Shown: positions 1 to 64,000, counted from the stretch's first letter. The stretch: 64,000 nucleotides of DNA from Epithemia pelagica (GCA_946965045.2 OX337239.1:1612001-1676000); one strand, 5' to 3'. A program made the numbers and translations. The notes: generated from the letters alone by a model not told the origin.

Positions 1-435
1 CGACCTATATTTCTTCGCAAATCATGAAAAGTGAGAATAGATTGACGAACTCACTCTCAAGACTAAACTGGGTCGTGCGGTATTACAACGGACGTAAATT
101 TGGCCGTTGCTCGGACATTATACTAACGCCCTAAGCGTACGCGCCTGAAATCATCGAGCGCGCCCAAGCGACATCCGAGCGCTGTCGGCATCTATCCGAC
201 TCAACGGTCTAAGTATCCCAAGCACGACACACGATCACGCGAGACCATATTTCCATTCCCACAATCTCCAAATTGTCAACAAGCTGCGCGCCATGAAAAC
301 AACTATGCCAACCCAAAGCAAGAGCTGTTGACCCTGTATATGTTATCCGTCCACATATACATGTCATATACATCACATGAATCGACTCCAACTATTCCAA
401 ACCTGTTGCCGCCAAGAACCTATGACACATGACCC

Positions 436-3400
436 TTGGCAGGACCGAACATTTCACGTAGACCTATCGTAGTAATCAACACACAATCTAACAATATCAC
501 CATTTATCACATCTTCTTTTGTGTCCCGACTATCCTTCTGATAGACTTCGACTTGCTTGCTTCTCTGACCCTGAGAAGCTTGTATCGGTTGGTGACCTAC
601 CTGATTGTCTGCTCTACCGAGCATCAATGTCCCTACGATTCAGAAAGAATTGTAACAACCAAACTCAAACCCCAAGCCAAACGCCTTTTTCTTCAAACCT
701 TTAACATGGTCATACAATGGACCAACCAAGCCTCCCTTCCCTTCGCCACGACAGAATCACCAACGTCGCAACCCAAACACAACACAGACAGCACCCCTTT
801 CTGGAAATTGTTATTCATCATCGAAGCCCTCCTCCTCGCCCCCATCCAACAAACCCAACACCGTACACACCACAACGCCTTAAAACATAGAGTCGCCCAA
901 CTCAAACAAGGGGATCTCATCCATCTCTTTGACTCAATTTGGCATCCAGACAAAACAACAACCCCGCCACACAGACGCAACCGCACCAACAAACACAAAC
1001 AAAACCACCAACCCCAAAAACCAACCCCACAATCAATGGCCACATTCGCCCAACAAGCCGCCGACCTCGGAAACATTCGGGCCGCCCACAACAGACTCAC
1101 AGCAACCATGCCCATCGCCACCCTTACTCCTGACAGGATCAAAATTGTTGAAACATCCCTGTACCCGCCCCGTCTAGATCCCCCACACCACCTCCGAAAC
1201 CAGCAATACACCCCCACCCACAACAACACCATCACCGACAACACCTTTGAAAAGGCACTCCACCGCCTTAGCCAAGGAACCGCCCCTGGCCCATTCTCTG
1301 CATCCATCGACACAATCCGGGCACTTGGACTCCACAGATCCACCACCCATCCCTCCGCCGATCGGCCGTACTTCCACAACCTGAAACACCTCTTTGCTCA
1401 AATCCTAAACAACCAACTCCCATCCCCAATCCGCCCGTATTTCTCGTCCATCCATTTCTTTGCTCTTCACAAAGATATCTCCAACCTTGATAAATTACGC
1501 CCGATCGGCATCGGGACAGCTCTTCGCCGCACGGCAGCCACAATTGCTCTAACCATCACAGCAGACGACATCGAACCCATCCTCACAACCCAAGGACAAT
1601 ATGGAATCAACACCAGCGGCGGCGTAGATTTCACCGCCCATCTCACCCAACAACAGATCGACCGATACGTCACCACTGACGCCACCCATACCACCCCACC
1701 CACCCGAGCCCTCATCCTTCTCGACTTGACGAACATGTTCAACGCATGCTCTCGCACCCGTTGCCGCGAAATACTTCAATCCCACCCAGCCACCAAGCCA
1801 CTTGTATCACTCTTTGACCTACTGTACTCCAATGACACAACAAACTGGTACCAAGACCAGCATGGGAAAAATCAAACCCTCAACCAACCGGAAGGGTTCA
1901 GCCAAGGCTGCCCCCTCAGCCCACTGTTCGCTTGTCTCGTACTCGCCACGCTCACCGCCACCATCAACACAAACCTCTCCACCCGCGCCCTAGAACGCAT
2001 TAAACAACACCTCCTCTGCGACGACAACATGGGTGGCACCAGCCACACCGCAAGTGTCATGGACGACACATCCGTCTGTCTACTCCACCAAGATCTCCTT
2101 CCCTTTCTTCAAAACTTTGAACAACTGGGACAACAGTTTGGCATACATCTCAACAAGGCAAAAACCAAAATCTTATCTTCCACCAACGGCCACAGCCCCT
2201 TACCCGCCCTTACCCCATCCAACCGCCAACACCTCCAACAGGCACTCTGATTTCTCAACCCGTCCGACCCCTCCGAAGCTGAAATTACCACAGGAACACG
2301 TTTTTTAGGCCACCCAATCGGAAGCGATACATTCATTCAACAATTCCTTACCCAAAAACTTGACACCATCGAATTCTCCGCGACAGCCGTCCAATCCCTA
2401 CCCAACTCCCAAACCAAATCCATTCTCTTCCGATCCAGCATCCTCCCCAAAATCACCCACCTCCTCTCCGCGGACATTCTCCTACGCCTCCGACACCGTT
2501 CGAATCCGCTCCCAGACACAACACTCTGGACGAACTTTCTCTCCCCACGCCTTGATACCATCGTCACGACCTTTCTCAAACACCTGACCCACACCACCAC
2601 CGTCCCACAACACTCCCTCTATCTTGCTCACCTCACAACAGCACTCGGCGGACTTGGCTATCCATGCCACCGTACCACTGCAGTTCCCTCCCTCTTAAAC
2701 TCCATCAGCCGATCCCTCCGTCTCGCAAACTCTCCAGAGTACCCACAGGCTCACACCCATGTTTTTTCTCCCCCCACCAATCACCACCCAACACTCCTCC
2801 CCACACCCCGTTCCTTCGCCGAAATCCACCACCATTTTGGTTCGTTGTTCACCTCCGAGCTACCTTTCAATGTCACCAACCCCGCTGCCTACCCACCCGA
2901 TGCCCAAAGACAGCTCACCATCTACAATCAGGAGACTCATCTGCTCCCGTTGATTGTTGCTTCCACCCCGCCCAAACTTCAACGCTCCCTCCCATCTGCC
3001 TTGTCACGGCTGACCTCCTGTACGCTACATCAACCTCGTTCTCTTCATCACTTCCGCATCCCCAATGCTTTATTTCAAATTGCCATCTCACGAAAAATCC
3101 GTCTTCCCTTCCTTCCCGCGCATTTTCCTCTTTCTTGTTTTTGTTCCAATCACCCACAACTTGACCCCTACGGCGATCACTTCTTTTCATGCTCGAAACA
3201 CCATAAAACCAAACTTTCCAACAAACTACGAGATGCCGTGTTCTTCCTCACGCAAGAGCTTGCCCCTCGGGCCGAATGGACCCGCACCCAATACGACATC
3301 CACCTTGAACCAACAAACTTACTACCGCACCACCCCAGAAATATCCGCCCGGCCGACATTGGCCTCGCCCTCCATCCACCACTCCCCAACGACTGCTTCC

Positions 3401-4095
3401 ACTATGTTGCCATCGACATCACAATTCCTCCCGCCCACCCTCATTTGCCTCCAACACCTCCCTCCGAAGCCATTCGCCGCACCGGTCAATCGTTCGACAA
3501 CATTGCCAACGACGCATCCTCGATTCACCACGCGGCAGCGCGCCACAAGTTCACTCATGACACAACCACCACCGCTCTTATCAACAGCAACAATCTCCTT
3601 CTCCTGCCTTTTTCCATCGACCACTTAGGTGGCCTCGGTCATTTCGCCCACACTTTTTTCTTCGGCCCTCCTCCCTGGTATTCCCTCTCCCCCTCCAACC
3701 CTCCGCCTTGGACTACACCACAACTCGGCCGTTCTGACCGCTGCCTCGCCCACCCCGATGGTTTTTTGGCTTTCAACAACCTCACGGAGTTTGCACCTTC
3801 AAACCTCATCCATACAGCCCAACTGCGCACCCACCCCCACCCCCAGCCTTTCCAAATGTCACTCCAACGCCACGCAACGCTCACTCTCGGACATGCCATC
3901 ACCACCGCTTTAGCACAACATGTTCTTGACGCTTTAGCCACCACCGACTTGCACCTCTCCAACCAACGTCAACTTTGCAGAATCAAAAAATCTTCTGTTT
4001 TCACCGTCTGTCCCGCTACCCGCTACTTCCCCCACCCTTTCAACCCACACACCGCCTACTCCACGCACGATCACCCCACCCAACTTCTAGTTTAG
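436..4095 (+). mobile_element. Non-LTR retrotransposon ORF (RT + CCHC zinc knuckle + restriction-like endonuclease, CRE/R2-type), interrupted by one in-frame TGA
   Basis: ORFs 436-2250 and 2845-4095 share a frame. I translated 2251-2844 by hand and found it open (TRFLGHPIG, LGGLG). RT motifs: LRPIGIG, LLDLTNMFN, GFSQGCPLSP, VMDD. The C-terminal part has CFC...GDHFFSC (~3136-3192) and RPADI...AIDIT (~3346-3425). The + strand is strongly C/A-rich. Element termini were not identified. Confidence 0.9.
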
Positions 4096-4220
4096 TCACA
4101 CCCATAACCTATTCTAGATCACCAAGAAGAATCAAAGCTCCTTCCAATAGAACATGTTCATTCAGAGTGGAACATGAACCGCTCTATAGCAGCCAACGAA
4201 GGAGAGGTTTGCTAGTCATC

Positions 4221-5228
4221 ATGAATCTTTTGACGCGCAATTTTTTCCTGGGATACCTGTCGAGCGCTGCTTTCATCGATACTAAGGTTATCACACCACC
4301 GACTCTCACGCTACCCGACAAGCGACACAAAGAACAACCACAAACAGCCTCGGAGACGTTGCTGACGTTGCGTCATGAGTGGGCCCAAGATATACGACGC
4401 ACCACCACTGCTTATCTGCAAGAGGGAAAATACCAGGATGAAACCGAATCTGTGACACCAGCATCTCTTGTTCGCTTAGCCTTTCACGATGCTACGACTG
4501 GAAACCCGAATGGATCCATTCGCTTCGAACTCGCATGGTCCGAAAATCGAGCCCTGTCACGGCCTCTCTCGGTGGTCCAGTCCATTTATGAAGCGCATCC
4601 ATTTCCCAATGACAACAATGCATCGTCGTTGGCCGACACGATCGCTTTGGTGGCAGTTCAAGCCATTGAATACATGGGAGGACCTCACATTCCGATCCAA
4701 CTTGGTCGCCTTGATGCCAGTCAGGCGGATCCATATTATTTAGAAACACCACTTTCTATGCAAACCAAACAATCCAGAGTGACCAAAACACTACCAGAGG
4801 CAGGACTGGATTCAGACGGCTTGCGTTTGTACTTTGGACGTCTTCGTTTGACAGAAGCCGAGTGGGTGGCCTTGTCAGGGATCCATGGACTGGGTCGACA
4901 TGTGTCCTTGCTAGGAATGGAAAAGGCATGTCTCAAGAATCTTACAAGAGACTGTTTGGAGCAAGCACCGGTGTTACTCCCGTTTGTCACGTCTTCGGAA
5001 GGTAAATTTTCCAACGACTACTTTACGGCCTTGTTGCAATGGAATGCACAGCGAGTACAGCTTGGACAAGTTGCGTTCATACCTACCGATGTAGCCATGG
5101 TGGTGGATCCTGGTTTACGGCGATATGTGCACGCGTATGCCAACAACCCGTCCTTGTATAGGAAACATTTTACGCGAGCCATGCAAAAACTCTTGGATCA
5201 GCAAGCTACTACGATCGAACGATTTTGA
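4221..5228 (+). CDS. Class I heme peroxidase, ascorbate peroxidase-related (APX-R/APX6-like)
   Basis: Distal RLAFHD, NGSI-FE, SLADTIAL, GRLDA, proximal ALSGIHGLG, FSNDYF and PTDVAM. The first in-frame ATG after the retroelement is 4221; the true start is uncertain. Confidence 0.85.
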   Translation: MNLLTRNFFLGYLSSAAFIDTKVITPPTLTLPDKRHKEQPQTASETLLTLRHEWAQDIRRTTTAYLQEGKYQDETESVTPASLVRLAFHDATTGNPNGSIRFELAWSENRALSRPLSVVQSIYEAHPFPNDNNASSLADTIALVAVQAIEYMGGPHIPIQLGRLDASQADPYYLETPLSMQTKQSRVTKTLPEAGLDSDGLRLYFGRLRLTEAEWVALSGIHGLGRHVSLLGMEKACLKNLTRDCLEQAPVLLPFVTSSEGKFSNDYFTALLQWNAQRVQLGQVAFIPTDVAMVVDPGLRRYVHAYANNPSLYRKHFTRAMQKLLDQQATTIERF

Positions 5229-5836
5229 ATCTAGGTAAATAGAGATTGATTGCAACTCCATGCATCGGTCACAGGTTGAAAACTGAGATTGAGTCGGTTG
5301 GTTGTTGCGTTTGTTGTTGGTGACGCCGATTGTTGAGAATGCAAATGACTGAAAAGGGGAGCGGAGCGACAGAACTGCCTACCGAGAGGTAGGTGAATCC
5401 GTTGGGTGTGTTGTGACTGAACTGACACCTTAGCCATATGCTATGCTTGTCCAAAATACGATGCATAAAAGAAGATCCTGCCATATCTGAAAACACTGAT
5501 GAGAAACAAGGAGAATGACAGTTTTGATTCGCCTAGACATGATATAAGCGCTGCACCAGATGTTCATATTATATCCAGTTACGATACTAGAAATAATCAT
5601 TCGCGTCTCGTGCTACCTGGACTGCTTCGGTGTATTCGCAATGTTTCTTTCTTTATGTTATTTTATTCCTAGTATGTTTGTGACTTGTAATTTTTCAAGG
5701 TCGGGAACTATCTCTACGCATGTTCATGCTTAACATGTATTCTTGGATTACATTTTCTCTCATGACAAACAGAACATAATAATATAATTTTTTGTTCAGC
5801 CTCAAGATCGGATAGCATCATAACCAAAGGGGCGTC

Positions 5837-7132
5837 CTACTCTTCTTCTTTAACTCCTTCAAGGATATAACCATCGTCTTCATCAAATTCATCAAGTTCT
5901 TCACGTAAGGTGGATTCGTAGGAAGACTCGTCATTTTCATCAATTTCTCCTCCGATTGTGCTCAAGGAGACAGCATCACAAGCAATCTGGTTCGGGCGAC
6001 TGTGATTCGTGTCATCTTCTAGGTACTTGGTATCTTCCAAGATTCGATGGTGTGCTGGAGAATGGGGGAGTGACTCCATCCCGCTTACAACAGAGTCGGC
6101 CACCGAGACACCATCGTAGGGGATGTGGTTGGGATTCCGTTCCGGAACATGCTCTATGTAACCACCACCCACATCATTGGTGGCCATGGAGACAGAATCG
6201 TGATCCGCGCAACTATCAATATCGCGGTAGGTAGCGGCATCATCAATCGGATCGGCAACGATTTGTTGTTTGCGAAGATTGACAGAGTCCATGGTGGCCA
6301 TTGTAAAGCTGGACAGTTCCCCAACGGACCGATCATCCAGCGAGCGCCGTAACATGTTCATTTGTCGGGAATTACTGGTGATACTATCCGATCGTTGAAT
6401 GGACATGTTCACCAGTCCTTCACGACCTCGGTAGGGACGAAGGGTACCAACATCGGTACCGGAACCTCCGGCACCATTCTGCGACATGTGATTGAGACTG
6501 TTTTGACTGCAGGTGCGTCCAACACCACGACGATTGGGGACAGCTCGGGCGGAATCGGATCGACGAAGACTCCGACGTTCCGGTGCATGTCGGGGGAAGG
6601 AGGACTCGGCCACGGAACTTTGAGCGCGCCGCACACCTCGTTCTGGAATCATGCGGGCATTGGAAGACGATGCCTCGGCCAAGGAGTCGGCATCGCGATG
6701 GTGAGACCCCGATCGAGCAAAGGAACGACTTAACATGGGTGACATGTCACTACTGGGACTGCGATGAACCCCTCGTGATCGTGGAGTGTGCATAGAACTT
6801 GTTCGTGAAATCATGCGTTCGCCGTTACCAAAGCTGCGACCCATGGAGCGCATTCCAGAACTTCCTCCATTCCGGCTACTGGGAACACCGGAACTACTCC
6901 GACGAGACAAGGTTCTACGAGGCGGAGCCAAGTTCATTCTACTGGAAGCTTCTCCGCCACCCAGAACTCGATCTTCATCTAGACTCTTGCGGTGCGCCGC
7001 AGCCGCTGCTAACTCGGCTAGTTGTCGAACATTTACGGCTTGCGAAACATTCTCATTTGCCTCCTCTTTGGTGGCATCCATGGTCATGGTCGCCATTCGT
7101 AATTCGTCGAGAGCAACGGCCCCTCCACCCAT
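5837..7132 (-). CDS. Hypothetical Ser/Arg-rich, probably disordered protein with an acidic C-terminus
   Basis: 431-codon ATG-initiated ORF with protein-like composition and no recognisable domain. Confidence 0.65.
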   Translation of the reverse strand: MGGGAVALDELRMATMTMDATKEEANENVSQAVNVRQLAELAAAAAHRKSLDEDRVLGGGEASSRMNLAPPRRTLSRRSSSGVPSSRNGGSSGMRSMGRSFGNGERMISRTSSMHTPRSRGVHRSPSSDMSPMLSRSFARSGSHHRDADSLAEASSSNARMIPERGVRRAQSSVAESSFPRHAPERRSLRRSDSARAVPNRRGVGRTCSQNSLNHMSQNGAGGSGTDVGTLRPYRGREGLVNMSIQRSDSITSNSRQMNMLRRSLDDRSVGELSSFTMATMDSVNLRKQQIVADPIDDAATYRDIDSCADHDSVSMATNDVGGGYIEHVPERNPNHIPYDGVSVADSVVSGMESLPHSPAHHRILEDTKYLEDDTNHSRPNQIACDAVSLSTIGGEIDENDESSYESTLREELDEFDEDDGYILEGVKEEE

Positions 7133-7335
7133 TGCAATATCAGTTCAATTCCTTGGGGACTGGGTGATTGAATAAAAAAAGGTCGAAAGACGAAACTTTC
7201 GCAACGAAAAACTATAGGGATTGTGGAAAAGCGCTTGTTCTTGTTGGGCGTGGGGTGTGGGGATTATGGTTGGTCTGAAGGGTAAACGTACAATTACTCT
7301 TTATGCATCAGCGAGAATTTTCGTTCGCTTCATGC

Positions 7336-7919
7336 AAGGTTGCTACTACGTCACATCACGGGCCACAACCGTGACGTGACGCCGTCAAATAGTGACGGGA
7401 ATATGTTCCCGTCAGGTTTTTCCCGTCACTTTCGTCAATTTTGGGATATTGATAAGACAATAGGGATGTATGATAGAAATAGGATGTTTTGACTGTATGT
7501 ATCATGATTAATGGTCTCTGATGTCTGTAAATGGTGCCTGAAGTGGACGGAAGCTCCACTTCGTCTCCTTTTCCAAGGATGAATCCCCAAAGTTTGTCCT
7601 TGTCCCGTCACAGTAGTGGTTCTGACATTCAACCACGGTAAGTCAACATCGATCATGCACACATAATAGTTATGACCATGCTTGATCATCAATGGTTGAT
7701 TGTTGTTCATTCATTGGATCACTTTGGATGCCATTTTTGAGCGTTTCTCGACGGAAGTATCTGTTTGACTACAAAAGATCCACAAAAGATTTTTTTGTTT
7801 CCCGTCACTTTTTTCATTCCCGTCATTCGTCACAGCCTGATGGCCTGACGTGACGTCGTCAATTTTACGTCACGTCACGTGACGTGCGTCAATTGTGACG
7901 TCGTCACAGTAGCATCCTT
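7336..7919. mobile_element. Non-autonomous DNA transposon (MITE) with short TIRs and a 9-bp target-site duplication
   Basis: GCTTCATGC occurs at 7327-7335 and 7920-7928. The ends AAGGTTGCTACT (7336-7347) and AGTAGCATCCTT (7908-7919) are an 11/12 inverted match. Subterminal GTGACG/CGTCAC and TCCCGTCA arrays are present at both ends. There is no convincing internal ORF. Confidence 0.8.
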
Positions 7920-8904
7920 GCTTCATGCGATACTCCGTACCCAGTCAAACCACTGTTGTCGCATCAGCACGCAGTGCGAACGATCCTCTGGGGTGTATCA
8001 TTTACATACGCCCAACAAGTCTCACTACTGGCTCTATTAGAAGCGTGTAGGGCAATTGTTGTCCGTATCGTGATGGGAAAGGATTCCAGGGAATATAGGA
8101 TGGGATTGCGCCCTTTCTTCCCCCAATACCGAGCGATTGAACCACATCATGATTATGAAACTTAAGACCAAAACTACGCCGTTCTAACTCGTGATTCCTG
8201 ACTCCTGATACCCAGTGTCTGAAGCGAGAGCGAACGGAAAAATGATGAGGCATATGTGTGCCCGCTACCGTTTGTCAGACTCAACAACACAACAAAAAAG
8301 AAAAGATGTAGTACAATGTCATGATTATGTTTAAGCCCAATATGTCGCCTATCTCAATCATCATCTTTCATCCCACTCCCCCCTTATCCCCATAAACAGT
8401 TGATCTATGACTACGAGCTACGAGTATGAACTTCGTCTTGCTTGCGTTGGAGAAATCTATGTTGTGCTATCTTGTGCTACTCCTCATTTTCTCTCGAAGC
8501 TGCCTATAGTGGGCGAGTAACGTTCAATCATTACAACGGCGGCATACAACAGGGTCTCTGTTCCTTCTCATAAATCGCCATGGTTTACACAGAATTGTTT
8601 TACAACTACAATGCACTGTTAGCCCTCCTCAGAGACAGCAGAAAATCGAGCGCTGGGCTAACGAACGTGGGAAAAGACCACAGACTGGCTGAATCGCCAA
8701 CCATTCCCGCAACACAATCCGACGTTTGTCCTCTGTCCAAGGCATATGCCAGCACTCTTCTTCTTCTTCTTCTTGTGTTGTTGTTCTCTATGCTGGAGTG
8801 TCGTCCAATGATGGTATATTGTCCTCCAGGTGGAGCGACGATGATGCGTTGGACATGACCGATGTATCACTCAGCTCACCTTTGTCATTCACAGACTGCT
8901 CCAA

Positions 8905-9435
8905 GGTGTCAAACGATTCGCTACCCAGTTGGCTCCAACCAACGCTGGAATCGCAGCCGTTTTCAACATCCAGATCATCTTTGGCGTCTTGGGTATCGTT
9001 TTCATTGCCATGATGCTCATTCTCATCCATATCATCATTGGGCAAGGTGCTGGAAGCCAAATTGTCGGTTGCTCTCGACATGGTGTCAAACGATTCGCTA
9101 CCCAGTTGGCTCCAACCAACGCTGGAATCGCAGCAGTTTTCAACTTCCGGATCATCTTTGGCGTCTGGGGTATCATTCTCATTGTCATGATGCTCATTCT
9201 CATCCATATCATCATTGGGCAACGTGCTGGAAGCCAAATTGTCGGTTGCTCTCGACATGGTGTCAAACGATTCGCTACCCAGTTGGCTCCAACCAACGCT
9301 GGAATCGCAGCCGTTTTCAACATCTGGATCATCTTTGGCGTCTTGGGTATCGTTTTCATTGCCATGATGCTCATTCTCATCCATATCATCATTGGGCGAG
9401 GTGCTGGAAGCCAAATTGTCTGTTGCCCTCGACAG
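8905..9435. repeat. Three tandem 177-bp (59-aa) coding repeats
   Basis: GGTGTCAAACGATTCGCTACCCAG starts at 8905, 9082 and 9259. On the minus strand the unit encodes SRATDNLASST...GSESFDT. Confidence 0.95.
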
Positions 9436-9724
9436 GGCGACTGGGGCATCCCCACCTTCTTCACCAGGAGCGGATTGCGATTCCCCCACGCAAGAGGAGG
9501 AAGAAGGAGACACTGTGTTTTGCTTTTGAAAGGTCACGTAGGGGCCATTGGTATCTTGATTGGTAGACCAGTGTCCCGAAAAGGAGTCTGTTGCCTCAAA
9601 GTGTCCAACCGAGACACAGTGGTGTCGTCGTCCCAACCAACACCACCAAGTGTGATAGGTTTGAGCCCAATACGCCTTGCCCAAAGAGCCTGCGAGCAAG
9701 CCTTCTGTGATTCGAAAGGATCCA

Positions 9725-9776
9725 AGAGAATCTTTTCCCTTTCCTGAAATAGAGAATCTTTTCCCTTTCCTGAAAT
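9725..9776. repeat. Perfect 26-bp tandem duplication
   Basis: AGAGAATCTTTTCCCTTTCCTGAAAT occurs at 9725-9750 and 9751-9776. Confidence 0.95.
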
Positions 9777-10774
9777 AGTCCAGGCATTGTGATCGGCACA
9801 CTTGCGAAAGTGTAGTTCAACGGTAGAGTCGTTGGAAATTCCATTTCCAAAGTAGGTTGCTTGAAAGAGACCATCCGTAGGCAGAAGGCGGACCTTTTTG
9901 TTAAGCGATACTTCTTCTCCAGCATGACATGCTTGGGCAACCGCACACCGAGCTTCGGTCAGTTCTTGATGGTACAGCCGGTTCTTGTTTCGTTTGCGGC
10001 ACAGTGCATAGACCAGAACCATGCCAAATACAAAGAGAATCAAAACAGTCAAGAGCGCCAAGGCAAAGACGGAATTGGTTCCCATTCCTAGTATCTGAGT
10101 CGAAGTCTCTTCGTTTTCATATTCCACCGTTTCATTCGCTTGGAATCCGGCGTCGTAGTAGGTACTGTTGGGCATCATGTCCATCATATCTTCAAAAGAG
10201 GAGTAGCTCATGGATGGCGGCGGTGGTGGTGGTGGAGGTCGTCGTTTCTTGCCCGAACTACCCAAGCGCCTTGATATGCGATGATAATCGCTCCCGTAGT
10301 TGAAAGAAATCATGTTACTACTCGTACTGGAATGAGAAAGCCTTGTCATCTTGTCGTGATTGTTGTTGTCTGATGGTGCTGTGGATCAAAAAATGGCATT
10401 TGCATTTGGCATAAGGTACCTTAGGAGGCAAGAGGTGCACCAGGAACACACACGAATGAACACCAACAAAGATATGAGGAGGAACATGCGCGAAACAAAA
10501 GCGTTGGGCGGGGATCCTTGGGGATCGATGCGAGCCCGCACAACGATTACTTAAGCATTGTGGTCGTCTGGTTCATATACAGAGATCACCAAGTATACGA
10601 CCCAAACAGCTGAAGCACGGCCGGCGGTCCGTTGTCCAATGTTTGAGACGCACGATCTCACAATTTTGGCCACAAGGACAGAAGGGAACACGGTTGCAAA
10701 AAGTGGCGCAAACACTAACCTGTGGAGTACTAATAGAAAATGTTACACTGTTTAGGATGGACTACCTACCGTTG

Positions 10775-12157
10775 CTATCCAAACAAAATCATTCCGACAC
10801 TGAGGTTTCGTTGAACATTTCGTTTGGAGGGTTCCAAACAAGCTTGCTCTCCAAAACAAGCCATGCCCAAAATGGGCACGGTTCCGACCTTGGACGACAA
10901 TTCGTTGTTGGTCAAGCCGGTATTCAAATTGTCTCCCACGGCAATGGCCATGCCACCACAATAAATGAGCATGCCCGCCTTGGGAGATGACGACGACGAC
11001 AATTGGGTTTGAGCCGTGTCGTAGGCGGCCGTCAAGGCCGTGGCATAGCCAGTTTCGGGTCCATTGCCACTGTCCATGACAGTCAAGGTGGACCCTTGTG
11101 GAATGGGCGCAAAAAAGTCCACGTAGGTACGGTCGCCCTCCGCTGGTTGCAAGCCACTAAAGGCGGCACAATGCGCCGTAATCGCTTCGGCCTGATTGGG
11201 ACCTTGGACGGCAATGGGTTTTTTTGCCGTTTGGGGCAAGACCAAACCCCCCGATTCATATTGTTCTTGCACGGCCTCGCCCAACCAGTCTCGGACCCAG
11301 TCCACCGCCGGTGCGTTGTTGATTTCATAGACACGTCGTTGTCCGTCCGTTTTCGTGGCAATACAGGTTTGACTAGTGGGTGTATAGGGTCCCATCATGG
11401 AGGCGCCAAAGGCTACGTTGGATCCAATGGCCACTAGGGCAATGCCCGTACTCGACACGGTTTCGGCGGACCACACATTCCAGGCACCCGACAAGTCATT
11501 GTCGGCCGCTGTGCCACCAAACACGGGAATGCCGGGAAAGGCTGCTTCCAAAGCTTGCAAGGTTCCTTCTTCGGCACCAGGTGTGGTGCTCATAAAAATG
11601 GCTTGTGGCGGTTCCGTCGTCGTGGCAAGTTTGGCGTGAAGGTCGGCCGCCGCCTCGACGGCATTGCCTTGCGCGTTGAACACGGATACAAAATCGTTGA
11701 CATTGTTCGTAGACAAGAGCAAACACGCCACGGCCGCGGGCAAGGCACCCGTTCCTGGTTTCAAAATAGCACCACTGGATGTCAAGCCATGTATCAATGT
11801 AGAAGGAGGCAAGGCTTGAGCGAGGGCTTGTCGAACTTGCGTAATATCTCGATGCACCGTGGCCGAACAAAAGGCCATAATGGGTGGACTACTACTGGTT
11901 TCGCCCAAACCCTCCAGGGCTTGAGAGACTGCTTCTTGGACGGCGGTCGGAGTATCCGAAGCAGTACTACTGCCGTATCCAACGCTTTGAATCGCCATGA
12001 GGAGTTGTGATGAGGAGGACGTGGACGACGAAAAAGAAGAGGACGGTTTGGGGAGGAAGGTGGTGGAACCCAGAAATAATGAGCCTAGCGAAAAGGCACC
12101 AACCCCAGCCCCAGGACTCGACAGCAAACAAGGGACAAACCACAAGAGCGGAATCAT
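10775..12157 (-). CDS. FIST (FIST_N + FIST_C) domain protein with a probable bipartite plastid-targeting presequence
   Basis: FIST-like motifs: IHGLTSSG, PVFGGTAADN, AKTDG-RRVYEINNAPA, IYCGG and GMACFGEQ. A hydrophobic N-terminus ends in GA-F and is followed by a Ser-rich transit-like stretch. Intronless. Confidence 0.8.
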   Translation of the reverse strand: MIPLLWFVPCLLSSPGAGVGAFSLGSLFLGSTTFLPKPSSSFSSSTSSSSQLLMAIQSVGYGSSTASDTPTAVQEAVSQALEGLGETSSSPPIMAFCSATVHRDITQVRQALAQALPPSTLIHGLTSSGAILKPGTGALPAAVACLLLSTNNVNDFVSVFNAQGNAVEAAADLHAKLATTTEPPQAIFMSTTPGAEEGTLQALEAAFPGIPVFGGTAADNDLSGAWNVWSAETVSSTGIALVAIGSNVAFGASMMGPYTPTSQTCIATKTDGQRRVYEINNAPAVDWVRDWLGEAVQEQYESGGLVLPQTAKKPIAVQGPNQAEAITAHCAAFSGLQPAEGDRTYVDFFAPIPQGSTLTVMDSGNGPETGYATALTAAYDTAQTQLSSSSSPKAGMLIYCGGMAIAVGDNLNTGLTNNELSSKVGTVPILGMACFGEQACLEPSKRNVQRNLSVGMILFG

Positions 12158-13017
12158 TTTTCAATGTATGAGAATGTAGGATGTGTTTCGACAACGACGA
12201 CTGTTGTTTGCCGGGTATCATGCTCGGTTTGGCGGAAGTACCCAAAGATCGCGCGCAAGATAAGGAACTATCAAGCGGGGCAATTGGATGACGAAACTCA
12301 ATCGTAAAGTGTAGCATTTCTCCGTCCGATATCATCGCTGTAAACCTGTGCAGCCGATCGGAATTTCTGCAAGCGCGACCAAAAGATCCTCCAAGATACC
12401 TTTTTCCTCGCTCTTGCTTTCGTCATCGACATGTCATAGACTCTCTACTCTACACAGAGTCGAATCAATCGATTGTGTAGTCGCGATGTCGTCTCACTCT
12501 CACCAATCTAGGATTCACGACAACCCGGAAACTGGATGATATTGGCGTGGAGGTTCCGTATGGTGCCACATTCTTGTTGTCCCTTCTTGTTGTTGGTTTG
12601 TTCTGGGAGTTGTGTGGTGACGGGTGACGGTTGCTCACGATTCCCTTCTTGCAGTAGAGAGAGAGGGTATGGAGTTGTGTGTTTGTCTGTTTGTGGGAAA
12701 AGAACATGGATGGAACTATGATTGGCAGACACTTTGGTCACCTTCTGTTGCCCCAATTCCATGCCGACGCTCGTAAACGCCTTACAGAGGGTGAAAACTA
12801 AATGTGAATATATCTTTTGAGAGGAGAACCACAGTCAGTAAAAGGGACTTATTCGTTGGAGCATTATCCAAAACACACACTGGCTTCATGGAATCCCTCA
12901 CATTTTGGCATCCATTCAGCGACATGTGTCGTGTCTGTAGACAAGGCATTCTACTCTAGGTAGGCCATTGTCTTGCGCGTCGAAGTCATCCACGAATATT
13001 CATGACAGAGAATCTTT

Positions 13018-15399
13018 CTAGGGTTCCACCTTGCGAACTTGCCCGTCCGATTCAATCACAAAGTGTCCTGGTTCATAGAGCAAATATTCGGCAGTTTCAT
13101 GTTTCGTCATGGTGTATCCACGAATTTGGACCGCTTCGGGGAGGGAGGCCGCATCGTCTGGCGGCAAGTCGGTCAATTCCCATCCCTTGTTTTGAATTCT
13201 CAAATTCTGTACCGTTACATGCGTCTCTTCCCCGGCACGAATGACCAAGGCTCCATCCAGGGCCAGGCCATCAATTTTCAAATGGTGTCCATCCAACACC
13301 AAGGAGGATCGTCTCGTGATGGTGAGTTCCGAGTCTTGGACAATCTTGTCCTTCAATTCCTCTTGACTAATGGAAAACGCCGGGCACAAAATGACGCGAG
13401 GGCCCTTGGTGACGGGAATACCAGCCATCAGGACCGTGTCACTGGTAGTATCGTCCGTTGCACTGTCGACAATGGAAAAGCCGGCCCATTCCAGTTTCTT
13501 TTGATTTTGAATGTACTTGTCACTTTCGGCCGAAGACAAGGTTCCGGGTGCACTACCTCCCTTGGCAATGGTGCCTTGTCCGGCTTCCAACGAGTTTTTG
13601 GCCGGAGAAAAGGTAAACCACCGATCAAACATGCAAAAGCCAATTTGAGGACTCTCCAGTTCCTTTTGATAGAGTTTGGGAATGTCTTGCATCATACATT
13701 CCAGTCGCGTTGGCTTTTTGAATTCCGTCCGGGCTTGTTCGTCCTTGTATTTGGGATTGACAAATTCCAAAACGACACCCTGATCTTCTCCCCGCAACGT
13801 TTTGGCATATTCCGGTATCCGAAAGACCAAATTGTTGGCATTGCCCGGAAAGGGAGAATATCCAGTTGCTTCATCGGGAATATCACCCGTGCCCTGTGAT
13901 TTGAGCAGAGGGTCCAGTTGATTGTATTCGACATTGATTACCATGGACTTGCTTGGATCCGTCTTGTGTCTAGATTGTCAACGGGTGCAAGATAAAACAT
14001 GTTAGCCTCTCTCTTTTGGTCACAAACAAAGCATTCGGTCGTCACCAGTGCACTTACTCCAATTTGGCAATGGCCCCGGCAGCTTCTCCCGCCAAACGGG
14101 GAATACAGATACTATTCATGTGGAATCCTCGGGCGACACTGACACCCAAGGCCGGAACCACAGAGTTGATGACCAGGGCATTGGTATCTTGCAAAAAGAC
14201 GACATGTTCAATGCCCTGAGCTTCCCATTGATCCACCAGACCATCCCGGTAAAGTAGGTGGTGAACATCGCCATGTCCATGAGGTTTGGTTTGGACTTGC
14301 CATCGATTGTCATCGTCCAAGGCCAAACCTGCTTGTCCATCCTTGAGGGCAGCCACCTTGTCTTGCGTGACAATGGTCAACATGTCACTGTCCATACCAA
14401 AATTGTCATTGTCCTTGAGCAATTGTCGTGTCAATGGATCCGTGTCTCCCGAAGTCATGATGACCAAGGGAATCCGAATATCCTTGTTGCCAGTTTTCAA
14501 ACGAGCCATGTATTGCATCGCTTGAATGTACTTGACATAGAGACCGAGATAAGAAATATCGGTGCACAGGTTGGTTTCCAAGGATAGTTTAATTCCTGAA
14601 TATCCCAACCGTTCTCCCAATCCACCGGCCACCAACACAAAGACCACGCCTTGTCCAATGGCCTTGAATCCCATTTGTTCTGCCTCACCAAAGGGCATGG
14701 TCGAGGCCGATTCCTCGTCAAAAAAGGAGAGGGATTCTCCTTCGGGAATCTTGGCTTCATAGTCGGCAAAGGGATTGGTACCCAAATTGGATTCTTTCAA
14801 TAATTGCTGTGCCTTGGTCAAATAAGCCGTCAAACCACCAGGATAACTCTCGTCCAAATCGGCCAACTAATAAAATATACAACAACAACAAGAGAGTTCA
14901 ACGAAACACGCAACAGATTTCCAGTGCAACCATACATCATTCAGTCCGAATGGATTGAGAGTTTCTTCCTGCCATGAAGTGCAGACTCAGGTTCAGTTCG
15001 TTTTCTCTTACGCACCTGTTCGGCCAATTGTTTCTTGCCGTCGTCGTCCACTCCCGGTTCGGGCCAATTGCCATAGACATGTGCTTGTGCGGCGTCGCCA
15101 TTTTGTTGGTCCAAGGCAATAAGAGTTTGAATGGCATCTTGTCCACGTTTCGACAAGAGCGTCCAATTTTCCGTCTCCATAGGGGACACGACCGTCGCCT
15201 CGACCGAAGCCGCCAAGGACGACGACGACGACGACACGGAGTCGGGTCCACCACCACCTCCCCGAGTTGCAAAGGCGGGACGTTGGTTCCAACGGTGTAC
15301 AGCTTGCGGCGAGGATCCAGTAGATACAGGGGCAAACGACGAGGCCGAAGACACTGTTGAAAGCCATAACAGACTGGCGGTGGCGACTCCAAATCTCAT
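13018..15399 (-). CDS. USP: UDP-sugar pyrophosphorylase, plastid-targeted; 3 exons
   Basis: Exons 15399-15016, 14866-14058 and 13969-13018 are joined by GT-AG introns and read in frame (LAEQ|LADLDESYPGG; KLE|HKTDP). Motifs: FVLVAGGLGERLGY, IPLVIMTS, KPHGHGDVH, VINVEYNQLDPLL, FPGNAN, KKPTRLECMMQD. The N-terminus has ASS-FAP. Confidence 0.93.
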
Positions 15400-15876
15400 A
15401 ATGACGATGGTGGCTGTATTTTTGTTTCTTGTGTCTTTTTGGAAATTCTGTTTGATCCGTCGTTGTGGTTGAGATATTCGTATGACTTGCTTTCTTGGAG
15501 ACAAACTTGTAGAAAAGCTTCTCTCGGAACGGAGCAGCAAACAATGCGTTCTGGTTCCACACACACACGCGAACGAAAAAGTGATGGGGGCTCGAATGAA
15601 AACAAAAGAGAAGTGCGTACCGTTGCAGTCGGTATCCTTGAGATGATATAGTGAGAAAGCGAACAGAGAGCGGTCAGCCATAAACCACGTAATCGATGTG
15701 GGGTGTGATGACAAAAAAGATTCTTCGCCACGAATCGAATCTCAATTTAGGTGCGCGACCCATTGGCGAAATGGGACATCTTTTCGGTCGCTCTTTAAAG
15801 AAGCGCGCCGGTGCGCCCGCTTCCCATTTTCTCTACGGGCGCACAGAGACACTTCTTTGGGAGCAACTCATTCACC

Positions 15877-16692
15877 ATGATGACAGGATCGGCCGGAGCC
15901 AACCAAGGCCTTGTTGAAGACAGAAATGACGCAAACGCTTTGACAACACCTCTTTTGGAAGCAGAGGTGAATGATTCCATTACAGCCTCCAATTCCGCCG
16001 CACAAACACAAACGGACAAGGAGAATCCACAAACAAGCCTAGACACGGAAGCTCCAACCACTACAGCTTTGGAAGAAGCAACGCCCAATCAGACGATACT
16101 ACAACCGGACGAGGAGGCACGAGATACCTTGTCATTGGAAAGCAACGACCCGAACCAAGTAACTCGAAATAATCCAGAGAATGGCCACACTACTAGCGTG
16201 GCGGACCACGAGTTGGAACGAGACACGGCCACTTGTTTTCTCTGTGCTCGTTTCACTCTGGGTCTCTTGTATTGGGCCATTAGTGCCTATATGGTGTTTT
16301 TGTTGGTGGTGGGACAAGGATTGGACAACTCCTTTGGGACGGGTCGAGGTTTGTGTCATGCTCCCAGTTTGTGCTTGTTTGTCCTGTCCTGGGCGGCCAT
16401 GGCGGCCTATCTGGGAGTGGAAGGCACATTGGTCTTTTGTTTTGGTGGAACCAATCAACAATTGGGATATCGACAACGTCGGTCCATTCTCAAAGCGTTA
16501 CGACCCACCCTGCCCTTGGCCATTTTCATTGTGTATTTGCTCGTGGCCTACCTGTACCTGGACATTCGCAATCACATTGTCTATGACGGCAAGAAGGGCG
16601 ACGACAAGAATGATGATGATGCCATGCCGCCTGCGAACGAATGGGACGACGATGACAGTTATTCCACATGGGCCATGGCACGTACTACGTAG
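15877..16692 (+). CDS. Hypothetical multi-pass membrane protein, possibly extended by downstream exons or truncated
   Basis: Acidic N-terminus with TPLL, then 3-4 hydrophobic segments. The 3' end is unresolved because possible GT/AG sites lie at 16680-16800. Confidence 0.55.
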   Translation: MMTGSAGANQGLVEDRNDANALTTPLLEAEVNDSITASNSAAQTQTDKENPQTSLDTEAPTTTALEEATPNQTILQPDEEARDTLSLESNDPNQVTRNNPENGHTTSVADHELERDTATCFLCARFTLGLLYWAISAYMVFLLVVGQGLDNSFGTGRGLCHAPSLCLFVLSWAAMAAYLGVEGTLVFCFGGTNQQLGYRQRRSILKALRPTLPLAIFIVYLLVAYLYLDIRNHIVYDGKKGDDKNDDDAMPPANEWDDDDSYSTWAMARTT

Positions 16693-17049
16693 TACCCGTA
16701 CGTAGGTTTGCAGAAATGTATGTGTCATTACACCTCAAACAACAATGTACTACTACTCTGCATGACTACCTACATGAATGCACCATTGCTTTTCTAAAAG
16801 TCGTTGCCTATGACGACAACGATTCTCCAAGAGTCGCTGCAGCTCGGTACTACGGAAGGATCTTGTTTTGGTGAACGGTGGCGAGAAGGCAAACGACGAT
16901 GATCGAATCTACTCCGGTACTAGTACCTCTCTCTATATATAGACAAAGACCTTTTGGGAATGCACATTCTTTCTCTCGAGACTGTTTTGCTGCGTTGTGG
17001 ATGGTCACGCAATGGCTGATCCAGATTCCTCGAAAACGGAACTCGCGTC

Positions 17050-18470
17050 GTGGCCGGCCACGGGATGGTGATAATGCTTCATTGCGTAATAACGAGTCAC
17101 AGTGACTTGATCTTCAATACTGTCCGAGACATACGAAACCTGACTTGTATCCCGCATAAGCCTCCTATGGAGAAGATCTGTTCTTTGGGAGTTGTTCCGT
17201 ATTTGCATCGTGTCCTACAACAACTGGATGATTATCTACAACTGCAGTTCGAGTCAACATGGGCCCTGACAAATATGACATCGTCTACCTCGAACACAGT
17301 GGTTTGCTCTGTGGCAGAGTTCCCTGGAATGGTACATGAGCTAGGGCGACTGGTTGTGTTCGGTAAAACGGCCGATTTACGCTTTCAGTCGGCGTGGTGC
17401 ATTGGCAACATCGCGGCCGAATCTTCCAAATACAGAGATGGGCTTCTCAAAATGGATTCCGTAAGAAATGGATTTGTTCACAACATTATCAGCCCCGAGA
17501 CGAAAACACTCCTTGGACACTTTGTATGGGCTCTTAGTAACATTCTTAGAGACAGTTCCCATCGCGATATCATGGAAACAGAGTGTTTCGTACGCCCGCT
17601 GGTGAGGTTCCTCGAAGAATCTTCAAGAGACGATGTGCAGCTGAGGTTGGACGTTTGCTACTGTCTTCAATATCTTGCGGAAGGCAATGTAGAAGATGGA
17701 AGTCGCCCACAAGTCCTGATTGACTTCAAGGTGCTCCCTACCTTGAAGAAAGTCCTTGAAGAAGAAGTGACTTCAAAATGCCCGACCCCCAAGCTTCTTG
17801 TACGTCTTACTCGATACTTCGGAATGATTGCCTCCGGAAACGCAATGCAAACAGACTTGTTATTATCCACGGGGATTCTTGACTTCATCGTTCCATTGGT
17901 ACACGTCAAGAACAAGGCAGTTGTAAAGGAGACAATGTGGCCACTCTCCAACATTGCCGGAGGGACGAAAGACCAGGCGGAAGCTCTGGCGAAACGGGGC
18001 CGCATTTTGAGGGAGGTCGTGAAGGCCTCCCACTCCGACAATTGGGCCACACGGAAAGAGGGTTTGTGGACCCTTTGTAATCTCCTTTCGAATAATTCTC
18101 CAACACAAACGATAGCTGTTGTAAGCGCGGGGGCGATTTTGCCGTTTTGCGCGAGTCTCCAATTATCAGAATCCGATCTGTTGATATCGATCTTGGACAG
18201 CCTATATAGGATGCTGGTCATGATGCTAACCAACCGAATAACAACATGCCGACTGTAATCGAGGAAGAAGGGGCACTCGATACTATCGAAGCACTGATCA
18301 TTTCGGAAGAAGATCCCAACGCTGGTCCCAAACTTTTTCGGGCTTTCGCCCTCTGCAAAGAATTTGTTTCCTGCGGACGGTTCAGTCATTGGACGGGTTG
18401 GAAACTCAAAGGGCGTCTGCTCAATGTCGGGCGGTGTTGTGTCTCCAACTGTTTCGGTCGGCTGCGATGA
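17050..18470 (+). pseudogene. Importin-alpha-like ARM-repeat gene lacking a visible IBB domain, frameshifted near its 3' end
   Basis: LQFESTWALTN, QSAWCIGNIA, VWALSNI, KETMWPLSNIAGG and KEGLWTLCN match importin-alpha ARM repeats. The conserved IEEEGALDTIEAL lies in a different frame (18246-) after about 18215. Confidence 0.75.
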
Positions 18471-18981
18471 CGGCAATGCCAACGAACACGCCCATGGAAT
18501 TTGCGGTGATAGAATCAACTCGCAACAATCAACGACGGAAATTTTGTTTGTGGAGTAGTCGTCATACATTGGTGGTGTCGCTGCAAGCGCAGTTCTGAAG
18601 TGTGTGACAACAGAAGCAGGTGAGAACTCCAAGTCCTCATGCAGAATGTTGACCAATTGTGTTGGATTCTGGGGGTCTGGTAGGTAGAACTCGGAATCCA
18701 TTCCGTGAAACTCCCGAACCGTTGCTTGGAAGTTTGTATCTGCGGGCCTTCCTCCAGTCCAAGGGTGAATGCCCGTCAATCCACCAAGCCGCGGTCTTGT
18801 CGGTGCAACGCTTACTCGCGGTGTAGGCGGTGGTGGTGGCCACGGAGGCGGCCTCAATGGAGCTGTAGCCATGGTCGATTCCAGTCTTCCAGTTTCCTCG
18901 TTTCAAACTTGGTTTGATCCCGTTCTTGTCGTCGTTGTATCAGCAATGCTCTTACAACTCGCTACTTGGGCTCACAACCTG
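18300..18981 (-). mobile_element. Degenerate Ty1/Copia (diatom CoDi-like) remnant: PBS and 5' gag fragment
   Basis: The minus strand reads CA|GGTTGTGAGCCCA at 18981-18967, resembling the copia half-tRNAiMet PBS GGTTATGGGCCCA. About 95 bp further on is a Pro-rich ORF start with PRLGG...WTGGRP, GMD..YLPDPQNP and YDDY, which I recall from diatom copia Gag proteins. No pol and no second LTR were found. Confidence 0.55.
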
Positions 18982-19756
18982 CCGTGATCTGGACGGTACA
19001 GATGCAATGGATGTCGTACGCAACAGAGACGATACTCTGATATGGTCAACAAGCGGCAAGGAAGATGTTGGAAGACATGCAATACACAACAATCGAAATT
19101 ATGATTCGGGAAGAGAGGAGAGATTATTTTATCTACCTTATTAGTGGCTCGACTCGCTCGCACTCCAAGGCTGTCCAATGCTACCCGAGCTACCTCACTT
19201 CCGTTGACTGGTATTGTCCTCAAGGCCCTTCACAAGTTTGACATCACTGAACACTGAACCGGATCGTCGGCCACCACTGCCAACGTGGGCCAAGCACTGA
19301 GTTTCGTTTCCTTGACACATTGTACCAAGCTCCAATTGTTGCATCTCAATGCCAGTTCGTGGCGAGACAAATCTGCACACATTGCATCTCAGTGACCGTC
19401 GCACTATACGGACAAGGGATTTCAAGCCTTTTGTCCGGGACTCCTCGAGAAGAAGATGATAATGATGAGGTCCAACAAAACCACAGACATGCCTTCTGTG
19501 GACAGAACTCCTCACCAGACCCTGAACAGGAACCGACCGACTCGACTACTACAAGGCTGCTGTGCCAGATATTTGTCCTGGCTTTGAGGCTAGCTCACCT
19601 ACAAACCATAGCTTAACTTTCCTCACCATTTCGAACCGCGAGATAGTATCCCTCAAGTAGAGAAAGCAAGACCCAAGCCATACCTTTCGCAAAGATCTAC
19701 TGGCTGAACGATCAAGCATCGTAAGTGCAATAAAACACCAGTTTTACTTTGAGCCT

Positions 19757-20992
19757 TTAACTGTAAATGGACTCCGGGACTCGATATGCAGTTTTCTTGC
19801 TACGATGCTGCTCATCCGATGCTATCTTCGGGTTCGAAGCTATCTTCTCTCGGGCTCGGTAATAGATTGGAACCTTACCCATTTCCAACAAACGAGAAAA
19901 TAGCTGACTATTCTTGTCCACAAGTGAGAGGGTTTCACATGCCTCAGTCGTACCATTCCCACCAATCACAGCGATACCATTCGACATGGACACCATGCTA
20001 CAATAATGCCTCCACTCTTTCAAGTTGGGAAGCTCCCAACACATGTGTTTATCGGCATCTAGAACTTGCACAGAATTCGAATCTTCACCGGGGTTCGATC
20101 CTCCTGCAACGACAAGACAGGAACCCACTTGGACTACAGCATGTCCCACTCGAGGCGACTTCAGGCTAAGATGCTCGTGGATCGTCCAGGACTTGGACAA
20201 TGGGAGCACAGATTCAGCACTATTCGCTGTATCGTCCAACAACTGGTCAAATTCCATATGTTCGACTGAGCTCAGGGCATGCCGTCTATTGTTCCCACCA
20301 ACAGCATATATCCGTTGACTTATCACAGCCATTCCAAAATGCCTTCGAGGTTTTCCCAACGATGGTCCAGATGTGACAGTACATGAATTTCCACATGCCG
20401 TGTCGAGAATGTCAACCGATGATACCTCATCCAATTCATTGGTCCCACCTGCCACTACAATAAATCTGTCGTGTACAACAGCGGCGGCACATCCCTCTCG
20501 TTTTGTAGACAAACGACAGTTCAACATTGTCCATCCATTCGCGTTGATGGTGGAAGATGATGATGAATGCTGAAACAACTCCCAAACATGGATAAGTTCA
20601 ATCGAATCCAAGCCAGATGCGCGGTTGCGTCCACCAATGGCGTAAACAGCGCCATTGCATACCACCGAAACATGACCATTTCGGCTTTCTTGCATAGGGG
20701 GTCCTTGTTGCCACTTCGCACGATCACCACGTAATAGAATAACTGAATTTGTTATGGAGAAAGTTTCCTGCAAAACTCCTCCCATAATCACCACAGTCTC
20801 GTCGTGTTTCGAGACTGGATGATTCACAACAACCGACGTGTGCAGACCCCGATTCCCTCCCACAAGTGGAGGCCAAGTGGATGGCCTCCAAATAGGTTCT
20901 ACTTTGTCTTTGTCATGGCTAAACGCCAGTCGAGACAAGAGCGCTTGTTCTTGGATCTTCATATATGGAAATATTGCGATTTCTTTGTACAA
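19757..20992 (-). CDS. Kelch-repeat beta-propeller protein; 5' region unresolved
   Basis: Repeated Kelch motifs: VVIMGG, VYAIGG, IVVAGG, IYAVGG, LVVAGG and IAVIGG with W/R spacing. Broken same-strand ORFs upstream (21062-21809) may be a decayed N-terminal part. Confidence 0.8.
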   Translation of the reverse strand: MYKEIAIFPYMKIQEQALLSRLAFSHDKDKVEPIWRPSTWPPLVGGNRGLHTSVVVNHPVSKHDETVVIMGGVLQETFSITNSVILLRGDRAKWQQGPPMQESRNGHVSVVCNGAVYAIGGRNRASGLDSIELIHVWELFQHSSSSSTINANGWTMLNCRLSTKREGCAAAVVHDRFIVVAGGTNELDEVSSVDILDTACGNSCTVTSGPSLGKPRRHFGMAVISQRIYAVGGNNRRHALSSVEHMEFDQLLDDTANSAESVLPLSKSWTIHEHLSLKSPRVGHAVVQVGSCLVVAGGSNPGEDSNSVQVLDADKHMCWELPNLKEWRHYCSMVSMSNGIAVIGGNGTTEACETLSLVDKNSQLFSRLLEMGKVPIYYRAREKIASNPKIASDEQHRSKKTAYRVPESIYS

Positions 20993-22278
20993 ATGACGTT
21001 CTCGGAGCGATCGACTGTTGTTTTGATGAGACGTTCTCTTTATCCAACTCTAGAGCCACCGTTATTTTCTGAGTGAAAGCACAGATGTTACATCAACGAA
21101 TGACATGTGTGCTGGGTGCGGTTCGCCCGGTGGAGCACGTTTTGATGCGTAGGACATCCTTTTACGTGGTTTGGTTTCCTTCTCGATCTTACAGCAATTT
21201 GATGACGAGAGATCCACGCTCGTTCTTGATCGAACACATATGAGGTACATGTCAACCTGTCGTTCATCAGAGGGTACGTGAACGAGCATGCGTCGAAGAG
21301 TACGTTCGTGAGAACAACAGAGGTGCTGCACTCTACGCTCGATCCAAACCAAGCGAGAAGCGTGGAACTCCCATATCCTAACTTGCGTTGCGAGCTTGGA
21401 ACTCCCATATCCGAATTTGCGAGCCGAAAGGAATTGTTTTGTGAAAGATCTGTAAATCCCTGCGAAAACAGAGAAGCTCTCTTGATTGGCAGTAAAACCT
21501 CGGACATCTTTTTTTACACTGGAGACGACGGAACTTAATGCTTTTGAGTACCAAGCGTGACTCGTCAATTGTCTTTGATCCCTCGATTGTTGAATGAGCG
21601 ACTTATCCTTGAAATCTTCTTCCCGATTGCCCCAGACAGTTTGCATCCAGCTCGGATGCTTCCACGCCAACCAAAATGATGGAAAGTGGCCGTTGGCCGT
21701 CTTTGGTGTTGACAGTCACGAATATTTGAATGATGTCATGCAGCATCGCGATCCATGGGTCCGTGAAGGAGAACACATTCTTCAATACCTCATGCTCACG
21801 TATGATCAAATAAATGGGACCAGTTACAAGTTGATCAGTACCAGCGAGAATAGCCCAGCATCCATGTGATCCTCCTCATCGGACTAGACGCGTCTCGGAA
21901 GTCGGATTAGTGTCCCAGTTGCAAAACTTATCCTATCTATCCAGCAAGATGAGCCACAGAGGAGTCATTTTCCATTCATTGCGTCTTGAAAGAACCTGAA
22001 ACGACACGTGAGTCTCCATACCATGGTCGATCTCTTATCAGTCGATCGAATAAAAGATATTGCCTCTCTATATTGCGACGAGATGCTACGAAATGGTTTG
22101 TCGCGCTTAATGTTTGTGGACTCTTGTGGTTCCGTACATGGAGGACGAGGCCATGATTGGTCGCTGACAATCCAAACGACACTGTGTTCCTCAGTCTCGA
22201 GAGGTGGTTCAGATGGAATTGCAATAGTTTGTTCTTGTCGTTTGTGCTGTCAACAAAGAGAGAGCTCCAGGATTATTA

Positions 22279-23577
22279 TTATTCTTGTTTCGGTCGTTCC
22301 ATATCTTTGGGGGAAGCATGACGAGCCTCCGAGCCTTGTCGTTTGTGTGGGTCTGTTGGCTTGCCTTGAGTTGGTTGTTGTTGTTGTTGTTGCGCCAAAA
22401 TGGCGAGATACAAGCCGGTAAAGACGGTTCCAATGGCCATCCATTGCACGGGGGTAAATCTATGTCCAAAGGTTTGCACCGACACGAGAATGGTGACAAA
22501 TTTTCGAGTCGTGGTAATGGTCGTGGTGACAATGGAATTGTACCACACCACGGTCAAAAAGATAAAGATTTGACCACAGGCCACGGCTCCATTAATCAGG
22601 ACCAATTTGTACCACTGCGGTGGAGTAGGATTGGTGTTGTCATTCTCATCCTTCGACGACGACAAGGACCAACCACATTGAAACCATCCCTGTTGCAATT
22701 GACCATTGAACCAAGTCCAGGGAAGAAGGAACAGGAGGGCATAGAGGTTGACATACAACATGGTTTCGACAGCGTTGGGAGTTCGTTTCAATGGGTTGTT
22801 CTTTAGCAAGTTTTGACAAGAACTCAACACGCCATCCAAGACCAGAGACACGAGGAGTAAAGACAGACCATAAACTTGATCCGTACTGGTTGTGGATGTG
22901 GTGGAGGAAGGATGCACGGTCATGCGACTCCATTGAAAGGCGACAATGCCCGCGGAGATCAACAAGGCGGCCATCCATTGGGTGCGCGAATACAACTTGT
23001 GTTCGATAAACTGTCCCACCAGCATGAGGGGAATGAGTTTGCAGGATTTTCCCAAGACTGCCACTGGATAGGACACGTAGGGTACAGCTTCGTTGCTACA
23101 AACCATGGCACCGACATAACATCCCGCCGTGACAATCAACAAGCCATGATCCAAACCTTGCTTTGCGGTTGTTATTGTTGTTGTTGTTGTTGTTGTTGTC
23201 GTTGAGGAGGACGACGACGAATTGTTGGAGGATGATTTGTTGTTGTTGCTGCTGCTATTCGTGGAAATGGCATTCCACAAGAGGGCAACCAGTGTATTGG
23301 TGATACAGGATGTGACCAAGACAAAGGAGGCACCCAATCGTTCGGATGGATCGGTAAAGAGTCGTTCTTGCAAAATGCCATAGTAGACATAGCTGATACA
23401 AATTCCGGCTGCGCAAAACAAGAGACGACCCCACGACGACCAGCAGGATACAAGCCATGTCGTTATTGAATCCACCAAAGTGGAAGAGGAAGGTTTGGTG
23501 GTCGGAACCTTGGACCACGACGACGACGACATGGACCGTTGGGAAGGAGATTTGGGTGGGGACGACGACTCACACAT
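22279..23577 (-). CDS. SLC35B1: UAA-family nucleotide-sugar/ATP transporter, SLC35B1/HUT1/UTR1-like
   Basis: YYGILQE, VSYPVAVLGKSCKLIP, LVLDG, GQIFIF, TTITTTRKFVTILVS and FGH..QW, with about 10 hydrophobic segments. Confidence 0.88.
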   Translation of the reverse strand: MCESSSPPKSPSQRSMSSSSWSKVPTTKPSSSTLVDSITTWLVSCWSSWGRLLFCAAGICISYVYYGILQERLFTDPSERLGASFVLVTSCITNTLVALLWNAISTNSSSNNNKSSSNNSSSSSSTTTTTTTTTITTAKQGLDHGLLIVTAGCYVGAMVCSNEAVPYVSYPVAVLGKSCKLIPLMLVGQFIEHKLYSRTQWMAALLISAGIVAFQWSRMTVHPSSTTSTTSTDQVYGLSLLLVSLVLDGVLSSCQNLLKNNPLKRTPNAVETMLYVNLYALLFLLPWTWFNGQLQQGWFQCGWSLSSSKDENDNTNPTPPQWYKLVLINGAVACGQIFIFLTVVWYNSIVTTTITTTRKFVTILVSVQTFGHRFTPVQWMAIGTVFTGLYLAILAQQQQQQPTQGKPTDPHKRQGSEARHASPKDMERPKQE

Positions 23578-23792
23578 GTGTGGAGGTATTGGTGGGTCAC
23601 TTTAATTCGTGGTGGCAGTGGACTTTAAAAGAACACAATGGCAACAATGATTCGAACCGAGAGAATCTGTTTTGTTTCTCAACTTATGTGTTGTGTACGT
23701 CGGTCGGAGGGAAGACTCAATCCCATGGTGGTCGAATTTCTGACGTCCGATGCGTGAGAATCTCGCACCTCCTGTTTGGTCGCGTTTGTATT

Positions 23793-23800
23793 CCACGTGT
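23793..23800. promoter_or_regulatory. CCACGTG(T) motif about 216 bp upstream of the SLC35B1-like start
   Basis: Sequence seen directly. A regulatory role is inferred only from its recurrence upstream of the other ER-folding genes. Confidence 0.25.
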
Positions 23801-24155
23801 CATACTGTCCTGATTCGGAACCATAAATGCGACTGACCACCTTTCCGGATAACTTCAGCGTGTTCTTTGAGTTCGGAGCAGGTGGTTGCGCCCTCCCAAA
23901 GACACACGTCCCAACCACAAGCACAAGTGCGTTCTTCCACCTTTCTTTCTTCCACTTTTTCGTCGCCAATAATGGAAAGGACGAGAGACGAGAGCGAAGA
24001 GCACAACACGAGTCTCTGGTCATAATCATCAACTGCAGAGTCGACACACACATCATCAGCCATCCCAAGCATTGAGGTCCTTGTCTTGATTGGCCCTCCT
24101 TCTCTCTCTCAGCGCAAGCATTCTTTTGAACGAAACAAGAGAGTTTGCCACCAAA

Positions 24156-25130
24156 ATGGTTTGGCAATCCAGAGCGGCGGCGGCCGCCATGTTGGTGTGG
24201 ATGGCTTCCATGGTCCACCCGATGGTGGACGCCTGGACAATGAACCATGTTCCAGGAGGAGGACGACGACGACAGGGTCCTTATTCGGAGGATGGTTCCC
24301 GACTTGCCGCCGCAGCTAGTTTGGCCATGGACTCCCCGACCATGGTCCCTCCATCAAGTATTCGTAGTACGACTGCGAATCGTTCGACTCACAAGGAGAG
24401 GGTACCAGCCACAACCAAGTCATCCTCCACCATGAACGTATTGCCGTTGGAACCATCTCAACAAGCATCGTTGCCCGAGTCGTCGTCGTCGAGACGGTCT
24501 CTTTCCACACCCATTCATACGTTTGAAACCATGCCCGAGATGTTGACCTTTTTGCAAGACTTGCCCACTTTGCAGCAAGACGACGATCAAGAGCAGTGGT
24601 ATGTCGTCAAGTACTTTGTCTCGTATTGCAAAGTGTGTCAACGATCGGCCTTGAATTACAAAAAGATTGCCTTGGAGTATGCCGCAGCCAATGACGATAA
24701 CGACAAGGACAAGGAACCAAGTACAGTGGTTGGTCACCGCAATCGAGTGCACTTTGTGCGAGCCGATGCCACCTCGTGGACGGGAGTATCCTCCTCCTCT
24801 GAATCATCCTCCTCCTCCCAGCAACAACAAAAGTGGTTGAAACAATTGGGCATTACCAAATTTCCCTTTGTGCAAGTCTATCGGGGACGGACGGGGGCCT
24901 GTGTCGCCTCCTTTTCCACGGGTGGGACATCGTACATGTTTGCCCGACGAGTTCGTGAAACCTTGCAGGCCATTGTAACGCGCAGTCCGCAAGAATGGAA
25001 GGACTTTGAACAGAACTGCCAATCGGCCATGGACGAGAATGCGCAAGTGCGACGTCAAGTGTTGCAAGACTATTATTCGGTGCAACAACATTCACCCGAA
25101 ACAGACGAAGAACAAGAGGTTATGCCATGA
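24156..25130 (+). CDS. Thioredoxin-like protein (CKVC), probable bipartite plastid presequence
   Basis: YVVKYFVSYCKVCQ, VHFVRADA and LGITKFPFVQVY (cis-Pro loop). The N-terminal hydrophobic segment ends DA-W and is followed by a Ser/Arg-rich stretch. Confidence 0.8.
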   Translation: MVWQSRAAAAAMLVWMASMVHPMVDAWTMNHVPGGGRRRQGPYSEDGSRLAAAASLAMDSPTMVPPSSIRSTTANRSTHKERVPATTKSSSTMNVLPLEPSQQASLPESSSSRRSLSTPIHTFETMPEMLTFLQDLPTLQQDDDQEQWYVVKYFVSYCKVCQRSALNYKKIALEYAAANDDNDKDKEPSTVVGHRNRVHFVRADATSWTGVSSSSESSSSSQQQQKWLKQLGITKFPFVQVYRGRTGACVASFSTGGTSYMFARRVRETLQAIVTRSPQEWKDFEQNCQSAMDENAQVRRQVLQDYYSVQQHSPETDEEQEVMP

Positions 25131-25838
25131 ACCGCTTCTCGAAAACACATGCAACGAGCAACAGGGTACCCATTTTTGTCCATTTGCGCCACCAAGGAAT
25201 ACTCTCGCAGTGGACGCAAGGTAGCAGTGTGAATCTTGGACCAACCAACATTTGCTTCAACGCCAAGAAGTAATGTGTCGATGGAGTGCTTGCCTTGTTT
25301 TGTGCGAACCACCGAAGACAATGTCAGAGAACGACAATCAAGGGGAGTCTCATTGACCTTTATCGCCAACTACTGGGTGGTTCGCGTACAACGGCCAACG
25401 TTCGAGTTCTCACTTGAAGTCATCCTAGGAAAATATTTAGACTGACATTTCATCCCTCACGGCTCATCTTTCGTATGGTATGTTCTGCTGCTAGTCCACA
25501 GTGTGGTGTTCCAACCGGATGCGCGTCTTTCTCATTTGTATAAGTGTCTATGCAAATGAAATTCTATGCAGCGAATACAAGGAATAAAAAATGAAAAACG
25601 CCATCATGAGCCAACCAACACTATTTTCGACAATACAAGTCAACCTTCATTCATGGTGGTGAGCAAGAACCTCGACCATCGATCAAGCTTAGACTTGTTC
25701 TATCATGCCGGAACTTAGTTATACGAGCTAAATTGGAAGTTATATTAGATCTCTGGGTTTGTCCAATCCATGGTTCTCCGTGCAATAAGTACGGATCCGG
25801 TTCAGGAAGCTCGATTGGCCAAAGATGGTTCGTTGTTT

Positions 25839-25934
25839 GTTGAATCTTATTCGTGAGTTGTTCCTCAAAGACAAGGCCTCTTCAAAGCCAAAGCCGCCTT
25901 GTCTTTGAGGAACAACGAACGGATAAGATTCAAC
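25839..25934. repeat. Intergenic inverted repeat: 39-bp arms (36/39 matched) with an 18-nt loop
   Basis: GTTGAATCTTATTCGTGAGTTGTTCCTCAAAGACAAGGC (25839-25877) pairs with GCCTTGTCTTTGAGGAACAACGAACGGATAAGATTCAAC (25896-25934). Confidence 0.9.
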
Positions 25935-26643
25935 AGGTCGTCCCTGTGCCAACCAGTAGCTTTCTTCAAAGGCTTCTTTATACTATTATCTCCAGACAAG
26001 CTGATTCCTCCAAGCTTTGCTGGGACATAATCAATCGCATTTCCAGATTTCGGGGAACTCTTCTTGGTCATTGATTCCTTTGAAATACTCTAACGTTTGC
26101 AAAGTACTTCCCAGCCCTGCTCAGCGGTCGATGTTCCAGCTTCTTCAAACGATCTTTCAGAGTTCGCCGGAACAGCAAGCTTGAGGGAAACAAAATGTTT
26201 CGAAAGAACATGACTTTGATGGCATTCTTGCGTGAGTCGTTGTTGCCGTCTGTAAGGAAAGCAGTGAAGGCCTTTCGGGCTGTCTCATCTATAATATATG
26301 TTGCTGTCTGAATTTCGTTGTTGTGGACCAGGGGACAACGGAATCTTGATGACTTTTGTTGTCTTGGGTTCTACGCCAAGATCTACCAAGGAAGAAAATA
26401 CACCTGCCATTTCCATGACAGAGACTGAGAATGTACCAGAGGAAAGCATCCTGGAGGACGATGTCCAAGACGATCACGACGCCGTCGCGAGTGAGTGACT
26501 GAGGAACTTCCCAATGGCTCGGGTCGATGGCCCTGCTGCAGTTCTATTTTTTTAAAACATAGCGGCTTCATCATTGTTGTCGTGTCTCTTTTATTCCCGT
26601 GAGCCAACCGTAACCGTACGGGCGGGAACGGGACCTCATACCA

Positions 26644-26651
26644 CCACGTGG
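26644..26651. promoter_or_regulatory. Palindromic CCACGTGG motif upstream of the Ero1 fusion gene
   Basis: Sequence seen directly; function inferred only. Confidence 0.3.
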
Positions 26652-26735
26652 CGTTTGGAAGAAGTCAAGTACTACCAAGTGTCTACCGAGGCATGACTTT
26701 CATAAATTCAATAAAAGGTTTACTTTATATTACCG

Positions 26736-29700
26736 ATGAGTTGTGAAGTTCAAACGTGTGTGGACGCTTGGCGCGAAAACCACACCACCGATACCGATGA
26801 CTGCACACCGCACTGCACCCATCCGACACAAATCGAAGAATTCGCCCAAGCGACAACTCAACTGCCATTTCGAAACGGTTCTCTCGTGTCGAAGCACCAT
26901 CGCTCAACTGAAAAGCAAACTCGGTGGCACTCTGAGAAACTGCAAGAGAAAACCATTTGTTCCATGACACTGTCAGGCATGCCGCAAACTGCACCAAGAA
27001 CCCGCAAACGACAACGACGACGACATGTTGCCAGGAGACCAACGTCTTGTCGGTCAGGGTGTTTGTCGTCGTCCTCCTCCTCCTTTTCGGCTGTCCTCTT
27101 GTTGGTGCTGGTACTCGTGTGCACGATCCTGCTCACAGACTCTCCGGTTGTCCATGCCCAACCACAACCACAACGACGACCCTTGGAATCTTCCTCCTCT
27201 TCGGTGTCTCCTGCAGCGGGTCCGATTGATGAATTGATTGTCACGTGCAATATGGAAGATTTGGAACAAGCCAATGATTCTCAATTGTATACCATTTTGC
27301 ACGATTTGAAACAAACGGCCTTTTTTCGAACCTTTCGAGTCGACTTGTCGCACAAGTGTCCCCTTCGATCGTGGAGTACTAGTAGTAGTACTGACAAGGA
27401 AGCTTTCCAGGAAACGAACGACGACGACGACCAGGGTGACAAGGACGACGACGAAGAAGAGGAATTTGATTGCCCCAGCAATGCCTTTGCCGACTTGGAC
27501 GAGGAAGCCGAACCCTTGTGTACAGTCCAACCAGAAGAGGAACAGGACGACGAGGATCCAGCCTCGTTCTTGTCGTCTCATGCGCTCTTTACTCTTTCGC
27601 AAGATGGGTTTCAGTCCAAGGAACAACAACAAACTTATACCTGGGATCGACATGTCGATACCGTCACCACAGCAGCGTCCTCGCAAACACAACCTGGAGA
27701 GGACGACAGGACCACGGACAAGACAGAGTCTGGTCCATGGACCGACCCACAAACCACATCCACCACCACATCCACTACCACTCCTTCGGATTGTGACCAA
27801 GATCCTGTCCCACATTTGTTGCCACATGATTTTTGGTTGGATTTGTGCACTCGTGTCCGCAACGACGATCCTACCGTTGTCAATTTGAATTTGAATCCGG
27901 AACGCAACACGGGATACAATGGCACTCATATTTGGACGGCCATTTACGAAGAAAATTGTTGGGCCATTGCACCCACCACGGACGACGACGACCAAACAAA
28001 GAAGAATGTGTGTTTGGAAGAGCGCGTCTTGTATCGACTCTTGTCCGGCTTGCATGCCAGTACCACCTTGAGTATTGCCCAAAATTATTATCCACCCAGC
28101 AAACGCAAGGGACGGGTCGATTGGGAACCCAATCCATCCTACTTTTATCAAAAATTCAGTCCTCATCCCGACCATGTGCGCAATTTGCATTTTTCCTACG
28201 TGGTCTTGTTACGCGCCTTGACCAAGGCCGCCTCCTATTTGTATCCCTACGAAATTCGAACCGGTGATGTCGTTCAAGATGAAATGGCGACCGTCTTGCT
28301 GCGACGATTGTTGGATTCCAGTATTTTGCAATCCTGTTCCAGTGTCTTTTCCGCCTTTGATGAATCTCTCTTGTTTGCCTCCGAACCATCTTCTGGAACT
28401 CATCATGCAAATGACTTTTCCTTGCAACACAATTTCAAGGATGTCTTTTTTAATATTTCCAGTATTTTGGATTGTGTCCAATGTCAACAATGCAAATTGC
28501 ATGGCAAATTGGCCATGTTGGGGTACGGGACGGCGCTCAAAATTTTGTTTTCCCCCACCAATGTCTTGGAGGATTTGACCCGCAATGAAATTGTCGCCTT
28601 GATTAATACCTTGGCCAAATTTTCGGAATCCATTCGACAGGTTCGGGAATTGACACACTTGTATTTACTCGAACAACAACAACAAGAACATGCCCCACAA
28701 CAAGCCTGGCAATCGACAACGACGACAAGTACAAGTACCACAGCCTCGTCGTCGTCGTCGTCGGAACCATCCGCCATTACCTCGATTGCCACAGTCGATG
28801 TTGCCATTGGTGCCATTGCGAGCTTGGCTCGACAAGGCATGATTTCCGCCGAACGAGAAGCCCAATTGGTTCAATTGGCCTTGAGACGTCATGCCGATCT
28901 TCTCGTCTTGGCACGACATTATGGAACGGCGGATGTCGCCAAATTTGGACACTTGATCCAGTTTCTGGACAGTACTGGCAGTAGTAGTACTAGTACAACC
29001 CACGAGGCATCGCCCGACGCCATTGTCATTGGAAGTGGCTTGGCGGGCATGGCAGCAACCTTGAGAATTTTGGATCGAGGGGGGAGTGTCATTTTGCTCG
29101 AGAAGGAACATTTGTTGGGTGGCAATTCCAACAAGGCCAGTTCCGGAATCAATGCGTGTTGCCCCACCAATGAAACAACAATATCTAGTAAGGATCATGA
29201 TTCGGTCGATTTGTTTCGCAACGACACGACACGATCGGCTGGATCACTGGCTCGTCCCGACTTGATTGACGTGTTGGTCCAACACTCTGCTTCGGCCGTA
29301 TCCTGGTTGCGAGATCGAGTTGGTGTCGACTTGTCGTTGTTGGCTCAATTGGGTGGTCATTCCGCTCGACGAACCCATCGTCCTAGCAATGGCATGGCCG
29401 GAGCTGAAATTATCTATGGCATGCAAAAGGCAATCAAGGCTTACATCAAGAGTGGCAAGGTTACCATTCTGACCGACTCGAAAGTTGTCTCCTTACTCAC
29501 AGAGGACGGAACGGGTGGTGGTGATCGTCCTCGTCGTCTGATTGGGGTCGAATATGTCCAACTGGATGAAACGAACAATGAGGACGACGACAAGCGCAGT
29601 ACGAAGCAATTGTATGCGAACCATGTCATTTTGGCCACGGGTGGATTTGCCGCCGATCGAAGTGCCGGATCGTACTTGTCCCAGTATCGGCCCGAATTGT

Positions 29701-30992
29701 TAAAAATGCCCACCACGGCCGGTGCCTTTTCGACGGGCGATGGGATTGCCTTGGCCACTGCCCTGGGAGCCACCCCCATTGATATGGACAAGGTTCAAGT
29801 GCATCCGACTGGGTGGATCGATCCCGCCGAGCCGGACAAGAAGAGCAAAATATTGGCGGCTGAATTGATGCGTGGAGTGGGAGGATTGCTGCTGAATGCC
29901 AGCGGCCATCGATTTTGCAATGAATTGGGCACGCGCGCCTATGTCACCAATGCCATGTTGTCCCACAATGATGACTATGCCCGAACCTCGCAATGGAATA
30001 TTGAGGCCGACATTCCCACCTTTTCTCTCGTCTTGTCGTCTTCGGCCGCCCTCGATGGGAAGAAACATGTCGATTTGTACACACACAAGGGACTCTTGAC
30101 CAAACTGGAGGGACTTAAGGCCTTGGCCAAATGGCTCAATCTACCGCAAACGGTTGTGAAAGAAACCCTGAGACGGTATCAAGAGGCAGCTCAATCGGGG
30201 GAGGACCAATACGGCAAAACCACCTTTCGAGGCGTTCCGGGAACGACTGTCAATGGGTCATCCCTACCATTGGACTCGGAAGTCTTTTATGCCGGAACTG
30301 TGACACCCGTATTGCATTATTGCATGGGTGGTATTACCATTGATACCCAAGGTCATGTCTTGGACGAATCCGGCCAGGTGATTCCTGGTCTCATGGCCGC
30401 CGGTGAAGTCACGGGAGGAGTCCATGGAGCCAATCGATTGGCGGGCAATTCCTTGTTGGAATGCACAGTCTATGGAAGTATTGTGGGACAAGGCATTCCA
30501 ATCCAATCCAGACAAGGCTCCTCATCGACCTTGGCCGCGCCAACGTTGCTCGTGTCGTCCATTGACGGGGAATCCCAACCACCCCCCACGGACCGGATCA
30601 TTTCACCCTCCGAATTGGCCCAACACAATACTCCTACCGATTGTTGGGTGGCCATTCATGGGAAGGTATACAATTTGACCAGCTTTGCCGAAGAGCATCC
30701 GGCGGGTCCAGCATCCATTCATGTATTGGCTGGTCAAGATGGATCAGAGGCCTTTGAAGCGGTGCACAACCAAGGGATTTTGGAAGAAGTCGAAGAAGAT
30801 TTGGTGGGTATCTTGGGGGAAGATGACGACGAGAACGAGACGGACACATTCAATAACGGTGAGGATTCCCCAAACGAGGAGGATTTGGCTGCGACGGGTG
30901 ACAGTGGGGAGCCGACAGTGGACAACAAGAGGCCGCAGGAGCAAGACGAACCTCCGAAACGTGGAATATTAGCCGCATTTGGATGGAAATAA
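26736..30992 (+). CDS. ERO1: Ero1 - soluble fumarate reductase (Osm1/Frd1 type) - cytochrome b5 fusion protein; likely start 26964 or 26979
   Basis: Single open frame. Signal-like segment AVLLLVLVLVCTILL..VHA. Ero1 motifs: NPERNTGY, IWTAIYEENC, CLEERVLYRLLSGLHAS, FFNISSILDCVQCQQCKLHGKL and GTALKILF. FAD_binding_2 motifs: [51 protein letters not shown] and [16 protein letters not shown]. Cytochrome b5 motifs: HNTPTDCWVAIHGKVYNLT, HPAG and AFEAVH. Confidence 0.95.
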   Translation: MSCEVQTCVDAWRENHTTDTDDCTPHCTHPTQIEEFAQATTQLPFRNGSLVSKHHRSTEKQTRWHSEKLQEKTICSMTLSGMPQTAPRTRKRQRRRHVARRPTSCRSGCLSSSSSSFSAVLLLVLVLVCTILLTDSPVVHAQPQPQRRPLESSSSSVSPAAGPIDELIVTCNMEDLEQANDSQLYTILHDLKQTAFFRTFRVDLSHKCPLRSWSTSSSTDKEAFQETNDDDDQGDKDDDEEEEFDCPSNAFADLDEEAEPLCTVQPEEEQDDEDPASFLSSHALFTLSQDGFQSKEQQQTYTWDRHVDTVTTAASSQTQPGEDDRTTDKTESGPWTDPQTTSTTTSTTTPSDCDQDPVPHLLPHDFWLDLCTRVRNDDPTVVNLNLNPERNTGYNGTHIWTAIYEENCWAIAPTTDDDDQTKKNVCLEERVLYRLLSGLHASTTLSIAQNYYPPSKRKGRVDWEPNPSYFYQKFSPHPDHVRNLHFSYVVLLRALTKAASYLYPYEIRTGDVVQDEMATVLLRRLLDSSILQSCSSVFSAFDESLLFASEPSSGTHHANDFSLQHNFKDVFFNISSILDCVQCQQCKLHGKLAMLGYGTALKILFSPTNVLEDLTRNEIVALINTLAKFSESIRQVRELTHLYLLEQQQQEHAPQQAWQSTTTTSTSTTASSSSSSEPSAITSIATVDVAIGAIASLARQGMISAEREAQLVQLALRRHADLLVLARHYGTADVAKFGHLIQFLDSTGSSSTSTTHEASPDAIVIGSGLAGMAATLRILDRGGSVILLEKEHLLGGNSNKASSGINACCPTNETTISSKDHDSVDLFRNDTTRSAGSLARPDLIDVLVQHSASAVSWLRDRVGVDLSLLAQLGGHSARRTHRPSNGMAGAEIIYGMQKAIKAYIKSGKVTILTDSKVVSLLTEDGTGGGDRPRRLIGVEYVQLDETNNEDDDKRSTKQLYANHVILATGGFAADRSAGSYLSQYRPELLKMPTTAGAFSTGDGIALATALGATPIDMDKVQVHPTGWIDPAEPDKKSKILAAELMRGVGGLLLNASGHRFCNELGTRAYVTNAMLSHNDDYARTSQWNIEADIPTFSLVLSSSAALDGKKHVDLYTHKGLLTKLEGLKALAKWLNLPQTVVKETLRRYQEAAQSGEDQYGKTTFRGVPGTTVNGSSLPLDSEVFYAGTVTPVLHYCMGGITIDTQGHVLDESGQVIPGLMAAGEVTGGVHGANRLAGNSLLECTVYGSIVGQGIPIQSRQGSSSTLAAPTLLVSSIDGESQPPPTDRIISPSELAQHNTPTDCWVAIHGKVYNLTSFAEEHPAGPASIHVLAGQDGSEAFEAVHNQGILEEVEEDLVGILGEDDDENETDTFNNGEDSPNEEDLAATGDSGEPTVDNKRPQEQDEPPKRGILAAFGWK

Positions 30993-31858
30993 CAAGAAGG
31001 ACCACTCGGTCATGGTCCAGGAACACAACGAATCAAATTTGTGACACTAACTCCCGGAGCGCCCCTTTGATTGATAGAGATTGTGAATGTGAGTTGGTGC
31101 TTCCCGCAAACCAATGTATTAGTGTTAAGAGACAAAACCGCCTTCTAGAAACTTTATCAACGAATTGCTGTTCACTGCTCCTATATACTCCTAGGAGTAC
31201 ATGAGGACCGACATGTGATGGGACGACGGTAAGGTTAGCTTTAGTCACGCTCGATGGGGGTAGATCGTCCTTCGTACGGATTGTCGATGGGTCCCGCTGC
31301 GACATCCCGAAAAGCGAACGCCATAAACCGAACGCAATGTCACAAGAAAAAGATCCGAATCCGAGAAATCCGAGGACGAGAAGCAGCCACCGCACCAACG
31401 AAAGGAAACAGGAACCAACGCGTAGACATTTGCATTATTTCATGACAAAAGTCACGAGGTATCAAAGAACAACAAGAAGCTGGTTTGGAGTGTTCTCGTT
31501 GTCATCCTTCTCCCCCTGCTTGTCGCGGACTTGGTTCCGAAGCAACAGCCACTCCTTTCCATCCACGTTCCAGAATAAACGCATTCTCCAACACCACTTC
31601 AAACATTGCCTGCCATTTCTTCCAACGGCTCTTTGGATAATCATTGCCACTCCCCACATCCGATCCAGTTGCGGCCACCAACGACACTTGCATCCATCCC
31701 TTATTTCAAGCGTCCACAACGGTGTTTCTTCTCATTCCTCATCATCATCATCGCCGCCGTCGTCGTCGTTATCATTTCCCTTGGTGAATTCTTCGTCGAC
31801 TTGTTCCGCAAGAAATCACAAAACACTCCAGAAAACCACCAGTACCAATACCGGTATC

Positions 31859-33688
31859 ATGTCCTCCACTCCACTGTTGGATACAACAAAATTTGATGCC
31901 ATTGTGATTGGTAGCGGCTTGGCCGGAATGGCCACAGCGTTGACGATTGCGGATCGAGGAGGGTCCGTACTCATATTGGAAAAGGAGCCCACGATTGGTG
32001 GCAATTCACAAAAGGCCAGTTCTGGAATCAATGCCGCACCGCCTACAACAGCACCCCCAACGGACACGAACGTTGACATTGAAGATTCTACCGACTTGTT
32101 TTATCAGGATACGGTAACGTCCGCTGGTTCTACCTTGGCTCGTCCCGAGTTGATTGCCCGTTTGGTACAAGACAGTGCGGCCGCAGTGGACTGGTTGCAA
32201 ACACGAGTGGGAATGGACTTGTCGGCCACAACGCAATTGGGAGGCCATTCCGCCCGTCGGACACATCGACCCGCTTCGGCCACCACCATTGGACGGGACC
32301 TCGTACAAGGCTTGCAGCAGGCATTGCAAGAGTATTCTACCGATAACTCCAATATGGACCAGAGTTCCAATTCGCCATCACCACAACACCAACACCAACA
32401 CCAACACCAACAACCAAAGGGTAAGGTGACCATTTGGACCCGTTGTCAAGTCACAAATTTGCTGTGGCAGCAACAACAGGAAGATGAATCATCACAAGAC
32501 AGTGGCCGTGTGATTGGAGTGGAATGCATTCGCGACGAAGCGAGTAACGACGATAAGGATAACACGTCGGACAAACCACACCAAGAAAAGACGGCCACTC
32601 CACAACGACTGTATTGCAATCATCATTGTGGCCACGGGTGGTTTGCGGGAGGTCCTTCGTCCTCCTTTTTGAGCCAACATCGACCCGACTTGAAGGATTG
32701 GCCCACCACGGCAGGTGCCTTTTCCACCGGTGATGGCTTGACCTTGGGCATGGCCGTGGGAGGCTATTGCGTCGATATGGACCAAGTTCAAATTCACCCC
32801 ACCGCCTTTGTCGATCCAGTCCACCCACAGGCACGGAGCAAAATTTTGGCAGCCGAATTGTTGCGGGGAGTGGGAGGCCTCTTGCTCAATGCGGACGGAC
32901 AACGCTTTTGCAATGAATTGGGATCACGCCAGTATATTGTACAACAACAGTTACAGGAGTATTCCCATGATGACCCCAACAACCATGGCAACAACAAAAT
33001 CCCTGACCACACTACGTCCTCTTCCTCCTTGTCCACCACCACTGGTACGCTCCCGTCACCCTTTTACTTGGTCTTGACAGAAGCGGCCGCACAAGAAGCA
33101 CCGACTCATGTCAAGTTTTATACATTCAAGGGTTTGTTGACCAAAGTGCAAGGCCTACAAGCTTTGGCCGACTATCTGCAATTGCCCTCTGTATCCACGC
33201 TCCAACAAACCTTGGTCGAGTATCAAGAGGCTGCTGCTGCCGCAGAATCCACGGGACCCTCCTCCACTCCGACTGTACAAGATCCGTTTGGCAAGACGGT
33301 CTTTCGGGGAGTACCTACGGTTCGGCCCAACAACGACCAACACAATGATAGTCTCACGTTTTACGTTGGTCAAGTCACACCGGCCTTGCATTATTGCATG
33401 GATGGTTTGGCTATGGATGCTCAAGGTCGTGTGTTGCGACGACGACAACAACAACAACAACAACGTTCCTCCACGGACCAGCTGGACAAACCAAACTCCA
33501 ATTCACATGAGGATTCAGAATGGATTCCGGGATTGTATGCTGTGGGAGAAGTCACGGGAGGAGTCCATGGTGCCAATCGATTGGCCGGCAATTCCTTGTT
33601 GGAATGTACAGTCTTTGGTCGACTGGTGGGCCAATCTATTCCGATTCCCAATGCGGCCGATCCAAGCACACAAGAGGCAAGGTCCTAG
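31859..33688 (+). CDS. Stand-alone soluble fumarate reductase paralog with damaged conserved motifs (possible pseudogene)
   Basis: [48 protein letters not shown] and [16 protein letters not shown] are present. VILATGGF is scrambled to HCGHGWF and HYCMGG reads HYCMDG. The frame is open upstream to 31337. Confidence 0.8.
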
Positions 33689-34170
33689 ACATGAGAGCAA
33701 TTCTCCATTTCGAAAGTATGCTTTCATGAGTGGAGTTTCTTGTTTTGCTACGGCATGTCCAGTGCAAAACCCTAGGAGTAGTATGGGACACATGCATTTC
33801 TTTACCGGCACAATCTATCACCACCACCAGTTTTGCTAGAGAAGAAACTTTCATTTTCATCAACGGGCTTCAATTGTAAATAGACAACTTGTCTATCCCC
33901 GTTTTTGTGACGGGATAGGAGTGGGTGCCTTGGTCATGGTTATTTTGGAGTATTATGTTTGTGGTTGGGGTATGCATAGTCTATGTACTCCTAAGGTTAA
34001 GCCGCATCCTCTTTTTACGACGATGACCCATGAGCGACTAAAATGGATGAGCACAAAGAGGGAACCAAGTGCGACTGAATGGAACCGCCTGTCTTCGTCG
34101 GTTGCTAAAAAATGAGTCCATCTTTCCATCCAACAACTCATTGAATAAGTTCTATCTGTTGCCGACGGCA

Positions 34171-37827
<3,657 letters not shown>

Positions 37828-38083
37828 CACAGCGCATGTCTTTGGCGTCCCGAAAGGACTGGATTGGAAACTTCGTAACGAATACGGATTATATGGTCTT
37901 GCTGGTGGAGGTGGTGACCTTGTTTCATGATCAAGGAGAGAGTTATCTATTGTATGTAGTCTTTATGTAATCTAAAACGGGGTGTGTGTCGGGCGAGACG
38001 TGCCAAGTGTCACAACGTCCATAGCAGTAGCGGTTTTGTGTGAAGAGTGGTGTCGACCATGGGTCTTGTGGTTGTGGTGGTGG

Positions 38084-39727
38084 TTAGACGGTGGGTCGGT
38101 GACTGTCCTCCAGTTCGGGTTGTGGGACAACACCAAGGGAAGGTTGCAGCAAGAGAGATACTTCGTCTTCGTCTTCCTCTGGGTGTTCCATGGTTGTTAC
38201 TGTCAGTTCCGTTTCGGAGGTCAAAAACAAGTGGGAGTCCAAAGGAGTGCTTGTTTCTTCATTTGTGTTCTTGTTGGTTTGTGTTATTTTGAGCACAGAT
38301 GGAGGAGACGGTGGTGCGGACGACGACGATGGCATGAGTTGAGCGGCCCATTTGGCTACCAACGGTCTCAAGACGGGAGATCGAGACGCACTCCGACCAT
38401 CGATGGACTCTTTGCCAGATTTCGTGGTCTTACTACTGTGTGTGTTGGACGCTACGGTGCAATTTGCTTCATCCTTACGGTTGTCCTCTCCCTTGTTATT
38501 AGTGTCGTTGGTACCTTCCAGTTGCAAATGGTTGGGTGGAACTGTGGCATCGGTCAGGGTCACCTCGTGAGGTGGAGATAGAGAAGACGGCGATGGAGAT
38601 TCGTCCTTTTTGTGTGAGGTAGTTTCCGTAGCCGTTGTCATCGTTGTTGTGGGGTCCAACGACTTGATAGCTTTGGGTGATTCCTGTTGCGATGTTGTTG
38701 TTGTTGTTGTGGTGGTGGTGGGATGGGGGGATGGATGATGAATTTGATGGGGCCAAATAAAGCCCAAAATCTTATCCTCCTGTTTGGTAGTAGGGTTCTT
38801 TTTGGTCGAAGTCGTTTCATCATGTGAAACATGCACCGAGACCTCGTTGGGAGTAGTCGAAGTACTTTCGGGTTCTTTTGGTGCTGGTTGTTGTTTGTGT
38901 TGTGGATCTTGTGGTTGTTGTTCTGGTTCCTTTTTGGTTTCACTAAAAGAGGATTCCACGACGTCCTTTGGATGATGGGGTTTGGAAGATTTGGAAGGCC
39001 ACATGAAACCAAGAATCTTATCGTCTTGTTTGTGTACTGCCTTTTGTTTCGGATGGCTCGTGTGACTGTGAGTGGATGCCACTTCATTCCGACTGTCGTC
39101 ATCCGTTGTGGTAGCAACACTTTGATCTTTGGAGGGCAATCGATGACGATGATGCGAGTCGTGATGATAAGACGAATGGAGGGCATGCGGGTCCGTAGAT
39201 GTCGTTGTTGTGGAATGATCTGCCGTAGGATTGGATTTGGTGGGTTTGGAGGGATTCTTTTTGGGCGACAACATGCCTTCGAGAAACTTGCCCGCCAATT
39301 TGGGAAAGCCTTCTCCTGCCGATCGAGCAAAATCTTCTTGTGTTTTGGCCATGGTATCCGACATGATTTGCATCGTTTCATTCAAATCCGGTTGTTTGAC
39401 AAATTGGTTCATGCCCTGTACCATGATTTCTGCCCCCGCTTGTTGGACGGCCGGATGCGACAAGACTGCAGCGGTAAAACTTGCACACAATTCCACCAGG
39501 CCAGCCAGTATTGCGGCCAGCAATTCCGAAAGGTATCGGCCGACCATTGCCACCAAACTGTTGCCGCCATTGGGCTGTGTTGGATCCTTTTGAGTCGTCG
39601 GAGACAAGGACGAATCTTTTGTCGTCATCGTCAAGGAACCACCACTCACAGTTGTATCATCACTCTCCGTCATGGTTGCTGGAGGGTTGCCGCTTTTGCT
39701 GTTATTGGGAGACGTGCTACTCATCAT
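38084..39727 (-). CDS. Hypothetical low-complexity (Thr/Ser/Pro/Lys-rich) protein with one conserved-looking helical segment
   Basis: Long open frame. An amphipathic block (YLSELLAAILAGLV...FPKLAGKFLEG) and an internal repeat (KQ-DKILGF-WP, twice) are visible. Confidence 0.6.
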   Translation of the reverse strand: MMSSTSPNNSKSGNPPATMTESDDTTVSGGSLTMTTKDSSLSPTTQKDPTQPNGGNSLVAMVGRYLSELLAAILAGLVELCASFTAAVLSHPAVQQAGAEIMVQGMNQFVKQPDLNETMQIMSDTMAKTQEDFARSAGEGFPKLAGKFLEGMLSPKKNPSKPTKSNPTADHSTTTTSTDPHALHSSYHHDSHHRHRLPSKDQSVATTTDDDSRNEVASTHSHTSHPKQKAVHKQDDKILGFMWPSKSSKPHHPKDVVESSFSETKKEPEQQPQDPQHKQQPAPKEPESTSTTPNEVSVHVSHDETTSTKKNPTTKQEDKILGFIWPHQIHHPSPHPTTTTTTTTTSQQESPKAIKSLDPTTTMTTATETTSHKKDESPSPSSLSPPHEVTLTDATVPPNHLQLEGTNDTNNKGEDNRKDEANCTVASNTHSSKTTKSGKESIDGRSASRSPVLRPLVAKWAAQLMPSSSSAPPSPPSVLKITQTNKNTNEETSTPLDSHLFLTSETELTVTTMEHPEEDEDEVSLLLQPSLGVVPQPELEDSHRPTV

Positions 39728-39827
39728 CCTGGGGAACAAGAAGAACTCACCCAGAATTCGTGGTTGTTGCATCCTCTCTCGTCCTCTCAATCCGTTTGGT
39801 TCTTCTCCCTTGGAGAAGAAAAAAAGT

Positions 39828-39876
39828 AGCGAGACTGAAAAAGTGTCAGGAGTCCTGACACTTTTTCAGTCTCGCT
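39828..39876. repeat. Perfect 24-bp inverted repeat with a 1-nt spacer (49-bp palindrome)
   Basis: AGCGAGACTGAAAAAGTGTCAGGA-G-TCCTGACACTTTTTCAGTCTCGCT. Confidence 0.95.
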
Positions 39877-40488
39877 GGTCAGGAGAGACAGAGGGCACTC
39901 GCAAAAAAACTCGAGACTGCGGAGAGATGGAACGTTGGATACTATAGGGCCAAACAGTACTAGGTCGCTCCAACCATCGTGCGCGGTCGAACATCCAGCG
40001 CATCGCGCACGGAACCAGGTGCACGTCTTTTGTCATTACAGTCCTCAGACACGTTGCACGAGTCATGCGACCAAAATAACAAACAATAACGTCACCGCGC
40101 GACGGAGTATCCACGCGGAGGGAATCGTGTGGTAGAAAAAACGCTATGTGTCCGCAGTCTAGGGCAATGGTCTGTATCTAAACAACAACAATGACGACGA
40201 CGTTTGCGGCCAAGATACTCCTAGCTACTCCAGCGTGAGATGAACACGCCACAATCGGAACGAAGGTGACAAAAATGGGAGTAGAGACCCACGAACCGTG
40301 TGTCTTGTCTCAGTGGACAATGTCCTGTTTTCCAGTCCATCTCGCCTAGCCAATGAATCTCCTGCGAGAAAGAAACTGGGAGAAGGGCGAACATGACTAC
40401 CACTAATCATGGTGCGGGAGTACTCATTTCAACCCAAACATAAAAACCGCGGAAAGGAGTCACACAGGTGTTCTAGGTAGATAGTTTT

Positions 40489-43400
40489 CTATAGCTCATC
40501 GTCCGTTTCCTTGTCTTCCGTAGATTCTTCGGTACTGCTAGGTTCCCCGTCTTCGGTGGTGTTGGTGGCGTTTTCGGCATTGGTGGCATTTTCCGCGTTG
40601 GTGGTATTGGCATCCTCTTCGGTGGTCGTCGTTGTTGTTGTTTTGGCTGGTTTCGGTTTGGGCTTTTTACTCAAGCGCAACAGTAACGACTCCAAAGGTT
40701 TCAGTTTCTCGGCCAACTCAGTACTGAGATAGGCAGGATCTTCGTGGGCAGCCTTGGAACTTTGGGCTTCCTCCAACTCGGTCATATTCCCTCGAACCGT
40801 ATCAATGCGGTCCGTCACCTTTTGACGTTCTTCGTCCGTGATATGGGGCATGGTCGTCGTCCATTTTTCCAACAGTTCCTCCGCTTGGTTCAAGCGTTGT
40901 TCCACTGTTTTCACCATTTCCGGTCGTGCCGTCTTTTCCCGTTGTCGTAACAAAATCTTTTCAAAAGGCTCGGACAATTCCAAAAACTTGTCTTCCAAGG
41001 TCGCCAAGTCGGCCGTGTAACCATCCTCTTCCAACCAGAGTTCCGTTTCGGAGGCAACCGTTTGGCAGGCCTCACGTTGCTTGTCCGTGGAGACGGTGGA
41101 AAGTTCCTCTTCGTCGTCAATCAACTTGTTCTTGACCATAAACATGTAACTCTCCACCTTGTTCTTGGCTTCTTCTAACATTATTCGCTCCTTGTCTGCC
41201 TTATCCATGGCCTCAAGTTTGGCTTGGGACGCGGCCATGAGAGATTCCCAATGCGGTTGAACCTTGCCCTCGTAATAGGTATTCACCTTGAGACTACGCT
41301 TGAGCAATCGCTTCTTTTCCTGTGGGACAAAGGCAGGTCCATGACGAGGATGCACACCAAACAACTATAGGTGAGCTCTGTATGATAAGTACATGGGACA
41401 CGACAACCAAAAACATGAACAACCAAACTCTTCACTTTTACAACGTACCTTCTCCACTTTGATCGTCTTCTTTTTCTTTTTCTTTTTCTCGGGGATAGCC
41501 TCTTCCGTACTATTGCCAGCCTCAGTCTCATTGGCATCCGTCTCGTTTGACTCAGTTTCGGATTCCTCGGATTCCTCCTTGTCCGCAGTCTCGTCCTTGG
41601 CATCTTCTGTTGTTTCTGACGACTCTGTCTCGGTAGCATTGTCGTCCTTATCTTCTTCTTCGTCGTCCACCTCCACTTCTTCTTCCACGGTGTACGTCTC
41701 TTCCATGCTGGCCTCGGCCTTGACCAAGGACGTAATGCCGGAAGCAGACAACTCAAATTGCAAAGAGACCTTTGGTTTGCTTTCCAATCCTCGTTCTTGC
41801 ATCTCCTTGGAGAATTCTTCCACGCCACTGATTTCAAATCGTTCCAACGACAAATCAGATCCCGGCGCATGCAATTCCGACTCGACATAGTCCAACGAAC
41901 AGTGGACATCTTGGTCATGCGTAAAGGCAATCGTCTTTTTCACGCCCATCTTACTATTGGCCTTGAACAAGGTGGCCTTCTTGTTCCACACTTCGTCCTC
42001 ACCTTCCTTCTTGGCTGGTTCGGTATAGGGTTGGAATTTGCGGTCCCATCCCGTCGCTTCCGTTTCGTCTTTTGTTTCCTCCGTGGCAATGGACGGTCCG
42101 AGATTGTGCAGGGTAATTTGTTGTGCCAGTGGGGCAATATCCGTCATGCCGACATGGCGAACCCGAAAGGCGGTACTCACATTGGCACCCGCAAAGGCGG
42201 CACCCAACGCCATGGATTCATCCGCATTCATGTGCAATCCCAATTCCACTGGTTCCAGGGCTGCCGCCAATTTGGTTTGAACCGAAGGAACACGCATGCC
42301 TCCGCCCAACAATTCGACACCGGTCAAATTGGAGGTGGTCATTTCGGCCATTTCCAAGGCACGCAAGACAGGTTGTACCGCTCGTTCGAGCAAGGGTGCC
42401 GTCATGGTTTCCAAATCGTCCCGCGTCAAGGTGAATTTCAACGACACATCGTCGTGCAAGGCATCGAGTTGTATGGGATATTCATTGTTGGCCGAGAGAA
42501 CATGTTTGGCCTTGTTGGCCGCCAACCGTAACTTGGTCATGGGACGTTGAACCTGGCGAATATCTTTGGAGTCATCACCAGTCTTTTCTCTCCATACTTT
42601 GTTGAATTTGTCCGCCATAAAGTCGACCAAGAACTTATCCCATTCGAGGCCACCCAGTGTCGTATCAAACGCCTTGGCCAAGACTTGGAGAGCCGGTGTT
42701 GGTTTGGGTTTGGCAAAGCCCGATTTATGGTCGTACGAAAAGAATTTGACAATCGACACCTGCAAGGACGACGCTCCCATGTTGTAAAAGAGAATGACTT
42801 GTTCTTCGTCAAAGTTCTTGTCCGTCGCATAATGCAAGGCGGCCGCCGTGACTTCATCAATCAATCCCAATACATTCAAATTGGCCAACTTGGCGGCATC
42901 GAGCAAGGCCCGTCGTTCCACCTGTGTGTAAAAGGAGGGGACGGTCAAGACCAGGTCCGTGGGGGGAGGAATGACCGACCCTGCCTCCTTGGCATACTCT
43001 ACACTAATGTCCACGGCATGATACAACACCATGGCCACCAACTCCTCCGGCGTAAACTCTCCCGCTTTGGGTACCGTCAAGGTCAATCCCTTGCGGGTTT
43101 CATTGTAAGTTCCCTGCACTGGAAAGTGACGATCCACCATTGCCTAAAGAGATGGGGTCAAAACACACAAGGACAAGAAACCAATACGAGAAATGTGCTT
43201 AGATGATGAGAAAAAGCGTCCACAAGGCTGTCACAGAAATGCCATGTCAAGGACATCCAGTCCACTCTCCGCTTTGCCGAACAAGTCTCCTCCCGTCGGC
43301 CATGGCCGGCAGTCATTCGTTTCTGTCTTACCTGCACACTGGGATGCGATTCGGCTCGTCCCAACAGTTCGGCCATACTGGTGGGTGTCAAATGCGCTTT

Positions 43401-43655
43401 GCGCTGCAACAATCCGTTGGCATCGGCACCAAAGAATCGCTGTTTTTGATCAAACAAGACCATTTGTTCCGTTTTGCGTTTGGAATGCAAATTGGTGACA
43501 ATCACCAAGGGACTGCCCGATCGCACCAATGCTACCTTCATGTACATGGCACCCAAATCGACTCCCAATACCGATCGGCCATTCACCGACACGGGAAACA
43601 ACACACAAATGCAACCCAGCAACACTAGCAAGAGAGTTGTTCGTGTGCAGGTCAT
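40489..43655 (-). CDS. HYOU1: ER-luminal large Hsp70 (HYOU1/GRP170/Lhs1); 3 exons
   Basis: Exons 43655-43332, 43143-41449 and 41319-40489 are joined by GT-AG introns. Signal peptide, VLGVDLG, NLHSKRKT, EELVAMVL, FYNMGASS, ELLGGGMRVP, NADESMALGAA, EEAKNKVESY and a C-terminal DDEL retention signal. Confidence 0.95.
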
Positions 43656-43958
43656 GGTGGTGCAACCACCTTTGGTTTTCGAGCTCTGGCCTGAGCGATT
43701 ACCAGGGGCAGATGATGGAGCAAACAAGTCCTTCATTTTGTGTACAGTCTCTTTCCAATCTTCTTTGTTCAAATGCAACCAAAGCTATTAACAAACTTTT
43801 CTCTTCGTTGTATCTGTTGGTCCACCGTTTGTGCAAGAGCGTCTTTCCCCGATGATTGGGTTGGGACCGCGCTGTGTGGTCTCTTTTGCGATGACGAGAA
43901 TGACGGATGCACTACGGATCGAGCACAAGGCGCAAAAGTGTTGTGTGTTTCCCAATTG

Positions 43959-43966
43959 CCACGTGG
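43959..43966. promoter_or_regulatory. Palindromic CCACGTGG motif about 304 bp upstream of HYOU1
   Basis: Sequence seen directly; function inferred only. Confidence 0.3.
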
Positions 43967-44136
43967 GAATCCTGTGTGCCGTACGTACCGACGTAACAGG
44001 TCATGAGCCTTACCAAAAGCGACCCAAAAGTAGACGACCCAAAAATGCGATCGCCTGGAAGACTCCCATTGCGGTTCCATTTTTTGCAACATCCGCCAAA
44101 CCCTACCAGAGCTTTGGAGTCGACTTGATTGATGCA

Positions 44137-45267
44137 ATGGTAGTTCCCACGTTGGATCGCCGGAGTCGGACCACCTGTGATGGAGGGTTACGAAGAGAGG
44201 TCCAAAAATGTCTCTTGCTATTATCGGTTCCGTTGCTCTTTGGTCTACTGCTGGAAGGGTCGGGATGGTGGTGGTGTTGGGATCACAGCATGGAAATTCT
44301 TGTCGACAGTGGTCGTGGGTTTTGCAACCATCCAGGAGGTTGGTTTCCCAAATCTTCTTCTTCTGCTTCTTCGTATTCGATAGTGCGATACAAGCCATCC
44401 ACCGCAACCACTGTGGCTCGCCAGAACAGCAACCAGACGACACAGCGACCGTTGTCGGGTGCCTTTTCCTTGTTGGTCACGTTGGAGTTTACAAAACTGG
44501 AATGGAAGGACCAGTTTTTACAAGAGATTGTTCCTGTAGCCAATTATGTGCATTCCAACGAACCTCAGACCTTGTGTTACCAAGTACTGCATCCACAGCT
44601 CACAAGCATGACCCAAAAACCTTCCCTCCCCACAACAACCAGCCGCAGCAGCAGGACGCTGATAACCGCCACTACAGCATTGGTATGGGAACGATACCAA
44701 GACAAACAAGAGGCCTATTTGACAATTCACAAGTCCTCTCGTCCCTTTGCCACATTTCGAACCAAACTACAAGAAATGGCCAATCAACAGCGAGTCCAGA
44801 TTTCCGGACATTCCTACAGGGATCTTCTTGTTGCAACGCACAACCAGGACGTCTTGGAGTCTCAAGACGCAGTACCCTATCCAACTACCATCATGACACA
44901 AATGACAGAAATCCATTGTGTGAACGAGACAATGAAACGTAATATCGTCGTTCCCGAATTAATAGACCTCATGGAAACCCATCTGCGAATCAGCCTGAAT
45001 ACAAGTCGACAAAAGAGGAGAAGGACGACGACAAGAACCATACAAACCGTGTCGCTGCAAGTTCTAGAATCCGATCAAGATCCAACGCGTCTTTTAGTCG
45101 TTCACCGATACCGTTGTTCCATGAAAGAGACCACGGAACCCATTGCGATTCCACAACTATTCGATGATTGGTTGAAAAATCTTGTGCATCGAAAGACCAT
45201 TTGGCTTCAAACCATTTGGTATATTGACACGAGTGTAGGATTTGTAGACAGATCCATTCCTACTTGA
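44137..45267 (+). CDS. ABM/Dabb-family (antibiotic biosynthesis monooxygenase-like) domain protein; start uncertain
   Basis: FSLLVTLEF...F...VANYVHSNEPQTLCYQV...WERYQDKQEAYLTIHKSSRPF. A second, more degenerate unit follows (LQVLESDQDPTRLLVVHRY). Confidence 0.7.
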   Translation: MVVPTLDRRSRTTCDGGLRREVQKCLLLLSVPLLFGLLLEGSGWWWCWDHSMEILVDSGRGFCNHPGGWFPKSSSSASSYSIVRYKPSTATTVARQNSNQTTQRPLSGAFSLLVTLEFTKLEWKDQFLQEIVPVANYVHSNEPQTLCYQVLHPQLTSMTQKPSLPTTTSRSSRTLITATTALVWERYQDKQEAYLTIHKSSRPFATFRTKLQEMANQQRVQISGHSYRDLLVATHNQDVLESQDAVPYPTTIMTQMTEIHCVNETMKRNIVVPELIDLMETHLRISLNTSRQKRRRTTTRTIQTVSLQVLESDQDPTRLLVVHRYRCSMKETTEPIAIPQLFDDWLKNLVHRKTIWLQTIWYIDTSVGFVDRSIPT

Positions 45268-45596
45268 TCTCACTCGTTTGGGTTGGCAGCAGACATGAAC
45301 GATGAAGAGAACGAGTAGGTAGCAAGTTGCGAACGACAAACAAACAAGCACGTCGAGGCAGCTGACCAGAAACCAGAGAGCTATCTACAACGCGACAGAC
45401 AGAACCGAGGAGGTTTTGTTCCACCACAACAGTGTTCACTCACAAATATTGTGGAATTCAGCTTGATCAATTGGAGACTCATTGGGTTTCATGCGTCCAA
45501 TCTTCGCTACCAATCGCTCGCATGATCAAACTCTTAATAAATAAATATGAATAAATCTAGAAGTTGATTACAAGTTTCTCTAGGGCGTGGTGGCGC

Positions 45597-47972
45597 CTAT
45601 GCATTTGCCGAGGTGGTGTGCTCACCCAGACTTTCCGTCTCGGTGCACGTTTCCACTGTACTGGGCGACTCGCTCACTACGGCCACCATCTTCCGAACTG
45701 GCGTTGGTAGTTCCTGCGAGGTATTCAACTTGGGGCTTCGTCGAGCGCTTCCTCTGCCGGGTGAATAAGACGCCGAGTAGCCTCCATAATAAAATGCACA
45801 CGTTTGACTCGCCGGTGCCATCATAAACTGTGTCGCAGGGGACGGGGGAGCATATCCTCCTCGAGCCCCATAGTGTCCATAGCCATATGGGTACCCACGC
45901 AGCAGTAGGGGTTGTGCTGACATGGATGATCGAGCATCAACAGATTCGTCCACAAGAGGGGGTGGTGGAGGCAAGTGCATTCGTGCTGAACCAGGACGAT
46001 TCGGGGTTGAAGGCGACTTTGCGGGCGTCGCAAGGCTTTGCGCAGCACCATCAACCAAATGGGACCAATATGGCGAGAATTTTTGATGCTGTTGTGGACT
46101 TTGCAGAAGTGGACTGGCCTTCAACTGAGGGGTGACTTCGCTCGTGTGATCCTCTTTCTGTTCCTTTTCTGTGCTCCCCTTCGGATCTTGGGAAGGAGAG
46201 GCATCCACGGGAATTTCGTTCAAGTAAGGATGCACACCATAAGGTGCAAGAGCAGGATCAAGCCATCCCTGGTGTTGATGATGAGGTAGAATTGAATGAT
46301 ACCCATCATGTTGGTTGGGATCCATGTGGTGGTATTGAGTACTATTCTGGCCATAAAGATGTGGATTTTGGTAAAACGGCACGTATTGGTGGTGTGGGGC
46401 AACATGAGGCTGTGGTGGTGGGTAGTCTGAGTACTGCGGTGCAAAACCACTTTCCGTTGAAATACCAGACTGTACCGAAGAGCTGTCTCCGTACACCATT
46501 TGTTGATCGTACACGGAATTGTTGGTAGGCCAATACTGCGGTTGGCCTCGAAGGTTTTGATGCTGCTGTGCTGCATACCGTGGACGCCGCATTCCAGAGG
46601 CATTAGCATGTTGAGGGGACGCCGAAATAGTACCAGAAGGCGATTGTCGTGGATACGCCGGCGGTTGTCCTCCCGCCTTCTTCGGAGCTTCAATTGTGGT
46701 AGGTATCTCCCGCAACTGATCGCGCTGAGTGGCCATTGCTCTCAAAAAGTGAGCATCAATCTGTGAGCGCAAAAGAGGACTATCGACATCGCCGGGTTCA
46801 TTGAGAGGCCGGAGTTTGAGTTGCCGTATATGCGAATGCAGAAATTCTTCTTCGTTTTCAGCTGTCCATCCATTGAAATGTTGCAAGCAATTCATCCATT
46901 CTTCCGATCCAAAAAGTGAAACCGCCGCCAAATGATCCGACACAGCACAAACTTCTTCCCTCAAAAACACTGCCACCGGAGAAACTGAGTGCTTCACATC
47001 AGCGCCATTGCGCTTCAGCTTCTTGATGCACTTCGCCAAAAACTTGTGGTAGTGAATAAAAGGCCACAAATATCTGATCGCAACAACAAACAAATTGAGA
47101 TCCTGAACTTGTCTTTTCTTTCTCACGTGTACACCAACTCACCTCCATCTTTTGTTGTGAGAATTTGGTTCAATCCAAGGGTTCTTTCCAGACTTGGCTT
47201 CCCACCATGATCGACTAGGTTTCCAAAGTTGTGTGCGGCTAGCCCCCGAAAGTGCATGGACAGGATTTTCGTATTCCTTTTCGCCCATGGCTTGCAAAAA
47301 CGTAGGAGGACAAGCCTGGACTTCAAAAGAATCCTCGCGTGTGCGATTGGAAATTGCATCTAGGAGCCATGTTTCTTCGTCAAGCATTGCACTCTTTGCC
47401 TCAGGTCCCTCCTTGATGGTTTCGGAACCTGTAACGGCCTGTACCAAAGGCGACTGCTCTTCCTTGTTCTCCTCCTTGATCAATGGATCGTTTGCGGCCA
47501 TTGCAGCCGCTTCCTTGTTGATATCGTGAATGACAGCATAGAGAGAAACTCGACTTACAAGCGCTGGAGATAGATCACGGCTCAGGTCACGATGCAGATT
47601 GAATTCGTAAGGAGGCAAAACATTATTCTTTTTGGGTGTTGCCGGAGAAGCAGATTCCAAATGTTGAGTGACGGAAGTGGGTGAAAACAAGGGTTCCGTT
47701 TCTTTCTTCGTGGTTGGCTTTCCAGTACTGTTGTTCAAGGATGATTTCGGTTCATTGGGGGTGGATTCCGCAGTTGATGATTCGGTAGACACACACATGG
47801 CTTCAAAGGCTTCCGTCAAGTTCCGGCGAGGAATTGGTTTCTTCTCATCCGGGCTGGCAATCGGTGCCCCGAGGGCCAGCTCACTTTCTACACTCGCAGT
47901 GTCGCGCTCCGCCACCATCGTTTTGTTCAAGTTCCTTTGGTGATGCGAATGAGAAGATGAGCTTTCAGTCAA
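45597..47972 (-). CDS. Hypothetical protein, 2 exons, with a conserved-looking Trp-rich central block and a Pro/Gln-rich tail
   Basis: Exons 47972-47143 and 47073-45597 are joined by a 69-bp GT-AG intron, giving KPSRSWWEAKSGKNPWIEP..NKRW|RYLWPFIHYHKFL in frame. Confidence 0.8.
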
Positions 47973-50238
47973 TTTATGAGAGATATTCTTTCAGTGCAAT
48001 GCAAAAGAGAACTGTTCCGCAGCACCACAAGAATGTGACAGACCCCAAAGCTCGTGCAAAGGACCGCTAACGAAAAGAAATGCGCAATCTATGGCAGATC
48101 AAAACCGAACTGACAATTGAGCAAGCAGGATGGGTTTGAGAGACTGAAAACAGATCTGTCCGTTTCCATCAAACGATTCACGAGGGACACAACCGTTTCC
48201 ATTCATGTAAGTAATGGCATACCAGCAGAGGCACGTCAAAACCAAAACGAGACGGCAAGCAACGACTCTAGTGTGAGTACGGGCTCTCATAAATTCGGCC
48301 AGCAGGCGAGTGCCCATCATTTTTGTTTCCATCGCAATGGTCATCAACCTACCTCGATGCTAAGTTCTCTCCTCCCTCCCTTCGATGATATGAGAAATGA
48401 TCAGAGCGCAGGCTTAGTTCGAGAGAACAAAGCTGGTATACTAATAGTACTTGACATTGACAGTCATGCGTCTCTGTAACGATCCGCAACCTGCAGTTGT
48501 TGTTGGTGTTCTCACAAAAACCGTTTGAACGGTGCGGTTTTGTTTGGCGGGAGGACCAATGGCGCCCTTGCAACTTGAATGGTCGTGTGTCTTGTCTGTA
48601 CGAAGGAGTCTGGCCCGGCGTTTCCATATAGTGGGGCAATAGTTTCTTCGACATGGATAGAAAATTCACTTAGGGGAGTTCTGGCATCGTGGACGAAAGT
48701 ATGTATGTGTGGTCTCACGTATCGAACAGGCCGGCGACTGCCATCCCATCATTGCAAAACGGGACCCATTTCAACGGTCATGTCCACGTTTGGTATTGGC
48801 ATTTTTGACACGATGACTGACAACGAACGTAACCGGAGAGAAGGAAAACCGTCTGCGTGGCAAGACAGCATCTTCGAACGATTTAGTCACAATGCCGAAA
48901 TGGCCATAAGATATATATAAGCCCCTACTTACATTACCCTGATGCCGTTAAAGGACCTAAGGAAAAGCGGTTAACTTCTATTCGTTCGTGAGAAAGGACA
49001 TGCGTACCACGGCGGAAGATTTCCCTCCACGCTCTTCATTATGAAGAGACAGGCTTTCATGGACCAATTTTGGTCAAAACAAACTACAGACTCAGCCGAA
49101 AAAGACACGATTGGCGGAAGCAGACTGTAGTCTCATTCGCGGAATACTTAGAAAGGGGAGTACGAGATACGAGATAATCATGTCATTATTATTTTCGGCA
49201 GACCTCGTGAGGACCGAGAGGAAACCTCATGGACAATCGGACGAATCTTGGTGGGTGTGTTGGATCAGTAGAACCTTAGTGCGCGATACCATATACACCA
49301 TAATCCATAATACCACATTGTCACAACATCATTGTCCTTCTCGCCTTTACTAGAAGAATGGGAGCAATCGCCAAATTTTTGTCAACAGTATAAGCAATGG
49401 TTGCTTCACGAATGATAACCGTGAATGTCATAATAGTACCACATTGTCACATACTTGGATATGATAGACACTGAATCATCGCTTTTCATTTCAAACCACT
49501 GAATCGTGGTACGTGCCTGATAGAAGCACGTTGTATGAATGTTTGGCATGAAGGATAAATAGGAGTCACGCCTCCATAGAATTTGAGTTTAAACTATGTT
49601 GGAACGATTAACCGAGGCGAGTATCATGGACGTCTTCTTCTTGGAACGAATCCCGTCGTTTCTTTGTTCGTTCTGCTAGGGCCGTGGGTTGCTCCAGACT
49701 GTCAGAAGGTTCTTGGGTCATGGACAATGCTTGAGACAAGGCCAATGGACAAAGGAGTAAAACCTTCCCTGTTTGGTTTCCCAAACAGTGTCCGCGTCCT
49801 TGTGCTCAAGCAACAAGTCGTGCGGGTGTGGTCCAGAGATATCCGTTGTTGTCTGTTGAAGTTGGAGTCATGATCGGATGCACGAGCTAACGAAGGCTTG
49901 CGCAACAATAAGATCTATCCCCGAGACACGTGTACGATTCATGGACAACGAGTAATGGGATCTTCGTTCCAGACGCGTTTCGAATACATTCTACGTTGGT
50001 TCTTCCCTTATTTACGGATATCATACTCCTATATCATTACCCTTGAATGTCTACCTAGCTCTAGGAATCCCAGACCTCTACCTACCTAGAATGATGCAGT
50101 TCCCAACCCTGTCACTCACGTACTCTAACTTGGTCCTCTGAGTTAAACTTTCATCCTTGTAAACTGGATCACAACTTGCCAGTATCATGTAAACCATGAA
50201 ACCTGGCTTTGTCTCGAAGACTAGATTGAATTCTGCTT

Positions 50239-51819
50239 TTATTGGACAGGAGTGAACGGAAGACCGTGAGGTCGGCAGTCTTTGGAACAGAAATTCTGAT
50301 CACCATGGTTGTCGTCGGAAGACTGCCACACAACATCGGGACAAGCTTGTACCATTTCGTACGTAAGATCCATTTGATGTCTTAAATCTCCTCTCGTTGC
50401 AACTTGCTGCACCGGAACAAGCCCTGTAACAGGATCCGAAACGCGCAAGGCATCAGGGCACGCAATCATCAAACCTGTCAAGGTGCGACTGGACTTATTG
50501 AAGCAGGCATAGTGGAGAGGAAACCGACCCAATCGATCCGAGACGGCGGCAGGCGTGGATTGAGAAGAATTGAGTTGATCTGTGTTGTCATAATGTAACA
50601 GCAAAAGTTGAACCAGAGTTGTAATGTGTCCGACGAGAGTCGACGGGACATTCGTTTGCTTGACGGCAGGACTGTCGGCCGCTCGGTGTAGTGCTAGTCG
50701 GCCATAGTCGTCTTTGCTGTAGATGGAGCCTTCAAGATGGATAGAGGGACAGTTGCTTTGTGGATGCTGTTGTTGTTGCAGCAATAGTCGCACTAAGAGT
50801 GGGGGACAACGAGGGAAGCCACAAACATCATGCCAGTGCAAACGAGTTCGCCCATACGCAGTTTGCAACAAGGTCAAACTAAAGTCGAGAAACTGGCATG
50901 GAGCAATTACCGTCATCCATGACAAGTCACTTGCTTGCATTGGTTTGTGTGGAAAAGCGATCGAGGATGGGCTGGTTGGTCTAGGTGATGGCCCACTTCC
51001 TGCTTCTTCCCATTGTCTGGCCCATCTAAAGCGCAATACATTTTTCCACAACAGGCTTAAAGGATTGTTCCCTCCCATATCTTCTTTCCATACAATCTTG
51101 CCCTTCCTCTTTTCGTCGGCTTTGAGAAGTACATCGAGCACCTGTTTTCGAATGGTAATCCCATGCCCAATGAGAACGTGCAATGGATAACTCCCACATG
51201 GTCTCATGGGCATCGAAATAAGCTTACTACATTCTTGGAGTAGAAGTTTGGCAACTTCGTCGACATGCCAAGAATTCCGATACACGAGGACATGAAGGGC
51301 AGACACGCCCTTTGCATTGACAGCATCGATTTTTGGAGGATGTGGCATACCCGTGTAGGGACCCAAAATATGCGACTCATCGGCATCACGTCTCCAATCA
51401 TTCTTTGTCTTGTCCTCATCATTCTTTCTCGTTTCGTCCTGACTTCGGTCGTCAAGAAGCCGTAGGCGACGATCATGTTCTTTCATGTGGGTAAGGAAGT
51501 TTCGAACAACGGAGGGAGAGGCGTGAAGTGCCAACAAACGATGCAGGGCCGAATCACCAAAAGCATTACAGCCATCTCGGTCTAAGAAATAGTATTGGTG
51601 CTCTTCCAACGGTTCGTAGTTGTCGTTCAGGTAGTCATCAATGATACCATTCACTTTTCTGGTCGTACAACGACAGTCAATGGACCAACTGTAGGGATTT
51701 TGATACCCGACAATGCGCGACAACTCCGCCCTCGTGTAGTCCATGCTGTTTTCAGCGATTGAACCATCCTTGTCGAGCTCGTCATTGGTTCCTTCGTGCG
51801 AGAGTATGCGACGTCTCAT
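50239..51819 (-). CDS. Ankyrin-like repeat protein
   Basis: Spaced helix-initiating motifs: GDSALH, GVSALH, SYPLH, GNNPLS, GRLALH, GRFPLHYAC and GLVPVQ. Confidence 0.7.
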   Translation of the reverse strand: MRRRILSHEGTNDELDKDGSIAENSMDYTRAELSRIVGYQNPYSWSIDCRCTTRKVNGIIDDYLNDNYEPLEEHQYYFLDRDGCNAFGDSALHRLLALHASPSVVRNFLTHMKEHDRRLRLLDDRSQDETRKNDEDKTKNDWRRDADESHILGPYTGMPHPPKIDAVNAKGVSALHVLVYRNSWHVDEVAKLLLQECSKLISMPMRPCGSYPLHVLIGHGITIRKQVLDVLLKADEKRKGKIVWKEDMGGNNPLSLLWKNVLRFRWARQWEEAGSGPSPRPTSPSSIAFPHKPMQASDLSWMTVIAPCQFLDFSLTLLQTAYGRTRLHWHDVCGFPRCPPLLVRLLLQQQQHPQSNCPSIHLEGSIYSKDDYGRLALHRAADSPAVKQTNVPSTLVGHITTLVQLLLLHYDNTDQLNSSQSTPAAVSDRLGRFPLHYACFNKSSRTLTGLMIACPDALRVSDPVTGLVPVQQVATRGDLRHQMDLTYEMVQACPDVVWQSSDDNHGDQNFCSKDCRPHGLPFTPVQ

Positions 51820-52915
51820 CGTCTGACTCCTGTGCTCTTCAAAGGTGCAAGTCGAGACTGCGCAAACTTGAAAGGTGTCAAGAATCCAATTATAGCTTCG
51901 GTTTATGATCGCTTTCTAATCTGGGACGAGGAAAGAATGCTTCCAACCATCTAACGTCTAAGTACAATGCGAAAATCGGCCGAGTCGCAGACTTCGCATT
52001 GATTTTATCCACCGTTTGATTTTGATGGCATCCCATCTCATCAAAGCAAATCGTCACTTTGGTTGTTGACATGTTGTTCTATGAATGTATGTTCGCCTTT
52101 GGGAAACACGTAAGAAATTAAGCTGATTTGATTGGTCAATCAAACACACTTGCGTCAGTCAAGCGCATTTGAGTCGCTGACGTTCTACTAGGTAGGAGAG
52201 AAGCGAGTAGGTAAGTTATGTATCCCATGTTCTTTCTCTCAGCTACTCTACAACCCATGAGATGAATGATGACAAGAAGTGGTGAGCCGAAATACACAAT
52301 AATCCAACCGAATCCTAGATCTGACGTCCTTTTGATTCTGAAGACCTTTCTATGGAAAGACCACACGCAAGAATGTCGGCCGTACAGTGACATATCTTCT
52401 AAAATAAAATCAGACTACCTAGAAAACCACCAAAGTGGCCATGCTCAAAGCACGCAAAGCTCTGGCAAGAGGCGGGTTAACATGTAGGATGCGATACAAT
52501 GCACCCAAGGCAACATCCAACATGTTCATGCGGGCCAAGTGGCTCTTGCTCTTAGATAGGATCCATCAAATCAGGAAGATTGAGTTGCTTTTCCCCAACG
52601 TCTTCGTCCAACATCATGCTGCAATAAGCAATAAGATATACTCTCAACAAAAGAAAGGCCAGTTTTCATCCCTAACCATGCGTGCGCTAACAAACAACTA
52701 ATCACCTTGAAAGTAATGACTCTTTTGTCGGATCATAACGACAAGGTCCCATGGAATATACCAGTCCCCTTTGTTTCCTCACAGTGCGAACTATTGTCCT
52801 CAGTTCACAGTGTTCTGTATGCAGAGAGTCTTGCTGGATTGCAGGGATTTGTACGTTTTCCTGGAATGTAGGAAAAATCCAACCACGCATTGCACCCAGT
52901 TTTGCCCCATGGTTG

Positions 52916-55135
52916 TCAATCGTTGAATGGATACGCGCGACCCAGTCCTTGAAGTATTTGCAACGCCTTTTCTCGGTCGGCTCCAAGCATGTGAGGCGGA
53001 ATGTTGTTACCATTCGCGGCAGCTGCTAGACTCATAGCTGAAGCAGAGGTAGCGGGTGCCGATCCAAGAAGGCCCGAAGCCATGGAGGGGGGTAAGAATC
53101 CTTGAAATCCTAGAGGAGGCTGAGGAGGCGCGTTTCTGGAAGCTGCCATTTGAGAGGATAGCAAGTTGATCAACTGAGAATGATCCGGTTGTTGTTGTTG
53201 CGGTGGCTGTTGCGATGTGTGTCCTCCTACAAGCCCTCCGGTCAAGGAAATGGTGGGTGTTGCACCAATGGCTGGTGCTGTGTTAGACAGTTTATTCGCT
53301 CGTGCCAGCTGAAGATATTTGGCGACTCCCGATGGCTCAGGTGTGTGTTGTTGTTGTTGCATTTGATTGTGCTGTTGGACCAAACGTGCCGACTGACGAA
53401 CTTTTTCTTCCAAAAGCCTGCGAACCTCCGTTTGGTCACTGGGTTCCTGGGGTACTGGTGGCGGAAATTGGTTGTTCGAATTACAAAGTTGCTGTTGCAA
53501 TTGTCTTTCTTGTTGGTGACGACGTTCTTGTTGTTCCTTTAGCTGTTGCAAGACCAGAGTCGACTGCAATTGCTGCAAGAGATCGCCTTGTTGAATAGGC
53601 ACGTTCGTGCCCAATGAACCGCTTTGCAGAACAGCCGCCAATCGCTCCAGGGATGCGCGATCCAAAGCATTTTCCGCCACCGGCTGCTCCGCAGCAGCGG
53701 GTGCTTGCTGTGCTGTGTTCTGGATCAACTGGTTCAATACATTGGACGGTTGCGCTTGAGTGCGAGCTGCTGGAGGAGGCATAGTTTCACTTTGTGATGG
53801 GACTGGATGAGAACGTGCAAGTGTTGCTGGAGGACGTGCTTCGGCCGTTTGCGCACTGGTATTTTCACACGCATTGGCAATCTCCAATGCACGTTGCAAA
53901 AGAGATTCCAAAAAGGCTTGTTCTTTCTTTAGGGCGATATTGTCCTTCTTGAGTGCGTTCATTTCGGCTGTAATCTTGGAGAATTCTTCCTTTCGCTGTA
54001 AGCGCTTCTTCTTTTGATAGACCGCATCTAATTTCCGCTTGCGCGCCTTGGCCTCTTCCACACGCACCTCAGCAGCCACAACTGCCAGACTCGCCAAGGC
54101 CTCTCCGCCTTCTCCTCCATCTTCATCTTGTGGTTCTCCTTGTTGTGCATCGTTGATGCTTCGGGCAGCGCTCGGAGGATTTCTCTCCATCTCCACACGC
54201 AGGCGCTCCGAATGCCATTGTTCAAAATGCTGGTCTAGATCCAACGTCCCTCCCAGTTCCTTGGGCATGCTGTGTTCCTCAAAGCAATAGGTTTTCAAAT
54301 CACTCCACGCCGCTTGTTGGGAATCAGCAAAATGAGCCACCGTTCTCAAACTCATGGACTTGGCTCGTCCCGTGATTTTCAACCAGATTGGAATGGCTGT
54401 TTCCATTAGTGATCGCTTTTTAAATACGATAATGTGGAGAGCTCGCATCTTCATGGGGAAACAACCCGAGGTCAACATTCGAACAACACCCATGCGGGGT
54501 GTATTCTTGTTGCTTTTGGTTCCTGGGTTGGTTTCCGTATCCATTCGAGTGACAATTACATAACCATTGTACATGACATGGTCGGACTCCATCATGGTGT
54601 GAATGGTATAAAACATGACCTTGATACGCGCATCTTCATCTCCACACCGATGGCAAAATCGACATCGATCGCTATAGAAGACACCTCGGTTCTTGCTGTC
54701 GGGAGGCAACACGGTGGTTCCTCCACATTTCATGGCCTCCACAATATCGGGGGGAATGGCTCCGCGTCCTGTCAAATCCATGGGCAAAAAGGCACGTTCC
54801 GCAAAGATTTCTTTTCTCCATTGCCAATAGACACATATACTCTTGGCCGCCGCCCATGGATCGTGCGAACAAGCCCGCATGAATCGTTCTGGGCTCGACT
54901 CGGTTTCCACTAAAGTAGAACATTCTTTCAAGGCCTCATCGTAGGCCGTCCTTTGATCCGCAGGGATCAATCGCAGAGCTTCGTTCAATTGCACTCGTGA
55001 GGAAGACAACATGGTTTCTCCGTGCTCAAAAGACTCCACGTGGACCGTCCCATACACATCACGCAGGGCCTCACGCGTTGCCTGAAGCTCTTGTCGCTCT
55101 CCTTCGCTCAAGTCATGTTCATCTTCCTCACTCAT
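52916..55135 (-). CDS. CRAL-TRIO/Sec14-like domain + bZIP-like region + Gln-rich tail (paralog A)
   Basis: PERFMRAC..DPWAAAK....YW..RKEIF (CRAL_TRIO_N-like), FPMKMRALHI and PKELGGTL (Sec14-like end). The basic region RKRKLDAVYQKKKR is followed by I/L heptads. Confidence 0.75.
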   Translation of the reverse strand: MSEEDEHDLSEGERQELQATREALRDVYGTVHVESFEHGETMLSSSRVQLNEALRLIPADQRTAYDEALKECSTLVETESSPERFMRACSHDPWAAAKSICVYWQWRKEIFAERAFLPMDLTGRGAIPPDIVEAMKCGGTTVLPPDSKNRGVFYSDRCRFCHRCGDEDARIKVMFYTIHTMMESDHVMYNGYVIVTRMDTETNPGTKSNKNTPRMGVVRMLTSGCFPMKMRALHIIVFKKRSLMETAIPIWLKITGRAKSMSLRTVAHFADSQQAAWSDLKTYCFEEHSMPKELGGTLDLDQHFEQWHSERLRVEMERNPPSAARSINDAQQGEPQDEDGGEGGEALASLAVVAAEVRVEEAKARKRKLDAVYQKKKRLQRKEEFSKITAEMNALKKDNIALKKEQAFLESLLQRALEIANACENTSAQTAEARPPATLARSHPVPSQSETMPPPAARTQAQPSNVLNQLIQNTAQQAPAAAEQPVAENALDRASLERLAAVLQSGSLGTNVPIQQGDLLQQLQSTLVLQQLKEQQERRHQQERQLQQQLCNSNNQFPPPVPQEPSDQTEVRRLLEEKVRQSARLVQQHNQMQQQQHTPEPSGVAKYLQLARANKLSNTAPAIGATPTISLTGGLVGGHTSQQPPQQQQPDHSQLINLLSSQMAASRNAPPQPPLGFQGFLPPSMASGLLGSAPATSASAMSLAAAANGNNIPPHMLGADREKALQILQGLGRAYPFND

Positions 55136-56554
55136 TGTTGAAAACAATAGATTTTGTTTCTTGTCGCTGTTTGTTGGATTGCTTCTTTCAGTTTATTTAC
55201 CGAGCGATGGTGCTTCCATGCTATTCCTACACACGGAGATTCTTGGCTGTGTTGTCTTGCACTGCAAACTACCCCGAATGGCCTATGACCTATGACTACA
55301 CCGGGTGCGAACTGCGAACGGGTGGAGAATGGAGAGCGAGCCCTCGGCCGGCCCTGTACTCGTACTGCGGCTGTGGTGCTCTTCTCTTTCGTCGTTGGTC
55401 GTTGAGTATTTGTTAATATCCAAAGGAGACAAAAGACGACGATGGATCCTTCCAAATGCGAAGTTCGATGGTTTCGCGTTACGTTGTAATTGTATACTTG
55501 TTTGACTCTACTCGTACGATCCACGGCACTTCGCAATTCGATATTGTCGATTGCCGTATGGCTGGCCTCGACGGCATGAACGACGCATCTTCTGGTCCGT
55601 GATCCGCGATGCGAACTCTGATATTTTCAAGGAATACGAGAGAATCGCTCGGAGTTTCTGCTGCCGAGCATGCGCTGACGTCGTCTCACATGGACTGCTC
55701 CCAGAAACATCACGCTATGACATCTACATGATGCATCGCGACTTATCGTCAAACTACGAGTACCTATCTCCTCTACTACTAGAGGCACTAGCTAGATCTC
55801 CTATATTAGCTATTAGATCTTAGATCATCATCTTCTAATATTATGTAGGAGTAGTTCATTAGATTATTACTTAGAACAACTTATATTGTAGGAGGAATGA
55901 GGATATTGCCGATTACCGCCTTAGATAGGAGATAGGAGGTACTCCTAAGAGGTAGAGGAGGCTTTACCACATAGGAGCATTGCTGAGTAATCTGGGACCG
56001 CTGACCTCTGGTCTTTGGTCCCAAGCCCAAGTCCCAAGAAGATCTCTACGTTCCCTTTCGGATCGTAGACGTCACTCTGTCAATCTCTCGTTTCTTGTAG
56101 TGGAAGATAAGTTGTTCCTCTAGCTAGAGCTTCTAGTAGGTCGCAAGCTATGAGTAGCTAGTAAATCTTACAGAGCTCGTAGCTCGTTTAGTCTGAGAGG
56201 CAATAGGGGCAATAATGTGTTATGTAATCGACTATGTATGATTCAGTACCCCTCTGTGCAACTTTTGAACTTGAACTGTGAGTCGCCACAGTTTCCAAAT
56301 GCGAACCTTTACTCGTACCTAATTAGACCTACTAGCTAGCTACTCGTAGAGTAGCTAGAGGATTACTCCTAAAACCTAAAGTCGTGAGTGTAGTCAACAA
56401 TAGAGTCATAGAACTTGACGACGACGTATTGAGATGATTTGATATCCGCAGCGCCATCACAAATAATACTCCTATATTTCAAGGAGAGCGAGAAAGCATC
56501 AAAGGCAGCACTTTTTTCTGGGAGTATTTCCTTTTAGGGCATGCGAACAACACA

Positions 56555-58333
56555 ATGATCTCTCCTGAGGCACTTGATTTTACAGAGGCTGAAGCGAAAG
56601 AATTGGAGGCAACTCGGGAGGCATTACGAGACGTGTATGGGTCGACGTCATCGACCGTACGGGACAACAATGTAGCTACTGTAGGGGAAGGAGCACGGGG
56701 CCAGCTTCAGGGTGCTCTCGTGATGATGCCTCAAGAGGAGAGAGCAGCGTATGATGAGGCCATGAAAGTATGTCCTCGTCTGGTCGAGACAGAGTCCAAC
56801 CCAACATACTTTCTCGAGGCGTGTGCCTTTGATCCATGGGCCGCGGCACAGAGAATATGCGTTTATTGGCAGAAACGACGAGAGATATTTCAAGAACGAG
56901 CATTTCTACCAATGGACATCACCGGGGAGGGGGCTGTTCCCCAAGATGTGGTGGAAAGCCTGAAATGTGGAGGAACGACCATTCTGCCGCCTGATAGCAA
57001 GAACAGGCCGATTTTCTACAGTGATCGATCGAGGTTTAGTCGCCGTTGCATCGATGAAGATGCACGCATCAAAGTGATATTCTATACCCTACATGTCTTG
57101 CTAGAGTCTGATCTGGCACGGATGAATGGCTACATTGTGCTGACCACTATGGACACGGCCAAGTATGGGCAGAAACAAAACACTCCCCGAAAGAATATAT
57201 TTCGCCTATTTCAGTCAGGAGCTTTCCCGATGACAATCCGGGCCTTCCACATTGTCGTTTTCAAGAAGCGGTCCTTGATTGAGAGTTCGGTCCCGATTTG
57301 GCTCAAGCTCGTGGAGAGATGGAATTTTCTCAGCTTACGCACGGTTGCTTGCTTTGCCGAGTCAAGAGAAGAGGCTGTCGACAATTTGAAACGCTACTGT
57401 TTCTTGGAAAAGTACATACCGAAAGAGTTGGGTGGAAATCTTGATTTTGAAGATTATTTCAATCAATGGTTAGAAATGTGTACGGAAAACGAATATAGTT
57501 GGTTCAACGATGTCTTTCGAAACCGTGTGGTCGTTGAAAACGAAGACGAAGGAAATACTCAACAAGGAGCTCTGGAGAGTTTGGCTGTGGCTGCCACTCA
57601 AGTGCATGCACAAGAAGTTAAAGCTCGCAAACGAAAACAAGACGCTATTTACCAAAGAAAGAAGCGACAACAACGGAAGCAAGAATTTTCTAATCTGGCC
57701 ATCGAAGTGGAGGAGCTGAAACGGACTCATGCTGCTCTCAAGAAGGAACATGTTTTCCTTGAATCCCTAGTGAAACGTGCTGATGATATCGTTAAGCTGT
57801 GTGATCAGATTACGTTGGGAGACGAAGCTTCCAACAATCGTTCTTCTCAGTCGCAAGCTTTGTTACCAACTTCTACATTTCAGACCAGTTTGCCTGAAAT
57901 GCTGAAACTTCGTAGCCCACCGCCAAACACTTTGCGTCCTGATTCATGGAAAGGACATATGGGCTCTTCGGCAACCATACCAAGCCGCTCTTCGCAGTCG
58001 CTCAAGAGCATTACATCGCAGGTTCTCATGGAACAATTCAAAGAGGACGAGAAGAAGCGGCTTACAAGTCATCTGAGAATGGAACAACAACTGCAACAGC
58101 AACGCACTCTGTCAGACCCCTTGAGTGTTGTCGCTCAGCGCCTGGCTGAAGAGGCTACAACCCAGAATGCTCTCATGAACCAACAACTGGTGGCAGCGGA
58201 TCCAACAGTAGCACTACAGAATGCTGCGCTGGAAACACTGCAACGGCAAGCACAGTGGGCTTCCTCCAATGCGCAGCCTTCGTTGGTACCAAACCAACGC
58301 GGCGAGGAACCAAACAGCTCCATGAACACGTGA
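56555..58333 (+). CDS. CRAL-TRIO/Sec14-like domain + bZIP-like region + Gln-rich tail (paralog B)
   Basis: Collinear with paralog A (ATREALRDVYG, DPWAAA, AFLPMD.TG.GA, PKELGG). RKRKQDAIYQRKKR is followed by L-x6-L-x6-L-x6-L. Confidence 0.75.
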   Translation: MISPEALDFTEAEAKELEATREALRDVYGSTSSTVRDNNVATVGEGARGQLQGALVMMPQEERAAYDEAMKVCPRLVETESNPTYFLEACAFDPWAAAQRICVYWQKRREIFQERAFLPMDITGEGAVPQDVVESLKCGGTTILPPDSKNRPIFYSDRSRFSRRCIDEDARIKVIFYTLHVLLESDLARMNGYIVLTTMDTAKYGQKQNTPRKNIFRLFQSGAFPMTIRAFHIVVFKKRSLIESSVPIWLKLVERWNFLSLRTVACFAESREEAVDNLKRYCFLEKYIPKELGGNLDFEDYFNQWLEMCTENEYSWFNDVFRNRVVVENEDEGNTQQGALESLAVAATQVHAQEVKARKRKQDAIYQRKKRQQRKQEFSNLAIEVEELKRTHAALKKEHVFLESLVKRADDIVKLCDQITLGDEASNNRSSQSQALLPTSTFQTSLPEMLKLRSPPPNTLRPDSWKGHMGSSATIPSRSSQSLKSITSQVLMEQFKEDEKKRLTSHLRMEQQLQQQRTLSDPLSVVAQRLAEEATTQNALMNQQLVAADPTVALQNAALETLQRQAQWASSNAQPSLVPNQRGEEPNSSMNT

Positions 58334-58593
58334 GCAGGGTATCAGTTTCTCCCTTGTCAAGTTTGGGCCGAGTTTCTCGCTCGCATGTATTTATTGTATC
58401 AATGTTGAAAAGATATATTTCAGCATGAACTTCTGTATTAACTTTCACAGCATAAGTGTATGCTAGATTTGCTGATTATGGACTTGCTAGATTAGATTCC
58501 TTCTTTGCGCACATGAAGGTATCACTCAATAATTGCTATCCAGAGTAAATCCCATCTCCATGACAACTAGCAAATGATCGTCCGATCGACACC

Positions 58594-61500
58594 TTACGAA
58601 TAAACGGAAAAAAGGCGTTGGTGGACTTGCCATCGCAAAACGAGAAACGAAACCAACCATGCTACAAACAACACCACAGACAGCACAATTTGTATTTGAC
58701 CAACTCGCTGAAAGCGACGCAAGGCCAGTTGGATGCGATCAAGTCGGTCTTGTGGATCGCTGCCCTTGACCAACTCTCCATCCGCTTCGTCCACATGCGT
58801 TCGAAACTTGATCCCGTTGGGTTTCAATTTTCTCCAACGTATTCGTTTCACTCCATTAAATGCCAAGGACGTGATCAAATTGACCATAACCCCATGATAA
58901 AGAGCCAACAGGACGAGTACACAACATTTGACCACATAGAGTTCCACCTGACAATCTGCTTCAATGGTCGCCTCAAGAATTCGGTCAGAATTCACGCCGG
59001 AACAAGATTGGCCACCGCACAAACTGTCATCCAAGAGTTCGGTACAATCAAAACGACTGTCCACCAGTAGGTCTTCCCACCACCCACTTGGCCAGCAAGA
59101 CGCAAGGGCGGTTTCTTCCCCGCCTCTTCCTAACAGCTGCCCAATGGGTGGAAATGCTGATGGAGGGAGTGTGACATTGTCAATAGGACATAATTCAGGA
59201 ATCCCTGGCCCCTGACAAGGCATACCCTCGAAGGCTTGTTGTGCGTCGTGGCTGCTACCACTGTAACCTTCCAAACCACAGCATGCCTCTGAAAAGGCAT
59301 GATCCAAGAAAGAAACATCGAGGCACCGTCCCAGGCGATCGCCTACTATCATGGATTCATTGTAGGTCTTTACAACCCTTTGTAACGTCGCCCAATCCGA
59401 TCGATACAGTTGCTCTGATTCATGAAACCATACCAAGCACAGGTTCCGTTGCAGTCGACGGCACTGGAATTCGGCCCTCGTGTAATGCGCATTTCCAGCC
59501 ACATTCGCCTTGTTTATCAGAATCGGAGCAATCATGTTCCGGGCAACAAAGGTGCCGTCCCGAGACTCGATGCAACTTTGCTTGACATGCGGGAACCAAA
59601 AAAAGACACACAATAGGGCAAATGGCAACAGAAATAACCCAATCATCATCCACGGTGTCAAGAACAAATGTTCCAACAAGGCCAGTCGAATGAAAGACCA
59701 ACTCGAATCCTTGTAGTAGGCCTGTGGCCGTCCCTCCAATTCTTCATCACTGTCACTCTCTTCATCTTCTTCCGTAACAAGGTCAATTTCTGGGAGGTCC
59801 GGCGTCGCATTCCTTTCGTATTTTTGTTTCAACCGGACAATACGGATAAATTGAATAATGATTTCCACAAGCCATTGATGGGCAAACATGATGGCAAACA
59901 CCAATTCAAGTACAGGAGGGACGGAGAAGGTAGGGAAGGAAGGCTCTAGATAGTCAAAGGATGTGGTATTGGCCCCACCCTCCAGGGTTGGAAAACCATT
60001 TGGTTCAGACGTTCCTTTTGTTATTTGTTCCAGGTTCGATGCCGTGCCATCCAAGGCCTGATGCCCCTGATGAACTTGTTCGTTCCAGTCTGTTGTAGCT
60101 TCCGTGACCATAATAGCTTCTTGTAACAATTGCAATATTCGTTCTTGAGCCTCTTGATTTTCTTGATCCATTCGATCTAAATCCTCATTCATTGTTTCGT
60201 TGTTGCTGCGCTCTTCATCGTTTTGATACTTGGGAGGATCATAGTCTTGCAAAGTAAACAAATCTTCCAGCGTCGTTAATAGCTCTTGAAACAAACTCTG
60301 AAAGGAAAGATTCACTTGTTGTTGCCACAATCCCACCTTGTGAACCATGGTACGATTTAACAGGTGCACAATGGAATGTACCAAGGCATCCAGATCGACC
60401 GTGGGCACGGTGGCCACATCGAATTGGGGCAAAGCATAAACGGGTGTCGGTAACAGCCCTTGTACAGTGGGAATGTTGGACAAATCCATGTACGATGGCA
60501 GGGAAACACTGGGTGGTAAAAAATCCTTGACAAAGGCCGATGACAACTTCAAACGCTCAATGACGTCTTGATAATGGACCCGAAAGGCCTCGAGACTGAT
60601 GTAGAAACTCTTCAACCGCGTTTCCAAAATGTCAATTCGTACCTTGGCGTCTTGCAATACATTCAAGACTCGGGTTTGCAACAACATGTCCAATTGAGCC
60701 AAGACGTCTGGTTCCCACATGTCATCCCAAACCAAGGCAAGATTGTGGTCGTAGAGCAATTGATCCATCTTGACTTGCCATTCTTGTAAGAGTTGCAAGG
60801 CCCGAGCTACCTTGGCACCCACAAAGTAGTGATAATCGTAGGATGATCGGTTGTGCGCATAGTCGGACAATCGCGTGGCCAGGATCAGGGTGCGAGACCG
60901 CCAGGCTACCAATTCGTCGTGCAATTGGTTTGTCAAGGCCATCCGTTGGGCTTCCTGTTCTTGCGCCCGCCACAAGGCGCCACGGTGTCCACTACCATTG
61001 CCACTTAGTCCAATCAAGAGTTCTTGATCCTGTACGGTACAAACGAGGCTGTCGAAAGAAGCGTCTGTGCTGTTGGTTGTGTTGCTAATGGTATTGATCC
61101 ATGGAATCGGCAGGTTGCTCCTTGGAACACTGTTCTCGTCATTGTTGGGTGGTTGTTCTGACTGGAGAAGATGCCATTCAGTGAAGGCTTGTTGTGCTCG
61201 TTGCATGTCTTCATGACATGTTTGTACCATGGGCATGACTTGGTTTTCAAGAATCGTCTCGCGGTTGTACCGTCGTTGATCCAAGGACGTTTGCCAAGCA
61301 CGATTGGCGACTTGATGGAGCCACGAGGAGGAGGGACCGGAAGAGCCGTGTGCGTGTGTGGTTTGTGCAGATGGTTCTTCCTCATGTGATAATGTCTCTA
61401 ACTCTTGAAAGGTATGAACGGCACACTGATAGTAAGCCTGTGATTCCATACGAACCAAGGCCTGTACATTGGCCATGGGAATTTGAACGGCCTCGTTAAA

Positions 61501-62001
61501 TGTAGGCCACTCCATTCCTCCTCCTCCAGCTGCCAATAACAAGAACAAACTAAAGGACCATCGTGGATAGGTCAACACAAAATGAACAACCGTCATAAAG
61601 GTTCGATTGCGTCGGACTTGTTCTTCTGTCAATTCCACCAGAACGGATGTGGTGACCATTTCGGCCACTGGGCTGATCGCTTCTTTGGAAGGAGGGTTTT
61701 CTTCGTCGTCGTCGTCGTCGTCATCATCATCAGGGACTTGAACCATGCCCATGCTGTTATGGTTGTTGTTGTCGTCGTCGTTGCCAAGGACCAAACCAAT
61801 GGGAGAGTGATGGACGATCGTGGTGTATGGGTTGGAGGGAATCTCGGCTTCGGAGGAATGTTCCAGCCCCATGGATCCAGAGCAGCTGCTGCTACACTCT
61901 TGTTCCTTCTTTTCTTCCTCGAAGATGCTGTCATCGTCGTCCACAAATGCAATGTAAGGGCGGCTACCTTGAGCCATGGTTCGAGAAAGCAGGGGCATCA
62001 T
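58594..62001 (-). CDS. Hypothetical 1135-aa multi-pass membrane protein with large helical and Cys-rich loops
   Basis: Long intronless ORF with about 5 hydrophobic segments, many NxS/T sequons and a Cys-rich region before the last two transmembrane segments. Confidence 0.75.
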   Translation of the reverse strand: MMPLLSRTMAQGSRPYIAFVDDDDSIFEEEKKEQECSSSCSGSMGLEHSSEAEIPSNPYTTIVHHSPIGLVLGNDDDNNNHNSMGMVQVPDDDDDDDDDEENPPSKEAISPVAEMVTTSVLVELTEEQVRRNRTFMTVVHFVLTYPRWSFSLFLLLAAGGGGMEWPTFNEAVQIPMANVQALVRMESQAYYQCAVHTFQELETLSHEEEPSAQTTHAHGSSGPSSSWLHQVANRAWQTSLDQRRYNRETILENQVMPMVQTCHEDMQRAQQAFTEWHLLQSEQPPNNDENSVPRSNLPIPWINTISNTTNSTDASFDSLVCTVQDQELLIGLSGNGSGHRGALWRAQEQEAQRMALTNQLHDELVAWRSRTLILATRLSDYAHNRSSYDYHYFVGAKVARALQLLQEWQVKMDQLLYDHNLALVWDDMWEPDVLAQLDMLLQTRVLNVLQDAKVRIDILETRLKSFYISLEAFRVHYQDVIERLKLSSAFVKDFLPPSVSLPSYMDLSNIPTVQGLLPTPVYALPQFDVATVPTVDLDALVHSIVHLLNRTMVHKVGLWQQQVNLSFQSLFQELLTTLEDLFTLQDYDPPKYQNDEERSNNETMNEDLDRMDQENQEAQERILQLLQEAIMVTEATTDWNEQVHQGHQALDGTASNLEQITKGTSEPNGFPTLEGGANTTSFDYLEPSFPTFSVPPVLELVFAIMFAHQWLVEIIIQFIRIVRLKQKYERNATPDLPEIDLVTEEDEESDSDEELEGRPQAYYKDSSWSFIRLALLEHLFLTPWMMIGLFLLPFALLCVFFWFPHVKQSCIESRDGTFVARNMIAPILINKANVAGNAHYTRAEFQCRRLQRNLCLVWFHESEQLYRSDWATLQRVVKTYNESMIVGDRLGRCLDVSFLDHAFSEACCGLEGYSGSSHDAQQAFEGMPCQGPGIPELCPIDNVTLPPSAFPPIGQLLGRGGEETALASCWPSGWWEDLLVDSRFDCTELLDDSLCGGQSCSGVNSDRILEATIEADCQVELYVVKCCVLVLLALYHGVMVNLITSLAFNGVKRIRWRKLKPNGIKFRTHVDEADGELVKGSDPQDRLDRIQLALRRFQRVGQIQIVLSVVLFVAWLVSFLVLRWQVHQRLFSVYS

Positions 62002-62595
62002 GACAACACTGGTATTTGGTATCGATATGGAAGCACGGAAATTGAGACGGCGAAGTCACAAAGGCATGACGACAAGGAAAAAGGGGCTTGAGAGATTGGT
62101 TTTTGAGGATTGGTGGGATTACGAGCCATTTTTCATATTTCGCAAGTGGGTCGGCGGCGGAGACCGGTTTTACGTGGCTTTCGGCACTTCCAGAGGACGG
62201 ACGCGAGGATCATCGCGTCCGTCATTCATTCCTTTTGTACTTATGCTTCTTCCTGGCAACCATAGCTATACACGAAATAAACGTTATTCTCTATGCACAA
62301 GACCATGTAGCTGCTGTACTTGGGGAGTCTGGAGAGCGACTTCTACGAAACAAAGAGAAGCGTCATGGTGAAAAGATGATATCAGCGACCTAACCGCCTT
62401 TAATTCGGGAGCTATTGACGTCGTGCAATCTATGTTTGCTATGTGCTCTGAGCTCAAACTTTCTTTTGGGCCCTCGTTTTTTCATCGCCATGTCCTCGGC
62501 GACGCTTCCTCCTTCGTTGCGTTTGTCGTTGGAGTATTCGATCAGAAACGAAAACTACGGCCCTTGTACTCAATCACTCGGATAGTTGTTGGACG

Positions 62596-64000
62596 ATGTC
62601 GTCTTCTTCGTCGTCGCGGTTGTGGCTTCGCAAACCTACACACGGTAATGGTGGCAACTCCTCCTCCCAACCGATTCGGAACCTTGCAAGTCGATCCAAC
62701 ACGTCATTTCAAAATCATCACTCCCCACAAAGTTCGAATTCAGTGCTAAGAAGAATGATAAAAGGCAAAGGAAATGGCGTGATGGTCGTGAAGTTCATCA
62801 TGGTGGTACTGGTTTTGGTGGTGGGACTCTATTCTCTGGTATGGATTTGGTTCACCCATACAGGAGTCGCGTCATCATCATCATCATCATCTTCCACGGT
62901 CACTCCGAACAATCTTCTCCACAAAACGAACATGCAAAACAACCACCGTATGATTGCTCCGACGAATGCTGCCCACAACAAGAGCAACACTCGTCGATTG
63001 GATGAATTCGCCACCACGGCCGACGGAGTCTTGTATCGACCTGGATCGCATTACCAATGTCAAAAACGCAGTGGCGCCTTTATTACGCTTCCCCGTGTGC
63101 CGTCTTTGCTGATTGTGGTGCGTACGTTTCACGACACGACCATGAAACCAGAAAGCACTTTACAACCCATCCAATCCCTTGCATCCGAAAGCATTCTCAA
63201 CACTGTGTGTCTTGTTTCGTATTGTCTCTCTTTGTCTTCTTATTTCCTACTTGCTTCTCTTCGTCGCTTGATCCTTTCGGTTCTTACGTAGGGCGTCCAA
63301 AAAGGCGGAACGACGGCCTTGAATTTTCTATTGAATCGTCACAAGAGATTGATTCGATCCAGTTTCTTTGAACCACATTTCTTTGATCAACATCCATCCA
63401 TTGCCAATCGACCCATTCGACAAGAACTGATGCAACTGAATCGGGTGGAACGGATGGAGCCGTCCAATCGTAGTACACTCACGACAGAAACAAACCCAAA
63501 GACAACCAATCAACCACCATCCCAACCCCGTGCACCCTTGTTTTACGAAACTCCACCCTTGATTTGTGATTTACGCGAAATTTATGCCACCTCCTGCTTT
63601 CCCTATTCTGACGTATGGAAACATCCTACCATGTTAACCTACGAAAAGACACCCTCCTACATTTTAATCGATGGAGCAGCCCAACTCATTCATACAATGG
63701 CACCCTGGGCCAAAATTATTGTATCTCTCCGAAATCCCATTGATCGGTGCGTATCCAAAATTTGTGTGTGTTGCAAATGGGGCGGAATTCTATTGCACAT
63801 AACATATCATGAAGTATACATGGACGGGGTTTTGTCTTGTACACGTGAACTTACTCACCTGTATCTTATTGTTCTTTGTTCTGTTTCACACCGATGTACT
63901 GTGTCCTCGCAGGGCCTTGTCCAATTACAAAATGAATGTCGAATTGCATCCTGAACGCATGATGAACAAGACCTTTGAAGAGGTATTGGCCAAGGACTTG
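62596..64000 (+). CDS. Type II membrane sulfotransferase (heparan sulfate 3-O/NDST-like family); runs off the window
   Basis: Exons 62596-63117, 63292-63746 and 63913-end. Splicing rebuilds the 5'-PSB loop LIV|GVQKGGTT and the 3'-PB motif LRNPID|RALSNY. EKTPSY and an N-terminal signal-anchor are present. Confidence 0.85.

Follow-up and report, generated by a model that had tools for sequence, protein, structure and literature searches.

A widespread fusion of Ero1, fumarate reductase and cytochrome b5 in diatoms: a candidate single-chain thiol-to-fumarate oxidoreductase

In the textbook account of oxidative folding, oxygen is the final electron acceptor and one H2O2 is made per disulfide. In a 64,000-nucleotide stretch of Epithemia pelagica DNA (GCA_946965045.2 OX337239.1:1612001-1676000; hereafter the window), an initial annotation described one frame that joins the sulfhydryl oxidase Ero1 to a fumarate reductase and a cytochrome b5 domain. 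This raises the question of whether electrons from disulfide formation can be handed to fumarate within one polypeptide.

The ORF listing and Pfam matches agree on a single intron-free ORF of 1418 amino acids carrying ERO1, FAD_binding_2 and Cyt-b5 domains, so that the three-domain architecture in one frame proposed initially is confirmed (Table 1; positions are counted from the first letter of the window). The motifs attributed to the frame were likewise all found in place: in addition to CxxCxxC, these are HPT (nt 29802-29810), ELMRG (29862-29876), HYCMGG (30315-30332) and ANRL (30429-30440), and HPAG (30696-30707) and AVH (30759-30767) in the b5 domain. The ORF is collinear with at least 120 homologues of identical domain order. 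Its first 76 codons are probably untranslated, because a 96%-identical relative (P0001) has an in-frame stop upstream and a gene model that begins at the equivalent of Met77; translation probably begins at Met77 or Met82. Residues 1-76 have a counterpart in 0 of 120 aligned homologues. At the other end, most homologues terminate soon after b5, and the C-terminal tail is the least constrained region between the window protein and the 96% relative.

Table 1. Features of the fusion ORF and its neighbour in the window
Feature	Position (nt)	Strand	Evidence
Whole ORF: Ero1 / linker / fumarate reductase / cytochrome b5 fusion	26736..30992	+	1418 codons + stop
Probable true start codons Met77 (26964) and Met82 (26979)	26964..26981	+	relative's gene model, upstream stop
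Signal peptide or signal-anchor hydrophobic core (aa 116-134), preceded by basic stretch	27081..27137	+	
Ero1 domain, His-type subfamily (aa 184-636)	27285..28643	+	Pfam PF04137 1.3e-84
Long acidic, predicted-disordered loop (aa 212-365) with Cys246 and Cys262	27369..27830	+	alignment, pLDDT
CxxCxxC active-site motif (Cys580, Cys583, Cys586), then invariant His589	28473..28493	+	
Conserved four-to-five-helix linker domain (aa 681-750)	28776..28985	+	conservation, AF2 pLDDT 82.5
Osm1-type soluble fumarate reductase domain (aa 761-1240)	29016..30455	+	Pfam PF00890 2.9e-78
Low-confidence flexible hinge, reductase to b5 (aa 1251-1288)	30486..30599	+	pLDDT
Cytochrome b5 domain (aa 1290-1352), haem ligands His1321 and His1344	30603..30791	+	Pfam PF00173 3.5e-20
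Acidic C-terminal tail (aa 1356-1418), confined to lineage and closest relatives	30801..30989	+	
Neighbouring stand-alone Osm1-like fumarate reductase paralogue, without Ero1 or b5	31337..33688	+	PF00890 6.8e-56

In the public gene models of Nitzschia inconspicua (P0127) and Phaeodactylum (B7FVF5, annotated as a truncated 'fumarate reductase') the gene is split or cut short, and the low-complexity segments flanking the linker could be protease-sensitive; these points speak for adjacent genes read as one ORF or for a protein that is always cleaved. However, at the DNA level each of these species has a single unbroken reading frame for all three domains, and complete MMETSP transcripts encode all three, which upholds among the homologues the single transcript that had been supposed for this locus. 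The linker is moreover a conserved folded domain, judged from its AF2 model and its conservation. We consider an artefact or obligate separation of the products highly improbable: the fusion is real and is not peculiar to this genome.

The same architecture is found in more than 120 diatom proteins, including those of planktonic centric diatoms, and outside the diatoms in bolidophytes, haptophytes (Emiliania), labyrinthulids (Aplanochytrium), an Ostreococcus-containing cluster, Chromera, diplonemids and a chytrid; the distant fusions span six eukaryotic supergroups. The initial rationale, survival of benthic diatoms in anoxia, did not hold up against this distribution: carriers that are planktonic or unrelated protists make an anoxia-specific explanation too narrow. 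Our literature search found no paper on an Ero1-fumarate reductase-b5 fusion, in agreement with the initial impression that none had been characterized. The neighbouring reductase paralogue is context and lies outside the fusion; it shares 48% identity with the fused reductase, probably starts near 31859, and is found in the close relative as well as in Epithemia.

Several existing labels do not describe these proteins. The name 'flavocytochrome c', borne by many database entries, is a misnomer, because none of the 26 cysteines of the ORF lies in a CxxCH site and there is no cytochrome c Pfam match; we rejected identity with bacterial flavocytochrome c3 for the same two reasons. One homologue is labelled 'fumarate reductase (NADH)', a name without domain support. 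The NADH-dependent fumarate reductase of trypanosomatids has an ApbE-like N-terminal domain and a C-terminal cytochrome b5 reductase (NADH) domain; Pfam finds neither in the ORF, and this identity was also rejected.

The Ero1 match covers profile positions 2-354 of the 354 in PF04137, and solved structures matching the domain include human Ero1-alpha (1e-38) and yeast Ero1p (1e-35). With canonical Ero1 (human 3AHQ/3AHR, yeast 1RP4) it shares the PF04137 fold, the CxxCxxC motif and the conserved flavin-region blocks. The motif aligns to the active site of human Ero1-alpha and is invariant in 121 of 121 aligned sequences; nine more Ero1 cysteines are invariant in this alignment, as are the blocks around the flavin common to the fused type and human Ero1-alpha. 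Canonical enzymes have a Cx4C shuttle directly after CPFW and a Trp after the active site; in the fused type two widely spaced cysteines lie on a long acidic loop, and the Trp is replaced by a His that never varies. Among the sequences compared, with a canonical set that includes fungal, ciliate and fern-labelled members, the Cx4C shuttle after CP(F)W is present in 14 of 16 Trp-type proteins and absent from the window protein and from 68 of 69 His-type proteins. The initial description of a full Ero1 domain therefore does not apply in the canonical sense, since this shuttle is lacking. His-type and Trp-type sequences part company in a neighbour-joining tree (support 82/100), and by sequence the fused Ero1 belongs to a distinct 'His-type' subfamily.

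The acidic loop has pLDDT <50 in the AF2 model. Its two cysteines, Cys246 and Cys262, are invariant (121/121), with a spacing that is mostly 14-16 residues and ranges from 10 to 31. The loop-cysteine module is duplicated in 60 of the 121 sequences. Alignment makes this pair a candidate shuttle in place of Cx4C.

Between the Ero1 and reductase domains, a linker domain of ∼70 residues is conserved in diatoms and in the majority of the distant fusions. It has no Pfam match and neither a sequence nor a fold match in the PDB. Its moderately hydrophobic stretch at aa 680-698 was rejected as a membrane span, since it is part of the conserved amphipathic helical domain and carries a conserved Asp.

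The sole strong hydrophobic peak in the protein is that at aa 116-134 (Kyte-Doolittle mean, 2.74), and homologues have signal-like N-terminal segments immediately ahead of the Ero1 domain. The initial annotation had seen no membrane span between the domains and no KDEL; both observations stand, the latter extending to the C-termini of all family members, none of which is KDEL-like. Its concern that the reductase might face another compartment is answered in favor of a single one by N-glycopeptides published for UniProt B7FVF5 (Phaeodactylum). Each matches the full-length Phaeodactylum-type fusion (P0386) exactly, the sites being N-x-T sequons within the reductase domain and beyond b5; both regions would then be luminal, as is Ero1, with the qualification that the glycoproteome method (PNGase F and deamidation) yields false positives and that plastid-encoded proteins appear in the same table. 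As part of the explanation we favor, the fusion is probably a protein of the secretory pathway (ER lumen).

Among solved structures, yeast Osm1 (5GLG) is closest to the reductase, both in sequence (9e-79) and in fold (Foldseek E = 2.6e-32; TM 0.83, normalized to target). Six Osm1 residues are needed for fumarate reduction, as demonstrated by mutation: H281, E301, R304, R326, H435 and R477 (Kim et al. 2018, PMC6242907). They align to H1023, E1043, R1046, R1067, H1194 and R1234 of the window protein, none of which varies in any of the 121 sequences, so that the intact catalytic residues claimed at the outset are a property of the whole alignment. FAD_binding_2 enzymes include several substrate specificities, and this one could act on another unsaturated acid, like the urocanate, acrylate and methacrylate reductases; in both searches urocanate reductase scores only slightly below flavocytochrome c3. 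Its sequence match (3e-53) is nevertheless far behind that of Osm1, and this, with the TM score of Osm1 and the six invariant residues, makes a substrate other than fumarate very unlikely. Osm1 and Fcc3, the best matches, are both non-covalent FAD enzymes, with which the initial claim that the covalent-FAD histidine of SdhA is lacking would be consistent. Between the window protein and the 96% relative, the reductase domain has 22 nonsynonymous and 12 synonymous changes; the numbers are small, but they count against the coupled function proposed below.

Osm1 has a second pocket, for free flavins, formed by S78, P162, W295, F297, L298, F362 and Y363 (PMC6242907). In the fused family S78, L298 and Y363 are kept, the P162 position is an alignment gap, and W295 is replaced by S/G/T/N, F297 by I/V/T and F362 by L/H. 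The loss of the aromatic pocket fits an electron donor that is tethered rather than diffusible, and it is at odds with a reading in which the fusion merely secures co-targeting and equal amounts: the reductase-b5 part would work independently, with free flavins or another luminal donor via b5, and Ero1 would use O2. Osm1 itself oxidizes free FADH2, FMN and riboflavin (PMC6242907), the N-terminally anchored reductase-b5-b5 paralogues that diatoms also carry work without a fused Ero1, and His-type Ero1 occurs unfused to a reductase in Diacronema, Cladocopium and Luapelamoeba, observations that such co-delivery would accommodate. It would hardly demand, however, that the fusion and its specific linker domain be kept in very distant lineages, and in yeast Osm1 and Ero1 interact directly (PMC6242907). 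On balance we find co-delivery without coupling unlikely.

The hinge behind the reductase has pLDDT <50 (model residues 1102-1125). Both haem ligands of the b5 domain are present in 120 of 121 sequences, and solved b5 domains match it at 1e-14, the closest being a host-derived b5 and the b5-like domain in flavocytochrome b2. The position of b5 on a low-confidence hinge and its closeness to the mobile flavocytochrome b2 domain count in favor of a mobile haem. Because b5 haems usually sit at a higher potential than a reductase FAD, transfer through b5 could run uphill, or the domain could work with a different partner; this counts against the route proposed below. The whole AF2 model (pTM 0.52) gives no confident inter-domain geometry.

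The fusion of two genes is a classical genomic signature of partnership between their products. We propose, with a probability of roughly 0.6, that the protein is a single-chain thiol-to-fumarate oxidoreductase, a covalent version of the yeast Ero1-Osm1 pair: a His-type Ero1 sulfhydryl oxidase, a helical domain, an Osm1-type reductase with presumably non-covalent FAD and a hinged b5, all on one chain. Reduced PDI-type proteins would give electrons to the putative shuttle Cys246/Cys262, from which they would pass to the active-site pair Cys583/Cys586 and the Ero1 FAD. Transfer between the fused modules, to the reductase FAD, would use the mobile b5 haem as a possible intermediate carrier, or direct domain contact, and the reductase FAD would convert fumarate to succinate. 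The net result would be disulfides made with fumarate as acceptor, instead of or beside O2 depending on conditions that presumably favor one over the other, and no H2O2. Most carriers inhabit oxygenated water, where there is no evident need for a route without oxygen, and this counts against the proposal. The initial interpretation is partly supported: it stands in its architecture, residues, topology and yeast precedent, whereas its anoxia rationale and its canonical Ero1 are not supported. For the electron path that it proposed there is a direct yeast precedent: bound by Osm1, Ero1 can form disulfides without oxygen (PMC6242907).

The occurrence of the fusion in many unrelated protists suggests that fumarate, and not oxygen alone, can take up the electrons released in protein folding. 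In 2018 a fumarate-linked escape route was described, but as a weak interaction in a single fungus, yeast (PMC6242907). A fusion conserved in diatoms, haptophytes, green picoplankton, alveolates, diplonemids, labyrinthulids and a chytrid, with a linker domain and an Ero1 subtype of its own, provides comparative evidence, independent of the yeast work, that such a route from Ero1 to fumarate exists, is old and is in wide use. It points to a so far undescribed luminal dicarboxylate supply, offers a natural single-chain system for structural work on flavin-haem-flavin transfer, and corrects labels under which the architecture goes unnoticed in model diatoms ('flavocytochrome c', 'fumarate reductase flavoprotein', 'ERO1-like protein alpha' and 'fumarate reductase (NADH)'). 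A more speculative extension, which we hold only tentatively and think rather doubtful, is that His-type Ero1 fused to or paired with a luminal fumarate reductase forms an ancient second branch of eukaryotic disulfide formation, possibly as old as LECA, and is the main, perhaps the only, ER oxidase of diatoms and many marine protists. Oxidative folding in some of the chief primary producers would then normally cost fumarate and yield succinate, not hydrogen peroxide.

Kim et al. 2018 (PMC6242907) showed that electrons from the FAD of yeast Ero1 reach fumarate through Osm1, the two being separate proteins in direct but weak contact (Kd about 200 uM). The yeast pair (5GLG, 5ZYN) and the fusion share both enzyme families, the compartment and the six catalytic residues. 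They differ in that Osm1 is without a haem domain and has the aromatic free-flavin pocket, Ero1p is of the canonical type, and the linker and b5 domains are additions of the fusion.

Shewanella Fcc3 (1QJD) is a soluble fumarate reductase with non-covalent FAD, as the reductase part probably is; it has the same catalytic residues and takes electrons from a haem domain on its own chain (PMC6242907), as the fusion may. It is a bacterial, periplasmic protein with an N-terminal tetrahaem c domain and no thiol oxidase, whereas the fusion has a single C-terminal b5. For that b5, the best solved match is the corresponding domain of flavocytochrome b2 (yeast L-lactate dehydrogenase, 1FCB). There the b5-like domain is flexibly hinged to the flavin domain, and electrons leave the flavin one at a time on its mobile haem; the flavin domain there belongs to a different family (FMN), however, and the haem sends electrons outward to cytochrome c. 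A parallel from the yeast mitochondrial intermembrane space is the passage of Erv1/Mia40 electrons through Osm1 to fumarate as an alternative to oxygen (PMC5638582); it involves another oxidase family (Erv), another compartment and separate proteins, where the fusion has a single chain.

In the ORF listing of the window, a single unbroken frame of 1418 codons runs from 26736 to 30992 on the forward strand, and Pfam places three strong domains in it, none of which overlap (see table). A search of solved structures matches human Ero1-alpha and yeast Ero1p to the first part of the protein; for the reductase part the yeast soluble fumarate reductase Osm1 far outscores all others (9e-79), and for the b5 part the top match is the b5-like domain of flavocytochrome b2. 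The initial annotation had described this single-ORF, three-domain architecture, on which the Pfam and solved-structure searches now agree, and motif mapping recovers all of the motif positions it gave (for example, CxxCxxC at nt 28473-28493). Domain scores, motif positions, and structural matches together therefore establish the fusion as real, far beyond chance.

Window positions 20979-37149 are collinear with a second locus (L001; ENA ERZ21939226 ctg1358l), with 96.1% DNA identity over 16 kb, intergenic sequence included. L001 belongs either to the source, as a second haplotype or strain, or to a sister species; a dN/dS comparison of the fusion with its relative there finds few substitutions per domain. 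Judging from the homologues, the first 76 codons of the ORF are unlikely to be translated: Residues 1-76 have a counterpart in none of the 120 homologues aligned, and the gene model of the 96%-identical relative begins at the equivalent of Met77, with an in-frame stop further upstream. Read from Met77 or Met82, the N-terminus consists of a basic stretch followed by residues 116-134, by hydropathy the only strongly hydrophobic segment in the protein. Homologues have ordinary signal peptides immediately before the Ero1 domain, and the Epithemia homologue has one in frame just 5′ of its annotated start.

Domains of the fusion protein (aa, residues of the 1418-aa ORF) and other features of the window (nt)
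Feature	Position	Strand	Detail
ERO1	aa 184-636	+	Pfam 1.3e-84, nearly entire profile
FAD_binding_2	aa 761-1240	+	Pfam 2.9e-78
Cyt-b5	aa 1290-1352	+	Pfam 3.5e-20
Reverse-transcriptase ORF	436-2250		RVT_1 1.2e-8
Haem peroxidase	3975-5228	+	
FIST-domain protein	10775-12157	-	
Kelch-repeat protein	19757-20992	-	
UAA-family nucleotide-sugar transporter	22279-23577	-	Syntenic in close relative
Stand-alone Osm1-like reductase	31337-33688	+	Immediately downstream of fusion; 48% identical to fused reductase
2OG-Fe(II) oxygenase + methyltransferase (ALKBH8-like)	34069-37827	+	Syntenic in close relative and Epithemia
Hsp70-like fragment	41365-43140	-	

The fusion is neither an artefact nor special to this genome. 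In a whole-protein search, the best 120 of 317 matches all carry ERO1, FAD_binding_2, and Cyt-b5, among them complete transcripts from MMETSP and proteins of named diatoms, both pennate and centric; after the 96% relative, the closest protein is that of Epithemia clementina, at 65% identity, so that a diatom related to Epithemia is the probable source. For the wider distribution we searched cluster representatives exhaustively, looked up their names, and scanned them with Pfam. By Pfam, the three-domain fusion occurs in a cluster that includes Ostreococcus lucimarinus, in Aplanochytrium, Chromera velia, and Bolidomonas, in the diplonemids Diplonema and Namystynia, and in the chytrid Batrachochytrium salamandrivorans. 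Emiliania huxleyi and Triparma are represented by partial entries only (P0143 and P0149), with ERO1 and the reductase but without b5.

Two candidates for a stand-alone diatom Ero1 were rejected. That of Nitzschia inconspicua (P0127) sits within a three-domain ORF of 1177 aa (L002 7962-11495), of which the public model covers the Ero1 part only, 565 aa; the other, an MMETSP entry labelled complete (P0172), is a truncated form of a fusion (P0072), to which it is 99.8% identical, and stops before the active site. Many entries are named "flavocytochrome c" though they have no haem c site, and the fusion proteins sit in public databases under misleading names. The suggested connection with benthic diatoms that survive dark anoxia is not borne out: Many carriers of the fusion live in oxygenated surface water, so it is not an adaptation peculiar to such diatoms. 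Its use may be constitutive (in peroxide avoidance, for example), or it may serve at night or under hypoxia.

The reductase and b5 modules appear intact across the family. Kim et al. (2018; PMC6242907) defined six Osm1 residues required for fumarate reduction. By alignment to Osm1 these correspond to H1023, E1043, R1046, R1067, H1194, and R1234, all invariant in the 121 aligned fusions (the window protein and its 120 homologues), of which 120 have both b5 haem histidines. Within the Ero1 domain of the same proteins, twelve cysteines, three of them those of CxxCxxC, show little or no variation. Confidence in the predicted structure is high inside the domains, and its best PDB match is Osm1 (TM 0.83); the 1200-residue model as a whole has a pTM of 0.52, and the hinge that carries the b5 domain is modelled with low confidence.

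The fused Ero1 belongs, from its sequence, to a distinct subfamily. Canonical Ero1, as found in fungi, Paramecium, and a fern-labelled entry, has a Trp after the active site and a Cx4C directly after CPFW. No fused Ero1 module of any lineage examined contains Cx4C; the fused modules carry an invariant His at the canonical Trp position, together with a long acidic loop that is predicted to be disordered and contains a pair of invariant cysteines, usually 14-16 residues apart in diatoms. Among 99 Ero1 matches, 68 of the 69 His-type proteins lack Cx4C and 14 of the 16 Trp-type proteins have it, and the split between the two types is recovered in 82 of 100 resamplings of the neighbor-joining tree. 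We infer that Cys246 and Cys262 of the window protein are a candidate shuttle pair. The Cys...Cys module of this loop (C-G-G...AEP-C; between Cys208 and Cys262 of the window protein) is doubled in tandem in 60 of the 121 diatom fusions, mainly in centric species, the copies being spaced by low-complexity sequence. The fern-labelled Ero1 ("Adiantum nelumboides," P0203) is almost identical in the tree to that of the basidiomycete yeast Meira miltonrushii (P0199) and probably entered the fern assembly as a fungal contaminant.

Alignment and predicted structure show a conserved linker domain of ∼70 residues and four or five helices separating Ero1 from the reductase. Nearly all of the distant fusions have it, and nothing significant matches it in Pfam, in PDB sequence searches with a single sequence or a profile, or in a PDB fold search. 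We asked whether the moderately hydrophobic residues 680-698 cross the membrane, which would leave the reductase on the cytosolic side. The segment is only weakly hydrophobic in most homologues and forms helix 1 of the linker domain in the predicted structure; its conserved Asp and polar positions led us to reject a span, and the initial observation that no clear membrane span separates the domains stands.

The linker is also found apart from the reductase. A His-type Ero1 of Diacronema lutheri (P0167; L004 8001-9638) ends in this domain, and no reductase lies downstream at that locus; since the next gene is 55 bp away on the opposite strand, the Ero1 is truly without one. The linker is thus part of the Ero1 half, and its role may be in docking. 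Solo His-type Ero1 proteins also occur in Cladocopium (P0153) and Luapelamoeba hula (P0178).

Partial experimental support for a luminal position of the reductase and the post-b5 part, together with Ero1, comes from Phaeodactylum tricornutum: Its published N-glycoproteome (PMC8678454 supplement) assigns glycopeptides to a "Fumarate reductase flavoprotein," UniProt B7FVF5. These peptides are found exactly in a protein of 1072 aa with all three domains (P0386), encoded by one continuous ORF (L007 668-3886); the constant 404-residue offset between the two identifies B7FVF5 as a model of the fusion that is truncated at its N-terminus. Of the N-x-T glycosites, one is within the reductase domain, where the window protein has an NDT sequon (N829) at the aligned position, and another comes just after b5; N-glycosylation would put both regions in the lumen. 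The question of topology raised by the initial annotation is answered to this extent, although the sites were identified by deamidation after PNGase F, a method in which false positives occur. No further peptides of the fusion are among the supplement rows listed. The absence of a KDEL end, remarked on earlier for this protein, is common to the whole family: Comparison of C-termini finds no KDEL-type end in any member.

The reductase gene immediately downstream of the fusion has no signal peptide, Ero1, or b5. It is also present in the 96% relative (L001 10425-12670) and, inverted and intact, in Epithemia clementina (L006 12250-14394, reverse strand). In the window copy the reading frame is briefly disturbed within one conserved FAD motif, and a second such motif has Asp in place of Gly; in the 96% relative these motifs are intact and the ORF breaks off ahead of the dinucleotide-binding motif. 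Degeneration of a duplicated gene could explain the differing lesions, as could errors in assembly.

In a further class of diatom paralogues, the N-terminus is basic and a single hydrophobic anchor is present, together with a reductase that shares ∼50% identity with that of the fusion and a tandem pair of b5 domains (P0416, Nitzschia inconspicua; P0418, Cylindrotheca closterium; P0423, Seminavis robusta; also P0407, P0252, and P0414). Their orientation is predicted to be luminal too, and these anchored proteins point to a wider luminal fumarate-reducing system. At the window edge, positions 1-4100 show a strong negative GC skew (-0.42 to -0.52) and no tandem repeats were found there; the RVT_1 domain of the ORF in this region marks it as probably a retroelement remnant.

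The joining of Ero1 to a fumarate reductase is what would be expected if the yeast-type partnership matters. Family-wide, the aromatics of the Osm1 free-flavin pocket are replaced in the fused reductase, which would fit delivery of the donor by a tethered partner rather than by diffusing flavin. With its low-confidence hinge and its likeness to the mobile haem domain of flavocytochrome b2, the b5 domain could plausibly act as a one-electron shuttle between the two flavins, a step that may be energetically uphill. Overall the reaction would be favourable, the potential of fumarate/succinate being well above that of dithiol/disulfide. In open-licence papers and preprints, searched also by way of diatom Ero1 and the Phaeodactylum gene identifiers, we found no description of the fusion, in agreement with the earlier remark that no characterization was known. 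The route from Ero1 to fumarate is already known from yeast; what appears undescribed is its covalent form, bearing b5 and a linker, on a separate Ero1 branch and spread across eukaryotes.
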